Below, piece by piece: positions 1-64,000 of a stretch of DNA of 64,000 bases. How positions within the stretch are numbered: the first letter of the stretch is position 1; every line of letters starts with the position of its first letter. The notes under the pieces were generated by a model. The model did no database searches, was not told where the DNA came from, and saw nothing but the letters and a program-made list of their open reading frames with translations. Made by a program: the position numbers and the translations under genes. The stretch is from Bacillota bacterium (GTDB lineage Bacteria > Bacillota > Clostridia > Christensenellales > SZUA-584). The stretch is taken from NCBI GenBank assembly GCA_023397655.1, contig JAEWTW010000026.1, positions 182,463-246,462 on the forward strand, read 5' to 3'.

Positions 1-1
1 G

Positions 2-1543
2 GAAAACGAATGGGGCGGGCTGGATGCCGCGTGCTCCACACCGCCCAAAGCGGGCATGAAGATACGCACCAACACAGAACGTCTGCGCAAATACCGCCGC
101 ATGATACTCGAGCTGCTGCTGGCCAACCACTGCCGCGACTGCACACTGTGCAGCAACAACGGCCGGTGCAAGCTGCAGGACCTCGCAATGCGGTTCAACA
201 TCACCGATGTGCGGTTTCCCAACACCGCAGCCGAGCCCAAAATCGACGATTCGTCGCTGTGCATCACGCGGGACGCCCACAAGTGCATACTCTGCGGCGA
301 CTGTGTGCGCATGTGCAACGAGGTGCAGAAGGTGGGCGCAATTGACTTCGCGCATCGCGGCGCCAAGATGACCATCAGCGCCGCCTTCGACCGGCCAATC
401 GCCGAATCGCCTTGTGTGGGCTGCGGCCAGTGCGCGGCAGTGTGCCCCACCGGTGCCATCGTGGTCAAGATCGATTCCGCACCCGTGCTGCGCGCATTGT
501 CGGACGATAACGTGAAGGTGACGGTGCAGATTGCCCCGGCGGTCCGCGCGGCGGTCAGCCGCGAACTGGGTGATCCTTCCGACGATCAGGCGATGGGCAA
601 AATCGTCGCGGCGATGAAACGCATGGGCTTCGATGAGGTATATGACACCGCCACCGCTGCGGACCTCACCGTGCTGGAGGAAGCGGGTGAGCTGCTCCGC
701 CGCTTGGACGAAGACACCGGCGGCATGCCGTTGTTTACCTCCTGCTGCCCCGCGTGGGTGCAGTACTGCGAAAAGAACTACCCGGAGCTGCTGCCGCACG
801 TGTCCACTTGCCGCTCGCCCATGCAGATGTTCGCTTCGGTCATCAAAGCGCAGAGCGCATCTTCTTCATGCCGCAAGCATGTGCACGTGGCGATCATGCC
901 CTGCACCGCCAAAAAGTTTGAAGCAGCCCGGCCGGAGTTCATGTTCGAGGGCGGCCCGGCAGTGGACTATGTCGTCTCCACGCAGGGCCTCATCCGCATC
1001 ATCAAGGAGTCGGGCATCGTGTTTGGTGAGCTGGAGCCCGAGGCGGTGGATATGCCTTTTGGCACCATGACGGGCGCAGGCGTGATCTTCGGCGTCACGG
1101 GCGGCGTCACGGAAGCGGTGCTGCGGCGCATCTCCTACGACAAATCGTCCGCGTCACTCAAGGCGCTGTCTTTCACCGGCGTGCGCGGCATGCAGGGCGT
1201 GAAGACGGCCACGGTGACGGTAGGCGATCGCGAGCTCAAAATCGCCGTGGTCAGCGGCCTGGGCAACGCGGCGGCACTGATCGAGTCCATCAAGTCCGGC
1301 GAGCATTACGACTTTGTGGAGGTAATGGGGTGCCCGGGTGGTTGCGTAAGCGGCGCGGGCCAGCCCTTCGCGGATTGGTCCGAGAAGCAGACCCGCGGGC
1401 AGCGCCTGTACAGCGCCGACAAGCTGTGCAGCATCAAGCGCAGTGAGGAAAACCCGCTGATGATGTCGCTGTATGAGGGCGTTCTCAAAGGCCGCGTGCA
1501 TGAACTGCTGCATGTGAACTATACGCAGGAGGTTGAGAAATGA
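2..1543 (+). CDS. [FeFe]-hydrogenase large subunit (HydA-like); 5' end lies outside the window
   Basis: Frame is open from nt 2 (ENEWGGLDAACSTPPKAG precedes the first Met at 56). Ferredoxin-type clusters CILCGDCVRMC and CVGCGQCAAVCP. H-cluster signatures FTSCCPAWV, MPCTAKKFEA, EVMGCPGGCVSGAGQP. Confidence 0.9.
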   Translation, partial: ENEWGGLDAACSTPPKAGMKIRTNTERLRKYRRMILELLLANHCRDCTLCSNNGRCKLQDLAMRFNITDVRFPNTAAEPKIDDSSLCITRDAHKCILCGDCVRMCNEVQKVGAIDFAHRGAKMTISAAFDRPIAESPCVGCGQCAAVCPTGAIVVKIDSAPVLRALSDDNVKVTVQIAPAVRAAVSRELGDPSDDQAMGKIVAAMKRMGFDEVYDTATAADLTVLEEAGELLRRLDEDTGGMPLFTSCCPAWVQYCEKNYPELLPHVSTCRSPMQMFASVIKAQSASSSCRKHVHVAIMPCTAKKFEAARPEFMFEGGPAVDYVVSTQGLIRIIKESGIVFGELEPEAVDMPFGTMTGAGVIFGVTGGVTEAVLRRISYDKSSASLKALSFTGVRGMQGVKTATVTVGDRELKIAVVSGLGNAAALIESIKSGEHYDFVEVMGCPGGCVSGAGQPFADWSEKQTRGQRLYSADKLCSIKRSEENPLMMSLYEGVLKGRVHELLHVNYTQEVEK

Positions 1544-1788
1544 TTGAGCTTCGCGTCTGCATCGGCAGCTCCTGCCACTTAAAAGGCTCGTACAACGTTA
1601 TCCAGACTTTTCTACACTTTTTCGAAGAACATGACCTGCATGACAGGATCGACTTCAAGAGCACGTTTTGCATGAAGCGATGCGCCCATAGCGGCGTGGG
1701 TATATCTCTGAACGGTGAAGCGTACCACATCTCGCCGGATAAAGCGATTGACTTTCTCAAGACAGAGGTATTGCCACTAGTCCGCTAG
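1540..1788 (+). CDS. small thioredoxin-like [2Fe-2S] protein (NuoE/HndA-like), translationally coupled to the hydrogenase
   Basis: ATGA start/stop overlap with the hydrogenase. Four Cys at positions 7, 12, 44, 48 (CIGSSCHLKG ... FCMKRCAHSG). Confidence 0.6.
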   Translation: MIELRVCIGSSCHLKGSYNVIQTFLHFFEEHDLHDRIDFKSTFCMKRCAHSGVGISLNGEAYHISPDKAIDFLKTEVLPLVR

Positions 1789-1873
1789 TTGCGGATGGAT
1801 GGCGGATGAGACAGACACCCTTGCATTGAACCTCTTTTGGCATACTGCTTCATTTGTCTCTCCCCGGATAATA

Positions 1874-1901
1874 GTTAAGCGGCCACAAATGGCCGCTTAA
1901 C
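1874..1901. terminator. perfect 11-bp stem hairpin between convergent genes
   Basis: gttaagcggcc / acaaat / ggccgcttaac. No strong T-run on either side. Confidence 0.5.
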
Positions 1902-1983
1902 TCTATTCAGCAGGTAACCACTGTTAAGTGTACATCGATATACTGAACTGCTATTTAATCTCAAGAAAAGGCAATATAATAAA

Positions 1984-2673
1984 TCACACTTTTAACAATT
2001 CCACGTATTCATTACAAAGCGGATAGATTGCCGCTTCATCCTCTTCAATTTCGCCAAACCGCGGCAATACCGGATTGAACCTGTTGTCCACGTTATCGTC
2101 GTTAACCGAGGAAACTTCGCCAACCACCAGATCGCCTTTGCCCTCCAGCGCCCAGAAACTGTGATACATGAAAGGTGTCAGGCTGATACTGCAACCAACC
2201 GGTACTGTAACGACCTCACCCGCCTTCACGATATGCTTGATCCCGTCCATATAAACGGTAACATCGCTGTCGTAGTCGATGCTTTCATCCACTTTCGCGT
2301 TGTAAAGCTTCAGTGCCAGCACGCCGCCTGCACGGTTGATGATATCCTCGGTTTTGCTGTAGTGGAAATGTGTCGGCAATCCCTGACCGTCTGCCAGCAG
2401 TATATATTTTTCGGCATACGGAACACCTATGCTTTTATCCTTTTGGTCTCCATTCCGCACGGTAAACAGTACGCCGCCAATGCGCTGATAATCGTTAAGC
2501 CCGTAATCCGTCACGTCCCATCCCAGCATCGTCTTTTGGATCATATACGTCAGTTCCGCATTTTCGACCCAATCTGTACATTTCCAGTCCGCAAAAACCG
2601 GCAATGAGATATTGTTGTCCTTTAGTAGTTTCTTCGCCCACTCGATTGCGGCATTCACTTCAGACCTTTTCAT
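1984..2673 (-). CDS. D-lyxose/D-mannose family sugar isomerase (cupin)
   Basis: 229 aa. Cupin metal-site region LPTHFHYSKTEDIINRAGG. Overall resemblance to ~225-aa D-lyxose ketol-isomerases, from memory. Confidence 0.7.
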   Translation of the reverse strand: MKRSEVNAAIEWAKKLLKDNNISLPVFADWKCTDWVENAELTYMIQKTMLGWDVTDYGLNDYQRIGGVLFTVRNGDQKDKSIGVPYAEKYILLADGQGLPTHFHYSKTEDIINRAGGVLALKLYNAKVDESIDYDSDVTVYMDGIKHIVKAGEVVTVPVGCSISLTPFMYHSFWALEGKGDLVVGEVSSVNDDNVDNRFNPVLPRFGEIEEDEAAIYPLCNEYVELLKV

Positions 2674-2717
2674 TTTTTCTCTCCTGTTTATTGTCCATTA
2701 TCAAATGCATGTTAATG

Positions 2718-3740
2718 TTACAGATTGGCCCACATTTCAAATACCGCAAATACATTCTCAGGGTTTGCGCCAGGCCCAAACTCACATTGCGCAATGACTC
2801 CCCCGTTATTCCACAAAGTATCTTTAACCAATCTGACAGCTTTTTGAACCTCCTGCCTGCTCCCGTTGGGCAAGATGCCCTGCCTGTCAATCTCACCCCA
2901 AAAAGTGATACTGCCTTTGAACTGCCGCAGTTTGTCCAGCCCCATACAAAAAATCTGTAAATTAACCGCATCTATCCCTATATCGATCAAGTGCGGGATA
3001 ATATCCAGCGTAAACCCATCCGAGTGGAAAAAAATCTTCTTTCCATACTTCTTTGCAATATCAGTGTAGTCCCTGTACATTGGCTTTATCAGCTCGACCC
3101 AAAGCTTTGGGTTGATCAGCAGGCTCTTCTGCGTGCCCCAGTCATCCATAAAGAACAAACCGTCCACATCCGTCTGCGCCCAGGTCGTCAGCAATCTGCA
3201 ATAAAAATCATGCATCCTTTCCATGAAGGCAAACATCTTTGGCGGCTTCAACGCCAAATCGACAAACAGATTCTCCGTCCCTCTGATAAACTGAAGCCTC
3301 TCAAAAGGTCTCGCAATATCGCTCTGCAGCACAAATTTGTCAGTAGCGGCACAGAACTCATTGACTCTCTCTTTATCGAGCGTCAAAAGCTCTTCGGGGA
3401 TGTGAACACGGCTCACGTCATCCCAAAACTCATCATCCGCCGGAACAATCGGATTTTTGACTTCACCGACAATACCTTCGTGAATATTTGTGAATGTGCA
3501 GCCCCATTCATCCGTATATTCACCGACTGCATACCAATCCCCCTGCATTTTGGGCGGCTCGGCATACCGCTTGAAATCCGTCGGCAATTCGACGATGTCA
3601 TCCGCGTAGTCCCTGTGTATGGTGTCGATAACTCTCTGATACCGTTTGTTCGCCCAAGGAAGCAGCCACATCTGCCTTGGTACCCGATCTTCAGCGTTAT
3701 CGAACGCCAGCGTTTTATATACCAACTCTCTCGATGTCAT
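2718..3740 (-). CDS. uroporphyrinogen decarboxylase (URO-D)/MtaA-family protein, paralogue 1
   Basis: 340 aa. N-terminal ...DRVPRQMW. FFHSDG at the position of the H-x-C-G motif found in the other three paralogues. Confidence 0.7.
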   Translation of the reverse strand: MTSRELVYKTLAFDNAEDRVPRQMWLLPWANKRYQRVIDTIHRDYADDIVELPTDFKRYAEPPKMQGDWYAVGEYTDEWGCTFTNIHEGIVGEVKNPIVPADDEFWDDVSRVHIPEELLTLDKERVNEFCAATDKFVLQSDIARPFERLQFIRGTENLFVDLALKPPKMFAFMERMHDFYCRLLTTWAQTDVDGLFFMDDWGTQKSLLINPKLWVELIKPMYRDYTDIAKKYGKKIFFHSDGFTLDIIPHLIDIGIDAVNLQIFCMGLDKLRQFKGSITFWGEIDRQGILPNGSRQEVQKAVRLVKDTLWNNGGVIAQCEFGPGANPENVFAVFEMWANL

Positions 3741-3770
3741 TATATAATATCCCCGAACGGACGTTAGAGA

Positions 3771-4817
3771 TCAATACGCACCGTACTTTTTTCCTGCCTC
3801 GAACATGCGGTATATGTTCTCCATGCTGATGCCGTCGTGCAGAGAATGATCGGACGCGAGAATGTATCTGCCGCCGGGTTTCGCAATTTCAAGGCATTCC
3901 ATGACCTCTCTCTCCACATCGTCGGGCGTGCCGTAAGGCAGGGTTGTCGAGGAGTCCACATTACCGCACAGCGTCACGCGATGACCATACTTCTCCTTGA
4001 TCTGCTTCAGTGACATATTGGCTGTGCGCTGCATCGGATGCAGTACCGTGATGCCGGTATCCACGATATCATCGAGATACTCATTGATGTTGCCGCACGA
4101 ATGGAAGAACACTGGTGTTTCGCCGCATGCATCAACAATACGTGCAAGCTCGGGCAAAACAAGCTGCTTGAACGTTGCCGGCGGCAAAAAGCACTGATTG
4201 CTGTCACCCAGATCTTCCGCCAGCGTGATCATGTCCACCCCCGCTTCCTTCAGCGGTGCAATCATGCCGATGAAATAGTCCGTCGTCTCCTTCAGCAGAG
4301 CCTTGATGAAATCCGGTTCGGTCAGACAGTTGATCATCAGCTCTTCCGGCCCCATCAGCATCCATGCCTGGGTAAACGGCCCATTTCCGCCTGCAGAGAC
4401 CGCGATCTCACCCTTGGCATATTTTACACCCTCTTTGATGTTTTGAAAACGCCCATTATCAGAAGGATTAGGGAATTTGTACTTTTTAAAGCCTTCGTAG
4501 TCACTGAACGGGAAGGCTATGGGCGCATCCACAGGCCACGACGCATCCTCCGTTTGATACGTTGTACCCCATTCATCGATGTACTGTGTGTCGCTCAGCC
4601 GCTTCACTTCATAACCCACTGGCACACTGACCGTACCAAATGCCAGATCGAGGTCCAGTTTCCGTGATGCATCGATTACTTCTATCAGGTCATATTCTTC
4701 AGCGCGCTTCCCCAACACGTGCTTGAAGATATCTCTTTGAAACAGGAAATCATATAACGGTACACGGTCCGGTATTTCTCCGCGAATCGTTTTTAAAATT
4801 CTTTCTCTTCCAGTCAT
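3771..4817 (-). CDS. URO-D/MtaA-family protein, paralogue 2
   Basis: 348 aa. ILKTIRGEIPDRVPL N-terminus and FFHSCGNI motif. Confidence 0.75.
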   Translation of the reverse strand: MTGRERILKTIRGEIPDRVPLYDFLFQRDIFKHVLGKRAEEYDLIEVIDASRKLDLDLAFGTVSVPVGYEVKRLSDTQYIDEWGTTYQTEDASWPVDAPIAFPFSDYEGFKKYKFPNPSDNGRFQNIKEGVKYAKGEIAVSAGGNGPFTQAWMLMGPEELMINCLTEPDFIKALLKETTDYFIGMIAPLKEAGVDMITLAEDLGDSNQCFLPPATFKQLVLPELARIVDACGETPVFFHSCGNINEYLDDIVDTGITVLHPMQRTANMSLKQIKEKYGHRVTLCGNVDSSTTLPYGTPDDVEREVMECLEIAKPGGRYILASDHSLHDGISMENIYRMFEAGKKYGAY

Positions 4818-4847
4818 AATTCCACTAACCTCCTTACCAATTACTTA

Positions 4848-5825
4848 CTAGGCCTTCTGCATATTTCTAACCTGTATCGTGTTGATCAATACAGCGACCA
4901 GAATTAATGCGCCGCGAACAACGTATTTCACATAGTCGTCGAATCGCAGCAGAGTCATGCCGTTGATGAGGATGCCCAGGAATATGATACCGATGAATGT
5001 GCCCCATACCTTGCCGATACCGCCGTTTAAGCTTGCGCCGCCGATGATGACCGAAGAAATAACATCCATTTCATACCCTTTGCCGAACGTCGATGAACCA
5101 GCCATAACCTGGGATGACATGATGATGGAGGCCAGCGCGGCCAGGAACTGTACCGATGTCAGCGTCATAACCTTAACCTTATTGACGTTGATGCCAGAAA
5201 GTCGCGCGGACTCCTGATTGCCGCCCACTGCATAGACCTCACGTCCGAAGCGCGTATAGTTCATAACGACGAACACCACGATGAACACGATAGCCAGCCA
5301 CAATGCGGGTAGTGGTATGACGCCAAACAGCTGCCCTGCACCGATGTTGTTGTACCAGGTCGGGAATGTCGTCACCGGAAAGCCATTGGATATAATGGCT
5401 GATAGACCGTATAACACATTCAACATGGCCAAGGTGATGATAAATGACGGCACGCCAAACTTGGTTCGGATTAGGCCGTTCAATACACCTACTGCAACAC
5501 TGATTGCCAGTGTAATAACGATTGCTATCAGTACGCCGCTCTCTCTCGGAATACCGGCTTCTTCAAAGGAACCCGTAAAGGTGGCCAGCAACACGCAATA
5601 AAACGCAATCGATGAGCCGACAGAAAGATCGATCTCGCCGCTGATAATGACCATTGTCATACCGAATGCAATAACGCCCACAATCGCCATGTTCCGCAAT
5701 ATACCGAGAAGATTGCTTCCTCTGATGAAACCCGGTGCAAACACAGCCAGCAGGATAAAAAGCAGCAGTAATATAATTTCCATCATATACTTTCTAAAAA
5801 TACTCGTAACACTCAGACGCCCCAT
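4848..5825 (-). CDS. sugar ABC transporter permease (RbsC/AraH type)
   Basis: 325 aa, strongly hydrophobic multi-TM protein. Sits directly downstream of the double-ATPase gene. Confidence 0.85.
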   Translation of the reverse strand: MGRLSVTSIFRKYMMEIILLLLFILLAVFAPGFIRGSNLLGILRNMAIVGVIAFGMTMVIISGEIDLSVGSSIAFYCVLLATFTGSFEEAGIPRESGVLIAIVITLAISVAVGVLNGLIRTKFGVPSFIITLAMLNVLYGLSAIISNGFPVTTFPTWYNNIGAGQLFGVIPLPALWLAIVFIVVFVVMNYTRFGREVYAVGGNQESARLSGINVNKVKVMTLTSVQFLAALASIIMSSQVMAGSSTFGKGYEMDVISSVIIGGASLNGGIGKVWGTFIGIIFLGILINGMTLLRFDDYVKYVVRGALILVAVLINTIQVRNMQKA

Positions 5826-5827
5826 TG

Positions 5828-7309
5828 TTATTTACCTCCCATACAAACTGCATATAAGTCTTCAAGGTGACAAGTTTCCGGTTCTATTTCGCCGGTGATT
5901 TCGCCCAGCCGCAGCACAATGATGCGGTTGCACACTTCCAAAAGTTCCTCGAGCTCGGATGACACCACGATGCTCGATATGCCTTTTCTTGAAAGCTCCC
6001 ATATTATTTCAAAAATCTGTTGCTTTGCCCCCACATCAATGCCCCTTGACGGCTCATCCAGAAAAATAACTTTAGGTGATGTGTTGAGCCAGTTGCCGAC
6101 GACCACTTTCTGCTGGTTACCGCCGGAAAGCGAGGATACCGGCACATCTTTATTGGGCGTTTTAATATCAAGATTGGCAATTTGCCTGTCTGCAAACTCG
6201 TTTTCCTTGGCTCTATCAAGAAATGCTCCCTTGGATATCAGCTTCAAGCTTGCGTTGCTCAGGTTTTGCTTCACTGACATGATCTGAACAAGACCTTCGA
6301 ATTTCCTGTCTTCCGGCGTCAGCGCAAACCCCAGCTCTTTCATCTTCTTCGGGGTGGGGTTTTTCACTTCTTTGCCTTCAAAAATAATTTTGCCGCTGTC
6401 GAAGCTGTCCACTCCGAATATTGACCGCAGAAGTTCGGTTCTGCCTGAACCCAGCATACCGGCAATGCCCAGTATCTCACCCTTCTTCAGTTCAAAGGAG
6501 ACATTGTGAAATTTCTGATCCCGGCTCAAATTCTCCACTTTCAATATCACTTCGTCCTGTGGCTTTAAATCATCCGGGCGGCATTTGACTTCAACATCGC
6601 CAAACATCAGCCGGATGACATCTTTATGCTGGCATTCTTTCATATCCAGCCTGCCCGCATAGATGCCATCGCGCAATACCGTACAGCTGTCCGCGATTTC
6701 CCAAAGCTCCTGCAATTTGTGCGAAATGTAGATGATGATAACGTCCTTTTTCTTGAGCTCACGGATCAGCTTGAACAGCATAGCCACTTCGTGCTGCGCC
6801 AAGGCAGACGTCGGCTCGTCGAGCAAAATAACCTTGGGTTCAAAGCTCATGGCCTTGGCGATTTCAATCATCTGCATCTGCCACATGCTCAAGTTATATA
6901 CCATTTCTCTGGGGTTGATATTGATGCCGATGCTGCTTAAAAGTTCCCTGGCTGTCTGATATGTCTTTCTCCAATCGACAAACCCGCCTTTCATCGGCAG
7001 TCTGCCCATCCAGATATTTTCAGCAACCGACATACCCGGCACAAGGCTTAATTCCTGAAAAACCGTTGCCACGCCGTTATTCATGGCTTCTTTGGGATCA
7101 CTGAATTTTATCTCTTTTCCGTCCAGCAGTATGCGACCGCTTGTGGCTTCCTGCACACCGTTTATTATCTTAACCAAAGTCGACTTGCCCGAGCCGTTTT
7201 TTCCGAGCAGAGCGTTGACTTTGCCGCTTTCAAACTCAATATTCACATTGTCAAGCGCCACTGTACCCGGAAACACCTTGGTGATGTTCTCCACTTTTAA
7301 TATACTCAT
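5828..7309 (-). CDS. sugar ABC transporter ATP-binding protein (duplicated ATPase, RbsA/MglA type)
   Basis: Walker A motifs GKNGSGKST and GMLGSGRTE. Signature LSGGNQQK. Walker B ILLDEPT and IFLDEPS. Confidence 0.9.
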   Translation of the reverse strand: MSILKVENITKVFPGTVALDNVNIEFESGKVNALLGKNGSGKSTLVKIINGVQEATSGRILLDGKEIKFSDPKEAMNNGVATVFQELSLVPGMSVAENIWMGRLPMKGGFVDWRKTYQTARELLSSIGININPREMVYNLSMWQMQMIEIAKAMSFEPKVILLDEPTSALAQHEVAMLFKLIRELKKKDVIIIYISHKLQELWEIADSCTVLRDGIYAGRLDMKECQHKDVIRLMFGDVEVKCRPDDLKPQDEVILKVENLSRDQKFHNVSFELKKGEILGIAGMLGSGRTELLRSIFGVDSFDSGKIIFEGKEVKNPTPKKMKELGFALTPEDRKFEGLVQIMSVKQNLSNASLKLISKGAFLDRAKENEFADRQIANLDIKTPNKDVPVSSLSGGNQQKVVVGNWLNTSPKVIFLDEPSRGIDVGAKQQIFEIIWELSRKGISSIVVSSELEELLEVCNRIIVLRLGEITGEIEPETCHLEDLYAVCMGGK

Positions 7310-7366
7310 ATAAATTCACCTTACCAGATAGCGTTTGGTTAAAAACTCTGATCAACGTGTGACTTG

Positions 7367-7389
7367 GCCGGGGGGTATACCCCCCCGGC
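7367..7389 (-). terminator. GC-rich intercistronic stem-loop between the binding-protein and ATPase genes
   Basis: gccgggggg / tatac / ccccccggc. No adjacent T-run, so more likely a partial terminator or mRNA-stabilising hairpin. Confidence 0.5.
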
Positions 7390-7432
7390 TGTCACTCTAT
7401 AACATGTTATTTGATGGTATTCAACAATATTA

Positions 7433-8500
7433 TCAGGCACCTGTTTTCGCTTTGAGGTCTGCAAGGAACGCGTTGATCTCATCCGGGTTTGCGCGCTGAA
7501 GAACGATACCGGGAACGATGAAGCCCTGTCCTTTTGTATCGCTGACATCTTCGCCGTTGATGGCTTTCACAACGACTTCCATCGTTTTCACACCGATTGT
7601 ATAAGGATCCTGGCCTGTAACCGCCTGAAGGATATTGTCCTCACTCAGCAGCAGTTCGCACATCTGCTCGCTCGCATCAGTACCGAACACAACCACTTCG
7701 CCGGCTTTGCCCGCATTCTTCACGCCCATTGCCGCCCCAATCGTGCCGCCTTCATTCGCGGACCAGATCAGGTTGATATCCGGGTTGGCCGTCAGCATAT
7801 CCTGAGCCAGCGTAATCGCCTTATCCTGCAGCCATGCATCCTGATCGTCAACGATTTCAACACCGGGAAGCGTAGTCACAACATCAAGGAATCCGGAAGA
7901 TCTCGCACCGCTCTGCTCGGGCAGCAGCGATTTGAACTGCATAACAGCGATTTTGGCTTTGCCTCCCATTTTCTCTTCGATATACTTCTTCGCAACTTCG
8001 CCCGTAGCTTTGCCCAATTCATAGTTATCGGAGGTATACGAGCCAACCACGTAGTCTTCACCGGAGAGAATATAGTTGGATATGCCAAGAATCAGCCCTG
8101 CATCGTTGGCATCTCTGAGCATCTGCAGAGAAGCGGTTTCGCTGACCGGCGTAATGGCAACGCCAGCATAGCCCTGGTCCGCATACGTCTTCATCATTTC
8201 AATTTCTTTAGCTGCATCAGAGTTCGTGTTGCCCGGTGTGAATTCGAAACCGGCCGCTTCCGCAGCATCCTTATACCCAAGCTGCAGCAGCTTCATGAAC
8301 TGATCTTCCTGGAAAACCACACCCGCCACTTTTACAGGACCTGCCGGCTGTTCTGCCGGCTGCTCTGCGGGCTGCTCTGCCGGTTGCTCCGCGGGCTGTT
8401 CCGCCGGTTGCTCTGCGGGCTTGTCTGTGCTCGGACCGGCGCAACCAACAAACGCAAATGCCAGCGCAATAACCAATACGATTACCAATAATCTTTTCAT
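7433..8500 (-). CDS. sugar ABC transporter substrate-binding lipoprotein
   Basis: Start moved to ATG at 8500 (RBS GGAGGA upstream). Signal peptide plus lipobox AFAFVGC. (PAEQ)x6 linker. Periplasmic-binding-protein-like body. Confidence 0.85.
   Translation of the reverse strand: MKRLLVIVLVIALAFAFVGCAGPSTDKPAEQPAEQPAEQPAEQPAEQPAEQPAGPVKVAGVVFQEDQFMKLLQLGYKDAAEAAGFEFTPGNTNSDAAKEIEMMKTYADQGYAGVAITPVSETASLQMLRDANDAGLILGISNYILSGEDYVVGSYTSDNYELGKATGEVAKKYIEEKMGGKAKIAVMQFKSLLPEQSGARSSGFLDVVTTLPGVEIVDDQDAWLQDKAITLAQDMLTANPDINLIWSANEGGTIGAAMGVKNAGKAGEVVVFGTDASEQMCELLLSEDNILQAVTGQDPYTIGVKTMEVVVKAINGEDVSDTKGQGFIVPGIVLQRANPDEINAFLADLKAKTGA
8341..8420. repeat. 12-bp tandem repeat (about 7 units) encoding the PAEQ linker
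   Basis: ctgccggctgtt ctgccggctgct ctgcgggctgct ... read directly from the sequence. It lies inside the CDS. Confidence 0.9.
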
Positions 8501-8563
8501 CTTTTTCCTCCTAGTATTAGACTTATTTTTTTCACAAACATATATTTGCGAAATCATAAATAA

Positions 8564-9760
8564 TTAATCTGTAGAAAGGGCTGCGTTTAGCACCTTGGCG
8601 ATCGAGCCGAACGCGCCGCTGAATTTCCCAAGGCTCGCTCTTCTCACCTCAATTTCGGCGTCAGTAAAAGGATATGTCTGCTCTTTGGCAACTCTTAAGC
8701 ACTCACCAAACATGATGTCATTGTTTTCGATAAAATCACCGCCGATGAAAATGACATCGGGAGCCAATACGGATATCAGGCTTGAAATCGCTTTTCCTAA
8801 ATAGCGGCCGCATTTTTTAACGGCGCTGATGCAGTTTTCATCCCCGCCCTTTGCGCGTTCCACGATCTCGTTGATCGGAATCTCATTCCCTGTCGCACTT
8901 TTGTAGTAACGAACGGCTGCTTCGCCGTCCGCCATCACTTCAAGGCAGCCCGTTCGTCCGCAGCGGCATGCCGCGCCGAAGCTGTCCACCGTCATATGTC
9001 CAATTTCGAGTCCCGCATCCTTATAGCCGTGATATATTTTCCCTTCAAGCACCAATCCGCCGCCGATACCGACTTTGAAAACGTTCATAGCCAGTATTCT
9101 TTTATATTTGTTGTCAATGTCGATCCAGCTTTCACACAACGCGGCAGCTGATGTTTCTTTTTCGATGTATGTGGTAATACCTGTCTTCTGCTCAAGTATT
9201 TCTTTCACCGGTACATTGCGCCAGCCCACAAAGTTCGGCGGATTGATCATGATCCCTCTCACATGATCGATCGGACCCGCTGTCGCAATGCCGATACCCA
9301 TGACTTTGTTTCTCGGAATGCCGTTTTTTTCGATTATGCTGTTAATCAGCGCTACGATTTGATCAAGTGTCGTCTCCGGTCCGTTGATAATCTCAATTTC
9401 AACACTCTCTCGTGCGATGATATTCGCATTAAAATCAGCGAGTATGCAGATGATTTCGAATATATTCAGTTCAATTCCGATTGCATAACCTGCACTGTTG
9501 TTGAGCTCCAGTACCTTGGGTCTTCTGCCGCCCTGGGAATTGCCCATTCCTGTTTCAACTATGTACCCGTCCGCGATGGCTTTATTGACGAGATTGGTGA
9601 TCGTCGCCGTGGTCAATCCAATCGTTTTGGCAAGGTCTGCACGCGATATGCTTTTGTGCATGCGTATCGCATCAAAAACCAGCGCGGTATTCATTGCACG
9701 CATTTTGATGCTGTTAATATTGTTGTATTTTTTCGTTTCCAATGCACTGCCCCCACACAA
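8564..9760 (-). CDS. ROK-family transcriptional regulator (NagC/XylR type)
   Basis: N-terminal winged HTH (SRADLAKTIGLTTATITNLV). ROK zinc motif CRCGRTGCLE. True start may be the TTG at 9742 (METKKYNN...). Confidence 0.85.
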   Translation of the reverse strand: MCGGSALETKKYNNINSIKMRAMNTALVFDAIRMHKSISRADLAKTIGLTTATITNLVNKAIADGYIVETGMGNSQGGRRPKVLELNNSAGYAIGIELNIFEIICILADFNANIIARESVEIEIINGPETTLDQIVALINSIIEKNGIPRNKVMGIGIATAGPIDHVRGIMINPPNFVGWRNVPVKEILEQKTGITTYIEKETSAAALCESWIDIDNKYKRILAMNVFKVGIGGGLVLEGKIYHGYKDAGLEIGHMTVDSFGAACRCGRTGCLEVMADGEAAVRYYKSATGNEIPINEIVERAKGGDENCISAVKKCGRYLGKAISSLISVLAPDVIFIGGDFIENNDIMFGECLRVAKEQTYPFTDAEIEVRRASLGKFSGAFGSIAKVLNAALSTD

Positions 9761-9791
9761 AAAATATACTCGTCGAACTTAAGACCATTTG

Positions 9792-10856
9792 CTACTGAAT
9801 TAATTCCATCACCTGTTCATACGAACCGTACTTTTTACCTGCTTCCACCATCGCCTGCATATTTTCCGGCTTGGTGTTTGCTCCCATTGCACAGCCGGAG
9901 CTTAAAAACAGCCCCCGACCCTTTGTCTTCTCAATTATTTCTTTCGCTTTGGTGTCTACCTGTTGTGGCGTACCAAAGACCAGCGGATCGCTCGGGTCGA
10001 TGTTGCCCATTAGCACCGTTTTCTCTCCGAACAGGCGCCGGGCCTCCCCCATATCAACCTGCCAGTCTACCTCTATGACGTCCGCATTTGTCTTGGCCAT
10101 TTCATTTATTATTTTGGTTGTGTTGCCGCAGATATGTACCGAATAGCGTCCGCCGTACGACTGCACCGCGTTCACCACATCGATCTCATTCTGAAGCGCA
10201 AACTTCACATACGTTTCCGGCGAGACCAAGTTTGGCCCTGCATAAGAATCGCCCATCGATGTGATGTGTGCGCCGGCGTCAATCTGCGCTTTGGCAAACC
10301 GGATATGCGCTTCTTTGCACCATTCCAGAAGCCCCAAAATATCTTCGGGATCTTCGGTGATCAGATCCATCATGAAATTTTGTGTACCACGCAGCAGACA
10401 CGCAAGGTCGAACGGCCCCTGATCGGCCCGGCCCATGATAAAAACGTGTCCGCCGATTTCGCTTACGAGCCGCTCCGTCGTCTCCAGCCACACAGGCAGC
10501 CTGCCGTCTTTAAGCGGATCGGGCAATTTCAAATCCTTATATCCTGTAATGCTGTCGAGCAGGGGGTGGTGTTCATCCGTAGCCACAACTTCTTCATCCC
10601 GATAGATGCACTTCGCCCCGCACGCCTCGGCCAGCGTTGCGTCGTCCACGTCAATAATGCAGCCGTCGTAACCAAATTTGTCCTGACAAATCACATGCGA
10701 TTTTGCAAGTTTTGCGGCGTCAGTGCAAATCTGACCAATTTTATACCCTGCAGTTTTTGCTGAGAATAAAAAAGCCTGCGGAACAACCGGCACCCTGTCT
10801 GCCACGCCGCCTTCCAGAACTGTCATGCATCGCTCAAGCCCTGTCATTGTCTTCAT
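9792..10856 (-). CDS. URO-D/MtaA-family protein, paralogue 3
   Basis: 354 aa. RBS GGAGG. GGVADRVPVVPQ N-terminus and SVHICGNT motif. Confidence 0.75.
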   Translation of the reverse strand: MKTMTGLERCMTVLEGGVADRVPVVPQAFLFSAKTAGYKIGQICTDAAKLAKSHVICQDKFGYDGCIIDVDDATLAEACGAKCIYRDEEVVATDEHHPLLDSITGYKDLKLPDPLKDGRLPVWLETTERLVSEIGGHVFIMGRADQGPFDLACLLRGTQNFMMDLITEDPEDILGLLEWCKEAHIRFAKAQIDAGAHITSMGDSYAGPNLVSPETYVKFALQNEIDVVNAVQSYGGRYSVHICGNTTKIINEMAKTNADVIEVDWQVDMGEARRLFGEKTVLMGNIDPSDPLVFGTPQQVDTKAKEIIEKTKGRGLFLSSGCAMGANTKPENMQAMVEAGKKYGSYEQVMELIQ

Positions 10857-11043
10857 TGAAACCTCCGCTTCGTCTCGAACCGAAAAGAAAACCGTTATTC
10901 AAGTGCATCAGTAAGTTTATCTAATAATTTTCGTTTGTTAAATGTTTTAACTAAGTATTCTACAAAGCTTTAAATATTCCTTCTTTTTTTCAAAAAAAGT
11001 CTGTGTGGTTTATGTGGAGAAAATGAACTTGTCTTATTACCGC

Positions 11044-12021
11044 CTAAATATTTTCGATATAAATTTGATAATCAAACGTAAATGGAACGTCTTTCTTCAT
11101 GGATACACAAGTTGAGACACCCTGCCTGGAAAGTTCGTTTTCACTGCAGCTGATCGCCGTACCAAAATCGAACGCGGAAGCCACCGGCTCGATGCCAAGA
11201 CAAAGGTTGCGTCCGTTCCATGGCTCAAACTGTCTGCCCCGGTTGCTGAACCACAGCAAGAAATTCGGTATCCTGGTATAATCAAACTCAAGCACGGCAC
11301 GATAGCCTTCCGCATGGTTTTCAATACAGACTTTACCTTCTGCCACTCCGGCCATCATGACCACTTCTTCGGTATGCTGTGTCAGCGGCAGCCGCGACAG
11401 GTCGATCGTGCCGCCTTCAGCCAGCGGCATGTTGCTGATGTCTGTGCATGTTGCATTAGTTTTCAGTATTGAAGTTTCGTCTGTCTTGACCGGATACGTG
11501 CCAATCATATGCGTTCTTGGCACGATCAACTTTGCCATACCGGGTGAATCCGGCAATCGAAATATTGGGTGCGCACCAATGGGCAAACACGTATTTTCCC
11601 GTACATACACGCGGTTTTTAAACGATATGCCTTTTCGTCCGTCCAAAAACCCCACTTCACGCTCCACGCGGCTGATAACTGAATCCGTATATTCAATAAA
11701 TACCTGCGTCGAATCCTCCGTGCACTGACGCGTCGCCCACTTGCCGTTGGAGGAGTACCCATGCGCGTACTCTTTTTCTGAATAATTCTGCAGAGCGACA
11801 TATCCCGGAATCTCCGGCTCCGGCCGTACGCCAAATGGCACGCAGAAAAAGTCACCTTTCAAAAAACCGATCAGACCGCTATCTGTATTTTCCGGCCACG
11901 GATGGGAGTAAAATGGATTGATCCGCTTTCCGTCCATATCAAACTCCCCCGTCACCATGCCGCCATGTTCATGGATTCGAATCCAATCACCTTCTCTTTT
12001 CAGCTCGCACAATACTTTCAT
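11044..12021 (-). CDS. hypothetical protein, possibly aldose-1-epimerase-like fold
   Basis: 325 aa. IGAHPIFRL and CLGIEPVASAFD resemble the GxHPYF and ClEP motifs of mutarotase-like proteins. Weak, by-eye call. Confidence 0.4.
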   Translation of the reverse strand: MKVLCELKREGDWIRIHEHGGMVTGEFDMDGKRINPFYSHPWPENTDSGLIGFLKGDFFCVPFGVRPEPEIPGYVALQNYSEKEYAHGYSSNGKWATRQCTEDSTQVFIEYTDSVISRVEREVGFLDGRKGISFKNRVYVRENTCLPIGAHPIFRLPDSPGMAKLIVPRTHMIGTYPVKTDETSILKTNATCTDISNMPLAEGGTIDLSRLPLTQHTEEVVMMAGVAEGKVCIENHAEGYRAVLEFDYTRIPNFLLWFSNRGRQFEPWNGRNLCLGIEPVASAFDFGTAISCSENELSRQGVSTCVSMKKDVPFTFDYQIYIENI

Positions 12022-12275
12022 GTTTCCCCCTCGCTCAAGCCATATCTTTTATCATATATGTATTCAGCAAACGCTGGCCTCATTTAGTGCTATATGATCA
12101 TTGTATATACTGCCGATACTCATACGCATGATCGCATATACGGCAAAGTCATAATTATTCCGCCTAAAAAAATCAAATCTTTCAAAGGAATATTTACTTT
12201 CGTGTAGAATACTTTATCAATATCTTAAATAAAGTATTTGATTTTTGCAAGGATTTTATTACAAAGGATACGGGT

Positions 12276-13451
12276 ATGAATAAGTTTGATGTTGTCGCCG
12301 CAGGGCATATTTGTCTTGATATGTCACTCAAGTTTACATATACACAAGTGAAGGGGATTGAAGAAGTCTTTATTCCTGGAAGACTGATTAACATGAACGG
12401 AGTCGATTTCAGCGCAGGGGGACCGGTCGCCAACACCGGCTTTGCCATCAGCCGCCTCGGGCTCTCCGTACTTCCCATGGCAAACATCGGGTGCGACGAG
12501 TTCGGAAACATTTTGAGCGGCATCGCACAAAAGGAAATAGGTACCGGCGTCACACAGAGCAGCGACGTCACCACTTCCTACTCTGTCGTGCTGGCGCTGC
12601 CGGGCGTTGACCGCATAATACTGCACGACCCGGCAGGCAACAACACATTTACCGCGAATCATATCGATTACGATCGGCTTAGCGATGCAAGGCTGCTCCA
12701 CTTCGGGTACCCGCCGCTGATGGAAAGGATGTATCAGGCAAACGGCATTGAGCTGACCTCGTTGTTTGAGCGGGCAAAACAGACCGGCATCACCACCTCG
12801 CTCGATATGAGCCTGCCCGACGCGGAGTCAGAATCCGGCCGTGTCGATTGGGCCACCATACTCGTCAAAACGCTGCCATATGTGGATATATTCATGCCCA
12901 GCGTTGAAGAAGCATTATTCATGCTGGACAAAGCGGAATACAATCGCGTTAAAAAAGCAGCCGAATCAGACGACTTTACAAAACATATCGACATGACGAA
13001 AATTCGTGATCTTGGGCAGCGCATACTCGGCATGGGCAGCGCCGTTGCGCTGATCAAGTGCGGCGCAAACGGGATCTATATCAAAACGGCAGACGCGGAC
13101 CGTCTCGCAGCTGTCGGGCGCGGCAGACCCGCGAATATCGCCCAGTGGTCAGGCCAAGAGCTCTTCCGCGAAACCTATGTCGTGAACGATTTTAAATCGG
13201 CACTGGCGGGTGGTGACACCACCATTGCCGGGTTTCTTGCCGCGATGCTTGAAGGCTTTAGCCTCAGCGACGCCGCTAAGATTGCGTGCAAAACCGGAGC
13301 ACTTTGCTGCACGACGTTCGATGCGATCAGCGGACTGATGCCGCTCAGTGCAGTCTATCAAAAAACGCTCGACGAACCGGCGCGCAATGTTGTTGACATG
13401 GGCCGCTATGGTTTCGTATTCGATGACAACAATTTGGTCTGGACAAAATAA
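12276..13451 (+). CDS. PfkB-family carbohydrate kinase
   Basis: 391 aa. N-terminal VVAAGHICLD. C-terminal anion-hole-like GGDTTIAGFLAAML. Confidence 0.8.
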   Translation: MNKFDVVAAGHICLDMSLKFTYTQVKGIEEVFIPGRLINMNGVDFSAGGPVANTGFAISRLGLSVLPMANIGCDEFGNILSGIAQKEIGTGVTQSSDVTTSYSVVLALPGVDRIILHDPAGNNTFTANHIDYDRLSDARLLHFGYPPLMERMYQANGIELTSLFERAKQTGITTSLDMSLPDAESESGRVDWATILVKTLPYVDIFMPSVEEALFMLDKAEYNRVKKAAESDDFTKHIDMTKIRDLGQRILGMGSAVALIKCGANGIYIKTADADRLAAVGRGRPANIAQWSGQELFRETYVVNDFKSALAGGDTTIAGFLAAMLEGFSLSDAAKIACKTGALCCTTFDAISGLMPLSAVYQKTLDEPARNVVDMGRYGFVFDDNNLVWTK

Positions 13452-13509
13452 ATCACCCAAAGGAAAAGAACAAAGAACCGGTAAATTTGCCATAGAAAAA
13501 GGAGGAATC

Positions 13510-14559
13510 ATGAATACGTTTGTCCCAAATTATCAAAACTTGATTGACGCCTGCAAAAACATAGAAGCGGAGCGTACGCCTCTCTATGAACATATCATTG
13601 CACCCGAAGTTATGGAGAAAATACTGAATAAGGAATTTGCCGATCTGATAAACGGCAATGACTCCGACAAAACGGAGCACTTTACTCAATACTGCCGCTT
13701 TTTCCGTGAGATGGGATACGACACTGTCAGCTACGAATGCTGTATCGGTCCTGCAATGCCAGGGAGCGGTGCGCTCGGCGGGCATGCTCCCGGCGTGATC
13801 AAGACCCGGAAGGATTTCGACAGCTATCCCTGGGAACAGATACCGCAGTTCTTCTTTGATAAATTTGCGGAAAACTACGAGATCATGGGTACGTGTCTCC
13901 CCCAAGGCATGAAAGCGGTGGGTGGTCCGGGCAACGGCGTTTTCGAGCTCGTGCAGGACGTTGTTGGCTATGAGCAGCTTTGTCTGATATCCATCGACGA
14001 TCCGGAGCTGTATCAAGATCTGTTCAGCACCGTCGGTAAAATGATGGGCCGCATCTGGGACGAATTTCTGCGTCGTTTCGGCAACCTGTATGCCGTATCC
14101 CGTTTCGGCGACGACCTTGGGTTCAAGAGTTCCACACTGCTGTCGCCCGAAGACATCAAAAAGAACATCATACCACAGTATCAGCATATCGTATCCGTGA
14201 TCCACTCTCACGGCAAACCCTTCCTGTATCACTCATGCGGCAAAAACTTTGCGGTCATGGACGATATTATTGATATCGCTAAAATTGACGCCAAGCACTC
14301 CAACGAGGACGATATTGCGCCGTTCAGCGAGTGGGTTGACCGATATGGCGAAAGAATCGGCAATTTCGGAGGCGTGGATATGGACCACCTCTGCAGCAAG
14401 ACTGAGAAGGAAATCACCGAAATCGTCCATGATGTCATGAGCTACTGCAAAGGCAAGGGTGGCTTCGCGCTTGGGTCAGGCAACTCCATTCCGGATTATG
14501 TGCCGCCGGAAGGTTATCTTGCAATGGTAAACGCGGCAAGGGCTTTCCGTGGAGATTGA
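13510..14559 (+). CDS. URO-D/MtaA-family protein, paralogue 4
   Basis: Start moved to ATG 13510 behind AAGGAGGA. LYHSCGKN motif. The ORF-track N-terminal extension overlaps the kinase gene. Confidence 0.75.
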   Translation: MNTFVPNYQNLIDACKNIEAERTPLYEHIIAPEVMEKILNKEFADLINGNDSDKTEHFTQYCRFFREMGYDTVSYECCIGPAMPGSGALGGHAPGVIKTRKDFDSYPWEQIPQFFFDKFAENYEIMGTCLPQGMKAVGGPGNGVFELVQDVVGYEQLCLISIDDPELYQDLFSTVGKMMGRIWDEFLRRFGNLYAVSRFGDDLGFKSSTLLSPEDIKKNIIPQYQHIVSVIHSHGKPFLYHSCGKNFAVMDDIIDIAKIDAKHSNEDDIAPFSEWVDRYGERIGNFGGVDMDHLCSKTEKEITEIVHDVMSYCKGKGGFALGSGNSIPDYVPPEGYLAMVNAARAFRGD

Positions 14560-14740
14560 GTTTCTTGACTATTGCCGCATTCAACATTTTTAACTTAGTG
14601 TTAGCCAATACTTTTATTCATTATAGCATTCAGAAAATTCGAATGAAAGCATCGGCATAGGCGGCATCGTTCTTGGTGCTAGGTTAATGCTATAACACCT
14701 CAAACTTATATAAATGTGGAAGTACTCTTTTACAAAACAC

Positions 14741-14762
14741 AAAACCCTATTTCAAGGGTTTT
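14741..14762 (+). terminator. hairpin downstream of the sugar locus
   Basis: aaaaccct / atttca / agggtttt followed by taataat. Confidence 0.5.
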
Positions 14763-14883
14763 AATAATCTTGGCGCAGCGAAACGAAAACACATTCTGTG
14801 TTCTTGAACGGTTTTGAGTAACAGTATCAATAAATTGGTCCTCAACTTTTGTATGTGTTACCAGGATAAATTTGTTTTGCTAT

Positions 14884-14911
14884 TTGCATAGTTGAACGAT
14901 TAATATATACT
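14884..14911 (+). promoter_or_regulatory. candidate sigma-70-type promoter of the nqr-like operon
   Basis: TTGCAT, 16 nt spacer, TATACT, located ~70 nt upstream of 14982. Confidence 0.3.
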
Positions 14912-14981
14912 ATTATCGTACTCTATTATAAAGGATATTACTTAAGCCAGCTTAGACGAAATGATCTGACACGGGGGAATT

Positions 14982-15950
14982 ATGATAAAGATCAAAAATT
15001 ATTTCCTGAAACAGAAGATGATGACCCGGGTCCTCATAAGCCTGTTGCCCGTTCTTCTTGCATCCGAATACTTCTTCGGTTTGCGTACGCTTGTGCTGCT
15101 GTCCGTGGTCACCATAACCGGGATTATATGCGAATACGGCATCATGCGATTGATTGACGGCAACAAGGCCAAGGTTTCCGAGGCGCTCTTTGTGACCTGC
15201 CTGTTGTTTACGCTGACACTGCCGCCGACCGTGCCATTCTGGATCGCCGCTGTCGGAATAGCGTTTGGCGTTGTCTTCGGAAAATGTGTTTTCGGCGGAT
15301 TCGGCAGAAACATTTTCAATCCGGCGTTGGTGGGCAGATGTCTGATTTATGTTTCATTCCCGGCGTATATGACGATAGCTTGGGCTGAGCCTTTTAGCGG
15401 CTTTCCGGGAGGCTTAATAAGATGGAGCGGGGGCGTTGACGCGATGACATCCGCTACGCCGATGATTTCATTTAACAAGGAAGGAATCATGACCGATCAT
15501 CTGCGCCTGTTTCTTGGAAATATATCAGGTTCGCTTGGCGAGACATGTGCGCTTATCATTTTAGTGGCTGCGGTTTATCTGATCGTGACGAAAACAGCTT
15601 CCTGGAAAATAATCGTGTCATGTCTGGCTTCATTTGCAGTGTTTGGCTCCATACTATACCTGACGGGAGTCATTGCGACAGATCCCCTGTTTTCAATACT
15701 GTCCGGCGGTTTCCTCTTCGCGGCGGTCTTCATGGCGACCGATCCAATCTCAGCGCCGAAACAGGAAGCATCAAAGTATATTTATGGTGCATTGATCGGT
15801 GTGGTTGCGATGATAATCAGAGCATTTTCGATCTTCACGGAAGGCATCATGTTTGCGATTCTGATCGTCAATGCATTCGTACCGTTGATAGATCGAAATA
15901 TCAAAATAATTAGTGACAAAAGAAAAGCCGGAAAGAAGGTGACAGCATGA
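14982..15950 (+). CDS. NqrB/RnfD-family membrane subunit
   Basis: 322 aa polytopic protein. Flavinylation-type motif MTSATP. First gene of a B-C-D-E-F ordered cluster. Confidence 0.85.
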   Translation: MIKIKNYFLKQKMMTRVLISLLPVLLASEYFFGLRTLVLLSVVTITGIICEYGIMRLIDGNKAKVSEALFVTCLLFTLTLPPTVPFWIAAVGIAFGVVFGKCVFGGFGRNIFNPALVGRCLIYVSFPAYMTIAWAEPFSGFPGGLIRWSGGVDAMTSATPMISFNKEGIMTDHLRLFLGNISGSLGETCALIILVAAVYLIVTKTASWKIIVSCLASFAVFGSILYLTGVIATDPLFSILSGGFLFAAVFMATDPISAPKQEASKYIYGALIGVVAMIIRAFSIFTEGIMFAILIVNAFVPLIDRNIKIISDKRKAGKKVTA

Positions 15951-16549
15951 AGCAAGGACGCATCTATACCGTTGTTTTCATGCTGATAGTCAGCGCGTTT
16001 TTCACTTTACTGCTGGCTGGGGCGAACCAGCTCTATCTGCCAAAAATTCAAGAGAATGAGAAGCTGGCAGAAAGAATAGCGATACTTTATGTTTTTGATA
16101 TCGATCAGAGCGGCAGCGCCGAAGAGGTGCTTAAGCGGTTCGATCAAAATGTCAAACAGACGACGGTTTCCGGAGTCGAGATGTATGAAAACACATCCGC
16201 AGACGGGAAACCGATAGCCTATGCCGTCCCTTTTACCGGGCCCGGATTGTGGGGCAGTATTTCAGGCTATTTGGGCGTTTCGAGCGACCTGGATCACATC
16301 ACCGGTCTGGTTTTCACCGATCAGAGCGAGACCCCGGGGCTTGGGGGACGCATCGATGAATTGGCTTATCGGGAGCAATTCAGGGGTTTGAAGATCTCGC
16401 CTGGGACAACACTGGCTTACGGAAAACAGGGAGACAGTCAGATCGACGCCATTACCGGTGCGACGTTAACGTCAAATTCGGTCATGCGCATTTTGAATGG
16501 GCTGCTTCAGGAAACCGTCAGCAAACTGGAGGTGACAGGCAATGGCTGA
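15947..16549 (+). CDS. NqrC/RnfG-family FMN-binding subunit
   Basis: 200 aa. N-terminal TM helix. DAITGATLTSNSV flavin attachment motif. 4-nt overlap with the upstream gene. Confidence 0.85.
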   Translation: MKQGRIYTVVFMLIVSAFFTLLLAGANQLYLPKIQENEKLAERIAILYVFDIDQSGSAEEVLKRFDQNVKQTTVSGVEMYENTSADGKPIAYAVPFTGPGLWGSISGYLGVSSDLDHITGLVFTDQSETPGLGGRIDELAYREQFRGLKISPGTTLAYGKQGDSQIDAITGATLTSNSVMRILNGLLQETVSKLEVTGNG

Positions 16550-17153
16550 GAAAATGAAGGAAGTCATTTCGAGAAATGTCTGGAAGGACAATCAAGTATT
16601 GCGGCAGATCCTCGGTATCTGCTCGAGTCTCGCAGTCACCAACCTGATGACAAATTCGCTGGTCATGGGACTTGGGCTGACGTTTGTAACGGCTTTTTCC
16701 AGCCTGACGATTTCGCTGCTGCGCAATGTGATCCCGCATAAAGTCAGAATGATCGTGCAAACATTGATCATTGCGGCTTATGTTATTCTGGTCGATATTT
16801 TTCTGAAAGCCAATATGCCCGATATCAGCAAGGCTCTCGGTCCGTATGTGGGCCTCATCATCACAAACTGTATTATCATGGGGCGAGCGGAGGCTTATGC
16901 TCAGAAAAATCCGCCGCTGCTTTCCATGCTGGACGGTTTCTTCGCAGGTATCGGCTATACTGTCGTGCTCCTGATCATCGCGCTGGTTCGAGAGCTGCTT
17001 GGCTTTGGAACAATTTTCGGCTTCAACGTGAATTTCGTTGGGTTTGAGACATGGACCATCATGGTCATGCCGCCGGCGGCGTTCTTCCTGATAGGCGTTT
17101 TGATCTGGATCACATCGAACATTTTCGCCCCGGGTAAGGGCAAGAAATCTTAA
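16542..17153 (+). CDS. NqrD/RnfE-family membrane subunit
   Basis: 203 aa hydrophobic protein. Overlaps the upstream gene. Typical ...GICSSLAVT... segment. Confidence 0.8.
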   Translation: MAEKMKEVISRNVWKDNQVLRQILGICSSLAVTNLMTNSLVMGLGLTFVTAFSSLTISLLRNVIPHKVRMIVQTLIIAAYVILVDIFLKANMPDISKALGPYVGLIITNCIIMGRAEAYAQKNPPLLSMLDGFFAGIGYTVVLLIIALVRELLGFGTIFGFNVNFVGFETWTIMVMPPAAFFLIGVLIWITSNIFAPGKGKKS

Positions 17154-17180
17154 ATAGATTGGAAAGGAGCGGACACGTCT

Positions 17181-17774
17181 ATGACAAGCGGCATTAACCC
17201 ATTGGTCATATTTTTTGCATCTATACTGACAAGCAATATGATACTATCGAATTTCCTCGGCATGTGTTCATATATCTCCATATCGGCAGAGTACAAGACG
17301 GCTTCCAGCCTTGGCAAATCAGTGACTTTGGTCATGGTTTTCACAACAGTGATCAATTTCTGGGTTTACAAGCTGATAATCGTACCGCTGGGCCTTCAAT
17401 ATCTGCAGTATGTTCTGTTTATCATTATAATCGCGGCTTTAGTACAGATCATTGAAATGGCTATGGACAGGCTGCTGCCGGACTTACATGTCAAGCTCGG
17501 CATCTTCCTTCCGCTGATCACAGTCAACTGTGCGATTTTGGGTACTACGCTGTTTATGGTCATCCGAGATTACAACTTCCTCCAGTCTTTGCTGTTCGGG
17601 TTGGGCAGCGGGCTTGGCTGGTGGCTGGCGATCAGCGCGCTGGCAGCTATCCGTGAGAAAATGGGGAAGACGAAATTACCACGGGGTCTTGAAGGTCCGG
17701 GGATAGCATTTATCATTACAGGCATTATGGCTCTGGCTTTTATCGGTTTTTCCGGTATCTTCACGATAAGCTGA
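17181..17774 (+). CDS. NqrE/RnfA-family membrane subunit
   Basis: 197 aa hydrophobic protein. LGMCSYISIS and ITVNCAILG segments. Confidence 0.8.
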   Translation: MTSGINPLVIFFASILTSNMILSNFLGMCSYISISAEYKTASSLGKSVTLVMVFTTVINFWVYKLIIVPLGLQYLQYVLFIIIIAALVQIIEMAMDRLLPDLHVKLGIFLPLITVNCAILGTTLFMVIRDYNFLQSLLFGLGSGLGWWLAISALAAIREKMGKTKLPRGLEGPGIAFIITGIMALAFIGFSGIFTIS

Positions 17775-17793
17775 GCATATGGGAGCAGCAACT

Positions 17794-18891
17794 ATGGAAA
17801 TACTGACAACAGTATTGAGCGTAACCGGGATATCCGTCGCGTTGGCACTTATAATAATTGTGGCCGAGTACTTTTTTAACAATTATGGCGAATGCGAGAT
17901 TGATATCAATAACGGCGATAAAGTGCTCAAGGTTGAAGGCGGATCTTCTCTGCTTTCAACTCTTGCGGCGCAGAAAATATTTATTCCGTCCGCCTGTGGC
18001 GGCAAAGCGACTTGCGGGCTGTGTAAAGTGCAGATACTTGAAGGTGCTGGTCCTCTGCTGCCAACCGAAGAACCGTATCTCAGTGAGGATGAGCGGCAAA
18101 ACAATTATCGGCTATCCTGTCAGGTGAAAGTCAAAAATAATATCCGCATTCTGATACCGGCAGAGCTCTTCAGTATCAAGGAATATATCACGACAATACA
18201 ATCAATTGAGACATTGACACATGATATCAAAGGTTTCCGATTCAGGCTGCCTGCGGGAGAAACAGTGCACTTTAAAGCCGGGCAGTACATGCAGCTTTAT
18301 ACCAAGCCTTATGCCAAGATTAAAGAGAGCGTCTACCGTGCATATTCCATTGCGAGTGTCCCTTCGGATAATGAAGCGATTGAGTTAATTCTGCGGCTGG
18401 TACCGGACGGCATCTGTACAACCTACGCGCATACGCAGTTGAAAGAAGGGGATCAGGTCAACATCAGCGGGCCCTACGGTGATTTCTATTTACGGGGTAA
18501 CTGCAGTGAAATCATCATGATAGCAGGCGGCTCCGGCCTGGCGCCTATCAAATCAATTATCCTCGATGTGCTCGAAAAAGGAATTGATATAAAAATGAAT
18601 TTCTTCTTCGGTGCCGTCACTAAAAAGGATCTCTATTATCTGGATTTTTTCTACGATCTGGCAACGCACCATGACAATTTCCGATTCATTCCCGCGTTAT
18701 CCAAACCTGCTCCTGATGACAATTGGGACGGAGAGGTTGGTCTGATTACCGAGGTCGTCGACCGTTATGTTAATGACGGTTCAAATATGGAAGCCTACCT
18801 TTGCGGCAGCCCCGGAATGATAGATGCCTGCATCAAAGTATTGGCTGCGAAAGGCATACCGGAAGAAAAAGTATACTACGACAAATTCTAA
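17794..18891 (+). CDS. nqrF: NqrF-like subunit (TM anchor + 2Fe-2S ferredoxin + FAD/NAD(P)-binding reductase)
   Basis: Start placed at ATG 17794 (GGAG 8 nt upstream); the ORF-track start is 17779. CGGKATCGLCKV...C ferredoxin motif. RAYSIAS FAD site. GGSGLAPIKS NAD site. Confidence 0.8.
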   Translation: MEILTTVLSVTGISVALALIIIVAEYFFNNYGECEIDINNGDKVLKVEGGSSLLSTLAAQKIFIPSACGGKATCGLCKVQILEGAGPLLPTEEPYLSEDERQNNYRLSCQVKVKNNIRILIPAELFSIKEYITTIQSIETLTHDIKGFRFRLPAGETVHFKAGQYMQLYTKPYAKIKESVYRAYSIASVPSDNEAIELILRLVPDGICTTYAHTQLKEGDQVNISGPYGDFYLRGNCSEIIMIAGGSGLAPIKSIILDVLEKGIDIKMNFFFGAVTKKDLYYLDFFYDLATHHDNFRFIPALSKPAPDDNWDGEVGLITEVVDRYVNDGSNMEAYLCGSPGMIDACIKVLAAKGIPEEKVYYDKF

Positions 18892-18906
18892 GCAGGAGGC
18901 CTGCGC

Positions 18907-19365
18907 ATGAAACAGAGTCCTGAACTTAATCTAATTCAAGCAAATATGGTACCCGGCTCGCTGTCGGCACACGGCTTCCTTGGCGACGACAGCCGCAACC
19001 TGACGGATATACTCCGCGCCGATGCCAAAGCTCTTAAACAAGCAGGAATCACGCAGCAAGCGCTGGCTGATAAGATGCAGAAGCTGACCGATTTTGGCAT
19101 GCAGGGTCTGGGCCGGCCAATGCTTATGGATGGCGGTTTCGAGATTGAGGTCGAAGATTATATGGGGAAACTGCCCTGCCCCTTCAGGGACAACGCCAGG
19201 GTGGACAAACGCCAGACTCGGGTCAGGAGGCTTGATACCGGTGTCATGATGCGCTGGACAGATCTCAACATCCACATGATCCGAGAACATGGCTTCTTTG
19301 AAGGCCACGGAAGCATCTACCGACTTGACCCTGATGTGCTGGTCAGATTTCTCGGAATGATCTAG
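18907..19365 (+). CDS. hypothetical protein, last gene before the island junction
   Basis: 152-aa ORF with AGGAGG RBS. No motif recognised. Confidence 0.5.
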   Translation: MKQSPELNLIQANMVPGSLSAHGFLGDDSRNLTDILRADAKALKQAGITQQALADKMQKLTDFGMQGLGRPMLMDGGFEIEVEDYMGKLPCPFRDNARVDKRQTRVRRLDTGVMMRWTDLNIHMIREHGFFEGHGSIYRLDPDVLVRFLGMI

Positions 19366-19413
19366 CGGCTGCCGCAATACAGACTGAAAAGACACAGCCA
19401 AGTGAGAAAACAA

Positions 19414-19463
19414 TAGTGCATCCATGTATATGAAGTGCCTTACTTCACGCTATGGATGCACTA
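19414..19463. terminator. long hairpin at the chromosome/island junction
   Basis: tagtgcatccat ... atggatgcacta (12-bp arms, with inner gaagt/acttc pairing). Ends 3 nt before the LSR stop codon. Confidence 0.55.
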
Positions 19464-19466
19464 CTA

Positions 19467-21149
19467 TTATTGTTTGTCGCTTTTCATAAAATAGTTGGTG
19501 GAGGCGAGAGAAGATTCGCCCCCGTCGCACAATATTACGTCAACACCCTGATCAGAATCATTTTCGTGTCTTCTTGAGAGTTTTATCGTATCCACGATGT
19601 CCTCGATCTCTTGGGTTATCGAAATATCCTTGCAAAAGTTGAAGACCACCTCTACCCTGTCTTTATAAACAAGAACCTTATCAATAAACGTCTCAACCAA
19701 TACCTTCGTCATTTTCAGAGTCCCGACTTCAAGCTGATTTCTTGCAAGCCCGAACATCTTTGTGATCTCTTCTTCGTTAATCTGTTTGATATTGGTGTTC
19801 TTACAGAGCTCCTGATAACTTTCGTTCAAACGTTCTTTTTCTTGCTCAAGTTCGCTGAGCTTCTTAGCCAACGCAGGCGACGGCGATACCATGATTATTT
19901 CAACGATATTGTCGATTGACTTAGTGACTTCTTTGATCTTCTTCTCGTAATTTGCCTTCGCCTTGATATGCCCGGCATTCTTGCTAATTTGATATTCATC
20001 ATAGGCCGCACAAATATTTGGGATCAGCGTCTCATCAAACAGATATTCCGCAAGCTTCTCCATAACAAAGGTTTCAAGGTATTCTCTACGTATCTCCTTG
20101 TTCTCACAGCCATTCCGGCTCTTTCTGCCGGTACAAGCATATGTCACGTGCAACGTCTTCTTACGTCCGGAGTTCTTTCGGTTTCCCGTATAGACTCTTC
20201 CACATTCCCCGCAGATCACTTTTCTGGATAACAGGTAGACCTCCTTGGCGTTATTGCATGCCCTGATCTTCTTACGCGATTCCATCTTCTTGAGCGCCAG
20301 TTGGTAGTCTTCTCTAGAAATAATCTGAGGCATACCATCTTCGATGCGAACCATCTCGTCTTCTGTCTTATACAGGTGGCTATTTCTCTTACCGTCAATA
20401 TTCTTTGAAGACATGCGATTGAAGATGTATACCCCGGTATATCTTTCATTTCTAAGAATACTTGAAATAGAACCTTTACCAAAAGGTTTGCCGGCCTTGG
20501 TCATATACCCCTGAGCATTTAACGCATCGGCGATGACTCCATAGCCATCCCCTTCGATATACATCCGAAAGATCATTCGGACAGCTGCGGCTTCTTTATC
20601 ATTGATCGTGTACTTTTTCGTGTCAGGATCAACATTGTAGCCAAGCGCTCCTGTGCCGCCAGTATGCAACCCTTTAAGCGCATTTTCAGTCATACCCTTT
20701 TGAACTTCTCTGGCGAGGTTTTTGGAGTAGTACTCAGCCATAGCCTCGAGCACGCTCTCCAGGATGATGCTCTCCGGGCTTTCATCGTCCAGATATTCCA
20801 ATACACTCAAGAGAGAAATACCATGCCGTTTAAGCTCTGTTCGATAACCAATGCTGTCACTTCTGTTTCGTGCAAATCGGTCGAGCTTATGAACAATGAC
20901 TACATCAAACAAATCTTTCTTTGCATCTTTGATCATCGTTAAAAACTCGGGACGGTTATCAGTCATCGCCGATTTTGCACGGTCGATGTATTCAGCAACA
21001 ATGATAATGTCATTTCGTTTTGCATATTCGTTTATCGCGCGAAGCTGAGCATCTATTGATTCATCTCTCTGGTTATCTGAAGAAAATCTTGCGTATACTG
21101 CTGCTCGTACTTTTCCTTTGTTATCTCTGATTTTGTCTAATACTTTCAT
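19467..21149 (-). CDS. large serine recombinase (LSR), copy 1
   Basis: 560 aa. Resolvase catalytic N-terminus AAVYARFSSDNQ. Recombinase domain. Zn-ribbon CGECG...C..C. Coiled-coil C-terminal region. Confidence 0.9.
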   Translation of the reverse strand: MKVLDKIRDNKGKVRAAVYARFSSDNQRDESIDAQLRAINEYAKRNDIIIVAEYIDRAKSAMTDNRPEFLTMIKDAKKDLFDVVIVHKLDRFARNRSDSIGYRTELKRHGISLLSVLEYLDDESPESIILESVLEAMAEYYSKNLAREVQKGMTENALKGLHTGGTGALGYNVDPDTKKYTINDKEAAAVRMIFRMYIEGDGYGVIADALNAQGYMTKAGKPFGKGSISSILRNERYTGVYIFNRMSSKNIDGKRNSHLYKTEDEMVRIEDGMPQIISREDYQLALKKMESRKKIRACNNAKEVYLLSRKVICGECGRVYTGNRKNSGRKKTLHVTYACTGRKSRNGCENKEIRREYLETFVMEKLAEYLFDETLIPNICAAYDEYQISKNAGHIKAKANYEKKIKEVTKSIDNIVEIIMVSPSPALAKKLSELEQEKERLNESYQELCKNTNIKQINEEEITKMFGLARNQLEVGTLKMTKVLVETFIDKVLVYKDRVEVVFNFCKDISITQEIEDIVDTIKLSRRHENDSDQGVDVILCDGGESSLASTNYFMKSDKQ

Positions 21150-21272
21150 CGCTTCCTCCTTAATAAAATTAGGAAGCTAATGCAGCATGAACATTATTAA
21201 ATTGTCAATGTTCTTATAGGTTACCTTAAGTTTATCAGCTTCCGTTTTATATTCAAGGCTGTTAAATGTCTT
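19495..21272 (-). mobile_element. conserved LSR unit copy 1 (gene plus ~120 bp upstream region)
   Basis: Alignable by eye with 45908..47713 and 63026..63518. Homology starts inside the last ~10 codons (ttggtgg) and ends after ...caaggctgttaaatgtctt. Confidence 0.7.
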
Positions 21273-21423
21273 ATACTCGACTCATTGTGGATCTTCTCAA
21301 TTGCGTTTCTCCGCTTCGCCCTGTAGTCAAATTTAATCAAAACATCTGTAACCCTTAATATTTCTTTTTACCCTGCTATTTAGGTGCTTGCCCAATATAC
21401 GCACGGCAACAGCCAACCTCTGC

Positions 21424-21876
21424 TTAAAGGTGAAAGATAACCTCGGGAGCATCCACATGATTTTCAAAGCAAATTTCACCGGAGCCATCGATATGCTTAC
21501 TGATAACGCATCCGTCAAGGCTGGCGATTCTTTCCTTAAACCGGCCTGCGCGGTAGAATGCCCGGATACTTTCTATCGCATGCCGCTGTTCGGCATCATT
21601 GATACCGCCCTTATTAAACATAATTTTTATTTGGTGATTGAGAAAGGTTTCGTCTTCGGTTTCCGCGTCCATTTCCAACACCGTTTTATCATTAAGAATT
21701 GCGATGACATGCCCCGCGATTTCTCCCAGGGTCTTACCGGGAACACTGAGAAGTCCTCTAAAATACAATGAACTGTTTTTCAGGGCTGATATCTGCGCCG
21801 TATATTCTTTGATTTTAAGTATGCCTATCTGTACCAGAGCCTGCGCGCGAGCATAGGGTGCTACGCTTTCCGACAA
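21424..21876 (-). CDS. hypothetical protein (TTG start)
   Basis: 150-aa ORF with GGAG 6 nt upstream of the TTG. In the same frame as the upstream 77-aa ORF, separated only by TAA plus 27 sense codons. Confidence 0.4.
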   Translation of the reverse strand: MSESVAPYARAQALVQIGILKIKEYTAQISALKNSSLYFRGLLSVPGKTLGEIAGHVIAILNDKTVLEMDAETEDETFLNHQIKIMFNKGGINDAEQRHAIESIRAFYRAGRFKERIASLDGCVISKHIDGSGEICFENHVDAPEVIFHL

Positions 21877-21960
21877 TGCGATCTCCAGCAGGAATTCCGG
21901 CGCGTTCAGTCTCTGCAGCAGCTGGTCAAGATGAACCCAGCGCTCCTTTCGGATCTCAGG

Positions 21961-22194
21961 TTACACGTAATCTTCCGGCCCAAAGTCAGTCTCGATTACA
22001 GTTCCCGTATCCGAATAGTACCGCTCTTTCTTGCCGCAGCGCTCACACCATGTGGTTGCTACCCTGCCCGAAGCCGCGAACGACCCATCGTCATCGTCCC
22101 TTAAATCGTGCACAATTTTACCGCATATTCTGCATTCACAATGGGCATTCAAATTTTCTTTGCAAACGTGATCCTTTACTTTTTCTTGATCCAT
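21961..22194 (-). CDS. small zinc-ribbon protein
   Basis: 77 aa with CECRIC ... CERC Cys pairs. RBS AGGAGG. Confidence 0.5.
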   Translation of the reverse strand: MDQEKVKDHVCKENLNAHCECRICGKIVHDLRDDDDGSFAASGRVATTWCERCGKKERYYSDTGTVIETDFGPEDYV

Positions 22195-22212
22195 GATGTA
22201 TACCTCCTCGTT

Positions 22213-23430
22213 TTATTCAATCATACACGCTGAGCCATTATATTTTCGGAACTCAATACCTATACCGATATCCGTATGGTATCCCGGCTCGTCCGCGTAG
22301 TTTCCGTTCCACGCGATCTCATCAAGAGTAGGCGTATCATATGTTTGACGACGCTGTTCAATCAGTCTTAATGCTTCGCGGCCCATAACCGTGAGCGCGA
22401 ACCTGTCCTCCTCAAAAATATCCATTAACGACTCGGCGGCGGCTAAGCGAATTCCATAATTTTCATTGCTCAGCCTGCCATACTCGAATACCGCCTTCTG
22501 GTTGCATTCAGGCAAACCTTCATAAGCGGCAAGACGCACCTCGATACTGCAATCGTGAACAGCGGTATCACGCATCCACTCCATCTTATTCGGGAAATCA
22601 GCCTTTACCAATCTTTTTGCCGCCTCAGGGCGGATATACCAATCGGTTGTGTTTTGGACCAGATCCATCAGTAGATCTGAACGGGTGATTTGGTTTAAGA
22701 GGTTCAAGGCATCAAAGATGATATGTCCATTACAGAGCCGAATATACGCAGCCTCTTCATTTCGCCCCAGCCGTTTAAAAAGAACTTCCTTTTGGTCAAT
22801 CGTCAGTTTCTTATCCTGCAGTTTCGCTTCCAGTACGGCATGATTGCTGCAATGCGATACCGCGCAATGCCATAACCCGTTATTCTCGGCAGTATCCTTT
22901 ACAAATCGCTCGATCGTCTGCTGGTCATCCAGTTCGATCGCAGCATTCAGCCTATTCTCCGGTCTCGCATCCTCGCCGCACACGGCGCGCCTTAGCAAAT
23001 CGTCGGTGAGTTTATTAAAAGCAAGCGCACCTGCCTTCTCCCATTTAGCAGTCTTGGCCACTTGGGTCAGCAACGTTTCGTCAGTCATTGTTTCCACCGC
23101 CGCAGTGTAAAGATCCATCTCCTTGATCGCCAAGCGGCAAAGAAGCTGCTGATTCACCGATCTTTTAATCGCAGCCTGGCGCGTCCGCGCAAGATAGTTT
23201 CCTTCCGCGATACTGTCGATGACCGCCGGGTCGGATATCTGCATTAGCGCTGCGCTTTGGACAGGCGGCCAGCGAGCGTCTCGTACCAGATCAAGCAGCG
23301 CTGCCTGATCTTCGCGCAGCCGCTCTGCACCCAGCTCCGCAAGCTTGCCATCGTATGAATTCAACAGCGTTTTTTTGATCCAGCGCAGATTATTCGTGTG
23401 CAGCATCCTTCGGAATACCCAGGATTCCAT
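22213..23430 (-). CDS. HEAT-like alpha-solenoid paralogue (divergent N-terminus), HTD tail
   Basis: Start moved to MESW (AAGGAGGA upstream). Repeats of the type D..VR/IR..AA..L. Tail EPGYHTDIGIGIEF. Confidence 0.6.
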   Translation of the reverse strand: MESWVFRRMLHTNNLRWIKKTLLNSYDGKLAELGAERLREDQAALLDLVRDARWPPVQSAALMQISDPAVIDSIAEGNYLARTRQAAIKRSVNQQLLCRLAIKEMDLYTAAVETMTDETLLTQVAKTAKWEKAGALAFNKLTDDLLRRAVCGEDARPENRLNAAIELDDQQTIERFVKDTAENNGLWHCAVSHCSNHAVLEAKLQDKKLTIDQKEVLFKRLGRNEEAAYIRLCNGHIIFDALNLLNQITRSDLLMDLVQNTTDWYIRPEAAKRLVKADFPNKMEWMRDTAVHDCSIEVRLAAYEGLPECNQKAVFEYGRLSNENYGIRLAAAESLMDIFEEDRFALTVMGREALRLIEQRRQTYDTPTLDEIAWNGNYADEPGYHTDIGIGIEFRKYNGSACMIE

Positions 23431-23455
23431 TGTCGTCTCCTCCTTAAACATTCAC

Positions 23456-25576
23456 TTAGTGCTCAAAGTCGAACACCGTTTCCACCGTCACATCGCATCT
23501 TTCCGAAGCGCAGCCCGGATCAAAATCATGGTGCTTTAAGAGTGTGCGGCTGCCCAACTGCTTCAGCGTATTATGGCAATCTTGCGACTTTCCGTAGGCA
23601 TAGCAAAGGAAATCCCTCGCTTTTCTAAAGTCCCTCAATTCACTGCAATTTAATACCTTGTCGATCTGTTGCTTTATATACTCCATGCCGCCGTATTCAA
23701 TATAAACGTCGTCCATGTCTTTGCCTGTCAGTTTCGTAATCACCGTGGCATACCGGGGCACTTTATCCGCATCGCCGCTGCGCACCCCTGGTACAGCTGC
23801 TGTGATGATCGCTTCCCGATCTGCCAGAAAAACGTCGTTTGAGAGCCTCGCCAATATCGTTTCCATAGAAACGCGCCCATCGCGTACCAACGCAAGCAGC
23901 GGCGCCCATCGCCTCAAACGGCCGACAGCCGCTGTGCGGATATCCGACTCATCATCTAATATAAGCGATTCAAGAAAGTCCTGATCGTCAATGCGCGCCA
24001 CCGCTGCAACCCGAACACGCAGTGACGAATCGTGCAAGGCTACTTCTTTTAGGTCGCCCTCGTCAAGTGCTACCAGGGCCGCGATGCGCAGATTCTCCAG
24101 TTCCTTGGCGGCGGCCTCATGGACGTCGCTTCTGGCGTCTGTTTGTTGTATGATCCGCTCCAGCGCCGCCGCGTCAGCGATCCGTTCTGCCGCGGCTACG
24201 GCGAAGCGGCTGCCGCCCAGCGCGATCCTGAGCAGGATGGCGGTATCCGTGATATAGTTCAGGACATCGGCGCTGATGTATGTCTCCAGTCCGTCCGCCA
24301 GTCCCATTGCCTGATAGATGATGTCCTGGTTGCGTATCTTTGGCAATGCAGCGGCCACCAGTTCCCTGCCGTCCGCCGTCGGCGTTTGCTTTGTATGCTC
24401 CCAAATAACCTGCCCCAGCCGTTCATCTGAGGTCAAACGGCTGACCGCAGCCATACGTATGGACTGACGATAGCGGTGTCTGTCGCACGCCAGCTCTGCG
24501 AGCAACGGCTCGCTGGTCAGACGCAGCACCGTTTTTTCGTCAAGCTCGCTCATATGGCGCCGCGCATACAGGTTGAGGTCGGACGGGGCGGCGAGCATCG
24601 ATATCGCTTTTTGCCGGGCTTTATAGTCCCGGGATTCGATCGCCACCTCCAGAAGCTGATCCTGAGATAACGCAGTCAGCGGGATATTTGCCGGCGTCTT
24701 TGCTTTCTTCCCACCTTTTCTCTCAATGAGTGCGGGGCGAATCGCCTTTTGCAACAGCGCTTCCGTTACATCGTAAGGATGGGCGCTAATAAACTCTATT
24801 ATGTCTGCACGTTCTGTAAGTCTGCCTGCCGCTGCCTGTCTGATGGTAGCGGAATCGTTATGCAACGCTATACTTAAAAGCACCTTCTTTTCATCAATCC
24901 TGTCGAGCGCCATCATCCTCGCTCTAACTGCTTTTGCTGCACTCACCGCTTCGAGAACAGCGTCCTCGCTTCGCAGCCCCTTCACCAACGGCGCAACCGC
25001 ATCGCTTAGCGTAACTCCCATATCATCAAGCATTTTCAGCGTATTCAGTATCATTTTATCCGAAAATCGCCAAAGCATCGCGGAAACTTCTGGAGCGGAG
25101 CGCGAGAATATCCCCACACATTGCAGCAATACGATCGCCAGAAAATCTTCATCCTTAGCACAGCGTTTCAGGTACTCGTTCCGGGCTTTTTGTTCAAGAG
25201 TTGCCAGCATCTTTGCGAACGCTGCGTGGTCTTCCGTCACATCAAGCGCGGCGGAAAACAACGCAGCCACGCGCGCCGCATCTCCCTGAGACGCTTCATA
25301 TTCCAGCCGCTGCAAGATAGCCTTGAATTCCTGTGGATAATCCGCGATGCAAGAAAGCGCTTTTCCTGCCACACCTGCGCTGATTCGCGGTTCATCGAGA
25401 GCCAGGCGTTCCAGCAACAGCTCGTCTTTGATGCGAGATACCGCGAAAAACGCCACCGATTCCTCACGCGCGCCTTTAGCCGCACGCAGCAGCGCACTGT
25501 CGGAATCCAATGCAGCCACCGCTGCCAGTGCTCTGTTCGTATCTTTATCCTGCCATGCAGGTGACAATAGTCCCAT
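23456..25576 (-). CDS. HEAT-like alpha-solenoid paralogue, 706 aa
   Basis: N-terminus MGLLSPAWQDKD behind AGGAG. Many A..RL.D...L..IA repeats. Tail KHHDFDPGCASERCDVTVETVFDFEH. Confidence 0.7.
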   Translation of the reverse strand: MGLLSPAWQDKDTNRALAAVAALDSDSALLRAAKGAREESVAFFAVSRIKDELLLERLALDEPRISAGVAGKALSCIADYPQEFKAILQRLEYEASQGDAARVAALFSAALDVTEDHAAFAKMLATLEQKARNEYLKRCAKDEDFLAIVLLQCVGIFSRSAPEVSAMLWRFSDKMILNTLKMLDDMGVTLSDAVAPLVKGLRSEDAVLEAVSAAKAVRARMMALDRIDEKKVLLSIALHNDSATIRQAAAGRLTERADIIEFISAHPYDVTEALLQKAIRPALIERKGGKKAKTPANIPLTALSQDQLLEVAIESRDYKARQKAISMLAAPSDLNLYARRHMSELDEKTVLRLTSEPLLAELACDRHRYRQSIRMAAVSRLTSDERLGQVIWEHTKQTPTADGRELVAAALPKIRNQDIIYQAMGLADGLETYISADVLNYITDTAILLRIALGGSRFAVAAAERIADAAALERIIQQTDARSDVHEAAAKELENLRIAALVALDEGDLKEVALHDSSLRVRVAAVARIDDQDFLESLILDDESDIRTAAVGRLRRWAPLLALVRDGRVSMETILARLSNDVFLADREAIITAAVPGVRSGDADKVPRYATVITKLTGKDMDDVYIEYGGMEYIKQQIDKVLNCSELRDFRKARDFLCYAYGKSQDCHNTLKQLGSRTLLKHHDFDPGCASERCDVTVETVFDFEH

Positions 25577-25651
25577 GAATCTACACTCCTATATACGTCT
25601 GCTACAGCCGCTCTAAATCGAAATAAGACCCATAATCCGCGTGTCTTACCA

Positions 25652-25831
25652 TTACGGTAACCATGACCAGCATAAATTCACTGCTGATCCGCTCAACCGC
25701 CTTGCACACCAGTTGATATTGTTGATTTTGCAGGCAAGCCGCACCAAGAGTTCATCATCTGTGCATACGTGCCTGATGGCCTTTTTGGCCCGAGCAATAT
25801 TCTTACTCATCCACGGTATAAATAGTCCCAA
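25652..25831 (-). CDS. 59-aa mini-paralogue: N-terminal motif plus one repeat (possibly a remnant)
   Basis: TTG start 7 nt after GGGAGG gives MGLFIPWMSKNIARAKKAI... The upstream DNA resembles that of the 27046 start. Confidence 0.4.
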   Translation of the reverse strand: MGLFIPWMSKNIARAKKAIRHVCTDDELLVRLACKINNINWCARRLSGSAVNLCWSWLP

Positions 25832-25933
25832 ATTAATACCTCCCATTTTGATGCAGAGCATCGGCCTTTCTAGCAAAAAACTAGATTTACAGATCAATCG
25901 TTGTTGGTAGTCGCTACCCAAGAATATTACAGA

Positions 25934-27046
25934 TCATACGGGCAGGTCAAAGTGCACCTCCGCTTTATCTTCGTGTGGGGCACAACGATCTTCTCTATAG
26001 TCGTAATGCTCGTGATATGTACGTCGAGGGATTTTCAAAATCGCTTCACGCACCGCATCGTCCTTGGTTTCGCGATACATTTCCAGCAAGGCTTTCCGCG
26101 CAAAAGGCGCAACACGTCGGCTTTTTTCCATTATACGCAACAACGCTTCCACCGATGCTTGGGTTCGGATGTCTTTGAGCCGATCACATACTTCCCGATA
26201 TTGATCAAAATCTTTGCGATCTATCAGCTTCTCCAGTGCCGGAACAACGCGCGGATCGTCAAGCTCCATCAGATAATACGCATTATCGTTGCGTAGACAT
26301 TTGCTTATTAAAGCTGCAAGCGGCTGGGAATAGCGTGAAGAATCACGCTTCATGAGTTCAACTGCCACAAGGCAGCGCACATGCTTCAAGTTATCGGTGC
26401 ATAGCGCAAAGGACAGTAGCGAAGCATTGGATAATCGCGTCATTGCCAATTCAGCAATTCTTGCACGGCACCCCTCGTCTGAATCTTCCAAAAGATTTTT
26501 TTCGAGCAGGGCTAGATCGTCAATCTTATCGAAAATGTCCTTATTCCAATAGGGGTCTCGACGAAAACAGAAATACAATGTGTTTGGATCGGTAGTGATT
26601 TTTGCAAGGTGTTGGGCGGTGTTCCTGCGGACCTGGTGATCTTTTTCAGACATGATCAGTTCTTTTAGCAGTTCCACGTTCATAATTTTTTTCGAGGCAT
26701 TCATTCGAGCGAAGAAACTTGTTGCTTCTGCCGCTATCTTGAACAGCATATTATCGTCGTAGATTTCCTCCATTGCTTTTCTTGTGGCTTGATTCTCCTT
26801 AATACGATAAATTTTTGAATAATCGCATTTTATAATTGCCTCGGTTCGTACATAAACCGAGCTATCCGTTGCAGCGATTTTCGCGATTACTTCTTGATCC
26901 GTCAGCTTTTTTACAGCGAAGGCGCGCGTTCTTTCAAGTGGTGCTTTGAGCGCTGCTTCAGCAATCTTTCTCTGGTCGTTCAGATTTTCGATGGCATTTT
27001 CAGCTCGAGCTCTGTCCGTGCTCATCCATGGTGTAAATAGTCCCAT
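25934..27046 (-). CDS. HEAT-like alpha-solenoid paralogue, 370 aa
   Basis: Start at MGLFTPWMSTDRARAENAI (AGGAGG upstream). Tail TYHEHYDYREDRCAPHEDKAEVHFDLPV. Confidence 0.7.
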   Translation of the reverse strand: MGLFTPWMSTDRARAENAIENLNDQRKIAEAALKAPLERTRAFAVKKLTDQEVIAKIAATDSSVYVRTEAIIKCDYSKIYRIKENQATRKAMEEIYDDNMLFKIAAEATSFFARMNASKKIMNVELLKELIMSEKDHQVRRNTAQHLAKITTDPNTLYFCFRRDPYWNKDIFDKIDDLALLEKNLLEDSDEGCRARIAELAMTRLSNASLLSFALCTDNLKHVRCLVAVELMKRDSSRYSQPLAALISKCLRNDNAYYLMELDDPRVVPALEKLIDRKDFDQYREVCDRLKDIRTQASVEALLRIMEKSRRVAPFARKALLEMYRETKDDAVREAILKIPRRTYHEHYDYREDRCAPHEDKAEVHFDLPV

Positions 27047-27089
27047 ATTAGTACCTCCTACTTTTGCGCATCTGATATGTTTCAACAAT

Positions 27090-28598
27090 CTAGTTCACAG
27101 ACAGCGCATACAATTCCTCTACACTCATGCCGAATCGCTCCTGAACGCTCTCTTTGAAAATATTCATTGATACGTTCATAAAATCATCACCCGTCGCATT
27201 AAAGGCTTCGTTAAGCGCCGAGCGTAAGGGTTCAATACTTTGCGGGTTATATTCAAATTTATTCGTGGCAGGATAATAGTCAAATCTTGCCTCGGTGCCG
27301 TCTTTTTCCAAAGAAATGAAATAAACATTCTTATCTGCGAAATATAAAATCAGCATCTGATAGCCCTTCACATCGGGATCAACAAAAGACATGCTCCAGT
27401 CAAGCCTATTCTCGACGGCGACATTATTATCCCATTCCGGTTTATGAATAGAAATTTCCATGCCGTTTTCTTGGTAAGTATAAGTTCCCTTATAATCAAG
27501 AAATGCAAATCCAAGTGTTTCATACGGGGATTGCAGCACAATATTTTCATCAAAGGGCATGCTATACAGTATATCGATGGGAAGTCCTAAAGCCTCCTGA
27601 ATTATATTGTCAAAGAAGACAAAGGGGGTAAGCAGTACATCCTTGTCGTTCACATCGTTAAACGCCTCCCGTACAATTGCCTCCATGCTTTCACGGTCAC
27701 AGTTGAAGCTGTTTGTGGTGACATTGTAAACATAGGTATAATTTTTCTGAGTGTTTGGATTAAACATCCATACAACATAGGCGTTATGCACCGGATAGAA
27801 ACCGATAGCATTCTTATAGCCACTCTTAGCCCCGGTAACCACTCGAATGCAGTTTTGCCAATCTTGCTGCGGCGGATCACCCCACTCGACATGATTGATG
27901 CGTATGTCGTATTTATCCGTTTGATACAACGCCAGTTTGTCGTCATCGTTGAAGTTAAAGCCAAGCTCGGCAAGGGTAAAAGCCACATCAAAGTCGGCTT
28001 GTTCGAGGTTTGCGCGCATATCCGCAAGCGGAAAGTAGTTCCCAATCTGGCTACCCTCAAGGTACAGACATTTTAGGTTGGTGAGAGCTAAAAGCGGTGT
28101 TGGGTCTGCGATTGTGGAATGATCCAGCATCAAGACACTCAGGTTGGTCAGTCTGGCAAGCGGAGTATAGTCTTCTGCCGTGCAACCGGAGAGTATCAAT
28201 GCTTTCAAGTTGGTCAGAGCTGACAGAGGTGCAATATCGGTGATTGCGTTGCCGGATAAATCAAGGCTCTCGAGGCTTGTAAAGTTCTCCAATCCGGCGA
28301 TACTGCTAATCGGTGCTTTTTCCGATATGTATTTCTGCCAATCCGCAAAAGCGAGGTTCAAGCTTGTCACAGCTTTCGCTTCCGCAGCCGTAATATCACC
28401 GTTGGGCTTGCCCATAGCACCACGCACTATCACCTCAAGCGTTGGGTCGGCAAAGGTCACAACGCTAGTCGTCGCAGTTTCTGTCTGCGTTGGCGTTGGT
28501 AACGGTGTTGGTAATGGTGTTGCCGCAGTCGGTGTGCCACATGCCACCAGTGAAGTGAGTAGCAGCAGAGCGAACAATGCGGACAGTACCTTTTTCAT
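27090..28598 (-). CDS. lipoprotein with leucine-rich repeats (internalin-like LRR)
   Basis: Start moved to MKKVLSALF (GGAGGA upstream). Lipobox LTSLVAC. TP-rich linker. LRRs such as LESLDLSGNAITDIAPLSALTNLKALIL. Confidence 0.75.
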   Translation of the reverse strand: MKKVLSALFALLLLTSLVACGTPTAATPLPTPLPTPTQTETATTSVVTFADPTLEVIVRGAMGKPNGDITAAEAKAVTSLNLAFADWQKYISEKAPISSIAGLENFTSLESLDLSGNAITDIAPLSALTNLKALILSGCTAEDYTPLARLTNLSVLMLDHSTIADPTPLLALTNLKCLYLEGSQIGNYFPLADMRANLEQADFDVAFTLAELGFNFNDDDKLALYQTDKYDIRINHVEWGDPPQQDWQNCIRVVTGAKSGYKNAIGFYPVHNAYVVWMFNPNTQKNYTYVYNVTTNSFNCDRESMEAIVREAFNDVNDKDVLLTPFVFFDNIIQEALGLPIDILYSMPFDENIVLQSPYETLGFAFLDYKGTYTYQENGMEISIHKPEWDNNVAVENRLDWSMSFVDPDVKGYQMLILYFADKNVYFISLEKDGTEARFDYYPATNKFEYNPQSIEPLRSALNEAFNATGDDFMNVSMNIFKESVQERFGMSVEELYALSVN

Positions 28599-28624
28599 TT
28601 GGTGAATCCTCCTTTTTTTATCAA

Positions 28625-29812
28625 TTAGTTGTTGATAAAGCTCCAATATTCCGAGAAGTTTTCCTCACTTAGAAGAATCCTTGATCCGTAGATCTGCTTG
28701 CCCTTTGCTGCATCGAGCATCTCTTTGCGCACGCTCTCGCCGACAGTAGTGGCATAGTCAAACAATCTTTCGGAGAAAATGCTCTCTCCCGTTGTAAGGT
28801 TCAACAATTCGGCATCCAGCGAGGCGTTGTATTGCGGAATGGTCGAATCATCATCACCGAAATGGAACGTCCCGATTTTGTTTTCATAGCTGTAATGCAA
28901 CAGAAGCGCATAGGTGGCTTTGTTGGGATCATCGGTTAAGATCAGTCCGCCGAACAAAAGATTGCCTGAGGTTTCTATCATGTCCTGCGTGCTGATTGGC
29001 TTATGTCGGGCGGAGGCACTGTTGTACCCGCCTTCGGATTCCCTTTTTGTTACGAGATCGATCACCTTATCCGCACAGACGATGTAGTATTTGGGAATGG
29101 GAGAGGACGGCGTAAAGGCGCGGATGTCCGAAACCCCATAGGCGCTTTGAAGGGCTTGTTCATCCCAATTACGAAGCAGCGTCTCATCAAAAATGGTTTC
29201 AGCGGGGTCTCTTAGTGCGGCTAGCTCATCTTCTGCTTGAGACGAATAGTAGGTGCTGGGATCCTGTATGGATAATTTGAAACCGAAAACGCCACACCCG
29301 ATTGTTGTTTGCGTGCCATCTGTTCCGCTGTACAAATAGTTGTACACCAATAAGAACGGAGCAAACTCTTCGTTAAAGCACAGGTTTGAAATCGTGTTCG
29401 CGCCCACAGAAAATTCATCAGTATATTTGCCATATTGAACAGGGTACGGCCCCGCGAAGTTCTCTGTGGCCGAGGCAACTTTTATTTGGGTCTTTGAATC
29501 CCCACTGCCCACTGATGCATTTAAGTTTGAGATCTTAATCGTTACGTCATGGATGTACGTTTTGTCGGCAGAGAGAATAAAGCTGCATTTGATATCGCCA
29601 ACACCGGAATTCTTGCTATGCCCTGCGAAAAGCAATTCGCCTTCTTTGGGCTTAGCCACAGGTTCCACAGTGGGGGCTGACGGTGGTTCAACCGTGGGCG
29701 CTGCGGACGATAGTACTTCCGGTGATGCCGTTACTGCGGGAACGGGTGCACTGCAGGCTGCCATCGAAACAATTAGCAACAACGCAAGAAATGTGAACAG
29801 TGTCTTTTTCAT
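28625..29812 (-). CDS. lipoprotein of unknown function
   Basis: Signal peptide and lipobox IVSMAAC. No other motif recognised. Confidence 0.6.
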   Translation of the reverse strand: MKKTLFTFLALLLIVSMAACSAPVPAVTASPEVLSSAAPTVEPPSAPTVEPVAKPKEGELLFAGHSKNSGVGDIKCSFILSADKTYIHDVTIKISNLNASVGSGDSKTQIKVASATENFAGPYPVQYGKYTDEFSVGANTISNLCFNEEFAPFLLVYNYLYSGTDGTQTTIGCGVFGFKLSIQDPSTYYSSQAEDELAALRDPAETIFDETLLRNWDEQALQSAYGVSDIRAFTPSSPIPKYYIVCADKVIDLVTKRESEGGYNSASARHKPISTQDMIETSGNLLFGGLILTDDPNKATYALLLHYSYENKIGTFHFGDDDSTIPQYNASLDAELLNLTTGESIFSERLFDYATTVGESVRKEMLDAAKGKQIYGSRILLSEENFSEYWSFINN

Positions 29813-29868
29813 AATAGAAACCTCATTTTCTTATTAGCCTCACCTTGTGAAAGATATCTTGTCATGCG

Positions 29869-30864
29869 CTACTTAAACAAATTCCATGATAAATCCGTCA
29901 GGTCATACAGCACTTCATGCGTCATTTTACTTTTATCGCACAATTTTCCCGTCAGCAACAATGTTCCATCACGCTTTAACCCAGCGGTTATATCAGCGTT
30001 GGCTTTTATGGCCACAATGTCAAGCCAGTGCTGTGTTGCTGTTTCTCCATTTTCACTAAATCCTGCGGAAACAACGGTACCGTCTCCCTTAAGCCCTATT
30101 GACGTATGGTTACCAGCCGCGACAGCAACGATATCACGCCATTGCTCCACCGCGAGGCAGCCGCCAGCATCGTTCCCAAACGCTTTCACCGTTCCATCAG
30201 CTTTTAACAAAAGCGTATGGTTAAAGCCTGCAGCGGCCCCAATGACGCTTTCAATTCCGGGAATATCACATTGCCCACAGTTGTTATCGCCGGCGGCAAG
30301 CACTTTACCGTCGGCGGTGATTCCAATGGTATGATTATCTCCTGTAGCGACGTCGACCACGTTGTTCCATCCGCTTACATCGCATTGCCCATAGGCGTTG
30401 TAACCCGCTGCACTAACGCTGCCATCCTCATGAACGGCAACAAAATGATTCATCCCAGCGGAGCCTGTCAACACGTTGCACATCCCTGCAACGTCGCATC
30501 GCCCGTGCGCATTCTCTCCGGCTGTAAGCACAGTCCCTTTATTGGTGATCGCTGCCGAAAAGTAGCCACCACCGCAAAGAACCGCAACATTTTTCCAGTC
30601 TTTGCTGTTGTTTCTGCCATCCTTACCGAAACCTGCGGAGAGAACACTGCCGTTGTTCCTGAGGCCCATCACATAACCGCCGCCAACGGCGATTCGAGCC
30701 ATCATTTTTCTTGTTTCACTTAGACTGAATCGAGCTGCTTGCACCGCTTCTTCATAAACCAGGCCGCACGCCCGTTTTGGCTGTTGTATCTGCGGTTTTT
30801 GTCCCGATGCCAGTGAGTTGTTGGTCTCCTTTTCCGTCTTTTTCAAAATATCAGAAAATCCCAT
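29869..30864 (-). CDS. RCC1-like repeat (beta-propeller) protein
   Basis: At least six repeats of ...G..HT.G...DG.V.A.G.N..GQCDV..W.... No signal peptide. Confidence 0.75.
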   Translation of the reverse strand: MGFSDILKKTEKETNNSLASGQKPQIQQPKRACGLVYEEAVQAARFSLSETRKMMARIAVGGGYVMGLRNNGSVLSAGFGKDGRNNSKDWKNVAVLCGGGYFSAAITNKGTVLTAGENAHGRCDVAGMCNVLTGSAGMNHFVAVHEDGSVSAAGYNAYGQCDVSGWNNVVDVATGDNHTIGITADGKVLAAGDNNCGQCDIPGIESVIGAAAGFNHTLLLKADGTVKAFGNDAGGCLAVEQWRDIVAVAAGNHTSIGLKGDGTVVSAGFSENGETATQHWLDIVAIKANADITAGLKRDGTLLLTGKLCDKSKMTHEVLYDLTDLSWNLFK

Positions 30865-30987
30865 CTTTATATCTCCTTTGTTTTGGTTTAAATCATCTAT
30901 AATCTGTAGACCGATTAGCAGCTAAGAGTTCTGCGTCTACCGGTTAAATCCCCTGGCTTGAAACCTAACCCAATCGCTGTACTGGTT

Positions 30988-32244
30988 TCATAGTGGCTCA
31001 ATAAGCCCGTCCTTGACCACATAATCACTATGGCCGGCACAATTGCTGCTGATGGGTCCGTCGTTGTGGACATCGCGGAATCGCTTTTTCTGGCGGGCAG
31101 CGTGCTGTGCGAACGGCTCCGGCAGCTCCGCCTCGGAATAGAGCCAGCGCAACTGTACGGTGGCAAAATGATCACCTCCCGACACCCTTTTTTCCAACGC
31201 CTCGATTAGCGCAAATGAACAGCGCTTTTGGAAAAGCCCGCGCAGCTCCCCACTGTCACCGGATTGCTGCACATACCGAATAGCATCCTCCTCGCCACCA
31301 CACCAGGCAAGCCGTTGCTTAAAAATATCGCTGTGCTGCGGATATTCCGCCTCGCGTCTCCGCCACCAGCAAGCCGACGCGTATTCAACTGGTATCCATG
31401 TGGCGATATGTTCACGTTTTAGACTATCTTTTGGCAAATTTTCAAACAGCGTCATAAGCTCATCGGCCTTCATTTTTTTCATAGCGGCAGTTTCGGCATC
31501 TATCACTGTCGTTTTGACAAAGACGTCTTGTGCGTCGCCAGGATCAATACGTTTGGCGGCTCTGACACTTATATAGCTATCCATAAGGGCAATCTGTTTC
31601 AAAAGTGCTGGGTTTTTGATACATTCATCCTCAATGCTCTTGATACACAGCTTTTGCATGCTCTTTTCGTCAGCGAATGAGAGGATCAACTTGCATAGCG
31701 CGTCCTCATCCGTTATCTGTTCACCGCAAAGAGCACGCAGCTCGCCGTTTTCCGAAGCATCCATCGCAATTTGCGCAAACAGCCTTTGGTCAGCCTCGCC
31801 CCAGTCGGATTGTTTAAGCTCCCCCAGGCGCTCCATCGCGGCACAACGCACATCTGCAGAAAGCGCGCTATCCGCCACAACATGGGTAAGCAGTCGGACG
31901 TCGCTCAGGTGTCTCACAGCCGCGCGTTTCCCGGAGTCGCTGGGGTGCTGTCGCACAAGCGCATACAGCAAGCTTGGGTCGGTCAGCCGTTTCAATACTA
32001 TCCAGCCGAAGGCTTCCAATGGCAGTTCTTGCGTCAGTGCCATAAAGAACTGTGCAAGAAATTGCTGGTCATTAATACGTTCAATGCAAAGCTGACGCAA
32101 ATGAACCTGATCGTCGGGGAGCAGGCCGGAATGGCCTATATCCGAAAGCAGTATTTTAATCAGCTTTTTCTCGTCGCGTATTCTGCCGATAGCCTTTTTT
32201 TGCTTAGCCCAGTTTGTCGTCATATAAGGCTTAAAAATACCCAC
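30988..32244 (-). CDS. HEAT-like alpha-solenoid paralogue, 418 aa (GTG start)
   Basis: AAGGAGGA, 4 nt spacer, then GTG gives MGIFKPYMTTNWAKQKKAI. Lies 16 nt downstream of the radical-SAM stop. Tail FRDVHNDGPISSNCAGHSDYVVKDG. Confidence 0.7.
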   Translation of the reverse strand: MGIFKPYMTTNWAKQKKAIGRIRDEKKLIKILLSDIGHSGLLPDDQVHLRQLCIERINDQQFLAQFFMALTQELPLEAFGWIVLKRLTDPSLLYALVRQHPSDSGKRAAVRHLSDVRLLTHVVADSALSADVRCAAMERLGELKQSDWGEADQRLFAQIAMDASENGELRALCGEQITDEDALCKLILSFADEKSMQKLCIKSIEDECIKNPALLKQIALMDSYISVRAAKRIDPGDAQDVFVKTTVIDAETAAMKKMKADELMTLFENLPKDSLKREHIATWIPVEYASACWWRRREAEYPQHSDIFKQRLAWCGGEEDAIRYVQQSGDSGELRGLFQKRCSFALIEALEKRVSGGDHFATVQLRWLYSEAELPEPFAQHAARQKKRFRDVHNDGPISSNCAGHSDYVVKDGLIEPL

Positions 32245-32260
32245 AATATCCTCCTTTTCG

Positions 32261-34456
32261 TTACGTGAGCATGCCTGCCAAATGTATAAACGCGGCTTTC
32301 CGAGCCGTGCAGTCAAAGTCTCCGCTGTCAATGTTCTTATCTTTTGACCATGCCTTACACATCCCGCCGCAAAGGTATCGAACTTCGCATTCTTTGCATT
32401 TTTCATTCATGTCCACATCGTGCCGGGTTAGTTCACGGAAAGTCACTCCCTCTACAACATCATCCAACCTATCTTTGAGCAAGTTGCCCAGCTTCTTATC
32501 CGCACCGCACCACGCATAGCACGGATAAGCGCCGCCGTCCGGCTCCACGTAAAGGTTCTGCCCAAAGCCGCAGGAGAAGCGCGGCCTGAAAGGCCGTTTC
32601 TTCTCATTCTCGTCTATGCAGAGAAAATCCGAGTCCTTCGGTGCGCTTTCCGCCCTACCTAACGGTAGAATTGGTCTGAATCGCACATTTTCGATCCCAA
32701 GACGTTCGCACAATTCATCAACCGATTTCCCTTCTTGTCCTTCGCGCTGCGTTTTAGTCAGCGTCGCGCAGACGCCTACCCTGCGGATGAAGCCCAATTC
32801 CTTAATTCGTTCAAGGTTATCTATCGTCCGTGCGTAACGCCCTGCGCCGCGCTGCGCATCGTGGCTCGCTTCGTCGCCGTCTACGCTGACCACAATTTCA
32901 GGAAAGGCCTCGCACACAGCTTTCAGGCGCTCATCGGAAATCGGAAAGCCAAGCGACGTGCGCAGTATCAGCCGCATACCTTTCAGCGAAATACGCCTGA
33001 TTCCCGCGAGCATTGCGTCGATTTCGGTATGCACAAGCGGCTCTCCGCCCGTCACCACCACCGCGCGAAAAAACGACTTCTGCGCCGCTTTGATAATATT
33101 AAGCATCGCGTTTGCAGGCATTTCGTTCATTTCACTCTCGCCACCCCGCGCATAGCAATGCCCACAGCGCAGCGGGCAATCGAACGTGACATGCAGATAC
33201 AGCTTGTTGAGTTCATTGACTCGGTTTTTCTTGTAACGCTCAAGAGCAGTACTCGCGCCATACGGATAACGGCCCCACTTGGACGCTTGTCTCATACGCT
33301 GTTCGTTGATCTCCAGATCGTAGGGGTGCGGCTGGTCCCCTGCCATCTGCAGCAGCGGAGCATTCTCAGGAGGTATGCGTTTCGTCATAATGTAACCCAT
33401 CTCAAGCGCCATATCGCGCGATATCTCGTCAAACAACGCGCGGTATGCCTTGCAATAAGGGTCTTTCGTGGTGTCTGAAGCAAACATGTTGTAAAGGCAT
33501 CCGCCGCTGCAATACGGGAAATGAACGCACGTCCCGCACTCAGTATGCGCGCCTTCCTGCTTTTCCAGTAATTTGCGGTACGCTGCGCTTTCAATAATCT
33601 GCGCTTCGGTCAGGTCGTCCATCACGTTTCCCAGCGCAAATTCCTCATGCCCGCAGAAGCGCTGGCATGAATAAACGCTGCCGTCCGGAGCAATCGCGGC
33701 GAAACGCCCGAGGCACGGAAAAAAAGTGCACGTATGCCCTTCGCCATCAAAGCAGCCTTTCGCCATGGAATCCAGCGTAAATACCCTTGTCTGCCGCATA
33801 TTTTTCTTGTATGCAGCCAGGGTATCCAGCATAATTCTGGCCATGTCGTGAGCGGTCACAGTATACGCGTCAGGCTCGCAGCCCAGTGCGCGTACCGCAC
33901 CGTGCAAAGCATATGGAATTCCGCTGCGCAGACTGCCCGCATAATGCCGGAATACGCGCTCAGCCTCGCCCGCGGATTCATGGGTAAACGTGCAAATACG
34001 GCTGGTCTCCACGCCATATTGCAGCAGCACCGACCGACCGCTCTCATTGGCAGCATAGTACCCTTTCCCGCGCTGCGCATCGCACATCGCTTCATCGCCA
34101 TCGATGCTGGTTCCTACGGCAATGCGGTAATCCCGGATGAGCTGCGCCATATGTTCGTCCATCGCGATGAGGTTACTCTGTATGGAAAGGCGTAACCTGC
34201 GTCCAAAGCGTTGCTGCAGTTTTGGCAGTATGGTTTCGAAAAATCCCGCACCAGCCAGCAAAGGTTCGCCGCCGTGAAATGTAACGCGTACGCTTCCCTC
34301 TTCCGGCGCGATCCGTTCCATAAAATCAAGCACTTTATCTGCCACCTCGCGCGTCATGGTTTCACCCCGGTTGGGGCCGAAGCAATAGGTACACGAGGCC
34401 TGGCAGGCCGCTGTGGGCACGAGCATGAAATTGCCGGGGCGAAAAGACGGTTCCAT
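32261..34456 (-). CDS. fused double radical-SAM/SPASM-domain enzyme
   Basis: Two CX3CX2C sites (CQASCTYC and CPLRCGHC). Each is followed by Cys-rich SPASM-like segments (CTFFPC...CQRFC...CGTCVHFPYCSGGC and CGFG...CYAWC...CKECEVRYLCGGMC). Start is ATG 34456 or GTG 34459, behind GGAGG. Confidence 0.85.
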   Translation of the reverse strand: MEPSFRPGNFMLVPTAACQASCTYCFGPNRGETMTREVADKVLDFMERIAPEEGSVRVTFHGGEPLLAGAGFFETILPKLQQRFGRRLRLSIQSNLIAMDEHMAQLIRDYRIAVGTSIDGDEAMCDAQRGKGYYAANESGRSVLLQYGVETSRICTFTHESAGEAERVFRHYAGSLRSGIPYALHGAVRALGCEPDAYTVTAHDMARIMLDTLAAYKKNMRQTRVFTLDSMAKGCFDGEGHTCTFFPCLGRFAAIAPDGSVYSCQRFCGHEEFALGNVMDDLTEAQIIESAAYRKLLEKQEGAHTECGTCVHFPYCSGGCLYNMFASDTTKDPYCKAYRALFDEISRDMALEMGYIMTKRIPPENAPLLQMAGDQPHPYDLEINEQRMRQASKWGRYPYGASTALERYKKNRVNELNKLYLHVTFDCPLRCGHCYARGGESEMNEMPANAMLNIIKAAQKSFFRAVVVTGGEPLVHTEIDAMLAGIRRISLKGMRLILRTSLGFPISDERLKAVCEAFPEIVVSVDGDEASHDAQRGAGRYARTIDNLERIKELGFIRRVGVCATLTKTQREGQEGKSVDELCERLGIENVRFRPILPLGRAESAPKDSDFLCIDENEKKRPFRPRFSCGFGQNLYVEPDGGAYPCYAWCGADKKLGNLLKDRLDDVVEGVTFRELTRHDVDMNEKCKECEVRYLCGGMCKAWSKDKNIDSGDFDCTARKAAFIHLAGMLT

Positions 34457-34472
34457 CACGATATTTCCTCCA

Positions 34473-35522
34473 TCAATCAGGTTGAAACAGTATCGGTTGT
34501 TCAATAGCATCTGTATGCCCCATATCTATGTGATCTCCGAGGTCATAAAACTCATGATGCACATCGCTGTGACGCTCGGGAAGAATCATGCGTCCGCGGA
34601 ACAAATGAATTTGTTCCACAAATCTCCCGTTCTTATAGATGAACTTGAGCAAAGCGCTTGCAATCATTGAGTGTTTTTCAAAGCATACATGGACGAGCGC
34701 CTGAAGCAAGGCGTCGTCTGTATTATCTATCCAGTCGGTGCGGCCTTCTTCGCTCAGCTGTATCAGTCGTTCACCCGCCTTTTCTGCATAACCATCTCCG
34801 CCGCTCAGAAAAATATTTAAAATTCCCATTGGTTTTAGTCGTGCCAATGCGGCGTCCGAACGATGCTTTTTCGCGGCTTTAAGGAAAACCTGCTGATTGT
34901 CGGGCATCCTCTCCAGCGCCCATTCACGAGTGTCCGGATATGTAGAATTCGAGGCTATATAGGCGATATCCGCCTTTTCAACTATTTTTGAGAACGCCGC
35001 TTTGCGCACATCTGAGTCCTGATCATTCAGGCATATTTGCAGCAATACGTCTCGGCATACATTTCCAGATTTCACTGCTTTACGCTTTTCATAAGCTGAA
35101 TGTGCATACTGCGCAATAAGCGTATCAGCTTCTGGATCATTGCCCAGTCGTCTGTGCGCAACCGCTCGCACTCCCCAGTTGGGATCGGTTTTGGTAAGTT
35201 CTTGGAGAACCGCCGCGTTTTCAATGCGTTCGGCAGCTCTCTGGCGAAAGCTGTCAGTTTCGCAATGCCGCCCGATCTGACTCAAGAGTCCCTGGTCGGT
35301 GATTCGATCAAGCAAGTCGGCAGCGTAGACGTTTGGTTTCATAACAATTTGATATAGCAGCGTCTGATCGGTAAGCCGTTCTGCCGCGACTTTTCTTACT
35401 TTATAGTGGAAGCTTCCATCCGAGATAATCTCAAACAACGTTTGTTGATCCCTGATACGTTCGACGGCTTTTGCCGCTTTAACATGATCCCGATGTTTCC
35501 ATCCGGGTGTGAACAGGCCCAT
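34473..35522 (-). CDS. HEAT-like alpha-solenoid paralogue, 349 aa, HxD-richest tail
   Basis: Start at MGLFTPGWKHRD (GGGAGGA upstream). Its stop lies 1 nt before the radical-SAM gene's GGAGG RBS (start 14-17 nt further downstream). Tail ERHSDVHHEFYDLGDHIDMGHTDAIEQPILFQPD. Confidence 0.7.
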   Translation of the reverse strand: MGLFTPGWKHRDHVKAAKAVERIRDQQTLFEIISDGSFHYKVRKVAAERLTDQTLLYQIVMKPNVYAADLLDRITDQGLLSQIGRHCETDSFRQRAAERIENAAVLQELTKTDPNWGVRAVAHRRLGNDPEADTLIAQYAHSAYEKRKAVKSGNVCRDVLLQICLNDQDSDVRKAAFSKIVEKADIAYIASNSTYPDTREWALERMPDNQQVFLKAAKKHRSDAALARLKPMGILNIFLSGGDGYAEKAGERLIQLSEEGRTDWIDNTDDALLQALVHVCFEKHSMIASALLKFIYKNGRFVEQIHLFRGRMILPERHSDVHHEFYDLGDHIDMGHTDAIEQPILFQPD

Positions 35523-35535
35523 CGTTGAATCCTCC

Positions 35536-38187
35536 CTACTCGTCCAAATTGAAATATGTATACCCCTCATCATTGTGGCACCACTCGTCGCGGTATGCTT
35601 TGCCCTGAACATCCGTGTGGGATATGACTTTCTTTTCGAGTCCTTTTATAGCATTCGTAAACCGTCCCATTGAATAAACCTGTTTGAGCGCCACTGCCAT
35701 TGGCCGGTAATCAAACCGCTCATCCTTTTCGTTTTCAGCAATGACAGATATCATCTCCCTAACCGTTGTTTCGCTCAGTTGCCGCGCCCAACCCACGTCC
35801 AATTCATTTAAACGTGCACAAATCTCCGGTGTAAAGGTAAACGGTATGTTTGATATTACGATTTGGAAAAGCGCATTTGCATCTGTGATATGCTGCAGCG
35901 CACGCTTGCGAGTTTGCAGTTCCTTTGCATTGCGGGCAATAGTCAGAAGTTTATCTTTGTCGGATATCCTCAATAAATCCATATCAACCCTCTCGATTTT
36001 CAGCGCGATGTCGCAAAGCATATTCTCATTCGTGATACGGTGTATGGCTTCGATCCGCATATCCAGCGGCATACTCACGTCGAGCGCAATGGCTTTGAGT
36101 TTTTTTGCATCTTTTATATCCTCAAACTCTGCCATTTGTTTTTTGAGGTTTACATCTCCATATGAAACGTTGTTATCACCCTTTTCTCTCAGTGTTGTTT
36201 CTGGCATCGGCAGTAAATCCATGTAGACATAATCGCCGTCCTGATGGCACCATTTGTCGCGGTATTCCTTGCCGGTAAGGTCAAGGTGCGCCACGGCTTT
36301 TCCATGCAGCTTTGCAATCGCCACTTTTGATCGTCCCTGCATATAGACGTTTTTCAATACGGCGGCAAAGTGCCGGTAATCAAATTTCTCATCCTTTTCG
36401 TTGCCCGCAATGACGTCTATCAGCGCCTTGACTGCCGCGTCGTCAAGCTGTTGCACCCAGTCCGCATCCAGCTCATTAAGGCGCTCGCAAATCTCAGGCA
36501 TAAAACTTTTTGGCACGTTGGCGATTACTGCTTTATATAGCGCCTTCGCGTCATGAACGCGCTGCAGCGCCTGTTTGCGTATCCGCCGATCCTTTGCGTC
36601 TCTGGCAATTCGCAACAGCATATCCGGATCTTTGATCGTGTGCAGGTTGAAATCCTGCTTCTCCGGCATCTCGATTTTAAGCGCAACGTCAAGCAGCGTA
36701 TATTCGTCCGTGATGCGGCGTGCTGCCGCCGCGCGTATTCTCGGCGCGACATCGCTATCTAGCGCAATTTCTTTTAAAGCTGTCTGGCTTGTGACCAACT
36801 GCAGATCTTGCAGTGCATCGTCTGCATCCCTGTTATTTCGCAGCCTGAATATCGTCGGATCGATCTCCGGCTTTATATCGTCAAGTTCCAGATAGGTAAA
36901 GCCTCCGTCTTCGTGGCAGCCCTTATCACGGTTCACCTTGCCGCTGGAATCGCTGTGAGATACGGCAGTCCCTTTAAGCGCCGCGATACTCTGCGTCGCA
37001 CGTCCTTTCCCGTATATGCGCCTCAGTGCGGTCGCAATATGTGTATAATCGAACCGCTCTTCCGCCGTATTCTCCGACAATATTTGCGCCAAGCCCTCCA
37101 CGGTGCGGTTACTGGCTTTTTGCACCCATTCTTTATCGATTTCGTCGAGTCGCTCGAAAAATTTTCGGTCTCTGTAGTGCTTCGGGTTGTTGTCGAACAG
37201 TGTAAGCATCGTATCCAGCCTACCGATACGCAGCAGTGCCTTCTCGCTGATTTCGCTATCCTTTGCGCCATTGTGAATACGCAAAAGCGCCTCATCCCCT
37301 GACACATACTTCAACGCCTCCTGGCACAAAAAGCCCATCTGGTATTCGGACGGAAACAGTTCTGGGCCATCGTGCATGGCAATGCGCTCAAATATCGTGA
37401 AATCCCGGATACGACTTTTTGCCTGCACACGCACCTCCTCTGGCCCGCACAGCGCCATCAACGCCAGCCGTCGGTCGTCTCCGATGTCTTCGGGGCTTAC
37501 CAGCTTCGCGCATTCACACAGCACGTATTGATTCAACGTTTGATCCATGATTACCTGCGCAAGTGCCGGGTCGCCCGCTTTCTTCACTGCTCCGGTGCAA
37601 ATGTGTGATTTCTGCGCCGTGTGTGCCAGCTTAACCGCGCGGTCGGTATTTTTCATATTGACAATTGCGGCTAAGCGAATCTCTTCATTCTCCGCCATGT
37701 CGAACATGTCCTGCAGGTATTGCTGATCGCCAATCCTCTTCAGCGCAATAATTCGCACATCCCGATCGGGGTCTTTCGCCGCCAGCCATTTGAGCACCTC
37801 CTGGTCCGCCAAATGTGCTGCCGCCTTTCGGCGCAGCCCGTAGCCCCCTGCGTACCGAGCCACGGCAGCCAGACAGCTTTGCAGTTTCGCGTCGTTTTCG
37901 ACTGACTCCTTATCCAACTTTTCAAGGCCGTCCCACACGCGACACAGCGGCTCCACCGCCATCAGCCGCCGAAGCGCGGCTTCACGAGGGGCGCTTAATT
38001 TAGGCACATTGATAACATCGAGGATCAACCCGCAGTCCCAAAGCCTTTTTACCGCTTCCTCTTGGATATAGTGATTGGGTGCATTCAACGCCGCGTCGCG
38101 AAGTATTGCTTCCTTTTGAACTTTGTTCAGCGCCACCAATGCATTTTTAAAGTTCTCCGACATCCATCCCGGTTTGAAAAGACCCAT
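35536..38187 (-). CDS. HEAT-like alpha-solenoid paralogue, 883 aa, with a triplicated C-terminal module
   Basis: MGLFKPGWMSENF behind AGGAGGA. Three modules each end in H-x-D ... CH-x-D ... Y.Y..L. Confidence 0.75.
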   Translation of the reverse strand: MGLFKPGWMSENFKNALVALNKVQKEAILRDAALNAPNHYIQEEAVKRLWDCGLILDVINVPKLSAPREAALRRLMAVEPLCRVWDGLEKLDKESVENDAKLQSCLAAVARYAGGYGLRRKAAAHLADQEVLKWLAAKDPDRDVRIIALKRIGDQQYLQDMFDMAENEEIRLAAIVNMKNTDRAVKLAHTAQKSHICTGAVKKAGDPALAQVIMDQTLNQYVLCECAKLVSPEDIGDDRRLALMALCGPEEVRVQAKSRIRDFTIFERIAMHDGPELFPSEYQMGFLCQEALKYVSGDEALLRIHNGAKDSEISEKALLRIGRLDTMLTLFDNNPKHYRDRKFFERLDEIDKEWVQKASNRTVEGLAQILSENTAEERFDYTHIATALRRIYGKGRATQSIAALKGTAVSHSDSSGKVNRDKGCHEDGGFTYLELDDIKPEIDPTIFRLRNNRDADDALQDLQLVTSQTALKEIALDSDVAPRIRAAAARRITDEYTLLDVALKIEMPEKQDFNLHTIKDPDMLLRIARDAKDRRIRKQALQRVHDAKALYKAVIANVPKSFMPEICERLNELDADWVQQLDDAAVKALIDVIAGNEKDEKFDYRHFAAVLKNVYMQGRSKVAIAKLHGKAVAHLDLTGKEYRDKWCHQDGDYVYMDLLPMPETTLREKGDNNVSYGDVNLKKQMAEFEDIKDAKKLKAIALDVSMPLDMRIEAIHRITNENMLCDIALKIERVDMDLLRISDKDKLLTIARNAKELQTRKRALQHITDANALFQIVISNIPFTFTPEICARLNELDVGWARQLSETTVREMISVIAENEKDERFDYRPMAVALKQVYSMGRFTNAIKGLEKKVISHTDVQGKAYRDEWCHNDEGYTYFNLDE
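35539..36867 (-). repeat. two full ~220-aa tandem protein modules (aa 441-660 and 661-883); a half module precedes them (aa ~330-440)
   Basis: Aligned by eye: LKEIALDSDVAPRIRAAAARRITDEYTLLDVALKIE vs LKAIALDVSMPLDMRIEAIHRITNENMLCDIALKIE, and PEICERLNELDADWVQQL vs PEICARLNELDVGWARQL. Confidence 0.8.
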
Positions 38188-38241
38188 TGTATCCTCCTAG
38201 CTGGTTTCCGCCGGTTTTTCCTTCACCGCACGGAACTTTTC

Positions 38242-39288
38242 CTACCACCCCGCTGTTTGTTCATTTTTGTCCTCAGCCCAGCGTAAAGTAGGTATAACCT
38301 TCATCGTTATGGCTCGATTCACATGGCCACTGTGAGTAATCGGTTTGTTCACTAAGCCTTTAATCTCCGTTTTAGATTGTTCTCTTTTATATATCCGTTG
38401 TGAAAACCCGTATTCTGCCGCCTTTACGCTAATGTTTTCCCACTCGTGTTTTACGGGAAAACGTCGGCTATGTTTGCACGTTGCGATGCGCTCGAACACA
38501 GTAAAATCCTGAATCCTGCCCGCTGCATCTGCACGTATCTCCTCAGGCCCGCACAGTACCAGCAAAGCCAGCCGCCAGTCATCCGTGATATCGGCCGCGC
38601 TCACCATTCTTGCGCACTCTTCGCATACGGCCAGGTGCAGCGTCTGCCCCATAATCTCTGCAGCGAGCGCCTTATCACCTGTTTTGCGGAGCGCTTTGAC
38701 GCATATATAGGGTTCTTCGGTATTACGCGCCATCCATGCCGCGGACGCGGTATTTTGCATATAGACAGCAATGCACAAGCGCAAGTCCTCGGAATCCGCC
38801 GCATCGAACACAGCCTGTAGGTAATCCTGGTCTTCTATCCGAATCAGCGCATTAACGCGCACGGCTTCGTCTTTATCATTCTCGTATATCCATTTCAGCA
38901 GCGCCTGATCCGTCACATAACCTGCTGCTTAGCGGCGCAGTATCTCGGTTCCATACCGCGATACACAGGCGAGGCAGTCTTGAAGCAGAGTATTATGTAT
39001 GGCTGCTCTCCCGTTGGTCATGCAGATATCACACCATGCTCTCGCAAACGGCTCAATCCCCAGCAGCCGGACAACCGCCCGCTCACCAATGCCTTCCGGC
39101 ACCATGTCAGCAGCCAGCCTCATCAGCATAGTAGAATCATTCATCCGATCAACGGCCATGCACCGGATACGCATATCAACCGCTTTGCGCGCCGCGCGGC
39201 AGAGCACGACCTGACGTTTTACCCGCTGAAGCGCTAACTCCGCTTTCCTGTAGTTGGTGGACATCCACGCCGGTTTAAATAGGCCCAT
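38242..39288 (-). pseudogene. disrupted paralogue of the 883-aa gene
   Basis: MGLFKPAWMSTNY N-terminus. In-frame TAA at 38929-38931 where the paralogue has Lys (RRK vs RR*). A frameshift near the 3' end: the shifted frame reads HNDEGYTYFTLG* and ends at 38273. A large internal deletion relative to 35536..38187. Confidence 0.75.
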
Positions 39289-39299
39289 ACAACGTTTCC

Positions 39300-39944
39300 T
39301 TACTCCATCTCCAGATTAAATTCGTCGAAGCAGTGTGCCGCCACGTCGCCGCGCTGTGCAAGCACCTGCTGACAAACGATCACCGCTTTTGTGAACTCGC
39401 TCATGCGTTTATCAGAGGTGTCTATTGTAGCCAGCTCCTCGAAAAAACTCATTCGCCGCAGCAGATCTGCTTTCAGCAGCAGGTAGCGGTTCCAATCACG
39501 CTTCCGGCAACGTCTCATCTTTCGTTGGGTTAATTCCAGACACTTCGCACGCATTTCCCGCGCACGGACATCATCCTCCGCATCATCGCAGACCCATACC
39601 GCACAAAGGTATGCGCGAATCGCGCCTCGTATATCTTTTTGATGCTCACAGTGCAGCGCGCGCTTCTGGAATTGATATCCCAATTGGGGAAGCCCTATAT
39701 CTGCGGTCGCATATAACCGCTCCAGCACTTTGCATGCCGGGCGCGGCCATTTGCTTATATTTTCCGCCACGTAACCACAGTGTGGGCATATCATGATCCA
39801 GTGCTTCATCGTGGAACGTAAAAGCTGTGCGGGACGAAAATCAAGATCAGGCCCAGAAAACGTACTGAAAGACACCAACCACGTTTGCTCACTCGGCTGT
39901 CCACACGCAACACAATAAGCGATTTTTTCTTTTATCGTGCTCAT
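39300..39944 (-). CDS. DUF2225-like zinc-ribbon plus helical-repeat protein
   Basis: CVACG ... DLDFRP ... CPHCGYVA arrangement recalled from DUF2225, followed by a helical C-terminal half. Confidence 0.5.
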   Translation of the reverse strand: MSTIKEKIAYCVACGQPSEQTWLVSFSTFSGPDLDFRPAQLLRSTMKHWIMICPHCGYVAENISKWPRPACKVLERLYATADIGLPQLGYQFQKRALHCEHQKDIRGAIRAYLCAVWVCDDAEDDVRAREMRAKCLELTQRKMRRCRKRDWNRYLLLKADLLRRMSFFEELATIDTSDKRMSEFTKAVIVCQQVLAQRGDVAAHCFDEFNLEME

Positions 39945-40080
39945 TCTGTTATACCCTGCCTTTTCGGTAAACCTTGCTTATCGTCACATAGCTGCCCGCA
40001 TATGACGCAGCATGCGCTTCTCTCTTCCGCAAGCTTCAAGCCTTCCGCCGACAACGTCCGCATTGTGTCGCTCCCCCGGC

Positions 40081-40473
40081 TCAGAAATACATCAGATAAT
40101 CGAGTATCTCCTGCCGTACTTCTTCGTCATACTCCGCGGAAAGCCAAGGCTCCGGGCCCTCGTATTCAAAATGCGCACGCGCCATGGCACGCACAAAATC
40201 GCTCCCGTCCTCTAGCGAGATGCGCAGCAGCAGCGTCTTGTCCTCCAGACGCTTTACCGCTTCGGCGCGCACGCTGTCGCTTGGGTCGCCCTGCACAATT
40301 ATCGCCATACAGCCTTGGTTTTGCAGCTTATTGACTATCTCAAAGCGCACATCCTCATACGAGCTTTTCCTCCACATACGCATCAGGCGCTGATTGTCTT
40401 CTGCTTTTTTTGCCTTCCATAGCTGACAAGCCTCTATGAACCTGTGCCAGCATTCCGTTAGCCCTGTTTTCAT
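40081..40473 (-). CDS. short HEAT-like paralogue (130 aa) lacking the N-terminal motif and HxD tail
   Basis: DSVRAEAVKRLEDKTLLLRISLEDGSDFVRAMA repeat. Confidence 0.45.
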   Translation of the reverse strand: MKTGLTECWHRFIEACQLWKAKKAEDNQRLMRMWRKSSYEDVRFEIVNKLQNQGCMAIIVQGDPSDSVRAEAVKRLEDKTLLLRISLEDGSDFVRAMARAHFEYEGPEPWLSAEYDEEVRQEILDYLMYF

Positions 40474-40514
40474 AGCGGTACCTCCATTGTATGAGCGAGA
40501 TAATCGAAGCCCGG

Positions 40515-41138
40515 TTAATCACCCTGTTCAATATCCTGATTTTCCGACAGCACCGCGTAAGCAGTGCGAAAACCTTCGCACATACGCGCCATTTCCAAAT
40601 AGCATCCTTTTCGCGTATTAAAGTATAGCTTAAGCCAGAGATACTGTGCTTCCCACAGCGTTATCGTATCCTGTTCTAATCCAGAATTCGGGTGGATGTG
40701 AATATCCATTAGTATCTGCGCCAGCACCGCATTGGCCCCCTCGCTGTCCGACGTTTCCACTTCGCGCCGGATCAATTCTTCTGATTGCAGGTATCCTTTC
40801 CATGCTTCTTCAAATAAAAATGTGAGGTCATGACTCTGGCACACCATAAAGAACTTGCACTCCTCGCAATACTTGCCTTCAAACTCCGAATCGCAGGGCG
40901 TCACAAAATCCGTGCCATTTTCTTCGATATCACGGGCGCGCGCCTCCATTTTGCCTGCTTCTTGGTGCATTTTGTAGATACCGGCTATCGTCGGATCGTC
41001 CAGAACGTCACGGTTACTCATAGCCACCCCCGCAGTGCGGACAAACTTGAATATAGTATCCACAGGTACATTCTCCCGAGTCTCCAGTATATCCGCCGTT
41101 TCCCAGCCCCGTTCCATGATAAATCGGGCAATTTTCAT
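40515..41138 (-). CDS. hypothetical protein
   Basis: 207-aa ORF. Its first 125 nt overlap the 41014..41289 ORF. The alternative start MSNRDV at 41021 would give an ATGAGTAA coupling. Confidence 0.4.
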   Translation of the reverse strand: MKIARFIMERGWETADILETRENVPVDTIFKFVRTAGVAMSNRDVLDDPTIAGIYKMHQEAGKMEARARDIEENGTDFVTPCDSEFEGKYCEECKFFMVCQSHDLTFLFEEAWKGYLQSEELIRREVETSDSEGANAVLAQILMDIHIHPNSGLEQDTITLWEAQYLWLKLYFNTRKGCYLEMARMCEGFRTAYAVLSENQDIEQGD

Positions 41139-41289
41139 CCCAGACGGACTCCAGACGCTTATAACGAATCACCGCTCCACAGTGAGAACATATTTCAGGG
41201 TTTCGTTTTGACTCACGTATCGACCGGATAATGAATACCGAAATATAAAGCAGTAGTATGCCAAGCCCATCATTATACCCATGACGCAA
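41014..41289 (-). CDS. possible small membrane-anchored Cys-rich (zinc-ribbon-like) protein
   Basis: TTG start. TM segment GLGILLLYISVFII. CSHCG ... CTCG ... CPHCG. Conflicts with the 5' end of 40515..41138. Confidence 0.3.
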   Translation of the reverse strand: MRHGYNDGLGILLLYISVFIIRSIRESKRNPEICSHCGAVIRYKRLESVWDENCPIYHGTGLGNGGYTGDSGECTCGYYIQVCPHCGGGYE

Positions 41290-41337
41290 CCCCTTTCAAT
41301 TTTCTGTATCCGGATTGAACCAACACTACCGAAAGGT

Positions 41338-41766
41338 TTATTCCCCCAGAGCTTGAAGATCTAAATGCGCCAGCGCTTCCTGTGTCTCAGAGAACCCCAT
41401 ACCGTGCGTGATGCAGTACAGCAGCGCAACATCGCGTTTTACCCGTGGATACAGTTCGTTCTTTTTCGCGATTCTCAGCATTTTTTGCGTTTTTTCCACA
41501 TCCACACCCAACCCAATGGCCAGTTGTATTACCTTATCGCGTGATGGCCTGCGTGTGCCATTAAAAATTTGATGCCCATAGGTTCGCTCAATGCCGGAAC
41601 GCTTAATGACATGCTGTGGTGTCTCACCCATGCTCATGCATAGCTCTCTGATGTAATCTGAAAATGACGGCAAATCCGGCAAGTCCGTATGAGTGATGTA
41701 CTGATCAATGTTATCTGTTTTAAATAGGCTTTCTAGTAAATCGCCGGTGGACATTTTCTTCTCCAT
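41338..41766 (-). CDS. XRE-type helix-turn-helix protein, paralogue A
   Basis: Shares IERTYGHQIFNGTRRPSRDKVIQLAIGLG with the 44311..44757 product (IEKAFCNQLFNGTRKPSRDKVIQLAFGFG). Confidence 0.65.
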   Translation of the reverse strand: MEKKMSTGDLLESLFKTDNIDQYITHTDLPDLPSFSDYIRELCMSMGETPQHVIKRSGIERTYGHQIFNGTRRPSRDKVIQLAIGLGVDVEKTQKMLRIAKKNELYPRVKRDVALLYCITHGMGFSETQEALAHLDLQALGE

Positions 41767-41842
41767 AATGAACCTCCATTTGCATTAACCTTTTACTCGC
41801 AAGAATAAACGCCACAAGGGGCAACTTTCTATACATCTTTGG

Positions 41843-42397
41843 TCAAGCCCTCGCTGTCATCTTTTCCATAAGTCTTTCAAATATGTTGGGTTGTATACAA
41901 TAACGGGGGTCACCTGCTCTCAATGCTGTCAGCACGTCATAAGCTTTCTGCCAATAAAGGCCGCAGATTTCTTCCTTTTGAAATCGCTCCAGATCAATAT
42001 CATTTACTTTTAAAACATACACTCGGTCAATTTCGTTGTTGATAAATCTCGATCCATGGAATTCGGCTTCCCAGCTTACATGCTGATCAAACAGAAATTC
42101 AAGTCCCTTTCCCGGCTTTATACCAAGCTCTTCCTCAAGCTCTCTATTCGCGGTTGTCTCATATGTCTCCCCTTTGGCAACATGTCCTGCACAGGAGGTA
42201 TCGAAGCAATTCGGGAAAGCGTCCTTGTCAGGGCTGCGCTGCTGCAACAGGACAAAAAAGCTGTTGCCTTCCGCGTCATCCCGTACTACCCATACATGGG
42301 AGCTGGCATGCAAATCTCCGTCCCTATGAACTGCATTGCGGTCTTTATATATTCCGGTACCGCTGCCGTCCTCATTAAAAATCTCCAACTGTTCCAT
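41843..42397 (-). CDS. NUDIX hydrolase
   Basis: Nudix box GHVAKGETYETTANRELEEELGI. Confidence 0.85.
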   Translation of the reverse strand: MEQLEIFNEDGSGTGIYKDRNAVHRDGDLHASSHVWVVRDDAEGNSFFVLLQQRSPDKDAFPNCFDTSCAGHVAKGETYETTANRELEEELGIKPGKGLEFLFDQHVSWEAEFHGSRFINNEIDRVYVLKVNDIDLERFQKEEICGLYWQKAYDVLTALRAGDPRYCIQPNIFERLMEKMTARA

Positions 42398-42511
42398 GAC
42401 TGCCTCCTTGCGCTGTTTACAATTGTGGAAATATTATTTTCTATCCTTAAAGTAAAGTTGTTCTCAAATAATATGAAGCTGATAAAAGAATTGTAGCAGT
42501 TTAAAATAATT

Positions 42512-42534
42512 TAAGGTGTGCAGACTGCACACCT
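42512..42534. terminator. hairpin between the kinase and Nudix genes
   Basis: aaggtgtgcag a ctgcacacctt, with A/T-rich runs on both sides (bidirectional appearance). Confidence 0.55.
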
Positions 42535-42559
42535 TTCGGTATTTTTTTGATATTTACCC

Positions 42560-44311
42560 TCACTGATATGTAATTTCTATATTGGTTCCCGTCAGCGCTT
42601 GCGCCGCGCCCCGCATATCCTCGGTGAGCGTAATGTTTTCAAGATTAGGGAGCCGTATAAGGGGTAAAAGGTCAATATCCGGCATATTCCATACTCCCAC
42701 ATTGTTGAGGCTCGCCAGGTTTTCGATCCCCGACAGCGATTTAATTTCTACGCCGTCCAACTCCAAACTCTCCAAATCCTCAATTCCGGCCAGTTCGTGA
42801 AGCGATGCGAGCGAAGACGCCGCGATCTTTAATTGATGTATCGTTTTTCCGTTTAGATACGGCAGGTATTTTTCAGTATCCATATTGATCATATGCAGAT
42901 ACTCAATATCCCCGAGCGAAGCAAGCGGGGAAAAATCATCCGTCAAACAACTGACTAAAATCAGTTCCCTGATGCTTGGGCAATCTGCCAGCGGAGACAG
43001 ATCCATAACGGCGTCACAATCCGTCAATAGAAAATGTTTCAGCCCCGGAAGTTGCCGGATGATTTCGATGTCGGTGACAGGACAAGAGTAAAGTTCCAGC
43101 GATTGAAGGCCGGAAAGCTGCACAAGCGCGGATATGTCTGTAAAATCCTGATACCCCAAGCTTAGTTGCTGAAGATTCTTTAGTTTGGCGATATCGCCCA
43201 GATCAGATATAGCTCCCTCTCCTGCTTCGATCTCACCACTGTTAACCTGCCCGCGCAGTTCGTTCAGTTCCTCCTGCGTTTTTGCGGTATGGCCGGCGTA
43301 GATATACAGCTCCTTAACGTTATTTAGTTCCTCCACTTGAATAGGCTCATCTTCCGACTTGCCAAGCTGAAGACGCACCGCCTGCTCAACAAGCGGCTCG
43401 GAAAAATATGCATCGGAGTTGTTATAGAAAACAGGAGGCCTGATATCGGTAAATCTTCCGATCGCAAACCCTGCATTTAGCAATACAAACGATGCAAGCG
43501 CCATGCCAAGCACCAGCAGCGTCTTTTTCTTTTTGTGCCCGTCGGCGCTTTGAAGTGCTCTTCTAACTTGTTCCGCATCACGGTATCGGTCTTTCGGCGC
43601 AAAGGCCGTACATTTGCGCACGATATGTTCCAATCTGCGGTTCTTTAAGCGTAAAGCCTTCAATGATGTGCGCCCAGTTAGCAGCCAGGAAAGAACTACG
43701 CCCAATGAAAATATATCAGCGCGATTATCGGTTTGAGAAAACCCGTATTGCTCGGGCGGCGCAAATTCCTGCGTTCCGAAGAAAACGGTGTCTGCCCGTG
43801 CGGATTCGTCATACTCACGCGAAATGCCAAAGTCAATCAGCGTCACTTTTCCGCTTTCATCTATTATAATATTTTGCGGCTTTAAATCCCGGTGTATGAT
43901 TGGTGGCTTTTGCTTATGAAGATACGCGAGTATTTCACAAAGTTGTATGCCGATATTGATGACCTGCTTTTCCGAAAGCCGTTCTTTAAGCTGGCTTAAC
44001 GGGTCACCCTGCGCAAACTGACGTACGACACAGAGCATGTTTTTGTTTTGAAACTCCTCCACCAGCTCAGGCAAACCTCTATGATGGAGCTTTTTCAGTA
44101 ATTCATTTTCTGATGCTTGAGATAATAAGGAAGTGTCAGTATAGCACTTTGCTATATAGTCGGTATTGAAGCTGTCTCTGACGAGCAGAGTTTCTCCCAT
44201 CTGATTTTGCGCAAGGCATTCCATAGGCTCATATTTTTCAAGAAAATCCTTAGGATAATAGTTATCGTCATATTCCTTAAGGAAATCATTTAAGATTTCT
44301 TTATCCATCAT
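42560..44311 (-). CDS. membrane Ser/Thr protein kinase with an extracytoplasmic LRR domain
   Basis: YIAKC, HRDLKPQNIII, DFGISRE and APPE kinase motifs. One TM helix (LLVLGMALASFVLL). C-terminal LRRs (LKNLQQLSLGYQDFTDISALVQLSGLQSLEL...). Confidence 0.85.
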   Translation of the reverse strand: MMDKEILNDFLKEYDDNYYPKDFLEKYEPMECLAQNQMGETLLVRDSFNTDYIAKCYTDTSLLSQASENELLKKLHHRGLPELVEEFQNKNMLCVVRQFAQGDPLSQLKERLSEKQVINIGIQLCEILAYLHKQKPPIIHRDLKPQNIIIDESGKVTLIDFGISREYDESARADTVFFGTQEFAPPEQYGFSQTDNRADIFSLGVVLSWLLTGRTSLKALRLKNRRLEHIVRKCTAFAPKDRYRDAEQVRRALQSADGHKKKKTLLVLGMALASFVLLNAGFAIGRFTDIRPPVFYNNSDAYFSEPLVEQAVRLQLGKSEDEPIQVEELNNVKELYIYAGHTAKTQEELNELRGQVNSGEIEAGEGAISDLGDIAKLKNLQQLSLGYQDFTDISALVQLSGLQSLELYSCPVTDIEIIRQLPGLKHFLLTDCDAVMDLSPLADCPSIRELILVSCLTDDFSPLASLGDIEYLHMINMDTEKYLPYLNGKTIHQLKIAASSLASLHELAGIEDLESLELDGVEIKSLSGIENLASLNNVGVWNMPDIDLLPLIRLPNLENITLTEDMRGAAQALTGTNIEITYQ

Positions 44312-44757
44312 TATGTTTCCCCAAGTATCTGTAATCCAAGATCGTGCAGCAAGCTTTGGGTTTTATCAATATTGAAAAGATGATTGATGCAATAGATGAT
44401 GGCGGCATCTCTTTTAAGCCGGGGGTATAACGGGCTTTTTTGTGCAATCTGAAGCATCTTCTGAGTTCCTTCCAGATCAAGCCCAAAACCGAAGGCCAAC
44501 TGAATCACTTTATCTCTGGAGGGTTTTCGCGTTCCGTTAAAAAGCTGATTACAAAAAGCCTTTTCGATAGAAGCTCGGCTTGCTATATCGCTTTTCTTTT
44601 CTCCGCGTTCGTTGCGCATCTGTTCGATATAGTCATGAAAAACTGGTATCTTTAGGTCTACTTGGTTATTTTCAATAAAGTCTTTGATGTCAGCTGTTTT
44701 GAATAGTCGGCGAAAAAGTGTGCTTGTCCTCAACCCCGACCCCTTTTCTTCCTGCAT
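44311..44757 (-). CDS. XRE-type helix-turn-helix protein, paralogue B, coupled to the kinase
   Basis: TAATG stop/start overlap with the kinase gene. HTH segment as in paralogue A. Confidence 0.65.
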   Translation of the reverse strand: MQEEKGSGLRTSTLFRRLFKTADIKDFIENNQVDLKIPVFHDYIEQMRNERGEKKSDIASRASIEKAFCNQLFNGTRKPSRDKVIQLAFGFGLDLEGTQKMLQIAQKSPLYPRLKRDAAIIYCINHLFNIDKTQSLLHDLGLQILGET

Positions 44758-44772
44758 TTAGACACCCTTTAT

Positions 44773-44816
44773 ATGAATAATATTTGATAATAGTCATATT
44801 TTACAATGAATAATAT
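44773..44816. promoter_or_regulatory. two direct ATGAATAATAT repeats 33 bp apart, upstream of the HTH-kinase operon
   Basis: Exact 11-mers at 44773..44783 and 44806..44816 in the AT-rich leader. Candidate operator; no experimental basis. Confidence 0.3.
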
Positions 44817-45000
44817 AACATAAAAGAGATATAGTATCAATTATATTACCTTAATAATATAAATATTAGCTAAAAAACTGATCATGTGTGATCGACAGCA
44901 TTCCACAATTCTAACTCATATAATTTTTTCCTATAAAAGCGCACTATGGAGAATACGTGCCAAATTTCCTACACCATGAGTGGATATATTTAGGCCCTAA

Positions 45001-45810
45001 CTATAATGTCATATCCTTTTCTTGGTCTTTACGTATTATAGACAATTTCTTTGTTGAGCCAACTATTATGCTCCTTACCTTTTTTCTTATTACTTGATCG
45101 TCAAGTTCTGCAACCTTAAATTTCTGCTGCAAGAACTCTTTGACCTCCTGATCAGTAATTGTTGGAGAGCCTTTACATATTTGTCCCCGCTGTTCAACTC
45201 GATTACTACAGCGCCAAATTATCTCTTTATGATCCTTAGCACTTCGCGTAATACGGCGATATACTCCTCCACATTCTGAACATATTATAAGCCCACTCAA
45301 AGCATAGCCGCTGTTATACTTTGTAGCTTTTCTTTCAGAGCCGCCTTCGCTCCGTGTGATATTAGTACGACGAAACTTTTCAGTTTGAACTTCTTCAAAC
45401 AGTTCTTTTGTAATTATAGGCGGATGATTATTATGTGCAACGTGCTGCTTTAATTCTCCGGTATTATTGACTTGTCTTCCGTCACTTACAAACGTCTTTT
45501 GTAGTAAAGCGTCTCCGATATACTTTTCATTTGAAAGCAACTTATCAATTGCCTCTCTATTCCACCTGGGCTTACCCGTTGGAGATTGCACGCCTTTTTC
45601 AAATAGAAAATCGGCTATTTTCCCCAGACTATAACCCAATATATAAAGTTCGAATATACTTAGAACGTTTTTTGCTTCATGCTCATTAATAACAAGATTG
45701 CCTTGAACGTCTTGTTTATAGCCATAGCAGGTTCGATTCGCCATTTTTGAATTGCCATCAGAAAAACCTTTTCTGATTCCTTCTGAAATTAGCTCGTTTA
45801 TTCTGTCCAT
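45001..45810 (-). pseudogene. serine-recombinase remnant: recombinase plus zinc-ribbon domains, no catalytic N-terminal domain
   Basis: Begins MDRINELISEGIRKG...RTCYGYKQD (alpha-E / recombinase-domain boundary). CSECG...C..C ribbon. Still has GGAGGA plus ATG, so it may be expressed. A different lineage from the three LSR copies. Confidence 0.6.
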
Positions 45811-45897
45811 AATCAATCCTCCTAATTTTAAGAAAACAAAAAAGACACAACTTTCTCTTGTGCCTATTGAAATAATCATTTTTATAAATCAGGTTTG

Positions 45898-47559
45898 TCA
45901 ACTTATCTTGGTGGTGACGAGGGGAGAATTGCCCCCGTCGCACAATATTGCATTCTGGCCCTGGCCAGAAGCATTTTCGCTTCCTTCTGAGAGCTTAATA
46001 GAACCTACGATGTCCTCGATCTCTTTGGTTATTGATATATCCTTGCAGAAGTTGAATACTACCTCTACCCAGTCTTTATAGACAATAACCTTATCGATAA
46101 ATGTCTCTACCAATACCTTAGTCATTTTCAGAGTACCGACTTCAAGCTGATTTCTTGCAATCCTGAACATCTTTGTGATCTCTTCTTCATTAAGCTGCTT
46201 GATATTGGCGTTCTTACAAAGCTCCTGATAGCTTTCATTTAGACGTTCTTTTTCTTGTTCAAGCTCGCTGAGCTTCTTTGCTAACGCGGTTGATGGCGAT
46301 GCCATAATCATTTCAACAATGTTGTCGATAGACTTCGTGACTTCTTTGATCTTCTTCTCGTAATTCGCCTTCGTATTTATATGCCCGGCATTCTTGCTCA
46401 GTTGATATTCACCGTAGGCCGCACAGATTTTTGGAATCAGCGTTTCATCAAAAAGATATTCTGCAAGCTTCTCCATAACAAAGGTTTCAAGGTATTCCCT
46501 GCGTATTTCTTTGTTCTCACAGCCGTTACGGCTCTTTCTGCCAGTACAAGCATAGGTCACATGCAACGTCTTTTTGCGTCCGGAGTTCTTCCGGTTTCCC
46601 GTATAGACTCTCCCGCATTCTCCGCAGATGACTTTTCTGGAAAGCAGGTAGACCTCTTTGGCGTTATTGCATGACCTGATTTTTCTGCGTGATTCCATTT
46701 TTTTAAGAGCAAGTTGGTAGTCTTCCTTGGAAATAATCTGTGGCACTCCGCCTTCAATACGAACCATCTCTTCTTCAGCTTTATACAGGTGGCTGTTTCT
46801 CCTGCCATCAATATCCTTTGAAGACATGCGATTGAAGATGTATACGCCGGTATATCGTTCATTTCTCAGAATACTTGAAATGGAGCCTTTACTGAAAGGT
46901 TTTCCGGCTTTGGTCATATACCCCTGAGCGTTTAGCGCATCTGCGATTACACCGTAACCGCTCCCTTCTATATACATCTGAAATATCATTCGAACGGCTT
47001 CAGCTTCTTTTTCATTGATGGTGTACTTTTTTGTATCGGGATCGACATTGTAACCAAGCGCTCCGGTACCGCCAGTATGCAGTCCTTTAAGTGCATTTTC
47101 AGTCATGCCTTTTTGTACTTCTCTGGCAAGGTTTTTAGAATAGTACTCAGCCATCGCCTCAAGTACGCTCTCCAGGATAATGCTCTCCGGGCCGTCGTCC
47201 AGATATTCCAAAACACTTAAGAGAGATATACCGCTTCTCTTAAGCTCTGTCCGGTAACCAATGCTATCACTTCTGTTTCGCGCAAACCGGTCGAGTTTAT
47301 GAACGATGACCACATCAAACAGATCTTTCTTTGCATCCTTGATCATTGTCAAAAACTCAGGACGGTTATCTGTCATTGCCGATTTTGCACGATCAATGTA
47401 TTCAGCAACAACGATAATATCATTTCGCTTTGCGTATTCGTTTATCGCACGAAGTTGAGCATCAATTGATTCATCTCTCTGGTTATCCGAAGAGAATCTT
47501 GCATAAACCGCCGCACGTACCGTTCCTCTGTTTTCTCTGATTTTTTCTAAAACTTTCAT
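45898..47559 (-). CDS. large serine recombinase (LSR), copy 2
   Basis: 553 aa, collinear with copy 1. There are 6 substitutions in the first 108 aa and a one-codon indel. The C-terminal tail differs after ...CDGG. Confidence 0.9.
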   Translation of the reverse strand: MKVLEKIRENRGTVRAAVYARFSSDNQRDESIDAQLRAINEYAKRNDIIVVAEYIDRAKSAMTDNRPEFLTMIKDAKKDLFDVVIVHKLDRFARNRSDSIGYRTELKRSGISLLSVLEYLDDGPESIILESVLEAMAEYYSKNLAREVQKGMTENALKGLHTGGTGALGYNVDPDTKKYTINEKEAEAVRMIFQMYIEGSGYGVIADALNAQGYMTKAGKPFSKGSISSILRNERYTGVYIFNRMSSKDIDGRRNSHLYKAEEEMVRIEGGVPQIISKEDYQLALKKMESRRKIRSCNNAKEVYLLSRKVICGECGRVYTGNRKNSGRKKTLHVTYACTGRKSRNGCENKEIRREYLETFVMEKLAEYLFDETLIPKICAAYGEYQLSKNAGHINTKANYEKKIKEVTKSIDNIVEMIMASPSTALAKKLSELEQEKERLNESYQELCKNANIKQLNEEEITKMFRIARNQLEVGTLKMTKVLVETFIDKVIVYKDWVEVVFNFCKDISITKEIEDIVGSIKLSEGSENASGQGQNAILCDGGNSPLVTTKIS

Positions 47560-47713
47560 CGCTTCCTCCTTAATAGAAATAGGAAGCTAATGCAGCATGA
47601 ACATTATTAAATTGTCAATGTTCTTATATGTTACCTTAAGTGTATCAGCTTCCGTTTTATAATCAAGGCTGTCAAATGTCTTGCTCGTTATATTGGCATT
47701 CGTAAATACAACC
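45908..47713 (-). mobile_element. conserved LSR unit copy 2
   Basis: Same boundaries logic as copy 1. The upstream homology with copy 3 runs ~40 bp further than with copy 1 (to ...aaatacaacc). Confidence 0.7.
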
Positions 47714-47829
47714 ATTCGTGCGTTTAACAGCGTCACGTCGCCAATGTTTAATATTTACTCACTCAACGTGCGTCGATATTAGTCAACTGCTGCGTATGTT
47801 TCCTCACCACTGAACCGTCGTGTGTTGTT

Positions 47830-47867
47830 AAAAGCAATAAAAAGAAGGCGGTTTTTACTTAACCGCC
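47830..47867 (-). terminator. rho-independent terminator after the ars genes
   Basis: Minus-strand ggcggtt / aagtaaa / aaccgcc followed by ttctttttattgctttt. Confidence 0.75.
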
Positions 47868-47893
47868 CACTTCTTTGTTAACTTGAAACAGTG

Positions 47894-48343
47894 TTAACAA
47901 CAACATCCACTGTTACCGCTGCAGCAACAGCCGGAATTCTTTGATGTTTCCTGCTTTTCTTCTATTCCTAAAGCTTTGTACGCCGCCTGGCGAATGGCTT
48001 TAGCGGGGATATCATCGTAATCGTTACCTTCAAATTTAACCGCTCGACAATATGTTTCTTTTCCCAATAAAGCAGTACAAGACTCACAATAGTTATCATA
48101 AACTTCTATATCGAGTATGTCTTCAATGGGGACTCCATTAAACAGCACGGTATTCGATTGTGGGATTTGATTATCATCAAGTTTTGTCTCGGTCAGTTCG
48201 AAAACAATACCCTGAGGCTCAAGAGTCCTTTTTAATCTCTTTACCTCATTTGCAAGATTTTCACCCGTATCATAGCAGCGATCACAAGTATCACCTTCTA
48301 CGTCAAGGTGTCTCCATTCAATTTTAAGCGTTTTCAAAATCAT
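47894..48343 (-). CDS. DUF2703-like protein with a poly-Cys tail
   Basis: LKIEWRHLDVEGDTCDRC N-terminus (recalled from ars-linked DUF2703). C-terminus NSGCCCSGNSGCCC. 4-nt overlap with arsM. Confidence 0.6.
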   Translation of the reverse strand: MILKTLKIEWRHLDVEGDTCDRCYDTGENLANEVKRLKRTLEPQGIVFELTETKLDDNQIPQSNTVLFNGVPIEDILDIEVYDNYCESCTALLGKETYCRAVKFEGNDYDDIPAKAIRQAAYKALGIEEKQETSKNSGCCCSGNSGCCC

Positions 48344-49158
48344 CTCTCCTCTTTTTTGTTGATTACTGGTTTATTTGCTTCGATAATAAACGATGCGACA
48401 TAGTCTTCGACGTTTTTACCAAACCCCCATGATTTTATAATCTCTCTGCTATTTTCTTTTGGGGTTAACTGAATGTCACTGAATCCAGCGTTTTGAAGCA
48501 TTATTCTAACGTCTTCGACATATTCAGCGCCACCAATGCAGCCTGAAACCAATTGTAAATCTTCTCGTGTCTGTTCAGGGAGCTTTTCTGTTGCGACAAC
48601 GTCCGATACGGACAGTCTTCCGCCCTGTCTCAGAACTCTGAATGTTTCTTTAAAAACTTGCTCTTTATCTAAAGATAAGTTAATCACACAGTTAGAAATA
48701 ATAACATCGATTGATTCGTCGGCAACGGGCAAATGTTCAATTTCTCCTAATCTGAAATCTACTCGTGTATATCCACCATTATCGGCATTTTTTCTTGCGA
48801 GTGCGATCATATCAGGGGTCATATCAACGCCGATTACATAGCCTGATGCTCCAACCCGGCGGCTGGCAAGGAAACAATCAAAGCCACCGCCGCATCCAAG
48901 GTCAAGTACACTTTCTCCTTCTTTTAATTCAGCAATTGCTATAGGATTGCCGCATCCCAACCCCATATTGGCGTCTTTGGGCATATTTTTAAGATCCGCT
49001 TCCGTATATCCCAATTTCTTAGCCGAATCCTTAATATCAACTGGAACGCCGCTGCAACAGCACCCTCCTGCGCAGCATCCCCCGGTCGAACCGCTCTTAG
49101 CCACTTCCGCATAGTTTTTTCGGATAGCGTTTCGTATATCTTCTCTATTTTTTTTCAT
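48340..49158 (-). CDS. arsM: arsenite S-adenosylmethionine methyltransferase
   Basis: N-terminal GGCCAGGCCCSG Cys cluster. SAM motif VLDLGCGGGFD. Length 272 aa. Confidence 0.85.
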   Translation of the reverse strand: MKKNREDIRNAIRKNYAEVAKSGSTGGCCAGGCCCSGVPVDIKDSAKKLGYTEADLKNMPKDANMGLGCGNPIAIAELKEGESVLDLGCGGGFDCFLASRRVGASGYVIGVDMTPDMIALARKNADNGGYTRVDFRLGEIEHLPVADESIDVIISNCVINLSLDKEQVFKETFRVLRQGGRLSVSDVVATEKLPEQTREDLQLVSGCIGGAEYVEDVRIMLQNAGFSDIQLTPKENSREIIKSWGFGKNVEDYVASFIIEANKPVINKKEER

Positions 49159-49240
49159 AAGCTACCTCCTTTCAAAAAAAATACGTCTATTTGTAAAGAC
49201 GTACTTAGTTGAAAAAGGACGCATTTATTCTTCAACATTC

Positions 49241-49816
49241 TCAACAAAATTGGCAGTTTGAGCTTCTTTTTTTGTAATTAATTATATTCCCCAGACCATC
49301 AAACTCCAAACTGCAACACCCAAGTACCATTTCCTTAAGAATATCCCTTGCACGCTGCACCCGTGACTTTGCCCCGGACACGGAAATACCCACCATTTCA
49401 CTGTATTCCTTCTGGGTATGGTTTTCAAAAATGGTTATTTGAATTGCTTGCTTATATATTTCAGGAAGCTTATCAACCATATTTTTTAAGCAATAAGCTA
49501 TTTCTTTGTTAAAAGTCAAATCTTCATCCAGAACAAGCGGCAGTTCTTCCGGAATGCTTTCTAAATCTAAGCTCTTATGATTTCTCCGATAATAGTCTAT
49601 TATCGCGTTTCGAGTGACCCTGTAAATCCAGGCATGGACCTTTTGATCGTCCATTAATTTGTCTATGTTACTTATGAGTTTCAAAAAAACATCCTGAAGA
49701 ATATCTTCAATGTCCTCTTCATTTGACACACGATTCCTGATGAAATTTTTGAGCGGTGCTTTTGATTCTTCCCAATAGTCAATCAGACAAATCGACACTT
49801 CTATCACCCGTTTCAA
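49241..49816 (-). CDS. ECF-type RNA polymerase sigma factor (SigZ-like) with a Cys-rich C-terminus
   Basis: Region 2 EDILQDVFLKL...WIYRVTRNAIIDYYRR. Region 4 HTH. C-terminal GCCSLEF...NCQFC. The exact start is uncertain (TTG/GTG). Confidence 0.75.
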   Translation of the reverse strand: MKRVIEVSICLIDYWEESKAPLKNFIRNRVSNEEDIEDILQDVFLKLISNIDKLMDDQKVHAWIYRVTRNAIIDYYRRNHKSLDLESIPEELPLVLDEDLTFNKEIAYCLKNMVDKLPEIYKQAIQITIFENHTQKEYSEMVGISVSGAKSRVQRARDILKEMVLGCCSLEFDGLGNIINYKKRSSNCQFC

Positions 49817-49947
49817 GACCCATTAAGTCTATTTTTTAATATCAAGCTTAAACAATAACTACTATATGTTTATAAAATAGTAATCGAAAATAGGCCGAAC
49901 ATGCGAAAAATCATTTTGCGTCGTTAAAGCTTCCGCTTTCGCTTGCC

Positions 49948-50268
49948 TTAAAACGTGACAGTCTTATCTGCCCATTCTACCATTTTAACGCAATCGATCA
50001 TCGTTGAAATAGGGCAAACATCTGACCCTTCCATTTTGCGGGACTTTAAACATGTACCGCAAGCAAGTATTTCTCCGCCTACTTCAATAAATGCTTTAAG
50101 TTGCCGCGCTACATCAAACTTTTCATGAGTAAGCGCCTCGCATTCAACGGCTTCACCCATTAGAAAAACCTTAACTTCATGGGCTTCGTTTTTCGCCGTT
50201 ACAGCAAAACGAAATGCATTCCATGCCTTTTCAAATTCCCTTGTTTCAAGTATAATTCCAAGTTTCAT
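49948..50268 (-). CDS. DsrE/DsrF-like family protein
   Basis: Start moved to MKLGIILE. ~106 aa with ACGTC motif. Confidence 0.6.
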   Translation of the reverse strand: MKLGIILETREFEKAWNAFRFAVTAKNEAHEVKVFLMGEAVECEALTHEKFDVARQLKAFIEVGGEILACGTCLKSRKMEGSDVCPISTMIDCVKMVEWADKTVTF

Positions 50269-50332
50269 GATGTATACATCCTTTTCCACTACTAACAACC
50301 ATAGAGCTTTCAATCAATCACCAGATATGATA

Positions 50333-50372
50333 ACACCCATGTGGGGCCGAGGATACAATCCCACATGGGTGT
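50333..50372 (-). terminator. 13-bp perfect-stem hairpin downstream of hcp
   Basis: acacccatgtggg ... cccacatgggtgt. Weak T-run. Confidence 0.6.
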
Positions 50373-50385
50373 GGTTGCGATATTT

Positions 50386-52014
50386 TTAAGCCATAAACAG
50401 TTCGATATCGTCCTCTACTGTTCCAATTCCTGAAATGCCAAACTTCTCAACAAGTACATTGGCGACATTAGGCGACAGAAATCCAGGCAGACTCGGTCCG
50501 AGATGGATGTTCTTTACGCCCAGATATAAAAGCGCCAGAAGAACGATTACGGCCTTTTGCTCATACCAGGCAATGTTGAAAGCGATAGGCAGCTTGTTAA
50601 TGTCATCCAAGCCGAACACCTCTTTGAGCTTAAGCGCAATAATCGCCAGGGAATAGGAGTCATTGCACTGTCCGGCGTCCAATACACGCGGTATACCGCC
50701 AATATCGCCCAACTCCAGCTTATTGTAACGATATTTGGCGCAGCCAGCTGTCAGGATAACCGTATCTTTCGGAAGCTTATTCGCAAAATCGGTGTAATAA
50801 TCTCTTGACTTCATCCTGCCGTCACAGCCAGCCATGACAAAGAATTTTTTAATAGCACCGGATTTGACTGCTTCGACAACCTTGTCGGCGAGCGCGATTA
50901 CCTGATTATGTGCGAAGCCGCCTACGATGCTGCCCGTTTCAATCTCATCAGGCGCAGAGAGCGTTTTGGCAAGTACGATAATCTGAGAGAAGTCCTTTTT
51001 GCCGTCTGCGTCCGCCACAATGTGCGGGCATCCGGGATAGCCCGATGAGTTTGTCGTGAAGATGCGGTTCCTGACCTCCTCACTTTTTGGCGGGACAATG
51101 CAATTGGTAGTAAACAGAATCGGCCCATGGAAGGATTCGAACTCGCTAACCTGCTTCCACCACGCATTGCCATAGTTACCCACAAAGTTGTCATACTTCT
51201 TGAACGCAGGATAATAATGCGCCGGAAGCATTTCGCTATGGGTATAGACATCTACGCCAGTCCCCTTAGTTTGTTCCAGCAGTTGTTCCAAGTCGGTCAG
51301 ATCGTGGCCTGATATCAGAATGGCCGGATTCTTACGAACGCCGATATTCACCTCGGTGATTTCCGGATTACCGTATTTGGAGGTGTTGGCTTCATCTAAA
51401 AGGGCCATCGCCTTTACGCCATGTTCTCCGGTCTTCAACGTCAACGCAACCAGATCATCGGCAGATAGCGTGTTATCCAGCGTCGCGGCCAGCGCCTCAT
51501 AAATAAACGCATAAATCTCCAGGTTCTCCTTGCCAAGGTTTAGTGCATGCTCAGCATAAGCCGCCATACCCTTCAAACCATATGTAATCATCTCGCGCAG
51601 AGAACGGGCATCTTCGTTTTCGGAAGACAATACACCAATACCTGCTGCCTTTAAAAGCATGACTTCTCTGGTATCCACATTAAAGCTCGCGGCATCGTGC
51701 AGATCACTTGCGGTCACGGTTTTCTTCAGTCCATTTCTTAGAGAAAGAACCTTTTTTATCTGCGCTTCGATTGCTGCATCGTCAAAGTTGGCGTTGGTTA
51801 TAGTCATGAATAAACTATTCAACACCTGATGATTGGCATCATGCAGATTGGCGATATCAAGCTTGCCTTTCACCACTATTTCTGATACACCTTTTAGTGT
51901 GTAGATCAGTAAATCCTGCAATTTGGCAACTTCTTCGGTCTTTCCGCACACTCCGCGGACTTCACAGCCGGTTCCTCTGGCCGTTTCCTGACATTGATAA
52001 CAAAACATGCTCAT
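50386..52014 (-). CDS. hcp: hybrid-cluster protein / hydroxylamine reductase
   Basis: [24 protein letters not shown]-terminal cluster motif. 542 aa. Confidence 0.9.
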
Positions 52015-52035
52015 ATTAAATTTCCCCCAAAATAT

Positions 52036-52200
52036 TTAGTCTTTTATAAGTTCAAAATCATCTTTCCCCACAAAACAGACCGGGCAAACCCAATCGTCTG
52101 GAAGGTCTTCAAAGGATGTTCCGGGAGCAACTCCGCTGTCCGGATCACCTTGCTCAGGATCATAAATGTAACCGCAGGGGATGCATCTGTATTTTTTCAT
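52036..52200 (-). CDS. rubredoxin (54 aa; below the ORF-track size cut-off)
   Basis: Own translation: [54 protein letters not shown]. Contains CxxCG and CPxC. Confidence 0.9.
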
Positions 52201-52240
52201 TTATTATTTTTCTCCATTCTCATACACTTTTTATAAACTC

Positions 52241-52810
52241 TTATTCTACGCCAAAAGCCTCTGCCCACGTATCAATCATAGCATGTAATTTTTCGTGGAT
52301 ACCGTGTCCCATGACATTCTCTTCATATTGCTCGAATTTTTCGAACAGAATATCTTGTTCGTTTTCGTCAATCACATTATCCGCCATTTGGAAAAGTACA
52401 TTGCCTTCTTTTTCAATATGGCTACGCAACAGGTCGCGGTATTGCACGGCGGCGTTATTGAATCCGTTAATATCCTTTTCATCAAGACAGCGGCTCATTT
52501 GTGCTATGTAGCTTCTCCCCTGAGCATGTTCCTGTAGCATTTGGCCGACGGGACCACCCTCATTAGGAATTCCTTTCTGAACAAGCTCTTTGAATAAATA
52601 ATTCTCTTCTTTGCCGTGGTGGCATTTATCTACAAATGTTTTTAAGAAATAGATCACCTCGTCATAATAACGAAGCAGAGATTCAGATTCGCTGCTATCC
52701 GATAGCATCATTTGATCGAGTATTTGTAACACATAAAGGATAGCATCATGTTCCTTTCGCAGATCTTGCGTTGCCTTACCCACTTTAATCCTCCTTATAT
52801 CATCAAACAT
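52241..52810 (-). CDS. hemerythrin-domain protein
   Basis: HHGKEE and H..E..LF motifs. 189 aa. Confidence 0.75.
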   Translation of the reverse strand: MFDDIRRIKVGKATQDLRKEHDAILYVLQILDQMMLSDSSESESLLRYYDEVIYFLKTFVDKCHHGKEENYLFKELVQKGIPNEGGPVGQMLQEHAQGRSYIAQMSRCLDEKDINGFNNAAVQYRDLLRSHIEKEGNVLFQMADNVIDENEQDILFEKFEQYEENVMGHGIHEKLHAMIDTWAEAFGVE

Positions 52811-52838
52811 TACGACACCATTTTATAAAATCTATTTT

Positions 52839-53153
52839 TTAGCTTTTCGGAGCAGGCGCCTTTATGACAATCAACTCCAATGTCTCATCATGCAGATTCT
52901 TGACATCCATTTTAGTTTGAAACGGGATTTTCAGAAGAGTCCCGGCCTCGTATTCATGGATTTCCTGTTCATCAAGGCCGATGGAGAGCTTCCCGCGAAC
53001 AACGGTCATATACACGTTCGAATTGGAGTGGTGTTCCGGTAGACCCTCGTCTTTATTAAACACCATGTGTAGATAATGAATATTTTCATCGAATATGACT
53101 TTTTCGATGGCTTTTTTATTGCCAAAAGAGAGTTTGAATATCTGCTCAACCAT
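52839..53153 (-). CDS. cupin-domain protein
   Basis: 104 aa. EHHSNSNVYMTVVRGK cupin core. Confidence 0.6.
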   Translation of the reverse strand: MVEQIFKLSFGNKKAIEKVIFDENIHYLHMVFNKDEGLPEHHSNSNVYMTVVRGKLSIGLDEQEIHEYEAGTLLKIPFQTKMDVKNLHDETLELIVIKAPAPKS

Positions 53154-53232
53154 ATTGAAATACCTCCTAAATATTTTATCACATCTTAAAAATTGTGTAG
53201 ATTTATTATACCAACAGCGCCATGATTTTTAT

Positions 53233-53246
53233 GTTGCAATTGCAAC
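53233..53246. promoter_or_regulatory. perfect 14-bp palindrome GTTGCAATTGCAAC upstream of the cupin-hemerythrin-rubredoxin-hcp genes
   Basis: Read directly from the sequence, ~80 nt upstream of the 53153 start. Candidate operator. Confidence 0.35.
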
Positions 53247-53272
53247 GTGTAAGGCGATCCCGCTTCTATTAC

Positions 53273-53662
53273 TTACAATAAAGACACTGGCAGCAGCTTG
53301 CTATAAATGGCTTTACTCTGTATATTCTCAATATATTCTTTTAAAGCAACGGCATTGTTATGTGTCTCATCCTTTGCAGCGTACACAAACGTGACCGTGT
53401 GCCCTGTCTGTTTCTCCATAATGGCGTGAACCAATACTTCCTTGGTTTGTAATTCTTCAAAATAGAGCCGTTTAAATTCAGGCCATTTCGATTCGTCGTG
53501 CGAAAACCACTTACGCAATAGGTTGCTGGGCGCAACTTCTTTGACCCATTCATCAATCTTGCCTTTGGCCTTGCTGACTCCCCGGGGCCAAAGACGGTCC
53601 ACCAGCATCCTGTAACCATCACTCTCTTCGTAGATATCGTACACCCGTTTCAACTTGATCAT
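53273..53662 (-). CDS. DUF488-family protein
   Basis: KRVYD...DRLWPRGVSK...W.KE.APS..LRKWF pattern. Confidence 0.7.
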   Translation of the reverse strand: MIKLKRVYDIYEESDGYRMLVDRLWPRGVSKAKGKIDEWVKEVAPSNLLRKWFSHDESKWPEFKRLYFEELQTKEVLVHAIMEKQTGHTVTFVYAAKDETHNNAVALKEYIENIQSKAIYSKLLPVSLL

Positions 53663-53803
53663 CTTCTAGCCTCCGCAGCCCCTTCGTATGCAAGCAGCAA
53701 ATCAACTAAATGCTTGTTCCATTTTATCAGCTTCTCAAGCAAAATAGAATGACCCGTTCCAGTATATTCCATTTCCTCACGTTTCCTCTTGACTCATATT
53801 GAA

Positions 53804-53974
53804 TTACTTTTGTTTCGCATTATTTTGTCTCTTCTTATCTAGTATTCGTTTACGCATACAATATGGCTCGTATTTTTTAAAGGCTGTATGATAGGCAATG
53901 CATTCTTCGCATTTACCAAATCGTTCGCAATCTTTTTTTTTGCAGGTGCAATTGTCTAATCCGTTTTTTAACAT
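53804..53974 (-). CDS. small Cys-rich protein (56 aa)
   Basis: Start moved to MLKNGLDNCTCKKKDCERFGKCEECIAYH. Confidence 0.4.
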   Translation of the reverse strand: MLKNGLDNCTCKKKDCERFGKCEECIAYHTAFKKYEPYCMRKRILDKKRQNNAKQK

Positions 53975-54020
53975 TACTTGCGAGCCGCCCAATGAAATAT
54001 TTTGCTTGAATGTATATATA

Positions 54021-54614
54021 TTATCTTTGCAAAAACCCTTTCTGGATGGAATCCTCAATCATTGCTTTGGCATACTCCCAAAGCAATGGTGCGTTCTCCT
54101 CTAATAGCTCATTTCGTTTCAGCACTTTCGCGCTCGCGATTCCTGGTTTTTGCCACGTATGCCCGCTTGTGTTATAGTTTAATATTAAAGGCTGAAACCT
54201 ATCTATGCCTGCAGCAAATCTGGATTCCGGCGTATTTAATTGCTCAAACTCGTTCCATAAATCCAAAATTTCTTTAGCCTGGTCTGATGGCAGGAGAGAG
54301 AATAATTTTTGGGCAGCCTTTTGTTCCCGTTCTTCTTTATCCTCATAACCTTTTTCGTCATAACAAAATGTATCTCCAGCGTCAATCTCCACTAGATCAT
54401 GGATAAGAACCATTTTTACCACTTTTAAGATATCTATGTTCTTATCTGTTGAATACTCAGAAAAAAGAATTGCCATCATTGCCAAGTGCCAGGAGTGCTC
54501 CGCATCATTCTCGTTTCTTTCTGTCCCGATAACAATATTCTGTCTAAATATTTGTTTCAATTTATCGATTTCTTTTATAAATTGAATTTGTTGCTCTAGC
54601 CTAGCGTTTACCAT
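54021..54614 (-). CDS. HD-domain phosphohydrolase (YfbR-like)
   Basis: AEHSWHLAMMA and IHDLVEIDAGD motifs. Confidence 0.75.
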   Translation of the reverse strand: MVNARLEQQIQFIKEIDKLKQIFRQNIVIGTERNENDAEHSWHLAMMAILFSEYSTDKNIDILKVVKMVLIHDLVEIDAGDTFCYDEKGYEDKEEREQKAAQKLFSLLPSDQAKEILDLWNEFEQLNTPESRFAAGIDRFQPLILNYNTSGHTWQKPGIASAKVLKRNELLEENAPLLWEYAKAMIEDSIQKGFLQR

Positions 54615-54658
54615 TTATCATGCTCCTTTTCTTATATTAAATTGCTTTAGAGGAGCCA

Positions 54659-55198
54659 TTAAAGTAAAGCTTTTAATGATTCATAGGTTTGATTGTATTT
54701 TTCGTGTATCATCTTTCTGTCAAATTCCCAAAATTCATTCAGCATTTTTTCTTGTTCATCGGCGCTGAAATATTTTTCTGTCTCGGGAAAAAATACATTA
54801 TCTTCTTTTTTAATATGCACTGGGTAGAACTGGGTTAAAAAGAATAGCTTTTCATAAATGACCTTAGCCTTTGAAGTGTCGCCGTTTTCGTATTGTTTGT
54901 TGGCCAAATAAAGATCCCCAACCGCTTTTCGCGCTTCAATATGCTCACGGATGAGTTCTTCCATCATGCTCTGGTCTGCTTCTATTAAATCCTTATCCAT
55001 TAATACCTTAAAAAGAATATCTTCTTCTTTTCCATGATGTGTCCGATCTGCGTAAGTCTTAATAAAATCTATAATAATACTAATTAAAGATGAGTTCGCC
55101 TTGTTCCCGTTTTTAATATTATCCAATTCTTTAGTTGCTAAATTCAGCATTTTTTCAATAAGCCTGTGCTCTATCATCAATGGCCCTCTTGGTTTCAT
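54659..55198 (-). CDS. hemerythrin-domain protein
   Basis: Start at MKPRGPLMIEHRLI (GGAGGGG upstream). HHGKEEDILF motif. Confidence 0.75.
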   Translation of the reverse strand: MKPRGPLMIEHRLIEKMLNLATKELDNIKNGNKANSSLISIIIDFIKTYADRTHHGKEEDILFKVLMDKDLIEADQSMMEELIREHIEARKAVGDLYLANKQYENGDTSKAKVIYEKLFFLTQFYPVHIKKEDNVFFPETEKYFSADEQEKMLNEFWEFDRKMIHEKYNQTYESLKALL

Positions 55199-55292
55199 AT
55201 CGAACCCCTCCAATATTTTGGTGTTGTTATATCAATAATAACACCAAAACCCCACTTAGTAAATCACTAGGCAAGACTTGGGCAGACGCTTA

Positions 55293-55919
55293 TTACCGTT
55301 TACCGTATACGATTGCCGATTTTGGGCAGACGGCCGCGCAATCAGTACATTGAAGACATATCCTCTGGCTGATCGATGCCTTTTTATCTTCGTTCCTTAC
55401 CACAATTGCCTCAGACGGGCAGGCTTTCTCGCACAACTTGCAACCGATACAGGAATCTCTGTCTACCTTTTTTGTGAACAATGCAAACCGTCCGAAGGTT
55501 CTTTGCAATGTGCCAAACGGGCAAATCAAATTGTGGAATACTGAAGGCTTATATCTTAATGTCACTAAAATAGCTACGGCCAGCCAGATGGGCAGTATGG
55601 GCAAATTGATATGCAGCAGCTTTTGGGATAAAAGCATCGCTGCAGCACTGACAATCAGGAGTATCCACGCAAACACTCCATTTTTTAACCACTTGGGTTT
55701 GTTATTAGTTTGAAGCTTTAGCTTCTTTGAGAGCCATTCCGCAGGAATCATCAGCGTGTGCATCGGGCAGACATATCCGCAATACACCCTGCCGAAGAAT
55801 AATGCCGCTATCAGGCTCACCGCAAACAGCGCAAGCCACAGCAACATATTGCCTGTAGCAATAAGAAATATGAATAACCCCAAAAACAGCACCCTTATAA
55901 TCGTAACAATCCATTTCAT
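55293..55919 (-). CDS. membrane-bound 4Fe-4S ferredoxin-type protein
   Basis: TM helices. CGYVCP. CIGCKLCEKACP and CLQCTDCAAVCP. Confidence 0.7.
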   Translation of the reverse strand: MKWIVTIIRVLFLGLFIFLIATGNMLLWLALFAVSLIAALFFGRVYCGYVCPMHTLMIPAEWLSKKLKLQTNNKPKWLKNGVFAWILLIVSAAAMLLSQKLLHINLPILPIWLAVAILVTLRYKPSVFHNLICPFGTLQRTFGRFALFTKKVDRDSCIGCKLCEKACPSEAIVVRNEDKKASISQRICLQCTDCAAVCPKSAIVYGKR

Positions 55920-56659
55920 GATATTTCCCCCTTCATTGCTTTTTCAAAAATAATGGCTTTGGTTGGACATTTTTGAGCCGATTCCATCACAGCCTTAACT
56001 GCTTCTTTATTATCCGGTGAAGCCTTAACACATGCCTTGTTGTTTTTCATTTCGTAGTAATCTGGCAGTATTTCAGCGCATAAGCCACAGCCTATGCAGT
56101 ATTCCTCCTTTACACTAAAAACGTCCGTTTGCTTGTTTAACGCAATACCAGGCATATCTTTCTTCTTCACAACAATCGCTGTTAAATACGCCATCACAAA
56201 TATACAAATAACCGTAAGTATCCATCGAACAATCATGAAATCCACACCAAGGAACTTGGCTTCGTTAGCCAGCATTGGTACTTTTATAACCGCCCACGAA
56301 CTTAAGATAATAACTATGTTTCTTACACTTGCACCTTTTGAAAGCAGCGATTTGCTGATTGGAAAGGCCGCATAAATAGGGCCGGCAGAAATACTTCCCA
56401 GGAGCAACGAAAGCAGATTGCCTTTAAACCCTGATTTTTCACCAAAGTCCCGCATAATCAACTCTTTTGGCACCCATGCTTCAATCACCACAGTGAGAAG
56501 AAATATCACGGGAAGTACCTGCAGCATTTCAACGAGATAGTAGACACTGTTGCCAACTGATTTCATGGCAGTTTGAGGAGCTGCCATGAAAAAGATTCCA
56601 TATACCAGTGCAACAAGCACAAGCAGCTTGTTTTTCTTTAATATATTTAATGTTTTCAT
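55916..56659 (-). CDS. permease subunit (COG0701-like) with a C-terminal ferredoxin domain
   Basis: Hydrophobic body. CIGCGLCAEILP...CPTKAI. Overlaps both neighbours by 4 nt. Confidence 0.6.
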   Translation of the reverse strand: MKTLNILKKNKLLVLVALVYGIFFMAAPQTAMKSVGNSVYYLVEMLQVLPVIFLLTVVIEAWVPKELIMRDFGEKSGFKGNLLSLLLGSISAGPIYAAFPISKSLLSKGASVRNIVIILSSWAVIKVPMLANEAKFLGVDFMIVRWILTVICIFVMAYLTAIVVKKKDMPGIALNKQTDVFSVKEEYCIGCGLCAEILPDYYEMKNNKACVKASPDNKEAVKAVMESAQKCPTKAIIFEKAMKGEIS

Positions 56660-57138
56660 AAAATTACCCCCATTACCAGAGCAATCACAACCGCAAAGCC
56701 GAAGCTCAAGATGTTTCTGGTTAGTGCGAATTTAGTACCGAACTCTTTTCTTTCAAGCGGGAATGTGACAACCCCCACCATGGTCAATGTGGTGAGAAAC
56801 GCAACAGCGGGTATTATGCTGGCACCCGCATCGACTAAAGAACCTACCAGCGGAAACGCTACAAATGCGGGAATTAACGTGATACTGCCCACTAAAGCGC
56901 CCACGATTGTTGATAAAAAGGTGTTCGCAGAGCCCAGCGCAGACTTTATGGTTTCTGGTGGTATCAATGTAAGCAATAGTCCAATTAAAAATATGATGGC
57001 GATGATTTCCCCAAGCATATTTCCCATCATGCTCTTAGATTTTTTCATTGCCGCAAAGGTTTTCTTCTTATTTTTTATGATAGATGCCACTGTCAATCCA
57101 ACCGCGATGATTAGAAATATAAGCGTAAATATGTCCAC
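56656..57138 (-). CDS. permease subunit (second half of a two-component permease)
   Basis: 160-aa hydrophobic protein, coupled to 55916..56659. Confidence 0.55.
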   Translation of the reverse strand: MDIFTLIFLIIAVGLTVASIIKNKKKTFAAMKKSKSMMGNMLGEIIAIIFLIGLLLTLIPPETIKSALGSANTFLSTIVGALVGSITLIPAFVAFPLVGSLVDAGASIIPAVAFLTTLTMVGVVTFPLERKEFGTKFALTRNILSFGFAVVIALVMGVIL

Positions 57139-57197
57139 AAAATTCCTCCCCTTACTTGAATATATCTATACTATAAGACTATAATGAGAAAAATGGC

Positions 57198-57211
57198 GTT
57201 ACCAAGGTAAC
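57198..57211. promoter_or_regulatory. 14-bp palindrome GTTACCAAGGTAAC in the divergent permease / crp-fnr intergenic region
   Basis: Read directly from the sequence. Same GTTnCnAnnGnAAC outline as 53233..53246. Confidence 0.35.
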
Positions 57212-57232
57212 ACAGCAGGAAGGGATTGTTGT

Positions 57233-57892
57233 TTGAATCAAAATTTTAAACTTTTGCAGGTCTCAACTTTGCTTAAAGGGTTGCGGCCCGAAGACATACA
57301 AACCTATGTAAAAGAAAATAGGTTTCGACTCGTTTCATACAAGAAAAACACTGTTATTCATTTTGAGGGAGAGCCATGCACCAGTCTGGAAATAATCCTT
57401 TCCGGCAAGGTGGCGGTGGAGCGTATTGACGAGTCCGGTGGCTTGCTTGCTATCGCAGAGTTCTATAGTGATGATATTCTGGGAGGAAATTTATTGTTTT
57501 CCAGAAATCCATGTTATCCGATGACCATTACAGCTCAACAGCCTTCTGTAATTGTTGGAATCGAAAAAGATCTGTTGTTTAAAACATTCTGCAGCAATCC
57601 AGCTTTTTTACAAATGTATTTGGAATATGTTTCAGACCACGCCTTTATTTTGGGCGATAAAATTAAGCACTATATCAACAAAACCATAAGGGAAAGTCTG
57701 ATGAGCTTCCTTAAGTATGAAAGCAAAAAGCAAAATTCTAATCATGTTCAGCTGAATATGACCAAGAAGGCACTGGCGGAAAAGATCGGCGTACAGCGAA
57801 CATCGCTTTCTAGGGAGTTGTCTAAAATGAAGCATGATGGGCTCATTTTATTTGATGCGGAATCTGTAACGATACTCAAAAACAACCAATGA
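57233..57892 (+). CDS. Crp/Fnr-family transcriptional regulator (TTG start)
   Basis: cNMP-binding-like N-domain. C-terminal HTH KKALAEKIGVQRTSLSRELSKM. Confidence 0.8.
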   Translation: MNQNFKLLQVSTLLKGLRPEDIQTYVKENRFRLVSYKKNTVIHFEGEPCTSLEIILSGKVAVERIDESGGLLAIAEFYSDDILGGNLLFSRNPCYPMTITAQQPSVIVGIEKDLLFKTFCSNPAFLQMYLEYVSDHAFILGDKIKHYINKTIRESLMSFLKYESKKQNSNHVQLNMTKKALAEKIGVQRTSLSRELSKMKHDGLILFDAESVTILKNNQ

Positions 57893-57951
57893 ATAACACT
57901 TCATTTTTTTGATAGGTTACATATTCGCTCTGAACTATCATATAGTCAAGT

Positions 57952-58075
57952 GTGGCGAATAGATTACATTGACTTTCGGCCCCACAGTTCCCTAGGGAAT
58001 TTAACTCCAAGAGATTATGTTTTGGCGATGGAATCTGCCATCCAATTACTTCTAGAATATATCCGAAATTACTAA
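57952..58075 (+). mobile_element. 3' remnant of an IS3-family transposase (integrase-core C-terminus)
   Basis: WRIDYIDFRPHSSLGNLTPRDYVLAMES...*. No upstream ORF. Confidence 0.65.
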
Positions 58076-58299
58076 CATTTTGACCTGACCAGTTTCCGGA
58101 AGACCCTCAATAATCCGAAATTCTCACTTTCAACTTGTACAATTCTGTGGGATAGGGTCGATTATGAGCGCGCACCAATTCATTTATAATTATTATATTC
58201 AGCATTATCAGAGTTGTTAAGAACCGTTTTCATGGTTCTCTTATTCACTTTTGCTACTTTTTAAAATTGGACAGACACCTTTACTTCAGCTCATCGTTA

Positions 58300-58904
58300 T
58301 TAATCTGGTTCGCGGAGCATACACCAGATTCGGTAATTGAATTTTAGGATACATGCATTGTATACCAGTTTGAAACCGTGCTTTTGATAATATTCTACAT
58401 TTCTCTACTTATGCGTTTCAAGGTAAATAGTAGCTTTCTGGCATTGGCATCATCAATAACTTGTTGAACAAGCGCGGTCCCAATACCTTTTGACTTTTTA
58501 TCCACATCAACCGCGAGAGTCCATATATAGAAATATTGCCGGTTTATCATTAACTCTATTCAAGTTTTATCAACAAAATCTTCACATTCCATGGAGCGAT
58601 AATAATTCCTAAAGCCAAGCGCAAACGGAGAAAGTAAAAATCCGTTTTGAATATATTCTAATATGGAGATTTTTGTTTTTTCTGGAGGCATAATCGAGAT
58701 TACGCCTGAAAGATCAGGAGAAGTATACACTTCACCGAAGCGTAAAGCCGTACGCAAGATATTTCTAAAATACCACGGCAAAAAACGAGCACGACGCTTC
58801 GAATCAAGGAAATATAAGGTAAACCTTGGACAGTCAAAGAAAGAATTGGCCAAGACCTCAGACGCTCTACGAAGATGATGTGGGTCCAATTTGATAATTT
58901 CCAT
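58300..58904 (-). pseudogene. decayed GNAT-family acetyltransferase
   Basis: In-frame TGA after ...FVDKT. +1 shift in an A6 run before KSKGIGTALVQQVIDDA. A second shift back. In-frame TAG in YLETHK*RNVEYYQKHGF. Confidence 0.7.
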
Positions 58905-59039
58905 TATTTTACTCCAGTTGTATTTGTTTCCACTATCTCGGATAATCTTATGCTAACACGAAAGCTGATACTGGGAATATAGTGACATTTTAACCTTTTT
59001 ACCAGATTGGATCATGCTTATATGGAATTTAAACATAAA

Positions 59040-59127
59040 ACCGATAACAAAACTTGCTAAGATTAAAAACGAAGAGCTTCTTTCATTTGATGCTGAATCT
59101 GTTACAATACTCAAAAACAACCAATGA
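59040..59127 (+). pseudogene. 3' fragment of a second Crp/Fnr paralogue
   Basis: ...KLAKIKNEELLSFDAESVTILKNNQ*. The last 45 bp match 57851..57895 with 3 mismatches, all synonymous. Confidence 0.65.
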
Positions 59128-59167
59128 ATATCTGAATCAAACTCCTTACTAACGTCATACTAGCTGT

Positions 59168-60199
59168 TTAGTAATCACCCATGCGGTAATCTTGAATACT
59201 GTCTTTTGGAATCGTGCTTATGTTATCCGCCGCTTTTCCAGTCCCGATAGCGACGCAAGAAATAGCGTCCTCTGCGACATAGCATGGCAGGCCGGTTTTC
59301 TCGCTAATAAGCCTGTCCAGGCCATACAAAAGCGCGCCTCCCCCGGTTATACAAACACCATTTTCCGTTATGTCAGATAAAAGCTCGGGGGGCGTGCGTC
59401 CAAGAACATTGTGGATAGTTTCTAACATAGAGCTTAAAGGTTCATCAAAAGCCTCTATGATGTCGTTAGAATTTAACGTTATTGTCTTGGGTAAGCCCGA
59501 CACAAAATTTCGGCCTGCCACCTCCATGTAAGCTTTTTCTTTCCTTGGAAATGCAGAACCAATGTTCATTTTAATATTTCCGGCGGTCTTTTCACCGATA
59601 AAAATGTTATACTTTTTTCGCATATATCTGATCACAGCTTCATCCAGTTTATCCCCGGCAACTTTTATTGATTCGTTCACGACCATGCCACCTAACGCAA
59701 TAACTGCAACATCAGTTGTTCCGCCGCCGATATCGATGATCATGTTTCCATATGGAGCCCCAATATCTATACCGGCACCGATTGCGGCTGCGATTGGCTC
59801 TTCAATCAGGTTGGCCTGTTTCGCGCCGGCTTCCTCTGTCACCTCAATTAATGCCCGCCGTTCAACCTCAGTCACTCCTGATGGTACGCACACCATCACC
59901 CTTGGTTTGAAAAACAGCCTTCTGCCGATAACTTTGCGAAGAAAAAAACGCAGCATCCTCTCAGTGTCATGATAGCTTGAAATAACACCATCTTTCAGCG
60001 GGCGCACAACAACAATATTTCCAGGCGCCCTACCAAGCATAGCATGGGCTTCTTCTCCAATGGCAAGCATATCCCCAGTATTTCTGTTAACCGCAACCAC
60101 TGATGGTTCGCTTAGTACAATTCCTTTTCCCTTTACATATATACGGACGTTTGCTGTACCGAGATCAATCCCTATACTCTCATTCTCAAGAAACCCCAT
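59168..60199 (-). CDS. mreB: rod-shape-determining actin homologue MreB/Mbl
   Basis: IGIDLGTANV, VRPLKDGVI and DIGGGTTD motifs. 343 aa. Confidence 0.9.
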   Translation of the reverse strand: MGFLENESIGIDLGTANVRIYVKGKGIVLSEPSVVAVNRNTGDMLAIGEEAHAMLGRAPGNIVVVRPLKDGVISSYHDTERMLRFFLRKVIGRRLFFKPRVMVCVPSGVTEVERRALIEVTEEAGAKQANLIEEPIAAAIGAGIDIGAPYGNMIIDIGGGTTDVAVIALGGMVVNESIKVAGDKLDEAVIRYMRKKYNIFIGEKTAGNIKMNIGSAFPRKEKAYMEVAGRNFVSGLPKTITLNSNDIIEAFDEPLSSMLETIHNVLGRTPPELLSDITENGVCITGGGALLYGLDRLISEKTGLPCYVAEDAISCVAIGTGKAADNISTIPKDSIQDYRMGDY

Positions 60200-60236
60200 T
60201 CTTTACTCCCAAATTAATTAATGCAACAAAGTCTGC

Positions 60237-60650
60237 TTACGATTGTTTTGCCGCAAGCCTTTCCCATGCTTCTGGTTGATAAATGACTTTTTTTACTTCA
60301 ACCTTTGTGATACCGGAAGGTACTTTCCATTCAAAACTATCTCCCTCTCGGTATCCAAGGATTGCGGTTCCAATTGGCGATAACACGGATATCTTGCTCT
60401 GCGATACATCAGCTTCATTTGGATAAACAAGTGAAACCTCTTCCTCAGTTCCGTCCAGCAACAATAAAACTTTAGAATTCATTGTAATGACATCATTCGG
60501 AAGTTTCTCATCGGATACCACTTTCGCCCGCGTTAATTCCAGATCAAGTTCCCGTACATGGTCCTTATCTTTTGCATATTCTATTTCATCATCAATAATC
60601 TCTTTTAGCTTTTTCATGTCGGGCTCTGTAATATATATTTTGCGTGACAT
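60237..60650 (-). CDS. GreA/GreB-family protein (Rnk-like)
   Basis: 137 aa. C-terminal ISVLSPIGTAILGYREGD...W..P Gre-type domain. Confidence 0.7.
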   Translation of the reverse strand: MSRKIYITEPDMKKLKEIIDDEIEYAKDKDHVRELDLELTRAKVVSDEKLPNDVITMNSKVLLLLDGTEEEVSLVYPNEADVSQSKISVLSPIGTAILGYREGDSFEWKVPSGITKVEVKKVIYQPEAWERLAAKQS

Positions 60651-60651
60651 A

Positions 60652-61491
60652 CTAACCCTCCGATTTCAGATCATATTTTTGTTTCATATACTTTGCTACT
60701 CCATCATCGTCGCAGCTATCTATAACTCCTGTGACAATTCGTTTAACTTCCTCAATCGCGTTATCCGGAGCAAAACTGAAATCCGCCACATGCATCATAT
60801 CAATGTCATTATGATTATCACCAAAGACTATAACTTCATCTGCTAAAACTCGTTGTTTGAGATTAAGTAACGCATTTGCTTTATTCGCCTTTTCATCAAA
60901 TATCTCAAGACAGTATAGTCCGTTATATATATTCAAATACATTACGGATTCTATACCTTCTACTGTTTTAATCTTATCTGATACCGATTGTATCTTTTGC
61001 TTTTTTCCAGTTAACGCAAAATAAATCACTTGGCGATCAGTCGCTTCACGCGATAATTGATTAATACGCTTTATTTTCCTGCACTCTTCAATCGCTCTTC
61101 TGCTTAAATATTGAGCATCCTGATCTTCCGATTCTGACTTATAAAATATGCTTATCGCATTATCCTCAAATGAATACATATATGCATTGCAATCGCATTC
61201 ATCTAGAATGTTTTCAATCTCAAGCACTTTTTTGTTTTCAATAGTTCTAACGTCGATATATTTTTTATCATTAAATGAATATAAACATGCTCCGTTCATA
61301 ATAATGCCGGGAATATTTAAGTCGATATTTTTAAGCTTATAGTCGCAACCGTACGCCATTCTAGCCGTAGCAATTGTAAAGAAGCCTCCCTGCGAAACAA
61401 ACTTATTGATAATATCAACAGAAAACCGGCTCACTTTCTTTTCGGTATTAAAAAGTGTGCCATCAAGATCAGATACATATAGCGTTTTCAT
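60652..61491 (-). CDS. Cof-type HAD-IIB hydrolase
   Basis: LYVSDLDGTL motif I. GDNHNDIDM motif. 279 aa. Confidence 0.85.
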   Translation of the reverse strand: MKTLYVSDLDGTLFNTEKKVSRFSVDIINKFVSQGGFFTIATARMAYGCDYKLKNIDLNIPGIIMNGACLYSFNDKKYIDVRTIENKKVLEIENILDECDCNAYMYSFEDNAISIFYKSESEDQDAQYLSRRAIEECRKIKRINQLSREATDRQVIYFALTGKKQKIQSVSDKIKTVEGIESVMYLNIYNGLYCLEIFDEKANKANALLNLKQRVLADEVIVFGDNHNDIDMMHVADFSFAPDNAIEEVKRIVTGVIDSCDDDGVAKYMKQKYDLKSEG

Positions 61492-61663
61492 TTCAGCCTC
61501 CCTTAAAATAATTTGTTATAACTTATCATAGTAAAAGACATCCCGCGAAGATGCGAAATGCCTTATATTATTTAATTATTTCTATAATACTATCATATGT
61601 GACTATCTATGATTTGTCAATACTGGATTGTGCGCCCATTTTTTTGAATGTATGTATTTTAAT
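61492..61663 (-). promoter_or_regulatory. promoter-leader cassette, copy A
   Basis: Minus strand: TTGACA (61620..61615), 17 nt spacer, TATGAT (61597..61592). Leader hairpin 61562..61537 followed by UUUU. GGGAGG RBS. ~172 bp alignable with 62733..62906. Confidence 0.65.
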
Positions 61664-61844
61664 CCTTGCTATGATATCACGTACGAAGCTTGTGGGGAGC
61701 ATTAAAAACTCTGATAAAAACCTTTTATCATCATCACCTTTTTTAGAGGGCAACTCTCAAATAGTAACAGGTAAGAAACTTCTTAAAATCCGAATCTTTT
61801 GTATTTAGTAAATCCTTCAACGATTTTTTCTATGTCAATGCCCC

Positions 61845-62045
61845 TATAAATAGCTTTCCCTCGCACTGAACCGGTTCTCCATTAATGATTTCAAAGACTT
61901 TCACATCTCCAATAGAAGTTAGTCCGGCTAGTACCCCTTATCCATTTATATCCCTCAGTTAACGTTTTACATCATATTTCCCATAGAGTGTAGGGTCGAT
62001 TGCACTATTTTTCATACATTACTTTGTTAACTCTTTAATTTCTTC
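61845..62045 (-). pseudogene. N-terminal fragment of a citrate synthase gene
   Basis: EEIKELTK*CMKNSAIDPTLYGKYDVKR*LRDING*GVLAGLTSIGDV...GEPVQCEG. Three in-frame TAA, and no continuation downstream. Confidence 0.6.
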
Positions 62046-62195
62046 TTTGTGATTTCCTCAGTCAAATATTTGCATTTAATCATCTCCCCCCAAATAATAT
62101 TTGTTATTATCTTTTGAATAAAGCTAGATACTTTTATTTCTGTTATTGGCTACATTTAAAGTGATTAGTTCTTTAAGTTGAAGCCCAAATAAGCT

Positions 62196-62732
62196 TCATT
62201 TTTTGGTAATATGACCGCCAAAGACGAGATTAACACTACTCGTTGTAATAAACACATCCTTCGAATACTTCTTAACTATGTGCACCGCCTCAGAAGTGCG
62301 TCTTCTTCTGAGATGCAATATCAGTATTTTGCGCTCTCCTTCTTTGCCTTCTCCGCCTAAAACCGTCACGCCAAAGTCGTTTTCTCTCAGCTTATCCACA
62401 AGCCCTTCGTGGTTGATGTTCTCGGGGACGATAACCTGAATAGAGCTTATACCAAAGGCAAGCTTGCCTTCCAGCCACGATCCCAAATAGTTACCAAGAG
62501 CAAATGCCAAGGCAAAAATGCCAATCTTGATCCAATCGCTCGAGAAACCGGCAAGCACAGTACCCGTTACAATGAGCCAAAGCGAAACTTCAAAAAAGGC
62601 AAGAATACTACCTATTAACCGCTCCCCCCTGTTGATGAGCATATGTCGCAGGGTAGATACACTGACCTCGATCATCTTACCGAAAAAAATGAATAGGTAT
62701 ACCCATATACTTGATCCTAGAAAAAACTCCAT
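62196..62732 (-). CDS. UPF0316/DUF2179-family membrane protein
   Basis: Three N-terminal TM helices plus a C-terminal DUF2179-like domain (FGVTVLGGEGKEG). Confidence 0.7.
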   Translation of the reverse strand: MEFFLGSSIWVYLFIFFGKMIEVSVSTLRHMLINRGERLIGSILAFFEVSLWLIVTGTVLAGFSSDWIKIGIFALAFALGNYLGSWLEGKLAFGISSIQVIVPENINHEGLVDKLRENDFGVTVLGGEGKEGERKILILHLRRRRTSEAVHIVKKYSKDVFITTSSVNLVFGGHITKK

Positions 62733-62906
62733 TTCAGCCTCCCTTAAAATAGTTTGTTGTAACTTACTATAGTAAAAGACATCCCGCGAAGATGCGAAAT
62801 GCCTAATATTATTTAATTATGATTCTTTAATGATATTATATGCTGCCAACTATGATTTGTCAATACTGGATTGTGTTTACATTTTATTGATTGTATGTAT
62901 TTTAAT
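62733..62906 (-). promoter_or_regulatory. promoter-leader cassette, copy B
   Basis: Minus strand: TTGACA (62863..62858), 17 nt spacer, TATAAT (62840..62835). Identical leader hairpin at 62803..62778. GGGAGG RBS. Confidence 0.65.
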
Positions 62907-63004
62907 ATTTTATGTGTTATTAAATTCATGTAATGTTTACTTTTCAATACAAGTCCAGCCATTAATGAATATAGGCTTTATGGCTGACCTTTTGAATTGC
63001 AAAC

Positions 63005-63364
63005 TCACAGTGCCTGTGATCTTGTAATACCTATGTCGTGCCGTTTAAGCTCTGTTCGATAACCAATGCTATCGCTTCTGTTTCGTGCAAACCGGTCAAG
63101 CTTATGAACGATAACTACATCAAACAAATCTTTCTTTGCATCTTTGATCATCGTTAAAAACTCGGGGCGATTATCCGTCATCGCTGATTTTGCACGGTCA
63201 ATGTATTCAGCAACAACGATAATATCGTTTCGCTTTGCATATTCGTTTATCGCGCGAAGCTGAGCATCAATCGATTCATCTCTCTGGTTATCTGAAGAAA
63301 ATCTTGCGTAAACCGCTGCTCGTATTGTTCCTTTGTTATCTCTGATTTTGTCTAATACTTTCAT
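63005..63364 (-). pseudogene. large serine recombinase copy 3, truncated after ~108 codons
   Basis: Matches copies 1 and 2 through ...GYRTELKRH, then reads DIGITRSQAL*. Homology is lost around 63026..63040. Confidence 0.8.
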
Positions 63365-63518
63365 TGCTTCCTCCTTAATAAAATTAGGAAGCTAATGCAG
63401 CATGAACATTATTAAATTGTCAATGTTCTTATAGGTTACCTTAAGTTTATCAGCTTCCGTTTTATATTCAAGGCTGTCAAATATCTTGCTCGTTATATTG
63501 GCATTCGTAAATACAACC
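63026..63518 (-). mobile_element. conserved LSR unit copy 3 (5' third plus upstream region only)
   Basis: The upstream region 63365..63518 aligns with 21150..21272 and 47560..47713. Confidence 0.7.
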
Positions 63519-63635
63519 CATTAATGCATTAAGCAACGCCGAAAAATCAATTGTGTTTTTTTCATTATAAGATATCTTGAAATTCTGAATTCGGCTCTCC
63601 ACTCTTTTCTTCATACTCTTTTCCTTTCATGAGCA

Positions 63636-63677
63636 GATAAAAACAGGGCACAATCGCATCAGAGACTGCGCCCTGTT
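63636..63677 (-). terminator. rho-independent terminator (minus strand)
   Basis: Arms aacagggc (63642..63649) and gccctgtt (63670..63677). On the minus strand the hairpin is followed by tttttat. Confidence 0.7.
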
Positions 63678-64000
63678 GATATCAGTTTTTATCACTAAGC
63701 ATCATGAACGGCAATTGGCTATTGCCTCATTGGAATCTCACCACCCCCTCAACGAGCGGGGTACACTCTGGGACTTAACCTCGACTATGCACAAGTATCA
63801 TTATCCATCCATGTGGGTCGTCGCCAGAGCCTGCCACAGCTCATTTTGACATCAGTATTGATCGCTCCCGCGCTTGCGGTCATGGCGTACCTGTCATCCG
63901 GCTTTCCCTTCCCGGGTCACATGGAGAAAGTATTCATTTCTGCCTTTATTCATTTTTCAAGGTACAGAGAGCAGAAAACTGCTCTCATACCCTGAAAGGA

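What the first reader, a model, noticed from the sequence alone, without database searches (positions are those of the whole stretch)
34473..34583. His-x-Asp-rich tails on every full-length paralogue; the richest one is coupled to the radical-SAM gene
C-terminal sequences read from the ORFs are as follows. 34473..35522: ERHSDVHHEFYDLGDHIDMGHTDAIEQPILFQPD*. 35536..38187: VISHTDVQGKAYRDEWCHNDEGYTYFNLDE*. 30988..32244: FRDVHNDGPISSNCAGHSDYVVKDGLIEPL*. 25934..27046: TYHEHYDYREDRCAPHEDKAEVHFDLPV*. 23456..25576: KHHDFDPGCASERCDVTVETVFDFEH*. 22213..23430: EPGYHTDIGIGIEFRKYNGSACMIE*. Frame-corrected pseudogene: HNDEGYTYFTLG*. The common outline is H-x-D, then 8-12 residues usually containing Cys, then (C)H-x-D, then a hydrophobic-x-[FL]-[DE] end. 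Two readings are possible. (a) These are substrate segments for the adjacent radical-SAM/SPASM enzyme. As far as I recall, the TIGRFAMs-defined His-Xaa-Ser (Hxs) system pairs a His-Xaa-Ser repeat protein with two radical-SAM proteins, and here two such domains are fused. (b) They are small His/Asp/Cys metal-binding knuckles that need no modification. The 883-aa protein carries two additional internal copies, so a free C-terminus is not required. That weakens a classical RiPP-core reading.
Basis: partly seen in the sequence, partly recalled or inferred. Interest (0 to 1): 0.85.

Follow-up and report, generated by a model that had tools for sequence, protein, structure and literature searches.

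The report
His-x-Asp tails modified by radical-SAM
A family of helical-repeat proteins ends in short histidine-x-aspartate segments that, across many bacterial and archaeal phyla, sit next to the same two-module radical-SAM enzyme, which points to an undescribed protein-modification system rather than a chance motif.

Summary
All six intact paralogues end in His-x-Asp (HxD) tails, and the 883-aa protein has two more internal copies. Two paralogues carry only one HxD. The tails are far beyond chance.

The interpretation as radical-SAM substrates is supported by comparative genomics, not by biochemistry. The adjacent 731-aa enzyme has two rSAM/SPASM modules. Its N module is TIGR04083-type and its C module resembles thioether maturases. 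Relatives occur in Bacillota, Chloroflexota, Acidobacteriota, Planctomycetota, Bacteroidota, methanogens and Asgard archaea.

- Around 79 such enzymes, the only other conserved gene family is HEAT-like proteins with HxD tails (odds ratio 16.7, P = 4e-19).
- A tail-first metagenome search recovers the enzyme on the same strand wherever the contig allows, with three possible exceptions out of 47.
- Relatives with Cys-rich tails instead of HxD arrays lack the enzyme.
- Enzymes lacking the C module pair with Cys-free tails.
- AlphaFold places the tail as a disordered extension on a confident solenoid.

No Pfam or NCBIfam model covers the tail, and I found no paper on it. The closest analogue is the HXS antiphage system; its family cut-offs are not met.

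The chemistry is inferred only: His–Asp three-residue crosslinks plus a Cys thioether. Interest is about 0.7, as a new variant of a known kind.

The parts
34473..34583 (-). C-terminal tail of the 349-aa solenoid protein. It has three HxD (HSD, HID, HTD), no Cys, and ends in ILFQPD*.
   Evidence: Translation. HxD positions 318, 331 and 336. AlphaFold pLDDT is 33-38 for residues 309-349. H336 and D338 are invariant in the alignment.
34473..35522 (-). 349-aa HEAT-like alpha-solenoid protein with an N-terminal MGLFTPGW motif. It lies immediately upstream of the rSAM gene and is the putative substrate.
   Evidence: ORF. Pfam HEAT 24.5 bits. AlphaFold gives helical repeats 4-305 with pLDDT mostly above 80. 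Orthologues P0003 and P0004 are also directly followed by the rSAM gene.
32261..34456 (-). 731-aa enzyme with two complete radical-SAM/SPASM modules. The N module is about 33314-34456 and the C module about 32261-33313.
   Evidence: Pfam Radical_SAM x2 and SPASM x2. TIGR04083 scores 332.5 bits against a cut-off of 300. The halves are 23% identical. The start codon was chosen by alignment to homologues and by the SD site.
35536..38187 (-). 883-aa paralogue made of three modules. Each ends in H-x-D-x6-R-x3-C-H-x-D-x4-Y-x2-L. The tail segments lie at about 36865-36969, 36196-36300 and 35536-35631.
   Evidence: Searches give HxD at 411/425, 634/648 and 857/871.
30988..32244 (-). 418-aa paralogue immediately downstream of the rSAM gene. 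Its tail reads ...HND...C.GHSD...LIEPL*.
   Evidence: The orthologue in L002 occupies the same position.
25934..27046 (-). 370-aa paralogue. Its tail reads HEHYDYREDRCAPHEDKAEVHFDLPV*, with 3 HxD and 1 Cys.
   Evidence: (HEAT_2, 35 bits).
23456..25576 (-). 706-aa paralogue with a weak tail, KHHDFDPGCASERCDVTVETVFDFEH*, carrying one HxD.
22213..23430 (-). 405-aa paralogue. Its tail GYHTDIGIGIEF... matches the cross-phylum terminal consensus H-x-D-x-G-I-G-V-x-F.
   Evidence: consensus.
38242..39288 (-). Pseudogene paralogue with an in-frame stop and a frameshift. The tail HNDEGYTYFTLG* is readable in another frame.
25652..25921 (-). Short remnant carrying a duplicated paralogue N-terminus (..LGLFIPWMSKN..).
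   Evidence: ORF. Direct repeat D3, 25775-25849 against 26990-27064 at 79% identity.

Best explanation
The HxD tails are the modified segments of a conserved two-gene protein-maturation system.

**Components (shown).** HEAT-like alpha-solenoid proteins carry a flexible segment at their C-terminus, or at the end of each internal module. The segment contains one to seven His-x-Asp units and usually one central Cys. Short hydrophobic stretches bracket it. The neighbouring, probably co-transcribed, enzyme has two radical-SAM/SPASM modules.

**Chemistry (inferred).**
- The TIGR04083-type N module abstracts a hydrogen from the Asp beta-carbon. It then crosslinks that carbon to the imidazole of the His two residues upstream. 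Each HxD would become a three-residue macrocycle, as in triceptides.
- The thioether-maturase-like C module acts on the single Cys. Its first auxiliary cluster has only the 7-Cys SPASM set.

**Fate of the product (inferred).** No protease or exporter is conserved, and internal copies exist. The product therefore most likely stays attached to the solenoid protein, as a rigid loop that may bind metal or a partner.

**Shown versus inferred.** The gene linkage, motif conservation and predicted disorder are shown. Substrate status is a strong inference. The specific chemistry and the cellular role are weak inferences.
For: **Enzyme-first linkage.** I examined 79 loci holding relatives of the two-module enzyme, drawn from many phyla.
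- Same-strand genes within 6 kb carry >=2 HxD in their last 60 residues in 74 of 335 cases. Other genes do so in 6 of 360 cases (odds ratio 16.7, P = 4e-19).
- Clustering of all neighbouring genes finds only two conserved families. These are the enzyme (76 loci) and the HEAT/tail proteins (111 members in 60 loci).

**Motif specificity.**
- In tails, 61% of His residues have Asp at +2, against 13% in the protein bodies.
- His density is 3.6 per 60 residues in tails against 0.93 in bodies.
- Exactly one Cys occurs in the last 60 residues of 70 of 111 proteins.
- The middle residue x is variable.

**Tail-first linkage.**
- A DNA pattern for HxDxGIG[VL]xFP in metagenomes gave 47 loci with genuine tails.
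- The enzyme is present in 27 of them, always on the same strand.
- In 16 of the 20 others, less than 1 kb is available upstream of the tail ORF.

**Individual homologues.** The enzyme lies next to P0003 and P0004 and within 8 kb of P0005.

**Negative controls.** Relatives with Cys-rich tails instead of HxD arrays have no rSAM gene within 10-17 kb.

**Division of labour between modules.**
- Loci whose enzyme has only the N module have Cys-free tails in 5 of 5 cases. In two-module loci 9 of 99 tails are Cys-free.
- The N half scores best against TIGR04083, then anSME, PapB and DynA. The C half scores best against StsB, PapB and the SCIFF maturase.
- The N-half SPASM domain has 8 invariant Cys and the C half has 7.

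**Structure.** The tail is predicted disordered on a confident solenoid.

**Precedents.**
- His-C2 to X3-C-beta cyclophanes on HAA, HNR and HTK motifs are made by rSAM/SPASM enzymes (PMC11499958).
- An HxS-repeat protein is matured by two rSAM enzymes (PMC13128918).
Against: - No modification has been observed. Everything rests on gene linkage and sequence patterns.
- The enzyme scores far below the cut-offs of every characterised cyclophane, ranthipeptide or sactipeptide maturase model. The reaction type therefore cannot be transferred from them.
- Asp at position 3 of a His-containing triceptide motif was not found in the papers I read.
- The Cys-to-next-HxD spacing is broad, 1-8 residues. 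There is no fixed CX3D ranthipeptide-like motif.
- The link between N-only enzymes and Cys-free tails rests on about two independent lineages. One two-module locus (L034) also has a Cys-free tail.
- Two window paralogues have only one HxD.
- A few tail-bearing contigs (L112, L094, L169) show no enzyme within 2-3 kb.
Confidence: 0.7

Rival explanations
1. The tails are small His/Asp/Cys metal-binding sites that need no covalent modification. Under this view the solenoid proteins are accessory partners of the rSAM enzyme, such as metal or Fe-S delivery factors, scaffolds or regulators, and the enzyme acts on something else.
For: - The layout HxD ... C ... HxD offers a classic 2-His/1-Cys/Asp ligand set.
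- In the Cys-type module, two short strands bracket the loop and dock on the helical domain in the best model.
- His-rich tails on metallochaperones are well known (my own knowledge).
Against: - Up to seven paralogous tail proteins per single enzyme is the pattern of substrates, not of a stoichiometric partner.
- No third conserved gene exists that could be the real substrate.
- Many tails have four to seven HxD units and no fixed spacing, which suits repeated substrate units better than one defined site.
- AlphaFold gives pLDDT 33-38 for the 349-aa tail and below 50 for the C107-H108 loop. Only one of five module models is confident.
- Loss of the C module tracks loss of Cys.
Confidence: 0.12
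2. The tails are substrates, but the chemistry is ranthipeptide/QhpC-like. The single Cys forms a thioether to an Asp beta-carbon. The His residues serve only for recognition, or as ligands in the product, and no His-Asp crosslink forms.
For: - PapB (Cys-Asp thioether) is among the best characterised matches for both halves, at 119 and 78 bits. QhpD matches the N half at 84 bits.
- Cys is nearly always followed by an HxD within 1-8 residues, and is often preceded by Asp, as in SSDC.
Against: - Most tails have one Cys but two to seven HxD units. A single thioether does not explain the repetition, or the 61% Asp at His+2.
- Cys-free tails exist, including the 349-aa protein of this finding. They still pair with the N module.
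- The Cys-Asp spacing is not fixed.
Confidence: 0.15
3. The system is a functional cousin of the HXS antiphage system. The matured solenoid proteins would be defence effectors or sensors carried on a mobile island. The modification could be of the unusual +8 Da type seen on the SHRSS motif of HxsA.
For: - HXS pairs two rSAM enzymes with a protein bearing H-x-S repeats and protects against phage (PMC13128918).
- The window cluster lies between two 91%-identical serine recombinase genes, and its GC content differs from the flanks.
- The paralogues are numerous and diverge fast, at 19-25% identity.
Against: - No PADLOC model matches, apart from weak generic rSAM similarity to viperins.
- The HxsB cut-off is not met.
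- There is no HxsD.
- The paralogues begin directly with the conserved MGLFxPxW motif and none has a peptidoglycan-binding Pfam domain, so no signal peptide is apparent; signal peptides were not predicted with a dedicated tool.
- In most other genomes the locus was not examined for defence neighbours.
Confidence: 0.15
4. The HxD enrichment is a by-product of composition or low complexity in acidic, His-containing C-termini and has no functional meaning.
For: Two paralogues (22213, 23456) have only one HxD, with shuffle P of about 0.05.
Against: - Asp makes up only 9.4% of tail residues, yet it occupies 61% of His+2 positions.
- The motif is conserved from Bacillota to Asgard archaea and is tied to one enzyme family.
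- Specific columns are invariant.
Confidence: 0.01

Closest known systems
HXS / His-Xaa-Ser system (HxsA with HxsB and HxsC rSAM enzymes, plus HxsD)
   Same: - A protein rather than a short peptide carries several H-x-small-polar units.
- Two radical-SAM catalytic units are dedicated to it.
- The modification maps to a His-containing unit.
- The product remains a protein effector (PMC13128918).
   Different: - Here the two rSAM modules are fused into one polypeptide and are not HxsB/HxsC orthologues. The HxsB model scores 140 bits against a cut-off of 370.
- There is no HxsD.
- The motif is H-x-D rather than H-x-S.
- The carrier is a HEAT-like solenoid, apparently cytoplasmic: its N-terminus is the conserved MGLFxPxW motif and no peptidoglycan-binding Pfam domain is found; signal peptides were not specifically predicted.
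- There are several paralogous carriers per locus.
Triceptides (three-residue cyclophanes made by rSAM/SPASM 3-CyFEs such as HaaB, YhhB, HtkB)
   Same: - Repeated aromatic-x-X3 units with a variable middle residue sit next to an rSAM/SPASM enzyme.
- Crosslinks from His-C2 to X3-C-beta are established for the HAA, HNR and HTK motifs (PMC11499958).
   Different: - The enzyme is below every cyclophane-maturase cut-off. YhhB scores 111 against 445, AmcB 111 against 425, FxsB 93 against 370 and GrrM 90 against 310.
- The substrate is a 350-1500-aa protein, not a short precursor peptide.
- Asp at X3 with His at position 1 is not among the characterised motifs I could read.
TIGR04083 family peptide-modifying radical SAM enzyme (NCBIfam hypothetical equivalog)
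   Same: - The full-length enzyme passes this model's cut-off, at 332.5 against 300 bits.
- NCBI names distant homologues P0121 and P0130 this way.
   Different: - The model is 376 positions long and covers only the N module. The N half alone scores 276.
- The family name carries no substrate or reaction.
- No paper mentioning it was found.
Ranthipeptide maturase PapB and QhpD (Cys-to-Asp/Glu thioethers)
   Same: - These enzymes abstract hydrogen at the Asp beta-carbon in Cys- and Asp-containing substrates (my own knowledge; not taken from a paper read here).
- PapB is a top characterised match for both halves.
- QhpD acts on a protein subunit rather than on a free peptide (my own knowledge; not taken from a paper read here).
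   Different: - The scores are far below the cut-offs. PapB scores 190 against 340 and QhpD 117 against 453.
- There is no fixed CX3D spacing.
- Most tails have one Cys but many Asp.
Anaerobic sulfatase-maturing enzyme (anSME)
   Same: - It is an rSAM/SPASM enzyme with no RRE domain that acts on a folded protein's short motif (my own knowledge).
- Like the N module here, it has a SPASM region with 8 Cys (for the N module; anSME from my own knowledge).
- It is the second-best match for the N half, at 143 bits.
   Different: - It is below the cut-off, at 193.8 against 349 bits.
- The tails have no C/S-x-P/A-x-R sulfatase motif.
- No sulfatase gene is present in the loci.

Membership tests
TIGR04083 family rSAM enzyme | Whole-protein score at or above the curated NCBIfam cut-off of 300 bits | tested here: met
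   332.5 bits for the 731-aa protein. The N half alone scores 276.4, just under the cut-off.
TIGR04083 family rSAM enzyme | CxxxCxxC radical-SAM motif plus a SPASM auxiliary-cluster Cys set | tested here: met
   Both modules have CxxxCxxC: C18/C22/C25 and C427/C431/C434. The SPASM Cys sets have 8 and 7 invariant Cys.
HXS / His-Xaa-Ser system | HxsB and HxsC orthologues (models TIGR03978 and TIGR03977) above their cut-offs | tested here: not met
   HxsB scores 140 bits against a cut-off of 370 for the whole protein. The halves score 83 and 62 bits. HxsC does not appear among the listed matches.
HXS / His-Xaa-Ser system | HxsA-type substrate (His-Xaa-Ser repeats, peptidoglycan-binding domain, periplasmic) and an HxsD partner | tested here: not met
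   The motif is H-x-D; only 5% of tail His have Ser at +2. The carriers are HEAT solenoids. No third conserved gene exists.
Triceptide (3-CyFE) systems | Maturase belongs to a characterised cyclophane-synthase family | tested here: not met
   YhhB, AmcB, XyeB, FxsB and GrrM/OscB models score 63-111 bits against cut-offs of 310-450.
Triceptide (3-CyFE) systems | Substrate carries aromatic-X2-X3 units with a variable X2 | tested here: met
   H-x-D has x = T 24%, S 12%, E, D and others. There are one to seven units per tail.
Triceptide (3-CyFE) systems | Covalent bond from an aromatic carbon to the C-beta of X3 (-2 Da per unit) | not testable with these tools
   This needs MS/MS and NMR of the co-expressed product.
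Ranthipeptide / PapB | PapB-family score above the cut-off and regular Cys-X3-Asp units | tested here: not met
   PapB scores 190 bits against 340. The Cys-to-next-His offset spreads over 1-8 residues, and most tails have a single Cys.
Classical RiPP (leader-core precursor, released product) | A short precursor peptide, a free core, and a protease and/or exporter in the cluster | tested here: not met
   Carriers are 350-1500 aa. The 883-aa protein has internal copies. No conserved protease or transporter family is present. No RRE/PqqD domain was found on the enzyme.
Zinc-knuckle-like metal site | A compact, confidently folded ligand arrangement with fixed spacing | tested here: inconclusive
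   pLDDT is 33-38 for the tail. The loop holding C107 and H108 is below 50, and only one of five models is confident. The alignments were shallow (7-8 sequences), and AlphaFold does not model metals.
Known anti-phage defence systems (PADLOC-DB v2) | A match to a defence-system protein model | tested here: not met
   The only matches are weak generic rSAM similarity to pVip (75 bits) and a marginal HEAT-ARM hit at E = 1.6e-4. The library dates from 2023 and predates HXS.

The most novel reading that the evidence does not exclude
This would be a widespread, uncharacterised protein-maturation system found in bacteria, methanogens and Asgard archaea. A fused two-module radical-SAM/SPASM enzyme would install a new kind of crosslink, His-Asp three-residue macrocycles plus a Cys-derived link, on the flexible ends of diversified HEAT-repeat proteins. 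The result would be protein-borne rigid loops that act as metal or cofactor sites, or as recognition or defence effectors. In this genome they are carried on a recombinase-bracketed mobile island.
Probability: 0.35. Interest if true: 0.85.

Novelty: new variant of a known kind. Interest (0 to 1): 0.72.

Why it matters
Radical-SAM/SPASM enzymes are mostly studied on short secreted peptides. Systems that modify full-size proteins are few: anSME, QhpD and, since 2026, HXS.

This locus gives a clean, testable pair. One enzyme has two separable modules. Several natural substrates are available with and without Cys, and with one to three HxD units. Natural enzyme variants that lack the C module also exist.

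If the HxD units are crosslinked, three things would follow.
- Triceptide-type chemistry would extend to His-x-Asp motifs and to proteins.
- TIGR04083, an orphan family found in many phyla, would gain a substrate.
- The role of these fast-diverging HEAT paralogues would become an open and approachable question.

Tried and rejected
- **Word-index homologue searches were thin.**
  - The search with the 349-aa protein gave only 17 hits.
  - The search with the Cys-type module gave only 5.
  - The exhaustive profile search of 1.84 billion representatives with that module gave 15 hits.
  - This particular module is confined to a narrow clade. A profile built on it cannot reach the wider tail family. 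The family was reached through the enzyme and through a DNA pattern instead.
- **Pfam and NCBIfam.** They find only generic HEAT repeats in the carriers and nothing for the tail.
- **Foldseek against the PDB.** It gave only generic HEAT/ARM solenoids, none at E <= 0.001.
- **PADLOC.** It gave no defence assignment.
- **Literature.**
  - I found nothing for TIGR04083.
  - I found nothing for 'two radical SAM domains' with SPASM.
  - I found nothing relevant for HEAT repeat with SPASM or for HxD with cyclophane.
  - Haft and Basu 2011, which may describe TIGR04083, is not held.
- **A fixed Cys-X3-Asp spacing** was looked for and not found.
- **A crude regex for rSAM genes** in the metagenome loci undercounted them. 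I replaced it with an HMM built from alignment A1.
- **The 214-aa Cys-rich neighbour (39300..39944)** was considered as a third component. It recurs only in three closely related loci, so I did not count it as part of the system.
Full report
**1. The observation**

The six intact paralogues, the pseudogene and the rSAM gene all lie on the minus strand between 22.2 and 39.3 kb.

The paralogues share an N-terminal MGLFxPxW motif and 'LTDQxxLxxIA'-type helical repeats. Pfam recognises these weakly as HEAT or HEAT_2.

HxD counts in the last 40 residues are 3, 3, 2, 2, 1 and 1. Shuffling each protein's own residues gives P <= 0.0024 for the four richer tails and about 0.05 for the two single-HxD tails.

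All six HxD of the 883-aa protein fall at the ends of its three roughly 220-aa modules. In an alignment of that module with close relatives, the invariant columns are H-x-D-x6-R-x3-C-H-x-D-x4-Y-x2-L.

The frame-shifted pseudogene tail HNDEGYTYFTLG* is real. The 349-aa gene stops 16 nt upstream of the rSAM ATG, and the spacer carries a GGAGG site.

The only overstatement is that two paralogues are not 'rich' in HxD.

**2. The enzyme**

The 731-aa protein has two complete radical-SAM + SPASM modules. As a whole it passes the NCBIfam cut-off for TIGR04083, a 'peptide-modifying radical SAM enzyme' family with no assigned substrate (332.5 against 300 bits).

I scanned the two halves separately.
- The N half is TIGR04083-type at 276 bits. 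The next matches are anSME (143), PapB (119), CbpB (110), DynA (107) and the cyclophane synthase AmcB (98).
- The C half resembles thioether maturases: StsB (94), PapB (78) and the SCIFF maturase (72).

The halves are 23% identical. Across 22 diverse homologues, the N-half SPASM region has eight invariant Cys and the C half has seven. No RRE/PqqD domain is detected.

Full-length two-module homologues number at least 359 clusters in the protein collection. The genome scan kept 79 distinct loci. They come from:
- Bacillota, Chloroflexota, Acidobacteriota, Planctomycetota, Armatimonadota and Bacteroidota;
- Desulfobacterota, Pseudomonadota (Lamprocystis), Nitrospirota and Verrucomicrobiota;
- Methanospirillum, Methanoplasma and an Asgard archaeon.

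**3. Linkage, starting from the enzyme**

In those 79 loci, ORFs directly beside the enzyme on the same strand end in tails with two to six HxD. Recurrent features are 'SSDC', a terminal 'H-x-D-x-G-I-G-V-x-F-P' and N-termini such as MGLFGPPN or MGLFxPxW.

With greedy gene calls, 74 of 335 nearby same-strand genes have >=2 HxD in their last 60 residues. Only 6 of 360 other genes do (odds ratio 16.7, P = 4e-19).

All-against-all clustering of neighbours finds only two conserved families. These are the enzyme (76 loci) and the tail proteins (111 members in 60 loci). No protease or transporter recurs.

In other phyla the tail proteins are strong HEAT_2 / HEAT_PBS repeat proteins. No Pfam or NCBIfam model covers the tail itself.

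Within this family:
- 61% of tail His residues have Asp at +2, against 13% in the bodies. Asp makes up only 9.4% of tail residues.
- His density is 3.6 per 60 residues in tails against 0.93 in bodies.
- 70 of 111 proteins have exactly one Cys in the last 60 residues.

That Cys sits between HxD units. One HxD lies 5-11 residues upstream, and the next His lies 1-8 residues downstream. Several loci that at first seemed to lack tails carry single-HxD variants. One example is Lamprocystis, with SSDCVSTHEDKGIGIDFP.

**4. Linkage, starting from the tail**

I back-translated H-x-D-x-G-I-G-[VL]-x-F-P and scanned the metagenome contigs. This gave 47 loci with genuine tails, meaning >=2 HxD and a stop within 13 codons.
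- An HMM of the enzyme finds it in 27 of them, always on the same strand. Several of these hits are fragments at contig edges.
- In 16 of the 20 remaining loci, less than 1 kb of sequence is available upstream of the tail ORF.
- Only L112, L094 and L169 are possible exceptions.

Homologues of the 349-aa protein behave the same way.
- P0003 (69% identity) and P0004 (53%) are directly followed by the enzyme.
- P0005 (30% identity, five HxD) has a 695-aa rSAM/SPASM gene 8 kb away.

Two relatives carry Cys-rich, zinc-ribbon-like tails instead of HxD arrays. They have no rSAM gene within 17 kb and 9.8 kb respectively.

**5. A hint at division of labour**

Five loci have an enzyme with only the N module: L066, L091, L114, L116 and L158. 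All five have Cys-free tails. In two-module loci, 9 of 99 tails are Cys-free.

This represents about two independent lineages. L034 is a two-module locus with a Cys-free tail. The correlation is therefore suggestive, not decisive.

It agrees with two other observations. The C half resembles thioether maturases, and it has the 7-Cys SPASM set. In CteB that set leaves one auxiliary-cluster iron free for a substrate Cys (my own knowledge of the published CteB structure; not tested here).

**6. Structure**

AlphaFold models the 349-aa protein as a confident alpha-solenoid for residues 4-305. The tail, residues 309-349, has pLDDT 33-38. Foldseek finds only generic HEAT/ARM proteins.

For the last module of the 883-aa protein, the best model puts short strands just before the first HxD and at YTYF, docked on the helical part. 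The loop holding R103, C107 and H108 is below pLDDT 50, and only one of five models is confident.

Both alignments were shallow. The result fits a flexible, presented loop better than a pre-formed knuckle, but it does not exclude metal-dependent folding.

**7. Mechanism**

Shown:
- a two-gene unit (enzyme plus tail proteins) recurring in phyla across Bacteria and Archaea;
- invariant His, Asp and (usually) one Cys in a flexible segment;
- several substrate-like paralogues per enzyme.

Strong inference: the tails are what the enzyme modifies, and the product stays on the protein.

Weak inference: each HxD becomes a three-residue His-Asp macrocycle.
- Hydrogen abstraction at the Asp C-beta occurs in PapB and QhpD (my own knowledge).
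- Attack on the His imidazole occurs in the His-containing triceptides HAA, HNR and HTK (PMC11499958).
- The Cys is handled by the C module.
- The variable middle residue fits an aromatic-X2-X3 logic.

The cellular role is unknown.

**8. Comparison with known systems**

The nearest analogue is the HXS system. It comprises two rSAM enzymes, HxsD and the HxS-repeat protein HxsA. HxsA receives a +8 Da modification on its SHRSS motif and blocks phage DNA entry (PMC13128918).

Membership is not met. The HxsB cut-off is missed, there is no HxsD, the motif differs and the carrier differs.

The cut-offs for triceptide, ranthipeptide, sactipeptide and anSME models are all missed by wide margins. The only family the enzyme formally joins is TIGR04083, whose name says nothing about its substrate. 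I found no paper on it. I also found none pairing HEAT proteins with SPASM enzymes in this way.

**9. Genomic setting**

The whole cluster, about 21.4-44.3 kb, lies between two 91%-identical large serine recombinase genes in direct orientation, 26.4 kb apart. A third, truncated recombinase follows.

GC content is 0.50-0.53 inside the cluster and about 0.39 on the right flank. In this genome the system is therefore on a probable mobile island.

**10. Verdict**

The finding is real and non-trivial. The substrate reading is well supported by comparative genomics. The chemistry is open.

I rate it a new variant of a known kind, namely rSAM/SPASM maturation of repeat-motif substrates. What is new is the fused two-module enzyme, the HEAT-protein carriers, the His-x-Asp units and the internal copies.

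Noticed in passing
window 19467-21149 and 45898-47559 (also 45001-45879): Two 91%-identical large serine recombinase genes lie in direct orientation 26.4 kb apart and bracket the entire HEAT-tail/rSAM cluster. A third, N-terminally truncated recombinase lies next to the right-hand copy. GC content is 0.50-0.53 inside the bracket and about 0.39 on the right flank. This looks like a composite or tandem integrative element.
   Followed up: partly
window 35522 region and the N-termini of all paralogues; L025, L026, L031, L041, L073 and others: The tail proteins also share a conserved extreme N-terminus. It reads MGLFxPxW in Bacillota and M-x-LFGPPN-[VI]-x-K-[LM] in Chloroflexota, Acidobacteriota and Methanospirillum. 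A crude regex found it in 46 of 111 family members. It could be a docking or leader-like element for the enzyme.
   Followed up: partly
L066, L091, L114, L116, L158 (metagenome and genome loci): Natural variants of the enzyme have only the N (TIGR04083-type) module. All of them sit next to Cys-free tails of the type HxDEFPYGSHEDSGIGVDFP. In L158 the last ~11 residues (PLPDAPPSVSD) of the two-module enzyme are retained, which suggests an internal deletion of the C module.
   Followed up: partly
window 39300-39944: A 214-aa Cys-rich protein (two CxxC pairs, with a weak zf-DNA_Pol match) lies just beyond the pseudogene. It recurs beside the cluster only in three closely related loci (L004, L007 and one other). 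It is not part of the conserved core.
   Followed up: partly
window 27090-30864 and 42560-44311: Unrelated genes are interleaved with the paralogues. These are an LRR lipoprotein (27090-28646), a 395-aa lipoprotein (28625-29812) and an RCC1-repeat protein (29869-30864). At the island edge there are a Ser/Thr kinase fused to LRRs (42560-44311), a NUDIX protein and an HTH protein.
   Followed up: no
window 25652-25921 and 40081-40473: Two paralogue remnants are present. One is a short ORF that repeats a paralogue N-terminus (direct repeat with 26990-27064, 79% identity). The other is a 130-aa HEAT-like fragment without a tail.
   Followed up: no
L018, L039, L123, L125, L137, L151; P0005: In Planctomycetota and Armatimonadota-type loci the tails continue past GIG[VL]DFP with a Pro-rich stretch that ends in '-DF' or '-NF' at the very C-terminus, for example DFPDPPPGLDF. 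One neighbour (L039) has a zinc-ribbon-like tail with the same ...PPTRDF ending and no HxD.
   Followed up: no
L201 (contig of P0009): A HEAT 'LTDQ' relative with a Cys-rich tail sits on a plasmid-like contig with Rep3, ParB, Fic, a zeta-toxin-like gene and a vWA/AAA pair, and there is no rSAM gene. The repeat scaffold therefore circulates on mobile DNA with different C-terminal endings.
   Followed up: no
window 32840-32888 and 34061-34109: A 49-nt direct repeat (78% identity) lies inside the rSAM gene. It corresponds to the DGDEA..DAQRG motif of both modules. The modules are otherwise only 23% identical at the protein level.
   Followed up: yes

Follow-up and report, generated by a model that had tools for sequence, protein, structure and literature searches.

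A HEAT-repeat protein with three tail domains encoded beside a fused double radical SAM/SPASM enzyme in a member of the Bacillota

Gene content of the locus and architecture of the 883-residue protein

All features described below lie on the reverse strand of the window, the whole stretch of 64,000 nucleotides that was analysed. The gene of principal interest (35536..38187) encodes, in a single uninterrupted frame, a protein of 883 amino acids in which an N-terminal alpha-solenoid is followed by three tail modules. The HEAT-like solenoid (residues 1-291, 37315..38187) begins with MGLFKPGW and is modelled mostly at pLDDT >90. Module copy 1 (residues 292-437, 36877..37314) consists of one HEAT-like repeat and tail domain 1 (residues 339-437, 36877..37173; HMM E-value 3.5e-46), the motif of which is H411, D413, C424, H425 and D427. 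Linker 1 (residues 438-469, 36781..36876), moderately conserved (75% and 53% identity to orthologues) and partly modelled at pLDDT <50, leads to module copy 2 (residues 470-660, 36208..36780), made up of two HEAT-like repeats (~90 amino acids) and tail domain 2 (residues 562-660, 36208..36504; motif H634, D636, C647, H648, D650). Linker 2 (residues 661-695, 36103..36207) is unconserved and variable in length, with 8-25% identity to orthologues, only 12 alignable codons in the comparison with locus L004, and pLDDT <50 over residues 660-681. Module copy 3 (residues 696-883, 35539..36102), to which copy 2 is 52% identical, again has two HEAT-like repeats (~90 amino acids) and ends in tail domain 3 (residues 785-883, 35539..35835; motif H857, D859, C870, H871, D873).

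The earlier note held that residues 441-660 and 661-883 align along their whole length. BLASTP of one stretch against the other confirmed a significant internal repeat, with residues 471-658 matching residues 697-881 at 51.6% identity over 188 amino acids (E-value 6e-66; 3e-64 in another run), but the first ~30-36 residues of each stretch are linkers that do not align. The third copy, which the note had placed at residues ~330-440 and taken for the second half of the unit, is also real: these residues match 441-660 at 42% identity over 103 amino acids (BLASTP E-value 4e-30), but when additional upstream sequence was included the copy extended over residues 292-435, incorporating one HEAT-like repeat, and this more divergent copy matched copy 2 at 38% identity over 145 amino acids (BLASTP E-value 2e-34). 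A tail-domain HMM matches the protein at three domains only (339-437, 562-660 and 785-883, each with an E-value of ~1e-46 to 1e-49), and a whole-library profile search likewise returned three stretches.

The three copies are 40-54% identical to one another, and repetition at the DNA level amounts to 53 nucleotides at 74% identity and nothing more; since it is so nearly gone, the repeat must be old and not an artefact of assembly. Tandem paralogues do exist in the island, and their mis-joining during assembly or annotation might in principle yield such a gene, but there is next to no chance of this, given the uninterrupted reading frame, the divergence of the copies with almost no DNA repeat, and the presence of the same three-copy architecture in at least four independent assemblies (P0001, 99% identity; P0002/L001/L003, 76%; P0003/L002/L004, 57%).

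The full-length AlphaFold2 model (pLDDT 80.9, pTM 0.45) presents residues 6-335 as a regular helix-turn-helix array with pLDDT >90, which identifies them as HEAT at the level of the fold. Foldseek matched this model only to generic HEAT/ARM solenoids (CAND1, karyopherins and PR65), with E-values down to 1e-7 and TM scores that are low owing to the flexible domains. The protein matches no Pfam family at E<=0.01 and does not reach the gathering scores of HEAT and HEAT_2 (PF02985 and PF13646). Scans of this protein and its paralogues against Pfam, NCBIfam and PADLOC gave no specific family; PADLOC, which scans for anti-phage defence, produced generic kinase-domain and radical SAM-domain matches only, and none for the 883-residue protein.

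Several related genes surround this one. Thirteen nucleotides beyond its stop codon begins a 349-residue paralogue (34473..35522; its true start, MGLFTPGW, lies at 35522), the single tail domain of which lacks Cys (..RHSDVHHEFYDLGDHIDMGHTD..) and is recognized by the tail HMM with an E-value of 2e-25. Pfam HEAT matches this paralogue with 24 bits (cut-off 23.5); its homologue in L001 is frameshifted. On the other side, an upstream paralogue (38242..39288; tblastn, 39% identity over residues 1-330) is a pseudogene here, with an in-frame TAA at 38929-38931, most of its module deleted and its tail frameshifted, and is intact in L001, L002 and L004 (471/474 amino acids, one module). Recoding of the stop codon in this gene was ruled out by the identity of the codon (TAA) together with the large deletion and the frameshift. 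A fused double radical SAM/SPASM enzyme is encoded at 32261..34510 (open reading frame of 749 amino acids, likely start 34456), and directly downstream of it lies a further family member (30988..32406; tail ..VHNDGPISSNCAGHSDYVVKDGLIEPL; 85% identical in L001). Three more superfamily members with HEAT-like repeats and His/Asp/Cys tails occupy 22213..27046: one of 370 amino acids (25934..27046; start MGLFTPW), one of 706 (23456..25576; start MGLLSPAW) and one of 412 (22213..23451; no MGLF-type start in the open reading frame). The paralogues score up to 35 bits with HEAT_2 (cut-off 27.7). A 214-residue protein with Cys pairs, resembling a zinc ribbon (39300..39944), travels with the system: copies 65-68% identical are found by the array or the radical SAM gene in L001, L004 and L005, and similar proteins of 213/214 amino acids that start with MSTI(A/E)E.. 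and have the same Cys pairs occur in L006 and L091. It matches no Pfam family above cut-off.

The tail domain, its origin and its conservation

The tail domain comprises ~99 amino acids, folded as four to five helices and a terminal beta-hairpin in which an H-x-D motif, ~ten residues and a C-H-x-D motif follow one another, one motif on each arm, with a conserved and probably flexible loop, GK-x-YRD-x-W, in between. AlphaFold2 folds tail domain 2 confidently, with five helices and the hairpin (pLDDT 84.7, pTM 0.76), which upholds the claim that a larger conserved unit ends in the H-x-D/CH-x-D element; in the full-length model pLDDT drops below 50 in the motif loop of every copy, as would befit an exposed, flexible segment. 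Foldseek of the tail domain against the PDB and BFVD found no structural relative. In an alignment of ten tails H73, D75, H87 and D89 are invariant and C86 nearly so, and tails of the family contain two to four H-x-D motifs each. Cysteine is missing from the 349-residue paralogue and from some other tails, and the hairpin is predicted to lie within a folded domain; both observations count against modification of the tail by the neighbouring enzyme, as does the fact that a metal site could equally well be made by the four invariant His and Asp residues of the paired strands.

Only 14 of 1.84 billion cluster representatives match a profile of the tail domain, which is thus very rare and the mark of a very small clade. 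Genomes were scanned separately, with an alignment of six sequences. As the earlier note advised, the unit can serve as the basis of a domain model, which retrieves no proteins outside this clade. A shorter part is shared with the wider superfamily, namely the last ~50 residues, which form one helix and the hairpin: positions ~45-93 of the narrow profile align to the C-termini of many distant radical SAM neighbours.

The domain is usually present once, at the extreme C-terminus. Its copy number varies among relatives, with one copy in most, two in L005 and three in the lineage of the 883-residue protein, and among the 14 profile matches only P0001 (three) and the fragment P0007 (two) contain more than one stretch. 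In a tree of the domains, copies 2 and 3 join the upstream paralogue's module, to which they are ~50% identical, and are distant from copy 1 (~40%); orthologous copies cluster by position, one clade per position. This placement of copies 2 and 3 is the reason why the array is attributed to old duplication and to recombination or fusion between neighbouring tandem paralogues. The two-copy protein of L005, which has an N-terminus of the upstream-paralogue type, is a recombinant that shows this module-building process to be still in operation. The proposal of tandem amplification thus holds for the three tandem copies but not for their derivation, the domain tree contradicting a simple triplication of copy 1 in place. 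Recent duplication or gene conversion at the DNA level was also ruled out, so little DNA repeat being left.

All five motif residues are kept in all three copies of three diverged orthologues. The ratio dN/dS is 0.06-0.28 for the tail domains (0.06-0.09 for tail domain 2 and 0.12-0.16 for tail domain 3), rough values because dS is saturated in several comparisons, and it indicates purifying selection on each domain, the internal copies being constrained as strongly as the C-terminal copy or more so. These data bear on the notion that fusion of neighbouring paralogous genes left modules 1 and 2 behind as inert relics and that only the C-terminal copy works, a free C-terminus being required. Such a notion might draw on the other family members seen, which carry the motif ~6-12 residues from the C-terminus, on the decay of paralogues in the island (the upstream pseudogene and the frameshifted homologue in L001), and on the grouping of copies 2 and 3 with the module of the neighbouring gene, but intact motifs in every copy, dN/dS no higher in the internal domains, and a separate orthologous clade for each positional copy make it very improbable. 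Selection on the motif even where it is internal constrains any mechanism that requires a free C-terminus.

Association with the fused radical SAM/SPASM enzyme

The enzyme has two Pfam Radical_SAM and two SPASM domains; each half possesses a CxxxCxxC motif (C36, C445) and a full set of SPASM cysteines, and the two share 23% identity. The N-terminal half matches TIGR04083, 'peptide-modifying', with 332.3 bits over residues 28-371 (cut-off 300), and the C-terminal half matches no family above cut-off. The nearest characterised relatives (anSME, PapB, the SCIFF maturase, StsB and QhpD) act on Cys or Asp in peptides or proteins. The family of fused enzymes numbers several hundred sequence clusters across the Bacillota, and more distant relatives are annotated in metagenome-assembled genomes of Anaerolineae and Hydrogenedentes. 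Literature searches on TIGR04083, HEAT with SPASM, triceptide and His motifs, and fused double radical SAM enzymes returned no description of the system, and TIGR04083 was absent from all papers in the library searched.

Every tail-domain locus also encodes the fused enzyme, and its gene directly adjoins in the window and in L001/L003, L004, L005, L009, L089/L090 and L091. Neighbours bearing the tail, the N-terminal motif or both, detected by regular expressions and inspection by eye rather than with a calibrated model, accompany 15-16 of 21 metagenomic fused-enzyme loci (enzyme identity 32-74%; L017/L018 are duplicates of each other, as are L001/L003, and are not independent loci), the other five having no usable flank, versus one of 59 loci of single-domain relatives. 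These neighbours in the wider family of the enzyme keep the MGLFxPxW N-terminus, which is common to the paralogues and to the neighbours of distant double radical SAM genes, as well as HEAT-like repeats and, at the C-terminus, an H-x-D..C..H-x-D tail. The tail-domain clade lies within a wider, undescribed superfamily that combines the MGLFxPxW start, HEAT repeats of the PBS-lyase type and an H-x-D..C..H-x-D..aromatic tail at the C-terminus; its genes form arrays directly adjoining the fused double radical SAM/SPASM gene. Up to five tail-bearing paralogues stand in tandem per enzyme gene, and the window, like related loci, has the arrangement expected of substrates, with several paralogues encoded next to a candidate maturase. 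The island showed no protease or peptidase, no ABC exporter and no RiPP recognition element, and the family proteins, of 250-880 amino acids, are without leader and core. Their size far exceeds that of typical radical SAM/SPASM substrates, which counts against modification.

The HEAT proteins might alternatively not be substrates of the enzyme but serve it as partners, scaffolds or chaperones, each tail being a self-sufficient metal-binding module with its site on the hairpin (2-His/2-Asp, with or without Cys) and the three copies three metal or interaction sites. The invariant H, D, H and D are predicted to occupy a pair of strands in a domain modelled with confidence, the cysteine is dispensable in some members, HEAT-like solenoids typically bind proteins, and PBS-lyase-type HEAT proteins are chaperone-like lyases, the NCBIfam models for CpcE/CpcF and NblB giving matches below cut-off. 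We nevertheless consider this explanation unlikely, although it deserves some weight: a single enzyme gene accompanied by many diverged paralogues is the pattern of substrates and not of a stoichiometric partner, only the tail is conserved throughout the superfamily while the length of the solenoid body varies freely from 200 to 880 amino acids, and flexibility is predicted for the motif loop in the full-length model.

A possible maturation system and its relation to known systems

Radical SAM/SPASM enzymes are known chiefly for making small modified peptides, and few act on whole proteins such as sulfatases and the amine dehydrogenase gamma subunit. The region described here points to an undescribed pairing of a fused double radical SAM/SPASM enzyme with arrays of HEAT-repeat proteins that bear a His/Asp/Cys tail. 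The 883-residue protein is a HEAT-like solenoid with three tail domains. Gene neighbourhood and motif conservation, which connect the enzyme to the tail, suggest that each of these domains is probably a site of modification by the double enzyme. The tail hairpin would be modified post-translationally by the two-headed enzyme, with perhaps one catalytic half for each H-x-D/Cys position. The reaction might form a thioether from Cys to Asp or a cyclophane within His-x-Asp, or might oxidize Cys; a Cys-based cross-link could not be universal, since some tails have no Cys. The protein may then be a substrate with three sites, comparable to a multi-core precursor; as two of these sites lie inside the chain and linker 2 is not conserved, modification would not depend on a free C-terminus. 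More tentatively, the MGLFxPxW proteins could form a new class of full-size HEAT proteins matured by radical SAM enzymes, in which the His/Asp/Cys hairpin, also when internal and multiplied, is cross-linked or made into a cofactor or metal site, with one half of the enzyme for each H-x-D. The triplicated module delimits the domain and offers biochemistry a minimal candidate substrate of ~100 amino acids; if the modification is real, TIGR04083-related enzymes would gain an assigned function, and the known protein cross-links or cofactors a further type.

Among the closest known systems, TIGR04083 is a hypothetical equivalog, the name that NCBI gives to distant full-length relatives of the enzyme; the N-terminal half exceeds its cut-off, but here it is fused to a second, unrelated radical SAM/SPASM half, and single-domain relatives have a tail-bearing neighbour at the one locus only. 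Multi-core RiPP precursors are similar in that several paralogues are encoded by one radical SAM/SPASM maturase and have a short C-terminal motif, repeated in the 883-residue protein, but here leader, core, protease and exporter are absent, the motif lies within a folded domain of 100 amino acids, and the models of thioether (ranthipeptide, SCIFF, sactipeptide) and cyclophane (triceptide) maturases score far below cut-off (PapB 190/340, SCIFF 138/425, StsB 124/625, YhhB 111/445 and FxsB 94/370). With respect to ranthipeptides, the PapB model gives 190 bits for the N-terminal half and 78 for the C-terminal half (cut-off 340), and in the motif, C-H-x-D, two residues separate Cys from Asp, unlike Cys-X3-Asp/Glu; with respect to triceptides, GrrM scores 90/310, with YhhB and FxsB as above, and H-x-D occurs two to four times per tail. 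The anaerobic sulfatase maturase model scores 194 bits (cut-off 349), and here there is no sulfatase and no C/S-x-P/A-x-R in the tails.

The His-Xaa-Ser system (HxsA, HxsB/HxsC) also combines a repeated His-based motif of three residues with two radical SAM catalytic units, but the HxsB model gives 140 bits (cut-off 370), the motif here is H-x-D rather than H-x-S, the enzymes are fused, and the putative substrates are large solenoids. The PBS-lyase-type HEAT proteins CpcE/CpcF and NblB are matched by the bodies of the wider superfamily, and the 883-residue model is a solenoid of HEAT/ARM type, but all matches are below cut-off, and neither the MGLFxPxW motif nor the tail domain is a feature of those families. 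QhpD is a radical SAM/SPASM maturase that installs Cys-to-Asp/Glu thioethers in the gamma subunit of quinohemoprotein amine dehydrogenase. Its model gives only 118 bits (cut-off 453), and here the neighbour is a HEAT protein of 250-880 amino acids, there are no dehydrogenase subunits, and some tails have no Cys; the two systems would nevertheless resemble each other in that the target is a protein rather than an exported peptide, Cys and Asp are the candidate partners, and the product is intracellular.

Internal repeat and tail domain of the 883-aa protein

The 883-codon open reading frame (35536..38187, minus strand) is uninterrupted, and BLASTP self-alignment of its product shows a significant internal repeat, as the earlier note had claimed: residues 661-883 match residues 441-660 with 51.6% identity over 188 residues (E 3e-64 and 6e-66 in two runs), and residues 330-440 resemble the latter half of both longer copies (42% identity, E 4e-30 and 2e-28). 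The description of the two long copies as alignable along their whole length holds for these 188 residues but not for the linkers of ~30-36 residues with which both copies open, which do not align to each other. Copy 1, previously taken for a second half only, gives a 145-residue alignment when upstream sequence is added (residues 292-435, 38% identity, E 2e-34), so that one HEAT-like repeat belongs to it and it is longer than first estimated. At the DNA level, a single 53-nt stretch of 74% identity is left of the similarity among copies, which indicates that the repeat is old and rules out an assembly artefact as its source. The three-module architecture is found again in homologues from independent assemblies: P0001 (99% identity), P0002 (76%; loci L001 and L003) and P0003 (57%; L002 and L004).

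Alignment of the twelve available modules, and then of ten tail sequences (alignment A1), defines the tail unit as a domain of ~99 residues with invariant positions R8, L9, W16, A47, L50, Y54, G57, I63, H73, D75, H87 and D89 and a nearly invariant C86; the motif is thus H-x-D, about ten residues, C-H-x-D. The AlphaFold2 model built on A1 is confident (pLDDT 84.7, pTM 0.76) and predicts five helices followed by a beta-hairpin, of which one strand (70-75) holds H73 and D75 and the other (89-94) begins at D89, bearing out the proposal that the H-x-D/CH-x-D element is the end of a larger conserved module. In the full-length model (pLDDT 80.9, pTM 0.45), the N-terminal solenoid (residues 6-335) is confident, the three tail domains have the same pattern of secondary structure, and the linkers at 442-451 and 660-681 are disordered; the conserved loop between the motif halves is predicted with low confidence in each copy (414-428, 637-651 and 859-874). 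A Foldseek search with the whole 883-aa model returned generic HEAT/ARM solenoids only.

Ancestry and copy number of the modules

In a neighbour-joining tree of tail domains, copies 1, 2 and 3 (d1, d2 and d3) each form one orthologue clade per position, so the three-copy state is older than the divergence of these genomes. The d2 and d3 domains are sisters (54% identity) that cluster with the module of the upstream paralogue (~50%), whereas d1 shares only ~40% identity with these domains and clusters with the one-module protein P0009. The three copies supposed to result from tandem amplification are present, but 'triplication' is shorthand only: a d2/d3-type module was duplicated and joined to a gene comprising the N-terminus and d1. 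The dN/dS ratios between orthologues are 0.06-0.28 across all three domains (Nei-Gojobori; approximate, because dS is saturated in several pairs), and the five motif residues are retained in each copy of each orthologue; linker 2 varies in length and has essentially no conservation. The three copies of this rare folded domain are real, ancient and selectively maintained.

Against 1.84 billion cluster representatives, the A1 profile matches 14 proteins at E<=1e-3 and nine at E<=1e-10, and a word-indexed search yields only three true homologues of the whole 883-aa protein. A single C-terminal domain is the commonest state (P0008-P0013 and the 471/474-aa upstream paralogue); three domains occur in the 883-aa lineage and two in P0007, a fragment. 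In locus L005, a two-domain protein of 671 aa combines an N-terminal half of the upstream-paralogue type with modules of the copy-2 and copy-3 types, and is read as a recombinant between adjacent paralogues. Module count thus varies among related genomes (one, two or three), by recombination among tandem paralogues.

Gene array and surrounding island

The 883-aa gene sits in a tight minus-strand array. The upstream paralogue (38242..39288, minus strand) is a pseudogene with an in-frame TAA (38929-38931), a deletion of most of the tail module, and a frameshift that conceals the leftover end ..SHNDEGYTYFTL; it is intact, as 471/474-aa versions, in L001, L002 and L004. The array also includes a 349-aa paralogue with a tail lacking Cys, which begins 13 nt past the 883-aa stop (minus strand; frameshifted in L001, intact in the window), and the 749-aa protein with two radical-SAM/SPASM units (minus strand). 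Further family members with His/Asp/Cys tails are located at 30988..32406, 25934..27046, 23456..25576 and 22213..23451; the 370- and 706-aa members start with MGLF/MGLL.

The island (~21.3-45.9 kb) also encodes, upstream of the array on the minus strand, a Ser/Thr kinase with C-terminal LRRs (42560..44311), two paralogous HTH proteins (44311..44757 and 41338..41766) and a NUDIX protein (41843..42397), which may serve as regulators in the same system. A similar kinase-HTH pair is present in L001 and L010, NUDIX and kinase genes in L091, and a kinase (with an adjacent TIR-TPR protein) in L007. A 214-aa protein (39300..39944, minus strand) with two Cys pairs (CxxC ... CPHCGY) resembles a zinc ribbon plus a helical domain; it is conserved (65-68% identity) beside the array or radical-SAM gene in L001, L004 and L005, and L006 and L091 encode similar proteins of 213/214 aa. 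LRR lipoproteins and an intact 331-aa RCC1-repeat protein (29869..30864, minus strand) are also encoded, the latter being broken into 214- and 126-aa ORFs in L001/L003 (L001 17162..18158); decay of island genes differs from genome to genome.

Large serine-recombinase genes (19495..21272 and 45908..47682), 87% identical at the DNA level, flank the island on both sides, and a partial third copy (63039..63487, 91-95% identity) lies near the window end. The G+C content falls from ~0.48-0.53 to ~0.38-0.40 at ~44-45 kb, which together with the recombinase copies suggests stacked integrative elements. Outside the island, a 149-aa protein ending in CCCSGNSGCCC adjoins a methyltransferase-like protein with a GGCCAGGCCCSG stretch (47894..49158, minus strand).

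The double radical-SAM/SPASM enzyme and its putative target

The N-terminal half of the enzyme passes the TIGR04083 cut-off (332 bits versus 300) and is otherwise nearest to anaerobic sulfatase maturase and PapB; the C-terminal half reaches no family cut-off (best StsB, 94 bits, and PapB, 78). The halves are 23% identical, with CxxxCxxC in both. The fused enzyme adjoins the tail domain in every locus that has the domain (L001/L003, L004, L005, L009, L089/L090 and L091), and tail-bearing genes are thus strictly coupled to it by gene neighbourhood. With 267 clusters at E<=1e-20, full length down to 35% identity, the enzyme family far exceeds the tail clade in size. Neighbours of distant enzymes also carry tails, such as SHHDFGSGSCHDDISAVTFDF, WHHDEGDRDCNTHNDRSYHFD, PHSDEFESCGHSDIGIGVDFPL and PHEDGHSTLCSGEHVDHASVEFPL, and usually begin with MGLFGPP/MGLFxPxW and contain canonical HEAT repeats of the PBS-lyase type. 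In a metagenome scan (in which L017 and L018 are duplicates), neighbours with the tail or N-terminal motif were found at 15-16 of 21 fused double-enzyme loci, the other five having almost no flank, versus only one of 59 loci with single-domain enzyme relatives.

Positions ~45-93 of the narrow tail profile align to the C-termini of many distant neighbours, so what the superfamily has in common is the last helix and the hairpin. The motif lies at the extreme C-terminus in all these distant proteins, and internal copies are seen only in the 883-aa lineage. The N-terminal MGLF-x-P-x-W (MGLFGPP in the canonical branch), sharply conserved among otherwise very diverged proteins, including window genes at 38187, 35522, 27046 and 25576 and many neighbours in L006-L091, is a candidate recognition element or processing signal. 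Canonical-branch HEAT proteins (L017 7115..9502; L015 3849..5834) have a second internal repeat, ..LGW(R/K)PGKDENGAWYWIAKQ(Q/K)WDQC(I/S)(K/E)IG.PAV.PLI.., interspersed among the HEAT repeats and not seen in window proteins.

We infer that the hairpin is the target of the double enzyme, which would act at one site per module of the 883-aa protein. A substrate relationship fits the many diverged paralogues beside one enzyme, the confinement of conservation to the tail, and the exposed conserved loop; the chief alternative is that the His and Asp residues form a self-contained metal site and that the HEAT proteins are not substrates of the enzyme but its partners. If the hairpin is the substrate, the pairing of two H-x-D positions with two catalytic halves is suggestive, and the reaction could, among other options, form a Cys-Asp thioether or a His-x-Asp cyclophane, or oxidise the Cys; because some tails have no Cys, a link based on Cys alone is less likely.

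No description of the proteins of this system was found among curated families, defence-system models or the literature searched. The closest analogies are QhpD/QhpC and anSME, as protein-level radical-SAM/SPASM maturation, the uncharacterised His-Xaa-Ser system, with its own paired radical-SAM enzymes, and multi-core RiPP precursors, but the enzyme score or substrate features exclude membership in each of these groups. Provided that the tail proteins are substrates, the system would be of a known kind, a radical-SAM/SPASM maturase with co-encoded substrates, and its novelty would lie in the type of substrate, in the fusion of the enzyme and in the multiplication of the site within one protein.
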